Below, piece by piece: positions 1 to 40,897 of a stretch of 40,897 bases of DNA. The translations under genes and the position numbers were made by a program. This stretch comes from Octopus bimaculoides. Lineage: Eukaryota. The number at the start of each line of letters is the position of its first letter. The stretch's first letter is position 1. The notes under the pieces were generated by a model. The model did no database searches. It was given only the letters and a program-made list of their open reading frames with translations, and was not told the origin of the DNA. The stretch spans positions 75,432,898 through 75,473,794 of the forward strand of contig NC_068985.1 in the NCBI RefSeq assembly GCF_001194135.2, given 5' to 3'.

Positions 1-1358
1 AGAGAGAGAGAGAGAATATTTATCTGGGTGAACATTTACTTCCTCTGCTAAGGAAATTATTTCCTAGGATTCCAATGTCTTTTTATCATACTTTATTTAC
101 GAATTTCTTATTATATCCCCTATGAATATAATGTATGCAAATGATCATTTATAAGAATTAATTCATTAAACGACGGAGTTCAATAAATGTCATCATGTAA
201 AATGAAATTAAGTAGATTTTGTTGTTAATGATGGATTATTCATTTATTCAATAAGACCATGATATCATCAAAGAAATAATGCATATCATTATCATATACT
301 CTCTTTTTGTACTCATCAGTGGATTATAATTAAAGTAATCAGACGTTTATAATTATTACCTCGAGTCTTTTCTTTGTTATCATTATATTAATATTTATTT
401 CCTTACACTTACAAAATGCAGTTCAAGACTAAAACTTAAATCGTAACTTTCATATTTCTAATTTGTCTGTTTACTCTTTCTTCCTCTCTACCATATCCAA
501 ATAAATATCTCCCTCATTTATCCTTAACTTACTGGTCAAAAATGGCATGCGTATGAACATATGGAAACAGCACATAAGGAGCTACAAATTATTCCAAAGT
601 CACATTTAAATTTCCTGTCATCTATCATAACACATGTACATTTTTAACACATTTGTTTACTTAGAAACAACAAAATAAGGTCTATCTTTAGTTTTCTCAG
701 TATTTTACGTGCGATAAATGATTCACAATACTATTATTAAATTATAATAATTATCTTAAAATTTGTAGCATGGTATATTTATTTTAAAATATGAACAATA
801 TAGTTACAATACTTATGTAAATGTATATTAATATACCTTTATTGATTATAAGCGTATTTTTACACAAGAGCATATTACTTTTGTAATTGACACAAAACAA
901 ACTTGCGTATTTAGGTTTTCGTCATTCTACATACTTGAATAAAATAAAATTAAATTAAATTAAGTATCTCACCGATATATTTTAGTGATATTTATACGCC
1001 AGGATTATTCTTATGTATTTTTACAAAACAAATGATGTAAGATAATATAATCCGTTATATTCCATTCTCATATTCAATATAGGGGAGATAACATTTAGTA
1101 CCGATATTCTAATATGCAATACAACATAAGTAATAAATGTATAACATCAACATAATGTAAATTAATATACTATATATCCCAAAAATCATAATAAAAGTAG
1201 AGCGGATTACTTTATTCAATATGTTTCTCAATTAAAATTATTTTGATCCTATAATGTTAGCTATTTCTTCATACTACCATTTTACTTCTAAATAAATATA
1301 ATTAGATATATTTAATAACCTCTAAAAATTAGAATTCCATACTTATAATGTAGTCAAA

Positions 1359-1360
<2 letters not shown>

Positions 1361-1392
<32 letters not shown>
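1361..1392. repeat. (TG)n microsatellite
   Basis: Direct reading of the sequence. Confidence 0.98.
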
Positions 1393-1395
<3 letters not shown>

Positions 1396-1606
1396 ATATT
1401 ATATTTTCTATAAGAAAATGCAATTTTTTTTACTTATTCATCCCTATATTCATACCTAGATTCATACTTTTCTTGTACACAAAAATTTTTATTTATGCAA
1501 ATATAAAAAATTACAAATATATAAAAAAAATATACATATACAGCAATATGTTCACATCCACACACACATATATACACCCAGATCCATATCTGCTCATATG
1601 TGTACC

Positions 1607-1984
1607 TGGTTGTTGGTTGGCACTCCGTCGGTTACGACGACGAGGGTTCCAGTTGATCCGATCAACGGAACAGCCTGCTCGTGAAATTAACGTGCAAGTG
1701 GCTGAGCACTCCACAGACACGTGTACCCTTAACGTAGTTCTCGGGGAGATTCAGCGTGACACAGAGTGTCACAAGGCTGGTCCTTTGAAATACAGGTACA
1801 ACAGAAACAGTAAGAGAGTGTGAGAGAAAGAGTACAGCAGGGTTCGCCACCATCCCCTGCTGGAACCTCGTGGAACTTTAGGTGTTTTCGCTCAATAAAC
1901 ACTCACAAAGCCTGGTCTGGAAATCGAAACCGCGATCCTGCGACCGCGTATCCGCTGCCCTAACCACTGGGCCATTGCGCCTCC
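1607..1984 (-). mobile_element. tRNA-derived SINE (family C), near full length
   Basis: Minus strand begins GGAGGCGCAATGGCCCAGTGGTTAGGGCAGCGG (A box) ... GGTTTCGATTTCC (B box). GC-rich 380-bp island ending in a CCAACCAACAACC-type tail. Confidence 0.85.
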
Positions 1985-2044
1985 ACGCATCTAGTTGTAT
2001 ACATATTACATATAGGCATTTCATACATAAACATATACATATAC

Positions 2045-3390
2045 TTTTGTTACCATATTTTCTTGATAATCCCGTATTCATTTTATTTTCGCTCCTAAAC
2101 TTCGATTCATGATTCGCTATTCTGAATTTAACCCAGTTCTCTGTCGACCCAATATAGAAAAATTTACTCATCTTGTGTAGTTATTGTCGCCTGGTATACG
2201 ACGCTTTTTTTTTCTGTAATCCTTGTCTAACTTACATTTATCAGGGTCGTGACAATTAGTTTTTATTTTGCAAGGAATTTGTAATATTATTTATTCTCTT
2301 TTGTAGATTCATATTTCCTTATGTCTGTCGATGTGTTTTTATAGTAAACCATATTATTCTTACTCTTTTCTTCTAGTCTTTTTATAAGTTTTACTATCCA
2401 TTTCTGTTTATTTTTTATTTTCATAGACATTATCCAGTTTTCTGTTATTTATCGATGATATTAAGCTAAGTAGGTTTGGAGAAACAGAGAATCCAAATCT
2501 TATGTATTTGCTGTTAAATAATTTTCCATATCTAGTGTTTTTAAAGTTTTTATTTATAATCTGTCTAATACATTTAACAAAATTGGTCTTTAATTGTTTA
2601 GCGAAGGGAATTATGATCCATATAGATTTGTCTGAGTCTTCCTTATTCCTATATTCGTTTTTTGTCCCAATATAGTTTTTATTCACACATGGTATGAGTT
2701 TCTTCCTAACTATTTTTTTAATTATTACTTGTACTCTCCTCATTTATATTTTACTTTTTGCTTATCTTATTTTTGCTATTCTTGTTCTTTATTACAAGGT
2801 TTTAATAATTATTGTTTATCCAAGTGTTATTTTCCCGTTTCCTATCACCTATATCATTATTGTTATTATTTTTCCTATTTTTATTTGTAATATCATTCGC
2901 TCCATCAATTTGTTTAATTTTATTTTTACAATTATCTTATTTAACATATTATTATTATTATTTGTAATATCATTCGCTCCATCAATTTGTTTAATTCTAC
3001 TTTTACAATTATCTTGTTTAACATATCTATTATTATTATCCTCCTCCTCATTATTATTATTATTATTCCGAATTTTCATTCCTACATTATATGGAGTTTC
3101 TATGTCTTTTCTAATACTTATATCAAAATTTCTACCATTGTTATTTTTATTCATATTTTCATTTGTTATCATGTTGAATTTCTTATTGTACTTCATCTCA
3201 TAATTGTATCCAACCTTCTTTAGTGCTATATTATAATTACCATTGTGATCTTTGAAAACTTCTTCATTTGAAGAAAGATAATTAATTCTTCTCTCAATAT
3301 TCTTACTAAGATTCTCAGTAATATTATATGGGTGATTACTATTACCATTTAAATAGCTAATCTTAGAGTTTGCGTGTGTTCTGATGTGTT
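2045..3390 (-). mobile_element. Penelope-like element 3' fragment, Neptune-like (RT thumb, linker, GIY-YIG), degenerate
   Basis: Manual minus-strand translation gives YLNGNSNHPYNITENLSKNIERRINYLSSNEEVF...YNIALKKVGY (3197-3370), IWIIIPFAKQLKTNFVKCIRQIINKNF...KLFNSKYIRFGFSVSPNL (cf. IIWFNPP..VKTN..KIFN..VKVSYSCMPN), and SVVYQATITT then FYIGSTENWVKFRIANHESKF (GIY-YIG). Clade assignment is from motif recognition. Confidence 0.85.
2883..3035. repeat. Two-copy 77-bp tandem duplication
   Basis: ATTTGTAATATCATTCGCTCCATCAATTTGTTTAATT... starts at 2883 and 2960. Confidence 0.9.
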
Positions 3391-3719
3391 ACAATTATGC
3401 TACATTGTAACTGGTATATAATGATATCGTTTTAAACAATTTTCTTAATTATCTTACATAAAAAATCATTCACTTATTTCCTTTTATCATTTTTCAATAT
3501 ATCGGAATTTCTGTGAGATATTTTTAAAATCTTTTTCTCTGTTAACTACCATGTGAGTGATAATAATGCGCCTGAAAGCGAACAAAAGAAAGTTACGTAG
3601 GAAGTTTTCTTTTTACAATTCAAGGTTATTAGTTCGAAAACTATATATTAGCTAATTATATTGAAAATATACACTGTACTCCAGAGACGTTAATGAAGAT
3701 AAAGGAAGAATAAACTCCA

Positions 3720-6590
3720 CTCAAATCAGTCATACGTCCCTAGAGTCTTGCCCATATATGACACTGTAGAAACTATATATATGAAAAGAGGAATTGAGCA
3801 AAAAAACGCAAATAGATTACATAATTCAAGAATGTATTCCTCGATCCACAATTTCAATTAAAAGTAAAGTTGGCCACTTTTCGAAGAACACTTTATTTAT
3901 GCACATATACTCATTGAGATAAGATCCAAAACAGTAATAAGGATGACAGATATGACAGATGAATTAATAAAACACCGATTATATTTTCCAAGAAATTTAC
4001 AAATAAAACAAACAAAATATGAACGAGAGCAGCAAAAATAACTTCGAGAAAGAATATCTTTAGAAAAATTCAGAATGGATTAGAACTACTAAAAGCATTC
4101 AGAACTGAAGAGAAATATAAGACAATACTTGAGGAAATGTTTATTGAATTCTCCAAGAAAGCAGAAGGAACACTTTCTTTAAAATATCTGTAAACCATTG
4201 AAGGAAGAATGTGAAAGCGAGGAAATTATTTCACTCCATTGATTGGAGAGAAGTGATAATTGGTTTCGCAGCTACGAAGAAGAATTTCGAAGCGAGTATT
4301 CTTTGGAGAATTCATTCATGAAGAAAACTAAAATGTTTTATGCCGAAGTTCTAAAACAAACACAAAATAAGACAAATGTTAGAAATTTACGACAAGATGG
4401 TGTTAGAATTTTCTAAAGTAATAAAAATGTTTTTAAGTTTTAGAAATCGACCCCGGCACAGATTTACAACTAATTCAAGAAATAAAAGAAATTATTATCA
4501 AGAAGACAAGAAACGGAATCAAGGAATAATCAGTTTTGCAACGAGGGAAGAAGGATTAGAAGAGAAACATGTTTAGAACTAAATGCACGAGAATGAATTT
4601 CGAAAATAATTACAGGAGAAACAACTTTAGAAACTATTACGATGATCACAATGATGAGTATAGAAATGGGACAAATCAAAAGTGCTACATCTTTTAGAAC
4701 CAACTGAAAGGCAGGAAGATCAGGCGGAACAATTAAAACATGAGCAACCAAAATTAATAAATTTACTGAAAAACCATTAACAGACCAAATGAACACACGT
4801 ACAAAGGGACTTAAATTATTACCAACAACATGAAACTCAAACCACAATAAAATCAAAGATGATATTTCAGACTTTTCCCGAAAATTAAACCTACAATATT
4901 ATTCGATAAAAAGAGCGATGGTGAATCTATATCAGGAATGAAAATACATATTATCCGCAGAAAGACTGGAATAAAGAATTTTATAACTTTTATCTTATTC
5001 TGTCAACATATTTAATCTACGACTTTCTACAAAATAAATAGGTTACATTCTAACATCGGTGAGACAGAATGGGCAAAATGCATTGAAAACCGATTTAATA
5101 TATAGGAATCCGATATGGAAAATACTGTAATTGTAATGGATATAAACTATGATAAAATCTTTGCGTTATCCATTTTTTAAGACACCAGTTTTTATGAATA
5201 TATCAGCAATAAGCAGCAGAAAATAAAACGAATATTTCATGTTCTTGTCAATTTAAAATGTAAAAGCTTAACAAATAGAAATGCGACTATATAATCAATT
5301 TTAAACACAGAAAAGAATATAGATTACCAAAAGTTCACAAAAGTAAGAATCGCCATCTATTTGTCTAAATGTTCTTCGCCGAAATGATTTCAAATGAAGA
5401 ACAGTAGCAGGTTCATCTTAGAAAAATTCTTCAATTGAGTAATTTTTATACATATAAATGAAATATTTTCTGCATATGCAGACCTATATAAAAGGCAACT
5501 TTTATAGATTAAGCCACCTTCCATGTTTAGTGAATGAAGAAATGTTTATAACTTTGTTTGATGTGTTTAACATATATTCAAATATACTGCGCATGAATCT
5601 AGAATAGAAGCAACACACTTTTGGTTTCATGAATATCCTCATGAATTATCAGACTGCAAAAAATAAGGAAATTTATTATTGAAAGACTTCAAGTTTTTCA
5701 ATAAAACGTTTTAATTTCGACAAACCAGTATGCAGTCAGATATTTTGGACAGTAGGAATCAAATAAAGTCCTAACATGTGTAAATTTAGTAATGAGTTAA
5801 CTAAAGATAAAATGTAAGACAAATCTAAGTAAAAATAGGAGATCCAATTTACAATTAATGGATAAGATATTAGATGATTGTTTTCCATCAGGGAAAGAAG
5901 ATTTGGATGAACTCAAACAAAGTAGTAATAGCAACCAGTTTACTGTGATGTACAGCAAGTATAAATTATTCTTTTTAGATATAATCTTACCTTGCACTTC
6001 AACATACCACTCTATAAATATTGAGGATTTTAAATATAATTCATCAAGTCACCAATTTTAGAATGCGATGCAGAATTGAGAATGATTTTAGGAAACCAAA
6101 ACAAAAAACGGAAAAAATAAAGAATCCAAATTGAGACAGAAACTATTAGCAAATTCCCGAATTATTTTTATTATTGTATCAAACCCGATAGTCAAAATAT
6201 GACGAACAACAAATTTAAGCACTTACACAAATAATTAATATAATTGATAAAGCAAATCTCGGAGCTCATTTGAAATCTTAATTTATGTCGTAACATTCTG
6301 TTGCTGTGATGAAATGAACATTGACCAAGTAAGCATGTCACTTAGAGTGCGAATGATTGTTCGTTAACATCAAGTATGTGATCAGAACAGTAGGAAAACT
6401 CCACTTAGCAAATATTCAGATCAATGTACGCCACTCGGCAGTTGAATTTTGAACTTTTACCATTATGCCAGTTTGCAAAAAATATAACTCAACAACGATA
6501 TATAGAATATCTGTGTTTATTCAGGCAATTATATCACAAACATCAAGTGTGTATTTATAACAAAGCTTAACTATCTCTAAGGACAATTTT
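3720..6590 (+). mobile_element. Penelope-like element, Naiad-like, near full-length ORF remnant with many stops/frameshifts
   Basis: Motifs in PLE order: KGLKLLPTT..KDDISDFSRKL (~4800), ESDMENTVIVMD and DTSFYE (~5110-5200), RLPKVHKSK (~5325), TVAGSS (~5400), LFDVFNIYSNI..IEATHFWF (~5550), KILDDCF RT active-site motif (~5865), FLDI, then LIYVVTFCCCDEMNIDQ GIY-YIG remnant (~6280) and FITKLN. Confidence 0.8.
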
Positions 6591-7374
6591 GTATTACCTA
6601 GTGTACTTATAACAGATTTAATCTAGGCCTACCAATTGCTTCTGCTTGCTGTAGCACTAACACGGATTTACACTAAAGACGGACAGGCTTCAATAATCAA
6701 TTATAAAATATCTTCATTTTCAATATCAGTATTAACATAAGAAAAAATATATTTATCCCACACCCCTTCATGGATTATTTAATGTACCTAAAGGTGGTGG
6801 GAAAACGGGTAACGGATTAAGTTTACCACCGACGTAGACCACAGAGTAATTTAAAATCAGAAAGAAACGAGCTGGAAAAATGCCATAGGGCATCCAATTC
6901 ACCTTCTTGCTGTTCCAGAAATTTAGCTTTATGGATTAGTATAATTTTATCGATCTTCAAATGATGATAGGCAAAGTTGATGCCGGCAACATTTGAACTT
7001 AGATTGCCGAACTCCAGAAGAAATAATGCAAAATATACTATACGACGCTCTAATGGCTCTGCAACTTCACCCTGTCGATGCAGTTTTGTCGGTTTGTATT
7101 TCTTGTAATACTGTTATATCGCCAAGACAAAACACACACACACACACACACACATACATTATCATAAATGCAAAAGAAGCAACAAATAACAAACCTCTCA
7201 GCAAATACAGAGGAAAGACCACACCCACACTTAGGGTATATGAATACACAAGATCGTAGCGATGTATAACTGAAGTAGCGAGATAAATGCTCAATTTTTA
7301 TAACTCATTTACATATTTTAAGTAGTCTCTTCTTCATTCCCTCGACACACATCATTTCAGTTTGTAAATATATT

Positions 7375-7532
7375 CGGCATTTCGTTCGTCCTTAATTTCT
7401 GAGTTCAAATTCCGCCAAAGTTGACTTTGTCTTTCTTCTTTTTGGGGTCGATAAAATAAGTACCAACTGATGTAACTTACTTAAGCCCCTCCCCCTAAAT
7501 TACTGGTCTTGTGCCAAAATTTGAAACGAATA
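7375..7532 (+). mobile_element. tRNA-derived SINE family A, 3' part starting at CGGCATTTCG
   Basis: CTGAGTTCAAATTCCGCC..GACTTTG..GGGGTCGATAAAATAAGTACC..GTGCCAAAATTTGAAAC matches the other copies. Confidence 0.85.
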
Positions 7533-7544
7533 TGTAGATAAATA

Positions 7545-7763
7545 AAGGCGGTGATGTAGCAGAATCGTTAGCACGCCAAGTAAATTGCTTAGCGACATTT
7601 CGTCCTCTTTACGTTCTCAGTTCAAATTCCATCAAGATCGAGTTTATCTTTCATCCTTTCGGGGTCGATGAATTAAGTACCAGTTGTGCACTCGGATCGG
7701 TAGAATGGACTTGTCGCACCCCTCAAATTTCAGGCCTCGTGCCGAAATTTAGAACTGATATTA
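7545..7763 (+). mobile_element. SINE family A, full length
   Basis: AAGGCGGTGA..GCAGAATCGTTAGCACGCC head, GTTCAAATTCC B box, same tail. Confidence 0.9.
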
Positions 7764-7775
7764 TACAGAGAACTC

Positions 7776-8031
7776 AAGACGGTGACTAGCAGAATCGTTC
7801 GCACGCTAAGAAAAATTCTGAATGGTATTTCATCGTTCCTTATAGCGCTGGGAGCAAATTGGCATTTGGTCCGTCTTTACATTCTAAGTTCAAATTCCGT
7901 TGAGGTCAACTTTGCCTTCTTTCATCGTTAATGGAGTCGATGAAATAAGTACCAGTTGAACACTAAGGTCGATATAATAAACTTAAAATCTCCCCAGCGA
8001 AATTGCTGCTCTTTGCCAGAATTTGAAAGCA

Positions 8032-8033
<2 letters not shown>
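7776..8033 (+). mobile_element. SINE family A with a 30-bp internal insertion
   Basis: Same head and body; extra 7831-7860 lies between GGTATTT and GGCATTT. Confidence 0.85.
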
Positions 8034-8063
<30 letters not shown>

Positions 8064-8093
8064 ATGTATGTATGTATGTATGTGTGTGTTTGT
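8032..8093. repeat. Compound (AT)n(TG)n(TATG)n microsatellite
   Basis: Direct reading of the sequence. Confidence 0.95.
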
Positions 8094-8104
8094 GCATTAA
8101 AAAT

Positions 8105-8700
8105 GAGGGTACTAGCAAGCAGTACCGGCATACTAACATAGCAGTCAAAATGACCAAACCACAAGTTATCACTTAAGCACCAAGATGAAAGCCGGCTAAT
8201 GAATAAAAACCCTCAGAACCCTGTAGCAATAACGGAAATAATAAAACATTGAAAATCAAACATACCCGTATCAATTGTGATTTCGGACTTTGAGAAATCC
8301 CTTAGTCCTCAAAACGTGTATTACTGGCACACAAGGTTGTAGAGTTTATTCATCTCAACCAATGTATGCGATGACAGTTTTTAATGTCGCAGCAAACTTA
8401 AAAAGGTGATCGAAATGAATAAAAATGATTTAAATATATATGAGGATATTATTTTCATGCGAAAAAAATTTTAACGGTATAAATGATCAATCAATAAATA
8501 AAGATATTAGCATGTAGTACCAGCATGCTGACATAGCAGTCAAAATGACCAACCCACAAGTTATCACTTAAACACAAAGAAATTTTATTAGTGGCCAGAA
8601 TATTACAATACCTTTTAAGGGGAAAATTATAAACAATTATTAATAAGGGCGAAAGAAAAAATTCCCGATGACAATATGCTCAAAAATAGAATTTATGTAG
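8105..8700 (-). repeat. Hammerhead-associated T-rich repeat family, copy 1 (70-bp direct repeats 395 bp apart)
   Basis: TAGCA..AGTACC.GCAT.CT.ACATAGCAGTCAAAATGACCAA.CCACAAGTTATCACTTAA at 8113 and 8508. Reverse complement of 8578-8700 matches 11273-11400 and 17150-17260. Confidence 0.8.
8262..8321 (-). ncRNA. Degenerate minimal type I hammerhead ribozyme
   Basis: Minus strand: ATACACG-TTTTGA-GGAC..GTCC-GAAA-TCA caat TGA-T-A-CGGGTAT. Stems I, II, III and GAAA are in place; the CUGANGA core is decayed. Confidence 0.6.
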
Positions 8701-8730
8701 TCTAACTGCATACAATATTTTTCACTACAC

Positions 8731-8773
8731 AAGGCGGTGAGCTGGGAGAATCGTTAGCACCCCGGGCGAAATG
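8731..8773 (+). mobile_element. SINE family A 5' part, interrupted by element A1; 3' part resumes at 10529-10607
   Basis: AAGGCGGTGAGCTGGGAGAATCGTTAGCACCCCGGGCGAAATG; after the insert, GGTATATCG..GAGTTCAAATTCCGCCGAGGTCGACTTTGCC. Confidence 0.9.
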
Positions 8774-10528
8774 AATTATTTGAATTATTGTGAAAACTGC
8801 TGTGTTGCTCTGTGAGAGCTGTGTGAATTACTGTAAGTTGTCTCTGTGAATAATTGTGAAGTTTTGTGGAATTATTGTTGTTACGTTTCACGCGAGCCGC
8901 TGTTTTGTTTCCCCAGCTGTGGCGAGTGGTAGGGTCTCCAGTATGGAGAGCTGCACCAGGACCACTGCGGTGAGGAGGCCAGTGCCGCTGGAAACCAAGT
9001 TGATCAAGCTGGATATGGAGAAGGTGAGAAGAAGCAGCAACTTGATAGAAGCAGATGGAGACTCATATAAATTATCCCCCCACAAAAAAAAAGAGACCAA
9101 GGAAGACAAAATTCTGAGGACAGTTGTGTATCGTACACAGGCTGTCGAAACCTGTAAAATTGAAATGGTGACGGAAGAGGAAATCGAGGAGTGCCTGGGT
9201 GAAATTGTGAATGAAGCGACGTACATCAGCAGAAGAAGAAGGTTCGGTAAGGTAGAGGTGAGGTTCGCCACCATAGAAGAGACAACCATTTTAAAACCAC
9301 AAAAAATAGCACTACTAGAGGAAGAAGAAGTGTGAGAATACATATTCCGAGAGTGCCACCAGAAATTAAACCGGAGTGGTTCGTTGCAACAGTGCTGGCT
9401 GCAACCAAGTAGGATCCGGAATTGGGACCAGTGGCGGAATCAANNNNNNNNNNNNNNNNNNNNNNNNNNNNNNNNNNNNNNNNNNNNNNNNNNNNNNNNN
9501 NNNNNNNNNNNNNNNNNNNNNNNNNNNNNNNNNNNNNNNNNNNNNNNNNNNNNNNNNNNNNNNCATAGAAAGAATTCCCTACCAGATAGAATTGGAGGAT
9601 AAGACAACGTTAAATGTCGTAGTCGAGAAAAGGAAACCAAATTGTTACATATGCGGGGATAGAGGTCATATGAAGACCAAATGTCTCCTATATGAGTTCA
9701 CATAGCTACAGCGAGAGAAAGCACAAGCAGAGTAGGAAAACATTGTAGACCATACAGAGGAAACAAAAGAGAGACAGAAGTGTGAAACAGAGAAAACAAA
9801 GGAGAAGAACGAAAATGAAGCTACTAACCCCCAAAAAGCGAAAGAAAAATAGGTTAAAGGAACGGTCGACAGAAAACAAAAAAAAAAAAGAGATAGAAAA
9901 GCCAGAAACTGATAATGCACAAGAAGAGGAGGAGAGAACGGATAAAGATGTCAAATACAAGAGAGTTTTGATGAAGTACGAGAAGAGTGAGCAGATGGAG
10001 AGAAAAGTCGCGAAGCTGGAGGAAATAATAAAAGTGAAGATACCGATACCGGAGAAATGTGCTGGGGAATGCATTTTGATGCACGAGGAAAACTACTGGG
10101 AGTATATAAAGGAACTTGGTGAAAATATAATAACGAAATGGGTATGGTTGGTGAAGACACCAACCCCTAGAACTGATTATTTGCAGTTGATAAGGAGGGA
10201 AGTAACATTGGTTAATGGGAGAAAAGTAACGCGAGTGTTTCATTTTTTTGAGTTGCAAAACCGTTAAAATGTCTACGTGATGTTGAACATGAAAGTGAAA
10301 AACTGGATAAATGTAACCACTCGACTTCGGGGGTCGAGTGGACATTGCGCCTCAGTTTTTTTATTTTTGCATATTATCATTTTATTTTAATTTTTCTTCT
10401 ACTATTATCATTCGCTTTTGTAATTTTTAGTTCCCCGATTTTTTGTTTGTTGCGTTTTTTACCGTCTTTATGTTTTGTGATGTCTTAAAAATTCTTCATA
10501 TAGCCCTTTTGGGGGTAATAAAGAAATA
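8774..10528 (+). mobile_element. Element A1: RT-less retroposon with gag-like ORF1 (CCHC knuckle), Tx1/L1-derived, HAL1-like
   Basis: TGTGAA-rich 5' UTR; broken ORF from ~8944 to stop 10267; knuckle CYICGDRGHMKTKC at 9643-9684; K/E-rich linker; T-rich 3' UTR; ends GCCCTTTTGGGGGTAATAAAGAAATA. No EN/RT motifs. Contains a 120-N gap. Confidence 0.85.
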
Positions 10529-11235
10529 GGTATATCGTGTACTGTTCCGTTCAGAGTTCAAATTCCGCCGAGGTCGACTTTGCCTTTTATCCTCTCGTGG
10601 TCGATAANNNNNNNNNNNNNNNNNNNNNNNNNNNNNNNNNNNNNNNNNNNNNNNNNNNNNNNNNNNNNNNNNNNNNNNNNNNNNNNNNNNNNNNNNNNNN
10701 NNNNNNNNNNNNNNNNNNNNNNNNNNNNNNNNNNNNNNNNNNNNNNNNNNNNNNNNNNNNNNNNNNNNNNNNNNNNNNNNNNNNNNNNNNNNNNNNNNNN
10801 NNNNNNNNNNNNNNNNNNNNNNNNNNNNNNNNNNNNNNNNNNNNNNNNNNNNNNNNNNNNNNNNNNNNNNNNNNNNNNNNNNNNNNNNNNNNNNNNNNNN
10901 NNNNNNNNNNNNNNNNNNNNNNNNNNNNNNNNNNNNNNNNNNNNNNNNNNNNNNNNNNNNNNNNNNNNNNNNNNNNNNNNNNNNNNNNNNNNNNNNNNNN
11001 NNNNNNNNNNNNNNNNNNNNNNNNNNNNNNNNNNNNNNNNNNNNNNNNNNNNNNNNNNNNNNNNNNNNNNNNNNNNNNNNNNNNNNNNNNNNNNNNNNNN
11101 NNNNNNNNNNNNNNNNNNNNNNNNNNNNNNNNNNNNNNNNNNNNNNNNNNNNNNNNNNNNNNNNNNNNNNNNNNNNNNNNNNNNNNNNNNNNNNNNNNNN
11201 NNNNNNNNNNNNNNNNNNNNNNNNNNNNNNNNNNN

Positions 11236-11905
11236 TTTTAAATTCCTTATACCCGAACCGGACTGATTTAAAGTCTATTTTTCCGCATATTGGCATAGAA
11301 TTTTTTTTCTTTTGCCCTTATCTATAATTATTTATAATTTTCACCTTAGATGGTATTTCAATATGCTGGCCACTGATAAAATTTTTCAAAAAACATGTCA
11401 GCCTCATATTAGAAGTAAATTTATTACTATTCATTACGGGACTAGCAATCACTTTACGTGAGTCTCCTGACTGTCTGCACGTGTGCTGAGGCTCGATACA
11501 GAATTTCTGTTTAGATATATTTGGAGTACATAAATTTACTCATGACTTTGCAACTGCTTTTTCCGTGGCTATATATGTGTATTCCTTTTATTCTTATCTT
11601 GTTTTTCGCTGAAGAAGGAAGAATCCTTGTGGATTAATCCAGAAATCGGCCCGATTCAGGAATAACGAATTTTAAAAATTTCTGTTAGCTTGCTTTCCTT
11701 GTTTCACCATGCTGTGTATTTATAGTGAAAAATATTGTACGTGGTTAGAGGATCTCATGTCTATTCTTCAGCATTTTGGCACAGAAAAAGTTTTTCCTTT
11801 GCCCTCATATATAATTGTTTATAATTTTCACTTTAAAAGTTATTTTAATATGCTGGCTACTGATAAAATTACTCTTGAAAAATGTTATCCTTATATTAGA
11901 TGTAT
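11236..11905 (+). repeat. Hammerhead-associated repeat family, copy 2 (partial tandem, period 486 bp)
   Basis: GTCTATT..GCAT.TTGGCA.AGAA..TTTGCCCT.AT.TATAATT.TTTATAATTTTCAC at 11273 and 11759. Confidence 0.85.
11602..11665 (+). ncRNA. Minimal type I hammerhead-ribozyme-like motif
   Basis: CTGAAGA (11609), GGA..AATCC ttgt GGATT..TCC stem II, GAAA (11642), near-palindromic stem III ATCGG-C-CCGAT. Stem I pairs poorly. Confidence 0.6.
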
Positions 11906-11984
11906 ATATTATATTATTTATTTCTTTAACTAAACGCGATGCATTAATTCCTATGTAAATTTATTTTCACCCATTTTTTGAGCG

Positions 11985-12310
11985 ACTCTCTACTCTGTAC
12001 TGATTTCTTCCTCTCGTCTTTGCTTCCTTCTTCCTCCATCCTTTTCTAATTCCCTTTCTCCACTTCCCTCCTTCACCGTTTTCTATTTGTCTTTCTCTCC
12101 CCTCTTTCCCTTTTTCTCTTTTTTCTCTCGTTACTCACACGTGACCATCGTCCATCCTTCTTTTCTTCACATGACCATCTTTCTTTTCTTGCTCGGACGT
12201 CTAAACGACTGGACATTTCTTCTCTCTCTCTCTCTTCTATCATTTCTCTTTTCAAAAAATGTCTCTCCCAGCGTTCACTATTCTCCTTTCGTTCCGGTCT
12301 AACAAAGCTC
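11985..12310. repeat. Polypyrimidine/polypurine low-complexity tract
   Basis: Almost entirely C/T on the + strand. Confidence 0.8.
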
Positions 12311-12544
12311 CTTATCTGTTTTCATTCGGTTACCTTGTATGTCCCCAATGTTTTTTTTTGTTCCCAACTTTGACCCACCCCCCATAAATCCTAAATTTTA
12401 TTTAAGAATTTATGGGAGCTACTCTCTTTGATGATGTATATTGTCGCTTGAATGCCCGAAATGAGGAGTAGATAGACAGCCGACAACCGATGAAGGGTCC
12501 TTCTATGTTAACTTGTCCTGTTTTACACTTTTTCGTTGTTTACG

Positions 12545-12609
12545 TATATATATACTTATATACATACAGGCATACACACACACATACACACACATACACA
12601 CACACACGC

Positions 12610-12647
<38 letters not shown>

Positions 12648-12690
12648 TTATATATATATTTATATATATATACATGTATACATACGTACA
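12545..12690. repeat. Compound (CA)n/(TA)n microsatellite
   Basis: Direct reading of the sequence. Confidence 0.95.
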
Positions 12691-12704
12691 TAAATGAACA
12701 TACA

Positions 12705-12880
12705 GATATGTGTGTGTTTGGATTTTTTTACCTCCTTATAACTTATCTGTTCAGGAAAAGATTACCAGGCTTTAAAGAAAAATCTAAATATTGGGGGCAA
12801 TTTATTCGACTAAATTTCTTCGAGATGGTGCCCCAGCATGGCCGTATTCTGATGACTGAAACAAGTAACAAAACATGATA
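12705..12880 (+). mobile_element. SINE family B, 3' part
   Basis: ..TTCGACTAAA..GGTGCCCCAGCATGGCCG..ATGACTGAAACAAGTAA tail shared with 23897-24254. Confidence 0.75.
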
Positions 12881-13440
12881 AAACATATACATACCTACAT
12901 TTATTACCATGAATAATTTCAATTTCTTAGCTCGGTTCATTCGTTGCGGCTGAGTTAATCCTGCCGCAATATATTTTCGATGAAATACATTCTTTCTTTT
13001 ATATTTTTTACGACGTGAAGTTTTTATGATTCTGTTGTTTTTGAAGGATTTTGTTTTTCTTTTACTCAAGTAATGTTTATTGCGTATTTAAATTTATTGT
13101 TGTCTTAGTTGTTGATATTTTATGTAGGATTATTTTTGGCAAGTATTTTAAAACAACACTTTAGTTTGTTTTAACATTCAAAATAAGACTGTTGCCAAAC
13201 TTATATGAAAGAATCTTTACCAATAATAAACAAATAGATATACGAGCCAACAAGAGAGATTGTATGTAGTTACTTGCCGTCTTGAAAATAGTGAGTCATG
13301 TTAAGAATTGGAAGGATGCTTAAGGTCTTAAGAATTGGAAATCTTAAATATCTCTCCAAAAGTAGGGAATGGTCACTTCTGGAATAGCTTTGGCCATAAG
13401 TGAGCTCAAGTAATGTTTTACAAAATCCATTCCTTTTTAT

Positions 13441-13780
13441 GCATGGCTAAGTGGCTAAGAATTTGCTTCGTAAATATGTTGTTTTAGATTCACTCCCACT
13501 GTGCGGCACCTGGATCCCATATTTTCTGCTATAACACCGGGCGGAAGAATGCTTTATGAGTGAAGTTGGTAGACGGAAATCATACGGATTCCCATCATAT
13601 ATCTGAATATGTGTGTGAGAGAGAGCATTGGTGCTTCTGTTCACTCTCCTTCGAATGAAAACTTAGCGGCTCGACAAAATGAAAGCGAATGAATAAGCAT
13701 CAGGCTCTATCTATTCCATTAAAACCTTCCAGGTCATGCAAAAGCATACTTCATTATCAATGACTGAACTAAATAATGAA
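13441..13780 (+). mobile_element. SINE family B, degenerate full length
   Basis: CCCACTGTGCGGCACC, GAGTGAAGTTGGTAGACGGAAA, ACTTAGCGGCTCGAC and ATGACTGAA motifs in order. Confidence 0.65.
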
Positions 13781-13921
13781 GTAAATGTATAAAAGATTAT
13801 ATTAATATTTAAATGGTTTTATGACTCCTCGAGGTCTTTCGTCTTATCTTACTTAATACATAAATTTATGTCGATATTTACAAAGTTACACAACAGTGAC
13901 TTCTTTATGTCACGGATTTAA

Positions 13922-14147
13922 TTATGTGTGTGTGAGTGGGTGTGTTTGTATTATATATGTGTGTCCATGTGTGTGTATATATGTGTGTGTGTATATGTGT
14001 GTGCATGTGCGTATGTCTGTGTATATATATATATATATGTGTGTGTGTGCGTATATATATGTATGTGTATATATGTGTGTATATATATGTGTGTATATAT
14101 ATGTGTGTATATATATATATATATGTGTGTGTATATATGTGCGTATA

Positions 14148-14200
<53 letters not shown>

Positions 14201-14217
14201 ATATATATATGTGTGTG

Positions 14218-14264
<47 letters not shown>

Positions 14265-14292
14265 ATNNNNNNNNNNATATATGTGAGTGTAT
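13922..14292. repeat. Long compound (TG)n/(TA)n microsatellite with a 10-N gap
   Basis: Direct reading; source of the spurious ORFs at 13896-14428. Confidence 0.97.
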
Positions 14293-14929
14293 ATACTATG
14301 ATGGATTTTTAATGCAATTAGTAAACACAAATTTAATCGTAAATACCCTTATCCTATTTACGTTTATGTATAGTGAAAACCTGAGCCTACCTCATAAACA
14401 TTATTGTCACCCATTTGATGCAAACTGAAACAAATGGGTATATTTTTTGTTTGTATATAACATGCGTTATATAATTATATATTGATAAATACAAAATGAG
14501 AGTCGAAGCAAGCAATGTAGATACATAATAGCAATTTAATCTTAGGATTATGAGATGGTAATGTGCATAGATACAGAAATATGCTCCAACGTCACTGTTC
14601 CCTCATACCTTCCAGATAATAGATATTTTAAATGAAATTTTCAACAAATACGCTTCAGATGGTGTAGTTCCCGTTATGCCCGAATTTGTTGTGAAAAAAC
14701 CTTTTTCTAGGGGGGAATGTAGAGAAGCGTTTCTGAAAATTCACATGAATCGGATTTGTGTCCTCATAACTTTCGGAATAATGGGTATTTCTAAAGGACA
14801 CTTTCGGTATATACTTTTCAGTGTGTGCAGATTACGATTATATCGGAATTTAGTATGAAGATAAAAATTTGTGGGATAGCATACAACAGCTCGCAAAAGA
14901 TGCCGTGATGGATGCTATAATCTTCGCCA

Positions 14930-15740
14930 CAAGAGGACGGTGGTGCACAGAACGTTGTACACGTCCTCTAACAAGATAGATGTTGTCCCAATAGAGGCAA
15001 TAGAGGAGTCCCTCGAGAACGTAACACCAGCAGAATTAATAATGGAAGGCGGTGCAGAGGCAGAAACATCATTAGAACAAGATGTGGAAGGCCCCAGTAT
15101 AATTGATTATTTCGGTACACGTAACGAGGAACCATATGGAATGACTCGCTCGGACAGGCCAGGTCCGGAGCCGAAGCAAACGGAGGCGAAAAGGAAAATA
15201 AACAAGTGGCACATGGTCACGTATGCCAAAAGTACGACTATAGAACGAAAGATTACAAAGTTTAAATCAATAATAAGAGTAAAGCTGCCTCCGGAGAAAT
15301 ATTCGGAAAAAAAAACACAAAGGAATAATTATCGACAAGGAGAGATGTGAGAAATTAAAAGAACTGTTTTGAAGTAGCATAGACCTGTTGGGGATATACA
15401 TTGAGTTCGATGCACTACCACCGGTCGTGAAGTTTGCAGATTTGAAACCACTAATGAACGTTTAAAAAAAGAGCAAAGTGAAATTTAAAAAAAAAAGAGG
15501 AAAAATAGACTTCAAAAAGTTTTTTAAAAAGAACGATACGAAAAAGGAAAAAAAAGAGAGTGTAAGAACGATTTATTAAATTGTATAATTTAAGTGTCAA
15601 ATGGTACTTCTTGAGAGTGGGGCTCAATGCAACCATTCCACCATCATTTTGTTGGTGTGAATGGTTGTGTTTTTGCTTTGCTGCGGTTTTTTTCTTTTGT
15701 TGTGCGAAGCCACCATTGTTTGGTGGTACTGAATAATGGT
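14930..15740 (+). mobile_element. Element C: internally deleted ORF1-family retroposon remnant
   Basis: VVHRTLYTSSNKIDVVPIEAIEESL resembles the N-terminus of A and B; IIRVKLPPEKYSE resembles B VKIPALPVEKYSE; T-rich 3' region with GCCACCA-TTGTT-TGGTGGT hairpin. Confidence 0.6.
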
Positions 15741-15779
15741 GAAAAATGAGAAGTTATGCCGAAGCCATGAGAATTTGAG

Positions 15780-16165
15780 TTATCGTTGACCCAAGTGTGC
15801 TCAAACAGGAGATGTTGCAGTGCAAGAAAGAGCTGATAATGAAATATAGTATGATGGTGAAGAGGGAAGGATCAAATATAAAACTGAACCTGACAGAGGA
15901 GGGACAGGTGAAAATGGAAAAGAAGTCGGTAATATTCAGAACATTTTCAAATAGAAACAATTGAAAACGCGCTGCAGGAAGAAATAGAAGAAATTTGAAA
16001 AGACATATGGGAGACAGCATAGTGTTCTTTACGAGAGGAAAGAGATACAATGGTGACCTTTGTATCAGTGGAGGAGGCGGAAAAATCCTCCAGGAGGAGA
16101 AATGGACATTGCTAGCAACTTGTTTGGATAAACGAATTGTTAGAATTAGAGTAGGAAGAATCCTA
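15780..16165 (+). mobile_element. Element C2: ORF1-family N-terminal fragment
   Basis: KKSVIFRTFS..DSIVFFTRG..TMVTFVSVEEAEK..LLATCLDKRIVRIRVGRILP aligns by eye with A2 TYISRGRKFGTVEVRFATIEEA..LLPSYRGRRSVRIRIPRVTP. Confidence 0.6.
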
Positions 16166-16484
16166 CCCTTGATTATTATTTGTGGGACGCAGTTGAGCAA
16201 GAGACCAACAACATTCCTTGTAATTCTAAAGATGAACTGGAGGCAAGGATTATTGCAGCATTCACCAACTTAAACAAGGAGACGGTCGAGAAGAGTTGCA
16301 GGAGATTCCGAAGTCGTCTGTAGGCTGTGGTTGAAGCCAATGGCGATTTTATGGAATATATTTACTCTGTAGTATTTCAAGATATTTGTATCTAATTTTG
16401 ATAAATATATCTCTTAAAATGAGATGTCAGTGTTATTTTCATTTTCGCGTAATTTAGACGCCAATTTACTCACCGCGACCTGTA
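16166..16484 (+). mobile_element. Tc1/mariner (DDD-type) transposase C-terminus and right end
   Basis: (P)LDYYLWDAVEQETNNIPCNSKDELEARIIAAFTNLNKETVEKSCRRFRSRL*AVVEANGDFME; element ends ..CACCGCGACCTG-TA. Confidence 0.85.
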
Positions 16485-16575
16485 TATATAAGATATTGTA
16501 ATGAAGAATGGAGAATAACACATTTAGTAGGGTTTTTCATATTCCGACACCTGTTTCTGCTGGATAAGTTGATAT

Positions 16576-16792
16576 AAGGCGGCGAGCTGACAGAGTCGTT
16601 AGCACGCCCGGCAAAATGCTTCGTGGTATTTTGTCTGTCTTTACGTTCTGAGTTCAAATGCCGGGGTCGACTTTGCCTTTCATCCTTTCGGGGTCGATAA
16701 ATTAAGTACCAATTATGCACTATGTTCGATGTAATCGACTAGTCTCCCACCCCTACAACTTCAGGCCTTGTGCCTATAGTGGAAAGGATTTA
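16576..16792 (+). mobile_element. SINE family A, uninterrupted (empty target site)
   Basis: Continuous AAAATGCTTCGTGGTATTTTGTC across the position occupied in the other copies. Confidence 0.9.
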
Positions 16793-16939
16793 TTTAGTTG
16801 ATATGTGTGTGTGTGTATATANNNNNNNNNNNNNNNNNNNNNNNNNNNNNNNNNNNNNNNNNNNNNNNNNNNNNNNNNNNNNNNNNNNNNNNNNNNNNNN
16901 NNNNNNNNNNNNNNNNNNNNNNNNNNNNNNNNNNNNNNN

Positions 16940-17287
16940 ATTATAAACATGGGAAAAGAAAAAAATTTCATTTGTTTCTTATCGTATTCTCTACTGAAGA
17001 GGGAAAAATCCATTGGATTAATCCCAAAATTGATTCAAAATAGAGATAACGAATTTTTTTAAAAAATTTGTTAACTTGCCTTCATCGATTTCAGCACGAC
17101 GTGTATTCATAGTGAATGTATATTGTGATGTGGTGATTGACGATTGAAAGTCTATTCTCAGCATATTGCCATAGATTTTTTTTTTCTTTTGCCCTTATTT
17201 ATAATTTTTACCTTTAAAAGTATTTTGATATGTTGGCCACTTTGATGGAATTTTTTATTTGGAAAAAATTGTATCCCATTTTAGAAG
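16940..17287 (+). repeat. Hammerhead-associated repeat family, copy 3
   Basis: Collinear with 11590-11900 (GGATTAATCC..ATAACGAATTTT..GTGTATT.ATAGTGAA..GTCTATT..GCATATTG). Confidence 0.85.
16988..17046 (+). ncRNA. Degenerate minimal type I hammerhead ribozyme
   Basis: TCTCTA (stem I), CTGAAGA, GGGA..AATCC att GGATT..TCCC (stem II), AAAA (GAAA mutated), TTGA-T-TCAA palindromic stem III, TAGAGA (stem I). Confidence 0.6.
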
Positions 17288-17290
17288 TAT

Positions 17291-17848
17291 GGGATCTTTC
17301 TGATTTGGCAGGCACCACTTGTTTTCTTAACGAAACACTTTCAAACTTGGGACACTGGTAGAATGTGTTATATAAAACATCTTTTGCTCTTAGTGTTATT
17401 GAGAAAATTTTATCTTTTTAAAGTTATTTCGTGTTAAGATTGTCGTATTACGGTAATTTCAACCAATCACTGACGTCTGTTGAGGTGAAAACAATTACTG
17501 CTGTGGAATGTAAACAACACGTTCTAGCGGTGTAATGGGATCTTTTTCCTTGAATAAAATTAGTGCCGTTGTTTGTCAACAACTATCGGCGGTACTGCTA
17601 TTTATGTCATCGTTCGTGCGTTTGTACTGGTTTTAGCTTAGGGTTTTAAAACGTTTTGCTCACAATCCATAGCAGTAATTATTTTCACCTCAATAGACGT
17701 CAGTGATTGGTTGAAATTACCGAAATACGACAACTTTTAACAGGAATTAACTTCGAATATAAATTTTTTTCTGTGTTCTATAAGACAAAATATACAAGTA
17801 TACGAAGTTTTAAAGTGTTTCGGTAGAAAACACACTAAATAAAACATA
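17291..17848. mobile_element. Foldback MITE (non-autonomous DNA transposon); right end lost in N gap
   Basis: Long inverted arms 17332-17506 and 17667-17821 (..GGTAATTTCAACCAATCACTGACGTCT.. / ..AGACGTCAGTGATTGGTTGAAATTACC..); starts GGGATCTTT. Confidence 0.85.
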
Positions 17849-18397
17849 NNNNNNNNNNNNNNNNNNNNNNNNNNNNNNNNNNNNNNNNNNNNNNNNNNNN
17901 NNNNNNNNNNNNNNNNNNNNNNNNNNNNNNNNNNNNNNNNNNNNNNNNNNNNNNNNNNNNNNNNNNNNNNNNNNNNNNNNNNNNNNNNNNNNNNNNNNNN
18001 NNNNNNNNNNNNNNNNNNNNNNNNNNNNNNNNNNNNNNNNNNNNNNNNNNNNNNNNNNNNNNNNNNNNNNNNNNNNNNNNNNNNNNNNNNNNNNNNNNNN
18101 NNNNNNNNNNNNNNNNNNNNNNNNNNNNNNNNNNNNNNNNNNNNNNNNNNNNNNNNNNNNNNNNNNNNNNNNNNNNNNNNNNNNNNNNNNNNNNNNNNNN
18201 NNNNNNNNNNNNNNNNNNNNNNNNNNNNNNNNNNNNNNNNNNNNNNNNNNNNNNNNNNNNNNNNNNNNNNNNNNNNNNNNNNNNNNNNNNNNNNNNNNNN
18301 NNNNNNNNNNNNNNNNNNNNNNNNNNNNNNNNNNNATATATATATATATTCTTCATTTAAGCATATTCCAACTACCGACTTACAGGCTACTGTAAAC

Positions 18398-18560
18398 GTG
18401 TGCGGCCAACTGGTCGGGAGTGTTCGGCTCATAGTCATAAGGCTGCGGGTTCAATTCCAGGATCCGACAGTGTATTGTGTTTTTGAGCGAAACATTTCAT
18501 TTCGCGTTCATTCAGTTTGACTAACTGTAATGAGTACAAATTGAATGCTGTGCACCCCCT
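18398..18560 (+). mobile_element. tRNA-derived SINE with CORE-like segment
   Basis: TGGTCGGGAGTG..GGGTTCAATTCC B box followed by TTGTGTTTTTGAGCGAAACATTTCATTTC. Confidence 0.6.
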
Positions 18561-18869
18561 TTCCAACCCAGCTGTCACATCCTCAATGCTCTGCTGTAGA
18601 AAGCGTATGGAAACCAAAATAGTATTGTCTTTATCTACTTCAAACACTTAGGTACCTAAAACAGCTACAGAAAGATGATATATGTTACCAGATCATACAC
18701 ACTAGTGGGAGGCAGCTGGTTATTCTTTGTACAGACTACAGCTATATCCTGCTGCTGTTGCTATTGCTAAAAATACAATTTCAAACAATGATTATTTGAT
18801 GTATATCGTTCTCAAAGATCAAAAGAGACTATTTACAAATTGCAAATTTGTTCAACAACAATATTGTTA

Positions 18870-20368
18870 ATCCTAAAGTACACGAGAGAAAACTATTCAA
18901 AACCACAGGAAAAGTAGAGTTTGCACCGATAGAAGCCATAGAAGAATGTATCAAAGAATTAAAAAGACTCACAACTTACATTACGAGAGAGAGAAAAAAA
19001 GCCACTGTAGAGGTGCGCTTCACAACAGAGGAGGAAGCAATAAAGAACTCCACAGAGGCTATAATGTCAGAGGAATGAATGCTCCTGCCTTCGTACTGCG
19101 GCAAATGTGTGGCCAAAGCGCGAGTGGGTAAGATGCCACCCGAATTAAAGGAAGAATGGCTGATGACAGCAATAACATATAATATGAAGGATGGGGAGAT
19201 TTGGAAGGCTACCAGACCGAGAAGGTAAACTACTAGGGATATGGTATTGAATTGATAATACAGGCAACTACAGAGGATTTGAACAGTGTGGTGGATGAGA
19301 TTGTGATGCCAGAGGATGTAAGATTCAGAATCAGTGTAGAGAGAAGGCCGCCAATATGTTTCACATGTGGAGAGAGGGGCCACATGAAGGCGTGGTGCGC
19401 CCAAAGTGTAGAACAAGCAGAAGAGTTGGAGAGACAGGAGAGTGTAGACCAGATCATGGTAACAGAAAAAGTAACAGAAAAAGAAAAAGAGAATGGATTT
19501 ACTATGGTTAAAAAGAAAAGAAAGTGGAGCGGAGTAATGAGTTCTCCACCAGAGAAGCAAAAAAAAAGAAGAAAGAAATTGTGAAGGAGGACAGTAGGAA
19601 GGAAAAAGAAAGTAAAAAGAAAGTGGAGTTAGCAGTAAAGATACCGGCTCTTCCAGTGGAGAAATATTCGGAAATACAACTGCAGGAAGAAGAGTCGGAG
19701 AGATTATTTAGGATAGAGGAAGGAAAAACAGAACAACAAAGTACAAGATAAAAGAAAGAAGATACGAGTAAGAGATGGAGTGTGATATTATGTGACATAC
19801 CCAAAGAATGTAGAAACAGAAAAAAAAAAATTATTAAGTTTAATTATTAAGAGTGAAGGTGCCTTCATACGTCTACGCAGAGAATATGAAGGCAATACTG
19901 ATTGAAGAAGAGAACTACAGAAAGTTGAAAGAGATGTGTGGAGATAGCGTTGACCCACCAGGAGTGGAAGTGGAATTCAATGAGTGAATCTGAGAGATAT
20001 TGAAGTTCACTGATGAAGTTCTACTAAAAGAGTGGCTGAAGAAAAGATGTCTGTCGGAGTGTACGTTCAAAAAGAGATGGAAGCATATTGCACGAGTGCT
20101 GTGCGTGCAAGGAGCCGTGTGAATAGACGGGAAAAAAGAAAAAGAACAAAAAAAGGTACCAGCAATAAATCGGGTCTTGTGGGTTTGGAGCGTGGCTTGA
20201 TCTTCGTTTCATTTGTATGATCTCTGTATTGTTAATATCATTCATTTTTTAATATTTTATTTAATTTTTGAAGTCACATTTTATGTAAAACCATATCGCA
20301 TTACTGATCTCAATCAATTGTTTTTTTTTACATTTATGTGTTTAGCCCCGGTGGGCAATAAAGAAATT
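18870..20368 (+). mobile_element. Element B: divergent, 5'-truncated RT-less ORF1-family retroposon
   Basis: KVEFAPIEAIEECIKE..TYITRERKKATVEVRFTTEEEA..LLPSYCG; knuckle CFTCGERGHMKAWC at 19357-19398; ends GCCCCGGTGGGCAATAAAGAAAT, directly followed by the SINE A body. Confidence 0.8.
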
Positions 20369-20543
20369 GGTATTTCGTCTGCCGGTACGTTCTAAGTTCA
20401 GCTTCTGCTGAGGTCGACTTTGCCTTTCGGGATCGATTAAATAATTACCAGTTGCGCACTAGAGTCGATGAAATCGCCTTAATCTCTTTGTCTGTCCTTG
20501 TTTGTCTCCTCTGTGCTTAGCCCTTGTGCGCAATAAAGAAATA
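20369..20543 (+). mobile_element. SINE family A 3' part carrying the LINE-type tail
   Basis: GGTATTTCGTCTG..GAGGTCGACTTTGCC..; ends TTTGTCTGTCCTTGTTTGTC..TTAGCCCTTGTGCGCAATAAAGAAATA. Confidence 0.85.
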
Positions 20544-20559
20544 TATATTAAGATAGTCA

Positions 20560-20613
20560 AAGGCAGCGAGCTGGCAGAAACGTTAGGACGCCGGTCGAAC
20601 TGCTTGGCGATAT
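20560..20613 (+). mobile_element. SINE family A 5' part, interrupted by A2; 3' part resumes at 22307-22412
   Basis: AAGGCAGCGAGCTGGCAGAAACGTTAGGACGCCGGTCGAACTGCTTGGCGATAT. Confidence 0.9.
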
Positions 20614-22306
20614 AACGTCTCTGTGAATTATTGTGAATACTGATGTGTTACGCTGTGAAAACTGTGGGAATTACTGTAAGTTGTTTCTGGGAATAATTGT
20701 GATTTTTTGTGGAATTATTGTTGTTACGTTTCACGCGAGCCCATGCAATTTTTCCCCAGCTGTGGCGAGTGGTAGTGTCTCCAGTATGGAGAGCTACGCC
20801 AGGGCCACTGCGGCTAAAAAGCCAGTGCCGCTGGAACGAATTTTATCAAGGTGGATATGGAGGAGGTGAGCAGAAGCAGGAATTTGATAGAAGTAGAGGG
20901 AGACTCATACAATTTGCGCCCCCAAAAGAGACCAAGAAACTCAAAATTCTGAGGACAGTTGTGTATCGTACACAGGCTGTCGAAACCTGTAAAATTGAAA
21001 TGGTGACGGAAGAGGAAATCGAGGAGTGCCTGGGTGAAATTGTGAATGAAGCCACTTACATCAGCAGAGGAAGAAAGTTCGGTACGGTAGAGGTGAGGTT
21101 CGCCACTATAGAAGAGGCAACCAAGCATGCGACCAACATTTTAAAAACACCAAAAATAGCATTACTACCAAGTTATAGAGGAAGAAGAAGTGTGAGAATA
21201 CGTATTCCCAGAGTTACACCAGAAATTAAACCGGAGTGGTTGGTTGCAACAGTACTGGCTGCAACCAAGGAGGATCCGGAATTGGGACCAGTGGCGGAAA
21301 CAAAAGTGCGCAACTGGTGGGGATTTAGACTCGAAATGTGACTTTTTGCCACATTCGAGGACATAGAAAGAATTCCCTACCAGATAGAAGTAGAGGACGA
21401 GAGAACGTTAAATGTCGTAGTCGAGAGAAGAAAACCAAATTGTTACATATGCGGGGAAAGAGGTCATATGAAGACCGAATGCCACCTATATGAGTTCACA
21501 CAGCCAAAGAAAGAGAAAGCAGAAGCAGAGGAGGAAAACATTGTAGACCACACTGAGGAAATGAAAGAGAGACAGAAGTGTGAAACAGAGAAAACAAAGG
21601 AGAAGAACGAAAATGGATCTACTAACCCTAAAAAGTGAAAGAAAAATAAGTCAAAGTAATGGTCAACAGAAAACAAATAAGAGATAGAAAATCCAGAAAT
21701 TAATAATGTACAAGAAGAGCGGAAAGAACGGATAAAGATGTCAAATACAAGAGGGTTTTGATAAAGTAAGAGAATTGCGAGCAGATGGAGAGAAAAGTCG
21801 CGAAGTTGGAGGAAATAATAAGAGTGAATATGCCAGAGAAATGTGCTGAGAAATGCATTTTGATACACGTGGAAAACTACTGGGAGTACATAAAAGAACT
21901 TGGTGATAATATAATAACGAAATGGGTATGGTTGGTGGAGACACCACCCTATAGAACTGATTATCTGCAGTTGATAAGGACGGAAGTAACATTGGTTAAT
22001 GGGAGAAAAGTAACGTGAGTGTTTCAAGTTTTTCAGTTGCAAAACCGTTAAAATGTTTACATGATGTTGAACATGAAAGTGAAAAACTGGATAAATGTAA
22101 CCACCCGACTTCGGGGGTCGAGTCGACATTGCGCTTCATTTTTTCATTCTTGTATATTATCATTTTATTTTAATGTTTCTACTATTATCGTTCGCTTTTG
22201 TAATTTTTAGTTCCCCTATTTTATGTTTGTTGCGTTTTGTACCGTCTTTATGTTTTGGTATGTCTTTAAAATTCTTTGTATAGCCCTTTTGGGGTAATAA
22301 AGAAAT
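20614..22306 (+). mobile_element. Element A2: second full-length copy of the RT-less ORF1 retroposon, with 6-bp TSD CGATAT
   Basis: Collinear with A1 end to end; knuckle CYICGERGHMKTEC at 21441-21482; CGATAT at 20608-20613 and 22307-22312. Confidence 0.9.
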
Positions 22307-23896
22307 CGATATTTCGTCTGTCTTTACGTTCTGAGTTCAAATTTCACCGAGGTCGACTTTGCTTTTCATCCTCTCGTGATCGATAAATTAAGTACCAGTT
22401 GTGTACTAGGGTNNNNNNNNNNNNNNNNNNNNNNNNNNNNNNNNNNNNNNNNNNNNNNNNNNNNNNNNNNNNNNNNNNNNNNNNNNNNNNNNNNNNNNNN
22501 NNNNNNNNNNNNNNNNNNNNNNNNNNNNNNNNNNNNNNNNNNNNNNNNNNNNNNNNNNNNNNNNNNNNNNNNNNNNNNNNNNNNNNNNNNNNNNNNNNNN
22601 NNNNNNNNNNNNNNNNNNNNNNNNNNNNNNNNNNNNNNNNNNNNNNNNNNNNNNNNNNNNNNNNNNNNNNNNNNNNNNNNNNNNNNNNNNNNNNNNNNNN
22701 NNNNNNNNNNNNNNNNNNNNNNNNNNNNNNNNNNNNNNNNNNNNNNNNNNNNNNNNNNNNNNNNNNNNNNNNNNNNNNNNNNNNNNNNNNNNNNNNNNNN
22801 NNNNNNNNNNNNNNNNNNNNNNNNNNNNNNNNNNNNNNNNNNNNNNNNNNNNNNNNNNNNNNNNNNNNNNNNNNNNNNNNNNNNNNNNNNNNNNNNNNNN
22901 NNNNNNNNNNNNNNNNNNNNNNNNNNNNNNNNNNNNNNNNNNNNNNNNNNNNNNNNNNNNNNNNNNNNNNNNNNNNNNNNNNNNNNNNNNNNNNNNNNNN
23001 NNNNNNNNNNNNNNNNNNNNNNNNNNNNNNNNNNNNNNNNNNNNNNNNNNNNNNNNNNNNNNNNNNNNNNNNNNNNNNNNNNNNNNNNNNNNNNNNNNNN
23101 NNNNNNNNNNNNNNNNNNNNNNNNNNNNNNNNNNNNNNNNNNNNNNNNNNNNNNNNNNNNNNNNNNNNNNNNNNNNNNNNNNNNNNNNNNNNNNNNNNNN
23201 NNNNNNNNNNNNNNNNNNNNNNNNNNNNNNNNNNNNNNNNNNNNNNNNNNNNNNNNNNNNNNNNNNNNNNNNNNNNNNNNNNNNNNNNNNNNNNNNNNNN
23301 NNNNNNNATGTATAATTATCTATATGCCGCGGGAATTACAGGTCTCAGTTCAATATATTCTTTCAGTTAAATTATCTTGAGAACTGAAAATGTTATAATT
23401 ATAATTCTACACATTTCATAAGCTGGATGAGCGCGGAAGATATTTTCTCCAAGAGCATAAACTCTTCTGCTCGGTTTCGATTTCTTCTTGAAAGCTATTT
23501 TTATTCTCTTATATAGCATCTATGAAAGCTAGCAAAAATAACCCATATGAGACAGATGAAAAATGCAAATTGCTGTTCTGTTTTCGACTTCAGAAGTTTA
23601 ATCGCATAGGAAGAACAGCAGTGCCTATTATACCTTTTTAGGGCCTCCGAGAATGGTGGGAAGGAGGAAGTACAGTATGTCAAAACTAAGGACCTGGCAG
23701 CAATGCTTCCAGGAGAGGTGGACTCCACTAAAGGCACTGAAGAACCGGGTGATGGTATTACCGAATAACGAACAAAGATTCCCACCAAGTACGCCAGTTG
23801 GGATTTGAACTCAGGGTCAAAAGATCCGGAGCAAATATCGTTGAACATCGTCTTTGATTGCCTATAAACATTTGATTAAACTTCTGTGGCTATATA

Positions 23897-24254
23897 GACG
23901 CAGGTGTGATTGTGTGGTAAGAAATTTGCTTCTCGAGAAATTTTGGCTTCAGTCCCACGGCGTAGCACGTTGGGTAAGTGTCTTCTACTATAGCGCCGGA
24001 CTGACCAAAGCCTTGTGAGTGGATTTGATTGACTGAAACTGAAAGAAGCGCCATTGTATACAGAGATATATGCGTGTGATGTTTTCTCCAACCACTGCTT
24101 GACAACCGATGCTGGTTTGTATACGTAATTAGTGGTTCGGCAAAAAGAGTCTGATAGAATAAATATTGGATCGATTTGTTCGACTAAGGCGTCAAGGTTG
24201 TGTCATAGCAGGGCTGCAGTCTAATGTCTGAAACAAGTAAAAGATAAAAGATAA
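23897..24254 (+). mobile_element. SINE family B, full length
   Basis: GTGTGGTAAGAA head, TTCAGTCCCAC, CAAAGCCTTGTGAGTGGATTTG, CTTGACAACCGATGCTGG, TGAAACAAGTAAAAGATAAAAGA tail. Confidence 0.85.
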
Positions 24255-24659
24255 TTAGAAATATGTTTACCATCTGAAAATTGGAAAGTAAATACAATAT
24301 AGCAGAACAGATTGAAGTGTGTGTAGTCCTACCTCTTGCAAAACGCAAACTGTAACTACCGGAAATAAATTATTCTAGTGTATAAATTTGAATATATTAG
24401 GAGAGACACTGATTTTTTACTAGTTTATGCAAATATGCACGTATGCATGCACAGAATCGTATGCTGGAAGTGTACGACATATATAAAATTGAGGCTCAGA
24501 ATTTGAGCTACGTTAAACTCCTATATCAATACGATGCATCTCGAGGGGCATCAATATAGGTATTACAGTAGGAAAAAAAACATAGATTTAAAGAATAACC
24601 AGAAAGCAGACTTGGTATTTCAATTATTTCATTACGATAGTTTTGGTAATTGATAACCA

Positions 24660-25458
24660 ATCATCATATTATCAGCAGTTACTTTCTCTGAGTCTCTGGA
24701 TCTCTTAAGAAACACTCTCCTTTTATTGAGTGAGGAAGTGGAAACACTTGGTCTTAGAAACTCTTGGATCAATACAAAGATACAGTCTTTCGTTAACTTT
24801 TTTGGTGGACTCCGCCTCGTCAATCTCTGTTGCTGGTGAGAATATCGAAGTTACTGACCGCTTTACTTAACTTGACACTGAGATTCATAGCGGCATGAGC
24901 TGCATGCCTGAAGTCCTAAAGCTGGACTAGCTGTTGCTTTCTGGACTCATTGGACAAGAGTGTTTGGCGTTACCGACATCAGGCGAGAGGACGAAGGTTC
25001 GGATCTTTAGGTCTCTGTTCCTCTCTGTCTCGCTCTATAGTTGTGAGACTCCTTTCGGAACTGCATGAACTCCTTTGTTACCAGGACGCTTCGCAAGATT
25101 ATGGGTTATCATTGGTCGGACATTCTTATCCAACCAACGACCGTACTCAGAAAGCGGGATGTTTCCTGTTATGTACATGATTTGTAAGCGCCAGCTCAGG
25201 CTGTTTGGCCACGTTGCTCGATTTTCTGAGTTTGACACTGCTTACCGTATTCTCTTCATTTAGGATCCAGCTGGATTGACGTCTCATGTTGGTTGACTAT
25301 ATACCACATAGTCACGACAGATGAGGAAGTATCTCGCAGAGATGAGAAATAACTGGGACTCTGCTCAACGAATCAGCTCGGAGTACCCGGTAATATACCG
25401 ACAAAAGGTGAATACAGCAACGCGCTGCTACGTTGTATGCTCCCATACCTAACCTGAA
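24660..25458 (+). mobile_element. RTE-clade LINE, 3' fragment (RT C-terminus), degenerate
   Basis: ESLDLL..EEVETLGL..W..TKIQ, VAGENIEVTDRFT, TKVRIFRSL, CKRQLRLFGHVARF; ends ACCTAACCTGA. Confidence 0.85.
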
Positions 25459-26249
25459 TCATATTATATCGATATGGCATGTTGAAATATGGTTTATTGA
25501 AGCAGTTCATCTCTTATATATAGACATGAAATTTTGATAGTAAAAGTACATCAGCTACAGCTAGATATTGAGGGAAGAGGAAAACAATAACGTGGGTAAT
25601 TAAAGACATAACAACAGTTGCTCAACATAATGTATCACCGTTTAGATTGTGGTATGAATAAATCAAGGTGACATAAGTAAGAAGGAGGTCAGGGGAATAA
25701 ACTAACCCAGATTATAAAAATCGATTAAATAACCAGAAACTCAAACTTTCTATTTCGTTAGCTGAATATATTTTTATAATCAAATGGAAAGGAGTAAAAC
25801 ATTAAATGCCACTGGCCTATTGTCGATTCCGGGGCTGGATGTGTGTGTAGGTTATGTTTAAGTGGAATTATGATCCAGTCCTTGCTGCAGTGTGGTGGTT
25901 TATGTGCCTCAATGACGCTGAGTGTTATGCCATTAGAGCATAACCTCCTGATAGGGACCCCAATGTTAAACAAAGGATAGAGGCCAGGCTATTATGGGCC
26001 TCCTTTTCGTAGAATCAAAAGTAGGTTTATGTAAGGCCAACACTTCTGCCTTTAAAAACAGTCAAATTATAGAATCTGTGACAATTCAAAACAAATAAGA
26101 TCAAAGAGAGGAGATCATATACAATATAACCAACCTCAACAAACTTCTCGATCAGTCTATAGTTTTAAAAAATTCTATTTTGTTTATCACGCTGAGAATG
26201 GAGCATATATTTTGGTGGCAAAAAGTCGGCATAATTGATCATAGTATAT

Positions 26250-26467
26250 TATTGGGTTCAAATTTTGATACAAGGCCAACAATTTGGAGGGAGTGGGATA
26301 GTCGATTATATTGAACTCCGTATTCAACTGGTATATATTTTATTAACTCAGAAAGGATGAAAGGCAAAGTCGACGTCAGGAGAATTTGAACACAGAACGT
26401 GAAGACACACGAAAATCTGCTAAGCATTTCGCCCGGCTTACTAACGATCTTACCAGGTCGCCACCTT
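26250..26467 (-). mobile_element. SINE family A, uninterrupted
   Basis: Reverse complement of the family consensus, including GAAAGGATGAAAGGCAAAGTCGAC. Confidence 0.85.
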
Positions 26468-26661
26468 ATCATAGTATGTTATTGGTATTATCGATACAAT
26501 TGGTTTTATCGATGCTGGTAAAATGCAGTCGATTCTGAAATCATTTTAAAATATATTAAAGATATTCTCATCTCGGAGCATCCTGTAATATACAACTCGA
26601 AAGTCTGTTTATACATTTTTTTCTTTGCAAAGTGTCGCAGGCTCTAAATTTCTAAGTATAC

Positions 26662-26662
<1 letters not shown>

Positions 26663-26734
<72 letters not shown>

Positions 26735-26749
26735 TGTGTGCGCGCGCGC
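26663..26749. repeat. (TG)n followed by (CG)n
   Basis: Direct reading of the sequence. Confidence 0.97.
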
Positions 26750-28214
26750 TCTATATCCAAGTAATTCTAGTTGTATTGGGAGGGACATGTGAGAATATCT
26801 ATTTCAAGTCTACCAAATCTACCTAATTCATGATATGCTTAGAATTCTTTATAGGAAGACTTCTGGGTCTTTTCCACAAGAATAAAACAATCCAGTCCAT
26901 ATCAGCTTGCGTATCTCGAAAATATATCATGTTTTACTTTTAACTGATTCTTTTCCTTTGAAACCTCCCAGGATTCGTGATTCTAAAAAGATATATATGT
27001 TTATGTTTTACTTCATGATAAATAGCAAAAATAACACACAACATTACTTTTATAGAAATATTCTATTTTCTGTTGCTATAATCATATAATTTTCCGTTGT
27101 CACAAAATCAATATTTCATTTTTACACCTGATTCTTCATCGTAAGTTTTTAAATAGGATTATATTTAAAGAACATAAATTGAAAAGGAACAGAAAGTGAA
27201 AGTAACTTCTTGTTTCTGTAACAAATGAGCAAATATAAAATATATTTTTTCTTTTCAATTATAAGATTAACACTTTAGAGACAAGGTACGAAAACAGTGA
27301 CAATCTGAAACAGTCGGCATTGGACAGACGGATTACTATCGTCAGAGAAATATTGGTTTAATCTACTCAGAGAAAATACAGACCAGGATATAAATGTCAA
27401 ATGATATTATTCATCTGTTTTCTTTCTGATACAACCTATGCTTATGACTATGACCAATTAATCAGTCAAACGCTACATCAACCAGTTAAATACTCAAATC
27501 AAAATCTAATGAAAATATATACAACAGATTTCATTCGAAATAAGTTGGGCTGTATGCCTGATTGACACATGTTTACTTTTTATATATATTACTTTCCCCA
27601 TTAGCTATCTATATTTTCCCCCTCTATGAAAAATAATGTATATGCCACTAATGCCTGTGACACAATGTACCACACCAGTTAAGCTTTTCTTCAGCACATT
27701 CTCATTTGATAGCTACGTCTCTCCCTCACTGACAATCACGCCTAGATTTTATATTTTCACGTGTTATTTTATTTCATTTTTATGAATACACAAAAAGAAA
27801 TAATGCGTCTTGGCATTCGGAAACTGATGAGTGTCATTTGGTTGACACCCAGATTGAATTTCTATGAAGCGAATTTTGTAGGGGAAAATTGGAATCTTTT
27901 CTGTTTGGCTGCCAAGGTCAATTTCTGTTCAAATTGATTTCAAATTCAGTGTAATGGTACAATGTTACAGGCTGGTCAATGTCATAAAATCATTCTCACC
28001 TTAAATCAATAAATAGAGTTATTAGCTATTAAAGTTTGAAAATTTGGGGTAATTTTAGCCAATCGTAAGCTAAAGACACATTCATGCCTGTTTCCATAGT
28101 AACAAGCCGATTATGAGAACTCTTGACAGAGAGAAAACACGTGTTGACAAATATATTGAAACCACTTGTTGACGCTGTGTTCTACCGTTTTACGTACCTG
28201 GAAATTTTGATTAT

Positions 28215-28440
28215 GGCAGCAAGCTACGGTAATATCGCATCTATGATGGAAACACTGAGAACAGAGGAGGATGCTGTATCGTGCCTACAAGAAACCTACA
28301 AGAAATGTTATGAGTACAAGAAAATGTGGTGGGAATACGAAGTGGTGATGCTGGCACCAAGGATGCATGGAGTCTGTGTCAGCGAGAAAAGACACATGGT
28401 TTGAAAGCTGCACCCTTCCACTCGGGACTAAAAATACTTA
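28215..28440 (+). mobile_element. Possible Merlin/ISXO2-like transposase N-terminal remnant
   Basis: LRTEEDAVSCLQE..KC..KKM then, in another frame, SARKDTWFESCTLPL, resembling the SIRxxTWFExSxL motif; short and decayed. Confidence 0.45.
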
Positions 28441-28785
28441 ATTTGTAATGTGCTGTTTATCGAAGTAAATGCATATAGAATGCTTAAAAGTACAAAAGAC
28501 GTTTTTTTACCAGTTTTCCACGAGGTAATTGGTAAGGAATACGCAAGTGGGTGAGACGTGGTAATAATGAGAAAGGTATGAAAGATAAACATGTCAAGTA
28601 TTCTTCGGAAAGGCTGGTACGCTTATTCCTTGTTAGGTGTAGTAATAGTTATTGTAGAAGTGGTAAAAGATTAAGATGTTAGAGCGCATAAGTAAGACAT
28701 TGTAACCTTAAGTCTGCTTAAAGAGATTACCTATAATATGCAGCCAGGCGAGCAAGAAGGTGCGACGACAGCGCTACGACTCCGG

Positions 28786-28795
28786 ATATATATAT

Positions 28796-28843
<48 letters not shown>
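28786..28843. repeat. (TA)n(TG)n microsatellite
   Basis: Direct reading of the sequence. Confidence 0.95.
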
Positions 28844-28844
<1 letters not shown>

Positions 28845-28847
28845 GTA

Positions 28848-29135
28848 AAAAGTTTGATTTTCAACCACATAGCTCAGGGTTCACACCCACCGCGTGGCAC
28901 CTATGTCTTATACTCTACATTTGAGCCGACTAAAATCTTGTGAATGGATTTAGTAAGCAGAAACTGAATGAAGCCCATCGCATATATGTGTGTGTCTTCG
29001 TGTCTGTGTTTGTCCCGCACGCGCACGCACACACACACACACACCGCTTGACAACCGCTGGTTGTGTGTTTACGTTCACGTAACTTAGCGGTTCTGCAAA
29101 AGAAACCGATAGATTAAGTAACAAGCTTTAAAAGA
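28848..29135 (+). mobile_element. SINE family B
   Basis: CAACCACAT..GGGTTCAC.CCCAC.GCGTGGCACC..CTTGACAACCG..ACTTAGCGGTTCTGCAAAAG. Confidence 0.8.
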
Positions 29136-29145
29136 TATGTTTATA

Positions 29146-29420
29146 TCTTTTATCATTTATTTGTTTCAGACATTAGACTGCAACCATGCGGGAGCGCCGC
29201 TTTGAAGAATTTTAGACGAACGAATCGACCGCAGTCCTTATTTTTAAGTCTGGTATTTATTCTACTGGTTTCTTTTTAGCTGAACAGATTAGTCGCGGAA
29301 ACGTGAAACGTTCGTAAACACACCAACACCGGTTGTCAAGCAATGGTGGGGGACCAGCACTGACACAAAAACATACTCACATACACACACGTGTACGCGT
29401 GCGCGCATCCATACATACAT
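29146..29420 (-). mobile_element. SINE family B 3' half, inverted against the previous copy
   Basis: TTTGTTTCAGACATTAGACTGC..CGGTTGTCAAGC is the reverse complement of the family tail. Confidence 0.8.
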
Positions 29421-29472
29421 ATACACACGCGTACACTCACACAAACCTGTGTGTGTATATATATATATTGTC

Positions 29473-29487
29473 ATTATTATTATTATA

Positions 29488-29522
<35 letters not shown>

Positions 29523-29535
29523 CATTATTATTATT
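29473..29535. repeat. (ATT)n microsatellite
   Basis: Direct reading of the sequence. Confidence 0.97.
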
Positions 29536-30073
29536 CTAGTTTAGAAACAAACTGCATTGTGTAGTGCTAGACTGACACATTCATCTTCGTAGCAATTAAT
29601 TTGTTTTTTCAGATTCGGCTTCATGTTATATATTATTTTCATGATTAAGATCTGTCTGGAAATATATATTTGAAATCGCATGCAGATGACGTATGCATCT
29701 GCAAATATTAAAGTGTATTGATTGGTTGTGTCGTCTGTACAATAAAACTGTAGTTAGAGATGACTGACATTTAGATACAATACTTACGGAATTTTTTAAT
29801 GTGATTGATTAACGAAGAAAAAGAAAACAATATGAGTCCTTAACCAAAAATCTTTAGATGTACCATAGATGTAAGGGTGTTTATTGAAGGTAGCTGTGAA
29901 CAACAGCTGCAATGGAATGAACTGATAGTTAAATGCCCATATACACAGACATGACAGAAGTAAATAGACAACCCATAAAACATCGTTTTATGTTTATTCT
30001 AACATGTAAAGGTTTATATCTTTTATTAATTGACATTTTTATTTCAAATTCTATGTGACTATTTAATCCTGCC

Positions 30074-31030
30074 ATGTGCAAAAGAAGCCTTGGAACTGCC
30101 TGACTTTCAGGCCTTATTGTGGGTCATTCTGAAAATGGACATAGCGTAAAATCACAGAAAATTTTGGTATCTCGCTTTCTACAGTTAATAGAGTGATTGC
30201 ACAATTCACCAAAGAGGGAAAGGAGTCCATACCACCTCGCCAAGATCAACCTAGCCCTCTGACAGAACCCTTTTCTTTGCTAAGAGAGGTATGGTGGATA
30301 ATCTTCGTTGCAAGACTTCTGACATAGCAGAACAAGTTGATGTCAGTCCCAGAACAGTTGTCAGGTATCTCCACAAACTTGGTTATTATGGCAGAGCAGC
30401 AAGAAGAAAGCCACTTCGACTTGCCAACATCAAGCGGAGAAAATATTGGGTTAGTGAGATGGTGGAGAGGCCACTAGCATTTTGGGATACTGTCATATTC
30501 TCCAATGAGTCCAGATTTGCTGTATTTCCTGACAGTTGTCGCGTGTGGATCTAGAGACTGCGATCAATAATTTGATGTGAAAAGATTACAGCTAACAATG
30601 GAACACGGCAGCTATTCTGTGATTGTCTGGGGAGCAGTTTGGAGCAATGGTTGATTAGAGGTGGTGCAATGTGAGTAAAACATAAACTCAGATAAATATG
30701 TGTCCATATTGCAGAAAGGACTCATTTCAATCTTCTCCAGTACTAAAATGATTCGAGAAGACTCTTTATTTATGGAAGATGGGTCTCTTTGTCACACAGT
30801 TAAAATTACCCAAGATTTGTTGGATGAGAATGGCGTTAAAAAGCTTCTATGACCAAGCCAATCACCAGATATGAACCCTATTGAAAACTTCTTGGACATA
30901 ATGGACAGGACACTTCATAAAAAGAACAAGAAAGCATCTTCAAAACCAGATTTTTTGAGATTACTGCATTAAACTTGGAAAGAATAGGGTACTTACATTG
31001 AAAAATGTAAAGGGCATGTCTACTAAATAT
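30074..31030 (+). mobile_element. Tc1-family (DD34E-type) transposase pseudogene
   Basis: VSPRTVVRYLHKLGYYGRAARRKP, WDTVIFSNESRF, FMEDGSLCHT, PSQSPDMNPIEN, terminal KGMSTKY; frameshifts and stops. Confidence 0.9.
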
Positions 31031-31044
31031 ATTCCACCAACGCA

Positions 31045-32478
31045 ACAGGGGAAATCAAAACAAGAACCATTGTTTTAAAACGTTTTGCCCAGAGGAAATG
31101 AAGATGGTACATATGGACCAGAATAAAACTGAAAAATGTCTTCCACTAATCTGAAATGACATTATTTATGTTACAAGATGGAGGAAATTTCGCACAGTAG
31201 AAGCCAGAATTAGGACGATGGAGAAGACACGCGAGCACTCTGTCAGGCCGTTAAAAACAAAGGAAGTGGTGCTTCTGCCGACCTATATTGGGCGGTGCAC
31301 GTCCCGTGTCAAGGTAACAGAAGTACCGCCGGAGAGTGATGCCGTGTGAGTGATGGCCGCCCTGTTATTTAACAGAGAAGACAAAATTAACATTTTATGA
31401 GTGACACGCTTTTCCCCCCAAAATTGGCTCGGGCAGAGCATCGCGTCCATCATTCAAGCGGCACCGGAGACCTGGAAAGGATTAACGACAGAGTGATCGT
31501 GGGTGAGAATGTGGTCCTGAAAATTCAAGTGGAGGGGAAACAAGATACGAAAATTTGCGTTAAGGTTGAGGCACCTCCGGTTTTACCTGGATGGGGAGCA
31601 GGTGTGGTCACCGCACGTTAGGCTCTACCTTCCACAGCTGACGTCCTTAATGGATATTGGTCCATGGATCAAACGAAGACCTAAGCTGAGTGATTGGCAA
31701 TTGAAGTGCTGTCAGGCGCTCCAGCTACTCTCTCGGGCGGACAATACCGGTAAGAGGATTACCACTGCGGATTCTATAACGGGTTAGTGGAATTTATGTC
31801 AGATGATGTCCTGAGTGAGGCCCTTGTCTTCGATGGAAATCAGTTGATCAACCTGTTCAGGAGAACTTTCGGGCAGGGGTATCTGGATAATTACTAGAAA
31901 TCCCTAGCTAGGCAGTGCTACCGTTCGGCTTTGCCTGTTCGAGACAAGCTGTCAAGGCATGGAAGTGCCGTCTCGCCAACATGCCCGAGGTGCCGACGGG
32001 ACAGAGAAACTGTCTTGCATGCCTTCGTAGAGTGTCCGGAATTATTAAGACTGATAAATTTTGTCGAGCAACTGTTGTCAGCGATAGGAAGAGTACAGCT
32101 ATCGGCTGAGTCTATCATCAAGATTGTGCTGCTTCCCTCCCTTAACAGAGAAAGGAATGCTTGTTTTTTTCTGCATAATAGCCATACTGACAGATACAGT
32201 ATGGAAGACGCGTGTAAGAGATATAGTGACCAGTACCTTCGTCTCCGGCCAGGGATTGGTTAACGTCTTTAGTTACCACCTCGATAGTAAGATCAGGCTG
32301 GAGAAGAGATACCTGGCGAAAAGATGGAGCAAGTAGTGAACATGCTGCGAGCGACTAGAGCCAGGTAACTGTGGTCAGAAGGAAAAGTAAAGGTTCGAAA
32401 CTGGCGGTTGGATGCCTTTCCTTCAGTTATGCACATTGCAAAATGTGCAATGATTATCAGGTTTAATTTGAAATTTAA

Positions 32479-32510
<32 letters not shown>

Positions 32511-32647
32511 TAACTGCATGACATCTGTTTATCGTCATCCGAAACTTTTTCATTCGTAGTGAACAACTTCTTCACCCTCTATGTTTGTCTGTCCTCGTTT
32601 GTCCCATCTATGTAAGGCTTCTATAGCCAATTTCATGAAATAAAGAA
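31045..32647 (+). mobile_element. Element D: internally deleted Tx1/L1-type LINE (ORF1 remnant joined to the ORF2 C-terminus with zf-RVT)
   Basis: YVTRWRKFRTVEAR..LLPTYIGRCTSRVKV (ORF1 family); LPVRDKLSRHGSAVSPTCPRCRRDRETVLHAFVEC (zf-RVT); 3' UTR ends TTTGTCTGTCCTCGTTTGTCCC..GGCTTCTATAGCC..AATAAAGAA. Confidence 0.8.
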
Positions 32648-33312
32648 GCTTCCTTCCCAACAACATGGTCCCGGGTTCAGTCCCACTGCTTGGTACCTTG
32701 GGCAGGTATTTTAGCTTTGTGAGTGTATTTGGAAAACGGAAACTGAAAGAAGCCTGTCGTACATATATATATGTGTGTGTATATGAGATCTTTTCCTTTT
32801 GGCCGGCACATAGAAAAAATAATTTTTTGTAACTAAACACTTTCAGAACGTCTTGTTGACAAACCACAGCAGTAGTTGTTTTCACCTCAATAGACGTCAT
32901 TGATTGGTTGAAATTACCGAAATACGACAACTTTAACACGAAATAACTTCGAAATTATAGAATTTTCTTAAAAACGCCAAGAGTAAATGATGTTTTAAAT
33001 GACACATTCTACCAGTATACGAAATTTGAAAGTGTTTAGTTACAAAACATTATTTTTTCTATGTGCCGGCCAAAAGGAAAAGATCCTGTGTGTGTGTGTG
33101 TGTGTGTGTGTGTGCTTGTTTCTGAATTTGTTACCCCTCCGTCGTTTGAAAACTCATGTTGGTGTGTTTACGTCCCTGTAACAGTGGTTCGGCATAAGAC
33201 CCCGATAGAATAAGTACCAAGCACACAAAGAGTAAATCTTGGGGTCAATTTCTTCGACTAAAAGGTGGTGCTCCGGTATGGTCGCAGCAAAATGACTGAA
33301 AGAAGAAAAGAA
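32648..33312 (+). mobile_element. SINE family B, head truncated by element D and interrupted by a MITE
   Basis: GCTTCCTTCCCAACAACATGGTCCCGGGTTCAGTCCCACTG..GGAAACTGAAAGAAGCC [MITE] ..GGTGGTGCTCC..ATGACTGAAAG. Confidence 0.85.
32786..33086. mobile_element. MITE, ~300 bp, ~60-bp TIRs, deletion derivative of the 17291 family
   Basis: GATCTTTTCCTTTTGGCCGGCACATAGAAAAAATAAT.. / ..ATTATTTTTTCTATGTGCCGGCCAAAAGGAAAAGATC; internal segment matches 17667-17821. Confidence 0.9.
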
Positions 33313-34171
33313 TAATCCTCTCCTCTAATTATGAGACCCCGAAAAGGCTAAGTGTATTCCGTTTTATCTTAGAATATTTACTATAGCCAGTATAATCAAT
33401 ATTAAAATTATTCTACCTGTAAGAAATACTTTGCTCTAGATTGGTTACAGCTAAAATAGGTTGATTTATTTCATGTTGTATTTTGTGAACTATAGCGTCA
33501 TCTGTTATAAGTTCCTCTAATAGAAAACACTTGCCTAATCTTGCTGCACCTTGGAATTGAACCTAGATCCACACATCCATGTCTGCTTTCTGTTTTCAGA
33601 AACATAAATTCGCGACTTTTAAAAATGCATGATGTGGTGTTACAATACAGTATAAATCTACTCAATGTAATAGTTTTCGTAAATTTCAGTTAAATATGTA
33701 TAATTTATATTGGGCATCTCAGGCTTTCCATTTTGTTTTTGATCATATTCAAAGCGTTATTTTTATGTTCTAAATTGATTCCTAATTTTAAGCTACGCGA
33801 TTCCTTTGATTAAAAACATAACCATTTTAAATGTTGTGTATAGTCTCTTTGAATTTATTAAATTATATTCTTTGCTTTTTCTCTTTACAATTATCAATGA
33901 ATGTCTGTAACTACAGTTGTCCTTCAGTTTAGACGGTTTCACTTTAGTACGTTGCTGATTTTGGTCGATTTTTTTTTCTTTACTTATACAGAAACATAAC
34001 TTCATCATTTCTGTGTCAGTTTCTAGATTTCCTTACCTTTCACTTTTACGATTGTGAAAACTAACACTAAAGTTACAATTACTCTTGTTCTATATTTTGC
34101 TGAAACTTTTCAAGACTGAATGACATGGTTTCAAACGATTATGAAAGTTAATTTCTATGAAAATGAGAATA

Positions 34172-34390
34172 TATTGGTTTCAAATTATAGCACAAGACCA
34201 GTAATTTCGGTGGAGGGGATAAGTCGATTAACTCGACCCCAGAACTCATCTGGTACTTATTTTATCGACCCCAAAATGATGAATGGCAACGTCGATCTCA
34301 GTGGAATTTGAACTCAGAACGTAAAAGACAGCGGAAATGCAGCTAAGCATTTTCTCCAGCGCTGTAACGATTGTGCCACCTCACTGCTTT
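34172..34390 (-). mobile_element. SINE family A, uninterrupted
   Basis: Reverse-complement match including GGAATTTGAACTCAGAACGT. Confidence 0.85.
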
Positions 34391-36089
34391 AAGAGAATTA
34401 ATATATTAATATGATGTACGTTGTATGTATACACTCATATAAAAGCAGATATGGATATACATATTTCTACACACATATTCACATTTACGCGCGTAGACAC
34501 ACGTTTGCATGCACACGCGCACACTCATATGAAATACTTAATCTATATTTCACATTACACAGAATTGTATTAAGTCAGGGTATTATTATACCATTCATAT
34601 AATGCATTTAAAGGAAAAGTCGATGATGTGAACTTTCTTTGGATCTATTCAAATGAGTATGTATAATAGTTAAATATAACATGTTGCTTTCAGCGATATC
34701 TTGGTTAAAAATAGTATATCTTGTCCCTGATACCATAGATGGTTGCATTAATAATTTGCGTTTAACTCCACCTAATTTTATACCTTTTAGCAGAATAACA
34801 TGAGGAAATATTACCTACAAGTATGAATGAACCTTTCTAGATTTCCTTAGAACAATGACTTCAGTGGAGTTTCTCCTATATAGGTTATAAGACTCACCGT
34901 TACCATAACGTTGTAGCTAACAGTAAACATGTTCAACCACAGCGAAAATATCGATGACTTGTATCGCATTGCTACGAGAATAATAAAGAAACGCATCTCC
35001 TCCACGGTTGTTAATAACTTACAACATATATAGATAGCACTAATCTCTGCAAATAGAGGATGTACTGCATGAGTTTATGAGTTCCCATACTTTTATATCT
35101 TAACTGAAGATAACGGTAAAATCTGAACACGCTTGTATTCTGAACACACCAGTATTTAACCTCAGAAAGTGTTTGCATTTGTTTCAATCGGATTTGCTAT
35201 TTTATACCAGTACTAGTTGAAATTACACGTAACATGTGAAAACTGATACACAACAGCCTTTTACTAAATTGAGGATAGTTTAAGAATATTATGTAATGAT
35301 GATAAATTTGAAACTTTTATTAACGGGTGTACAATTCCAGACTTTTATAATATAATGATTCGTTATTTAAGTGTATTATTAAATCATGTATAATTTGATA
35401 ATTTCTTTATTGAACATTTGAAGAAATCTGACAAAAATTTATTTCTGTTTTGAATAAAAAGGTATTGTGTTAATTAAAACGAAAATTGTCGCCATTTATA
35501 ATGGACAACAATATTCGAGCGCGTAGCATTTAATAACATAAAGCTTTTGAATTATTTAATATGCATTTTTCATTCTTCATAAGATTCTCGGGAAAGCTTA
35601 ATGAAATCTGTTGAAATCCACTTTCTTTTCATTTATAAAATGTAAATTAACCTCAGTTTGAGCTACGCTTCACATCTGTTCAATACAAATAATTTACTGA
35701 TCTATTTTACATACGTGAGAAATATCTAATGATTCTTCATATAGAGAATAAATAAATCCACGAGTACACATTAAAGGTGGACTTAATTTTGTGTGGCATA
35801 CTTAATCTGTCGCCCTGTCCGACACTACTACTTGGCACCTTGATCCCTTTAGCTAGGTCCCCGCTATCGTAATCGTTCAGACCAGGGCTGCAGTTTGAGA
35901 ATACTTTCTTCGCTTCCTCCTAACATTCTTGGAGCCCTGGAAAAGCTCATGAACATTTTCTTTCCTCCTGACTATAAAATAAATCAAATAAACATATACG
36001 AGTATATGGAAGAAATAAGTCATCCCACCTGGATATGTTGTAAGCAGACAATAATATTCTGTGACTTGAGTTCTTGTATATTGTAAACC

Positions 36090-36275
36090 GGTTTCAAATT
36101 TTGGCACAAGGTCAACAGCTTTGGGTGAGGGGATAAGTCGATTAAATCGACCCCAGTGCTCAACTAGTACTTATTTTATGAACCCTGAAAGGATGAAGGA
36201 TAAAGTCGACCTTGGCCGAATTTGAGCAAAGAATGTGAAGACTGACGAAATGCCGCTAAGCATCCCTCGCCGGCT
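36090..36275 (-). mobile_element. SINE family A, head-truncated, target site intact
   Basis: Reverse complement reads ATGCTTAGCGGCATTTCGTC. Confidence 0.85.
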
Positions 36276-37266
36276 TGTTTACAATTACACCAGCATTGAT
36301 ATTATGAACAATTTGGACTTTCGAAATGTCTACCTAAGAGGGTTTCCCAACCCAAAATTTACATGTTATTATTAATAGCTTCATGCATGTGTGTGCTTCG
36401 GGATATATTATTCCCCAAAAGAGTTTTTTTTCATATTATCTCTAAAGTTTATAAAGTTCTTATGGCTTTAAACAATCTATATGTATATATACATGTTAAG
36501 TCATCTCTACAGATTTTCTAAAGAATTTAGAGTCAGCACTGAAAGTTAATACATTTCGTATAAGAATAGGTTTATGTAAACAATGCGATCAAAGATAGAC
36601 AATAGATAATGAGTGTCTATGCATATTTCCCAAATTGGTTAATTAGTGATCTATAATCTTAGAGGGTACCGTGTTTGCTCTTATCGGTTATCAATACTGG
36701 CTAACCTCGGTGAATGTAGATGAACTCCAATTAGTGGACTTCACCAAACTCGGTAAATCCTTACTTTGGTAAATTCATGTGTCTTTATAGAGACTGCATA
36801 GTGTCGGTAGAGAAGAAATAATAAATGAATAAATATCAGGTGAACAGAGATTGTTATATTCTGGTTTTGTTATACAGTTAATCGCATCTTTCTTTGTCAG
36901 TACCTACATGTGTCTCCATTGCAAGCCGGTGCACTCTGCAAATTATGCAACTTGGTGTTAATTACCGGTGCTGCATCATCAGGGTAAAATTTAACTACAT
37001 TTCAGATACCATCTGAACAGATTATTAGCCTAGCCAAAATTGGTCACGCACGTGGTATTAGTGTTACTAAGAATAACATTACATTTTGAACGTTTCAACC
37101 TGACTAGTGAACAATAAAGCCACTTACTCTCCGAAATTATGTTAATAGTCACTATGTATTTAAATCCCTATAACTATTCTATCTTACCATTCCATCAGTA
37201 TAAAGTAGTATTCTTGCTTTATTCAGTGAAACAAGACATTTTAAAAGTTTGTAGACATCATTTAAT

Positions 37267-38916
37267 ATTAAAAGGGGAATCTCCCAAGGTGTTTTGTTTT
37301 CTCCGTTACTACTTGTAATTGCACTAATACCCATAACAATGACACTTAGGAAATTTAAGATGGGTTACCAATGTGGGAAAACAGGCCGATCATTGAACCA
37401 TCTTTTGTTTACGGATGACCTGAAATTGTTTGAGAAATTTGAAAAAGAGATAGATTCCTTAACCAAAGCAGTTCAGAAGTATGGTAAGGACATCAGTAAT
37501 GAATTGGAAATACCAGACGCTCAGTACTTAATATGAAAATAGGGGAGAAAGCATCCTGCAGAAGATTGCGGTAAGCATCAGGAGAGACCATGGGTGAACC
37601 CGACGGTAGTGGATATAGATATTTAAGGATTTTGGCGCTGGATGACATTCTACATAGAGAAATGAAAGTCAAAGTCAGCGAGGAGTATCAAAGTAGGGTG
37701 AAGATGGTGTTGAAATCCAAACTGAACGTCAAAACGCAATGAATATCTGGGCAGTTGCGGTGGTCAGATATAGTGCGTCCATCCTCAAATGGACAAAGGA
37801 GGAAATATCAACACTGGATAGAAGGACGAGAAAGTTGATGACGCTGCTTGGGGCGCTACAACCTAAAGCAAACTGTATATGAAAAGAAAGAATGCTGACA
37901 GAGGACTAATTAGTTTAGACCATTGTATAAGGAGTGAAAGAAGAACGTTTGCCGAGTATTTGATAAATAGTGATGAAGAACTGCTCCAATATGCCGCGAA
38001 GGATATGGGTGTAAATGCAGATGAAATGATGGGCAAGGAAGAGTTTAACCAAAGAGCTAAGAAGTCAAAAGAAGACCTTGAAATGAGAATGCATCGACAA
38101 TTTGAAAGGAAGACACAAGACGTTAAGGATAATACAGCATCGTGGGATTGGCTTCAGCGAGGTGATTTGAAGCGCACCACCGAAAGCCAGATCATTGCTG
38201 CACAAGACCAGGCTCTCGCTACCAATTCAGCGAAGTATAAGATCTATAAAACTTCTGATTCCCAGAAATGCAGACATTGTGGAACGAGTGTGGAAAATGT
38301 AACCCACTTGGTAAGTGGATGTGAGAGCCTTGCACAAAAAGAATACAAGCGTCGCTACGATAAAGTGTGTGTATCTTCATTGGCTCTTATTCCGTAAATT
38401 CCAATATGAAGTAACAGAGAACTGGTATGAGCATGTACCAAGTAAAGCTATGCAGGAGAATGGAAAAGTAACGATATTCTGGAACTATGATTTTCAGACG
38501 GATCATGTAATCGAACACCGTCGGCCAGATATTGTCATATTGAATAAGAAAGACAAATACTGTCAGATCATTGATATAGCTATAACAAATAACATGAATA
38601 TTGTGAGTAAAAAGGTTGAAAAAAATCACCAAGTACTCCGAATTAAAAATGGAAATATCAAGACTATGGAATGCGAGAGGGTAATGTAAAAGTGATACCA
38701 GTGGTGATCGGAGCGTTGGGCTCAATCACATTGAAACTTCAAAACCTCTTAAGGCAACTGAAAATCCCAAGCAAGATTGATGTCTTGCAAAAAGCAGCCT
38801 TATTGGGCACAGCGCATATTTTAAGGAAAGTATTATCTGTCTGAGGTCTTTGTTGGGACTTGTCAGATGACTAAAGACTCCGGTTCATTTTTACCTACAC
38901 TGTGTTACGAAGCAAT

Positions 38917-38918
<2 letters not shown>
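37267..38918 (+). mobile_element. R4/Dong-like non-LTR retrotransposon, 5'-truncated (RT C-terminus, CCHC, restriction-like endonuclease)
   Basis: GISQGVLFSPLL, NHLLFTDDLKLF, RGLIS, AAQDQAL, CRHCGTSVENVTHLVSGC, WYEHVP, HRRPDIV..IIDIA, LQKAALLGTAHILRKVLS; several frameshifts. Confidence 0.9.

Positions 38919-38999
<81 letters not shown>
38919..38999. repeat. (TAA)n array at the 3' junction of the R4/Dong element
   Basis: Direct reading of the sequence. Confidence 0.97.
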
Positions 39000-39000
<1 letters not shown>

Positions 39001-40567
39001 CTATTGGTCTATTATTTATTTGCTAATTTTAAAATTAATATATTATTTAGCATTACAGTTAATTTTATTCCACTTATACTTCTTTTTCAGGTCTTTAAAA
39101 TTAACTTTAATCTATGTAGGAGTTTATATTTAATTAGATTCTTTATTTGCTATGGTTTACTTAATTCTCAATTCAATAACGACTAAATAAAGCAGCTGGA
39201 GATAAGATAGTTCGACCAAAAGAACCGGCTATTGCAAGCAAATATAAATATTGAAAAAACGCATTTGAACGTACGACAGTTTAACATAAAAGCAGCAAAT
39301 TATGATGTTTCTCATTCTATAACATACACCAAACATAAAAACCATACCAAAAACCATATGAATATAAACTAGTAGAACAATACGCCTTTTAACAAACTTC
39401 CTTGAACCGCGTGAAAGGGAAAAGAACAAGCATAGGTCAATATCTAAGTAGTGGGATATATAAACCTGGTGTTTACCACAAAAAGAAATCCTGCATAACA
39501 CATCAGTAGTGGCCAGAGTAGTTGTAGCATAACGATTGTAAAGAATGTATCAAAAAATTTGCTCACCCCTACGTTCTTTTATGTATGTATATTGAAAATA
39601 TTAGAAATGAGGATTACTCCGAAGTAGCAATAGTATTACTTTAATTCTATAATTATATACCGCCTTTTAAGACCAACACATGTGTCAATTGCACCGATTA
39701 GTAACCGTTGCAATTGCAACAATATTATAAAACGGTGCAATCTGTTTAGTGTCTTAACTTAATATCCCTCGGTATGACCGTTTAATGATTTTCTTTTATA
39801 AACTCTGTGTTGTATAATGTAGAGTTGTCGTCTACGTTGTCCTCTACATTAAGTCAGTCGAGAACAATCTCTATTTCAAGTTCTTATTGGAAAACCACAT
39901 TCAGTCTATCTATTCAAAACCATGTATGGTTTAAATGATAATTACCCATTTATATTTGGCAAGTGTAAATTTCCTCATGTACAAGCATCTGAATGCTTGC
40001 TCCTGTCGAGAATATATTACTCTTGGATGTGAAATCCTATAAAATTCTTCTAAACAGAGATCACATCGATTGGTTTCAGACCTGCATGGTTTTTGCAGTA
40101 CAAATTAACTCCCATTTAATCGTATAGTCCATATTGCCCTCCTTCAAAGACCATAATAATTTGCTTAGACTCGTTTGGAACCTTTTATTTTTGTCCTTAA
40201 ATGAACTCAAATGGTTAATGATGTAAATGATGAAAATTAATGATGTAAAGGAATGTAATGATGTAAAGGAACTTCTTTCCCTCAGATGTAACTATACATC
40301 TATGTTTTTAGTTTTTAGTTTTACACTTATTTTTGACATAGCAGGATTCTCGTTCAGAACAATTTCAAAGATAGCCTTTCATATTTCCGTCAGATTTAGT
40401 TTCAACTTAATCTTTGATTGTAGAATTAAATTCATTTCCACTAAGTTCTCCATTACTATTTACTCCATAGATAGAGTTATCTTTGTCCTATTTCTAGCTG
40501 AACTTTTATTCGATTTGACGTTATTATGACGTTATTACGCTATCCTGGGTTATTAAGCTATCCACTA

Positions 40568-40655
40568 GGTTACGGGGACGTAAACACACCAGCATCGGTT
40601 GTCAAGCGATGTTGGGAGGACAAACACAGACACACAGACACATACACACACACAC

Positions 40656-40697
<42 letters not shown>
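40568..40697 (-). mobile_element. SINE family B middle fragment with (CA)n/(TA)n microsatellite
   Basis: GTTACGGGGACGTAAACACACCAGCATCGGTTGTCAAGC is the reverse complement of the family core. Confidence 0.8.
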
Positions 40698-40701
<4 letters not shown>

Positions 40702-40897
40702 TTGCTTAAAAGAGTTCCAACACTGTCTGTTTTTTATGTTTTATTTATATTCCTGCAGAACTAATGTGGGGTATAGAATATGGAATATACAATATACAAT
40801 ATAAAATAAAATAAAATAAAAATGGATGGCACCATGAAAGAAAGTATTGAATGTAGATGAAATATTGAGTGTTCAATATAAAGGATCAAATATATAA

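Follow-up and report, generated by a model that had tools for sequence, protein, structure and literature searches.

Retroposons of two families in this stretch of Octopus bimaculoides DNA (the window, 40,897 nucleotides with six assembly gaps) end at the same nucleotide of an abundant SINE, which raises the question of whether they were repeatedly inserted there as DNA or whether the composites came about in some other way. The SINE, here called SINE A, is about 230 bp long and has box A-like and box B-like motifs that were recognised by eye; SINEs make up roughly one tenth of the genome, with a value of 11.6% in O. vulgaris (PMC13282606). Neither ARAGORN at default settings nor Rfam gives a match to the tRNA-like head, and only at a relaxed threshold does ARAGORN draw a cloverleaf, with the insertion site in the anticodon loop. 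Positions 31–60 form a hairpin of 13 bp with an apical loop of 4 nt (folding energy −16.3 kcal/mol, z −4.4), and the insertion site sits in this loop, the counterpart of the tRNA anticodon loop. The SINE subtypes have type-1 or type-2 3′ tails, type 1 being a stem-loop followed by AATAAAGAAAT, as in the retroposon families A and B described below; the pattern TAGCCC-N4-5-G(G/C)G-N-AATAAAGAAAT is common to the A copies of the window (A1 and A2), to B and to the SINE end at 20483–20542. This sharing of a 3′ tail by the SINE and both families is a point that the earlier note on this DNA had left unused. The uninterrupted SINE copies with an empty site that it had reported are all present:

7587–7602, forward strand: empty target site in the uninterrupted SINE at 7547–7760
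16618–16633, forward strand: empty target site in the uninterrupted SINE at 16578–16790
26410–26425, reverse strand: empty target site in an uninterrupted SINE
34333–34348, reverse strand: empty target site in an uninterrupted SINE
36246–36261, reverse strand: empty target site in an uninterrupted SINE

Family A is a 1.7-kb non-autonomous retroposon that keeps only ORF1. Its 3′ end, like that of B, consists of a 4–5-bp stem-loop and then AATAAAGAAAT, without poly(A), and an AATAAA signal lies just 5 nt from the end of the element. Because A contains 17 runs of at least four T, at which RNA polymerase III would stop, it is not transcribable by that enzyme. The second family, B, shares 40–45% protein identity with A and has no nucleotide similarity to it outside the last 40 nt; we judge the copy in the window to be 5′-truncated because another member, B3 in the sampled locus L123, is full-length. 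The occupied sites comprise the following features:

8733–8773, forward strand: SINE head hosting A1, consensus positions 1–41, ending ...GCGAAATG, 39/41 identical to the consensus (95%)
8774–10527, forward strand: A1, full-length ORF1-only retroposon spanning the gap at 9444–9563, with its stem-loop and AATAAAGAAAT tail at 10517–10527
10528–10607, forward strand: SINE body hosting A1, from consensus 47/48, cut by the gap at 10608
18869–20367, forward strand: B, 5′-truncated ORF1-only retroposon of the second family, tail at 20357–20367
20368–20542, forward strand: SINE body after B, from 47/48 to its own type-1 3′ end, followed by non-SINE DNA
20562–20620, forward strand: SINE head hosting A2, including the upstream duplication copy, 83% identical to the consensus
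20614–22306, forward strand: A2, full-length ORF1-only retroposon, tail at 22296–22306 (start at 20621 if the duplication is 13 nt)
22307–22412, forward strand: SINE body hosting A2, from C47, cut by the gap at 22413

The AATAAAGAAAT tails of A1, B and A2 are exact, and the bases after them are aGGTATATCG, tGGTATTTCG and CGATATTTCG respectively, followed by the SINE consensus from 47/48 onward. A single break between G46 and C47 would fit all three junctions; A2 retains C47, B has a T there, perhaps through CpG decay, and A1 has an A. The earlier observation of a common tail joined within one base to the SINE body therefore holds for all three elements, and it extends to a fourth junction on another chromosome (CM046624.1), that of A3 at L122:10841/10842. 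This junction is identical even in a host SINE of a different subtype, with a type-2 tail and CCTTTCGG; the 5′ side of A3 falls in a gap. A1, A2, B and A3 all meet the SINE at the same nucleotide and all lie in the SINE orientation.

A SINE head is present upstream in both of the readable cases (2/2), A1 and A2, as had been claimed for them, and the change at the target site differs between the two. At A1 there is no duplication and the loop bases CTTAG(C), 5–6 nt, are lost. At A2 the exact CGATAT duplication described earlier is found at 20608–20613 and 22307–22312; it extends, with two mismatches, to 13 nt, CGATAT(AA/TT)CGTCT, possibly to 20620, with an estimated probability of about 0.013 that the extension is due to chance, such that the duplication is 6–13 nt. 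The non-consensus A that had been offered as further evidence of a target-site duplication does occur on both sides of A2, but it is not private to that locus, and it is weaker evidence than first thought because the SINE at 7547 (CGACAT) and a SINE in L121 (TGACAT) carry it too. No SINE head lies upstream of B within 18336–18900, and the gap at 17849–18335 is 533 nt upstream of the first recognisable B base.

Two further gaps affect the hosts themselves: the SINE around A1 is cut 79 nt past the junction by the gap at 10608–11235, and the one around A2 is cut 106 nt past it by the gap at 22413–23307, and the tails and outer duplications of these hosts are consequently unreadable. The gap within A1, at 9444–9563, is written as 120 nt where A2 has 58 nt; both of its sides are collinear with A2 (8781–9443 with 20624–21303, and 9564–10607 with 21362–22386), and the A1 reading frame is continuous across it only with about 58 nt, not with 120. 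The loci L122 and L123 are heavily gapped as well.

The insertion loci are independent of one another: comparison of the A1 and A2 loci shows similarity that begins exactly at SINE +1, with unrelated flanks and different 5′ junctions, and there is no similarity outside the SINE that would indicate segmental duplication between loci. A1 and A2 are 87–89% identical (89% in the comparison that includes A3, from which each differs more, at 83–84% identity). Each host body resembles the SINE consensus (86–91%) more than it does the remaining hosts (80–83%); those of A1 and A2 share CTCTCGTG, two substitutions that are absent from the eight other window copies and from the A3 host, and their heads show eight differences, two private to one and six to the other, and no shared derived bases. 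A random insertion would fall within one base of the site and in the right orientation with a probability of about 4e-4 (9 sites, about 33 kb), giving about 1e-8 for three events and about 2.5e-5 for two, the first event being free to fall at any SINE position. An element has been classed as target-specific when more than 20% of its copies are flanked by the same repeat (PMC4494074). Among the seven junctions sampled, G46/C47 is occupied by 3/3 copies of A and by 1/2 of the B family, proportions above that threshold in a very small sample.

Site specificity is not absolute. The same tail occurs outside the site, at the type-1 SINE end at 20542, in B2 in L123, whose tail is joined to the 5′ end of B3, and in family E in L125, and a further family, F in L121, meets the SINE a few bases from it, at about position 40. 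The earlier proposal of a site-specific element in the SINE is upheld as regards recurrence at a single nucleotide position, which is seen in independent loci and in hosts of different subtypes, but not as regards strict specificity. One SINE copy in the window begins at the junction itself:

7375–7530, forward strand: SINE copy beginning at the same position, tCGGCATTTCG, with no recognisable element upstream

A second SINE starting in the loop, at L122:11016, has no upstream element resembling A or B; it begins at about position 43 and comes directly after the type-2 tail of the A3 host, so that L122 holds a chain of A3, a SINE running from 47 to its tail, and then this second SINE.

The ORF1 of A and B encodes a pair of RRM-like domains, a single CCHC knuckle, a stretch rich in lysine and a domain at the C-terminus. 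The zf-CCHC match is above the Pfam cut-off, and the structural model (pLDDT 91) gives tandem-RRM matches with probabilities of 0.9–1.0 at E values of only about 0.01–0.05. The window contains two further elements of this general type:

14900–15738, forward strand: C1, a further ORF1-type retroposon remnant outside a SINE, its tail a stem-loop and TACTGAATAATGG
31050–32510, forward strand: D, an internally deleted LINE with ORF1 and then the ORF2 C-terminus with zf-RVT, and a 3′ end of a different type

The D and A ORF1 proteins are 30–32% identical, and the RRM fold with a CCHC knuckle, together with a homologous ORF1 lying beside a LINE ORF2 remnant in D, marks these proteins as LINE ORF1; A and B are non-autonomous, ORF1-only derivatives of a LINE. 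ORF1 proteins with RRM and zinc knuckle are the 'type I' of Khazina and Weichenrieder, and ORF1 of the type seen in A and B usually accompanies endonucleases of the apurinic type. We found no endonuclease, reverse transcriptase or partner ORF2 of A and B in the window or the sampled loci, and no autonomous LINE with a AATAAAGAAAT-type tail in the window or in L121–L127, the tail of the D-type LINE being different. At most, the zf-RVT motif in the relative D points to the L1/Tx1 group.

We favour, at about even chances, repeated insertion of retroposons, at the DNA level, between G46 and C47 of SINE A; such targeting would be behaviour of a known kind directed at a new target, for which LINEs that target transposons and tRNA genes are a documented precedent (PMC4494074, PMC4640811). 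B lies at the same junction as A despite sharing no nucleotides with it beyond the tail. The AATAAAGAAAT tail would be recognised in trans by an autonomous LINE, probably of the L1/Tx1 group, the putative endonuclease of which would nick the bottom strand of the SINE DNA between G46 and C47. The retroposon RNA would then be reverse transcribed from its very last 3′ base, which would account for the invariant 3′ junction, and the second strand would be broken less precisely, giving the loss at A1 and the duplication at A2. Because the AATAAA signal is so close to the element end, transcripts may run into the flanking SINE, and such run-on, of about 10–30 nt, may guide them to other SINEs. The insert parts box A from box B, and an occupied SINE should therefore cease to be a source gene. 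The fuller proposal we put forward tentatively, with confidence a little short of even: an ORF1-only lineage and an unseen LINE partner home to the anticodon-loop position of a tRNA-like SINE that has the same tail, and so parasitise the SINE within one LINE–SINE system, splitting boxes A and B and silencing source copies, with run-on transcripts possibly aiding the targeting. Were targeted insertion correct, a SINE would join the known targets of site-specific non-LTR elements (rRNA, snRNA and tRNA genes, microsatellites, telomeres, DNA transposons and LTR elements), there would be competition inside a single LINE–SINE system with occupied SINEs silenced as source genes, and dating and phylogeny would gain a clean marker in the junction.

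Tx1-clade LINEs that target mobile elements include Tx1L in Tx1D of Xenopus and Tx1-Mar and SINEU in Mariner-N4_AMi of crocodilians, and some Tx1 families target LTR elements (PMC4494074). The octopus elements resemble these as non-LTR retroelements at one position of another interspersed repeat, with non-autonomous passengers that have the same target, with tandem and nested arrangements, and with specificity that is strong in some families and weak in related ones. They differ in that the target is a SINE, one subtype of which bears the 3′ tail of the invader, in that the two sites that can be read do not agree in how the target was altered, and in that the elements seen here are ORF1-only. 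LINEs specific for tRNA genes are NeSL-1_TV (tRNA-Pro), LIN15_SM (tRNA-Arg) and LIN25_SM (tRNA-Glu) (PMC4640811). They too have as their target a defined position in a multicopy tRNA-type sequence, but they have a restriction-like endonuclease and enter real tRNA genes, whereas the octopus target is a degenerate tRNA-like SINE. The mammalian HAL1 ('half-L1') elements are ORF1-only derivatives of L1 which, like A and B, are non-autonomous and keep ORF1 and the 3′ end, and which are mobilised in trans, as A and B probably are; they differ in that they are not known to be site-specific, in having an L1-type ORF1 (coiled coil, RRM and CTD) and in their poly(A) tail. Eel UnaL2 and UnaSINE, cited in PMC4494074, are a stringent-type SINE–LINE pair with a common 3′ tail, and here too the SINE and the LINE-derived elements A1, A2 and B have the same 3′ terminal sequence, a stem-loop and short conserved end without poly(A) common to a SINE subtype and its LINE-derived counterparts, the difference being that no autonomous LINE with this tail accompanies them in the window or the sampled loci. 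A common 3′ tail by itself does not explain the fixed position. U6-L1 and related bipartite and tripartite chimeras are retrocopies made by template switching, in which, as here, an upstream partner complete to its last 3′ base is joined to a downstream one that is 5′-truncated; in the octopus composites, unlike those chimeras, the truncation point is fixed and a matching head lies upstream wherever the 5′ side can be read.

Template switching has to be weighed because two SINEs with no element upstream begin in the loop. The composites would then be made as cDNA, the reverse transcriptase changing template at the SINE loop with no targeting of DNA, an explanation that we think rather unlikely while still giving it appreciable weight. 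Copying of the SINE RNA would halt at the anticodon-like loop, or the RNA would be cut there, and the enzyme would jump to the exact 3′ end of an A or B RNA; re-entry into the SINE RNA near the loop may yield a head-A-body arrangement with a small overlap or loss, and an enzyme finishing at the loop would leave a SINE copy that starts there, as at window position 7375 (position 47) and L122:11016. The chain in L122 fits this route, as do the SINE body 3′ but no head 5′ of B, the joining of the B2 tail to the B3 5′ end that an end-to-end jump would yield, the variable junction base (A, T or C), the slightly displaced junction of family F and the same-tail elements outside SINEs. However, two switches, exit and re-entry within about 15 nt, would be needed in both readable cases, and all three A copies lie in a SINE though their own complete tail should let A mostly insert alone; the tail of the A3 host, moreover, is of a different type from that of A. 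An enzyme that meets a stem should stall at the base of it rather than at a loop past the 3′ arm, a block at the equivalent of position 37 is unsupported since G48 is copied correctly, and chimeras of the U6-L1 type are known with variable, not fixed, truncation points. If template switching were nevertheless correct, reverse transcriptase would have a defined switch point in the SINE loop, a useful natural example of how composite retroelements originate; under either reading, repeat annotators should expect SINE A to be split at 46/47.

Similarity starting exactly at SINE +1 between unrelated flanks counts against the idea, which we consider improbable, that there was one ancestral insertion per family and that the head-A-body unit was then copied whole, through composite retrotransposition, segmental duplication or gene conversion between SINEs. 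The earlier note had set a co-mobilised composite against its own proposal, and this we find unlikely: RNA polymerase III would be blocked by the 17 T-runs and a polymerase II transcript would bring the upstream flank with it, a complex change sets the 5′ junction of A1 apart from that of A2, no derived base is common to the two heads, and B is in any case a separate event at the same nucleotide. The restriction of CTCTCGTG to the A1 and A2 hosts does parallel the element tree, and the identity of the host parts is near that of the elements, yet the host parts differ at 22/125 positions against about 14 expected from element divergence (p about 0.03, an estimate). That the junctions are coincidental, or an artefact of a gapped short-read assembly in repeats, seems very improbable; the window does have six gaps, with both A host SINEs running into them and L122 and L123 similarly affected, but all four identical junctions are in contiguous sequence and one of the four comes from a separate record of chromosome scale, the SINE and A share no long word able to cause a false join, the internal gap of A1 does not interrupt its collinearity with A2, and the chance estimate is the very low one given above (about 1e-8). 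The two remaining gaps in the window, 14267–14276 and 16822–16939, lie in or beside microsatellites and have no bearing on the insertion question.

The interruptions considered here involve SINE A, a SINE of ~230 bp, and two families of retroposons, and the copies and elements in the window to which we refer by name are as follows:

7547-7760, S7547, an uninterrupted copy of SINE A
8774-10527, A1, an ORF1-only retroposon of family A
18869-20367, B, a retroposon of a second family
20614-22306, A2, an ORF1-only retroposon of family A
31050-32510, D, an internally deleted LINE with an ORF2 remnant

The tails reported for A1, A2 and B in the earlier note, each followed by the continuation of SINE A, are present exactly as described, and the SINE heads said to lie upstream of A1 and A2 (the upstream parts of the interrupted host copies) were found directly adjoining both elements. 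All three junctions fit a single break, between G46 and C47 of the SINE consensus, with C47 retained in A2, a T in B, and an A in A1. At A2 the claimed exact duplication of CGATAT is present and can be followed out to 13 nt if two mismatches are allowed, a stretch that nearly equals the 3′ arm of the SINE hairpin with a one-base offset; at the A1 junction CTTAG(C) is lost instead of duplicated, and two bases overlap where the 5′ end of A1 meets the head. The non-consensus A at position 49, which the earlier note cited in favour of a true target site duplication, is also found in S7547 and in L121, a locus outside the window, and is a subfamily variant rather than a mark private to A2. A tail-like string at 32630-32650 was rejected as an additional junction, and probably belongs to the head of a second SINE family.

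There are six assembly gaps in the window. A1 is collinear with A2 across the gap at 9444-9563, where A2 has 58 nt in place of the missing piece, and the two sides of A1 share one frame at 58 nt only. Both host SINEs, that of A1 and that of A2, lose their 3′ portions to gaps (at 10608 and 22413, respectively), such that their tails and outer duplications are unreadable; the remaining gaps have no bearing on the junction argument.

Approximately ten SINE A copies are present in the window, five of them uninterrupted at the G46/C47 site; the head that they have in common contains motifs similar to box A and box B, and their body is conserved. Positions 31–60 form a 13-bp hairpin, CGGGCGAAATGCT-TAGC-GGTATTTCGTCTG, which is preserved in most copies and whose energy of −16.3 kcal/mol was equalled by none of 200 shuffled sequences; the G46/C47 break is at the 3′ edge of its loop. 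The alternative that a tRNA head gives way to a LINE-derived module at 47/48 was rejected, as the hairpin spans this position and box B is downstream. No tRNA is recognized in SINE A by ARAGORN at default settings or by Rfam, and ARAGORN at a relaxed threshold draws a cloverleaf with the insertion site inside the anticodon loop; a tRNA derivation is therefore plausible. The 3′ ends of the window copies are of two kinds. Type 2 (...CCTTGTGCCAAAATTTGAAAC...) is seen in uninterrupted copies, while type 1 (...TGCTTAGCCCTTGTGCGCAATAAAGAAAT; 20483-20542) has the same stem-loop plus AATAAAGAAAT as terminates A1, A2, and B, and from this identity of tails one SINE A subtype and the three retroposons have very probably been moved by the same reverse transcriptase. 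The D-type LINEs end in ...TTATCAGGTTTAATTTGAAATTTAAA(TA)n (window 32263-32510; L125:1650-1800), and because the string ATTTGAAA is common to this end and the type-2 SINE tail (e.g. 7500-7530), they may serve as partner to the SINE of type 2.

We also note that SINE A copies frequently lie head to tail, with spacers of 16–20 bp or none (window 7375-7990 and 20369-20620; L122:10842-11190), which suggests that the SINE itself prefers insertion beside or into existing copies. In the copy at 7780-7990, a segment spanning roughly consensus positions 25–68 is duplicated internally; the loop bases, GCTTAGC, are missing from the second unit, a loss almost identical to that at the A1 junction.

A1 and A2 are 87–89% identical to each other, and B resembles them at the nucleotide level in the last 40 nt only, with proteins that are 40–45% identical. 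Each of the three has a leader made up of short repeats at its 5′ side, a single broken ORF1, and ~280 nt of 3′ untranslated sequence. Proteins of O. bimaculoides, uncharacterised or with a CCHC domain, match the longest A2 reading frame at 67–92% identity, which places the window in that genome; ORF1 contains a CCHC knuckle scoring above the Pfam cut-off, and its predicted model has two RRM-like domains (pLDDT 91), matching tandem-RRM proteins with probabilities of 0.9–1.0 but weak E-values of 0.01–0.05. Pfam recognized neither the RRM part of ORF1 nor the short reverse-transcriptase pieces of L125, and a PDB sequence search returned a retroviral zinc knuckle alone (E 0.4). A full library search identified 311 relatives, with all of the named ones coming from Octopus species, and the window itself contains further relatives in C1 (an ORF1-type retroposon remnant), C2, and D. 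In D, an ORF1 that is 30–32% identical to that of A is coupled to the C-terminal part of an ORF2 with a zf-RVT domain, which links the ORF1 type to LINEs of the L1/Tx1 group at most.

Further octopus loci were reached through exact protein matches. A third family A copy, A3, is present in locus L122 on O. bimaculoides chromosome CM046624.1. It is 86% identical to A2 and terminates ...GTAGCCTTTTTGGAGTAACAAAGAAAT|CGGTATTTCGTCC, the same junction as in A1, A2, and B, and its 5′ side falls in a gap. The A3 host SINE has a type-2 tail, is without the CTCTCGTG signature present in the A1 and A2 hosts, and is directly followed by another SINE whose own start lies in the loop, near position 43. In L123, the tail of a B2 element runs straight into B3, whose 5′ end is complete, and not into a SINE (L123:9370-10400; no spacer, ...AATAAAGAAAA|CGTTGAGCGGCAG...), an arrangement that either an end-to-end template jump or an insertion exactly at the element start would give; by comparison with this full 5′ end, B in the window is 5′-truncated. 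In L121, a contig of another sequencing run, the junction between a related family and the SINE falls a few bases further upstream, near position 40; L125 contains a family that ends in a tail of the A and B type and lies away from the loop, and the sequence of L127 stops before its tail.

DNA-level targeting of A and B to the SINE A site is a reading that we judge to have an even chance of being correct. It explains the SINE heads, the duplication at A2, the diversity among hosts, and the location of all three A copies in the site, but does not readily account for the same-tail elements outside the site, the missing SINE head of B, the two SINE copies that begin within the loop and are not preceded by such an element, or the chain of elements in L122. 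Each of these observations is explained by template switching at the SINE loop, by which composites would be built, and we consider this possible although rather doubtful, since two matched switches are required in both readable cases, and many A copies are predicted outside of SINEs, where none of the three is seen. It is unlikely that SINE head, A, and SINE body were copied as one composite unit; even though CTCTCGTG is common to the A1 and A2 hosts and parallels the element tree, similarity between the two loci begins exactly at SINE position +1 with unrelated flanks, the 17 runs of at least four T residues in A would stop RNA polymerase III, the 5′ junctions of A1 and A2 differ, and their heads have no derived base in common. 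Inclusion of A1 and A2 in a larger duplication is ruled out, as self-comparison of the window shows none. Chance or an assembly artefact is excluded for practical purposes, with a chance estimate of ~1e-8, junctions that lie inside contigs, and one copy (A3) in a separate record.

Known LINE targets include genes for tRNAs and snRNAs, microsatellites, DNA transposons, and LTR elements (PMC4494074, PMC4640811), and we found no description of a SINE as a LINE target in the papers searched, Repbase and Dfam being outside of this search. If the targeting is true, it would combine an unusual target, a SINE, with an ORF1-only passenger, within the known class of target-specific LINEs.

Metagenome contigs matched the tail pattern by chance alone, none with similarity to the SINE or to A; the SINE core is absent from the bacterial and archaeal genome collection and from viral contigs, and neither papers nor their supplements yielded anything usable when searched for sequence of the SINE or the junction. 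An O. vulgaris brain transcript (comp3761_c0_seq1; PMC9115989, supplementary file 3) starts with GGTAGTAAAGAAATAGGTATTT, a tail-like stretch running into AGGTATTT, after which it diverges from SINE A. The O. vulgaris locus L124 (OX597840.1:31862384-31883409) was set aside as irrelevant, being a 5.3-kb tandem array with no SINE A in its 21 kb; its ORF1-like gene, annotated as 'EPM2A-interacting 1-like', is present in three repeats with a period of ~5.3 kb and may represent an ORF1 that has been amplified in tandem or domesticated.

Several other repeats are present in the window. The A1 host SINE is flanked by inverted repeat copies (8575-8727 versus 11269-11384 and 11723-11877, both on the minus strand), and this repeat is also tandemly duplicated downstream (11273-11435 versus 11759-11922), with a similar stretch near 17150-17270. 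An inverted-repeat element of MITE- or foldback-like type lies at 17320-17767 (17421-17526 versus 17647-17753, 88% identical), with a second copy on the other strand at 32841-33049. Translations inspected by eye reveal Tc1/mariner-type transposase fragments at 16190-16330 and 30255-31000, the latter abutting the 5′ end of D. The remnant of another LINE at 37255-38700 retains part of a reverse transcriptase (FTDDLKL) together with a long C-terminal region that matches zf-RVT weakly (E 0.03). Two further SINE families, at 18395-18545 and 32640-32790, are not involved in the A and B junctions; one has GGTTCAATTCC as its box B, and the core of the other resembles the CORE-SINE motif (CTTGGGCAGGT...).
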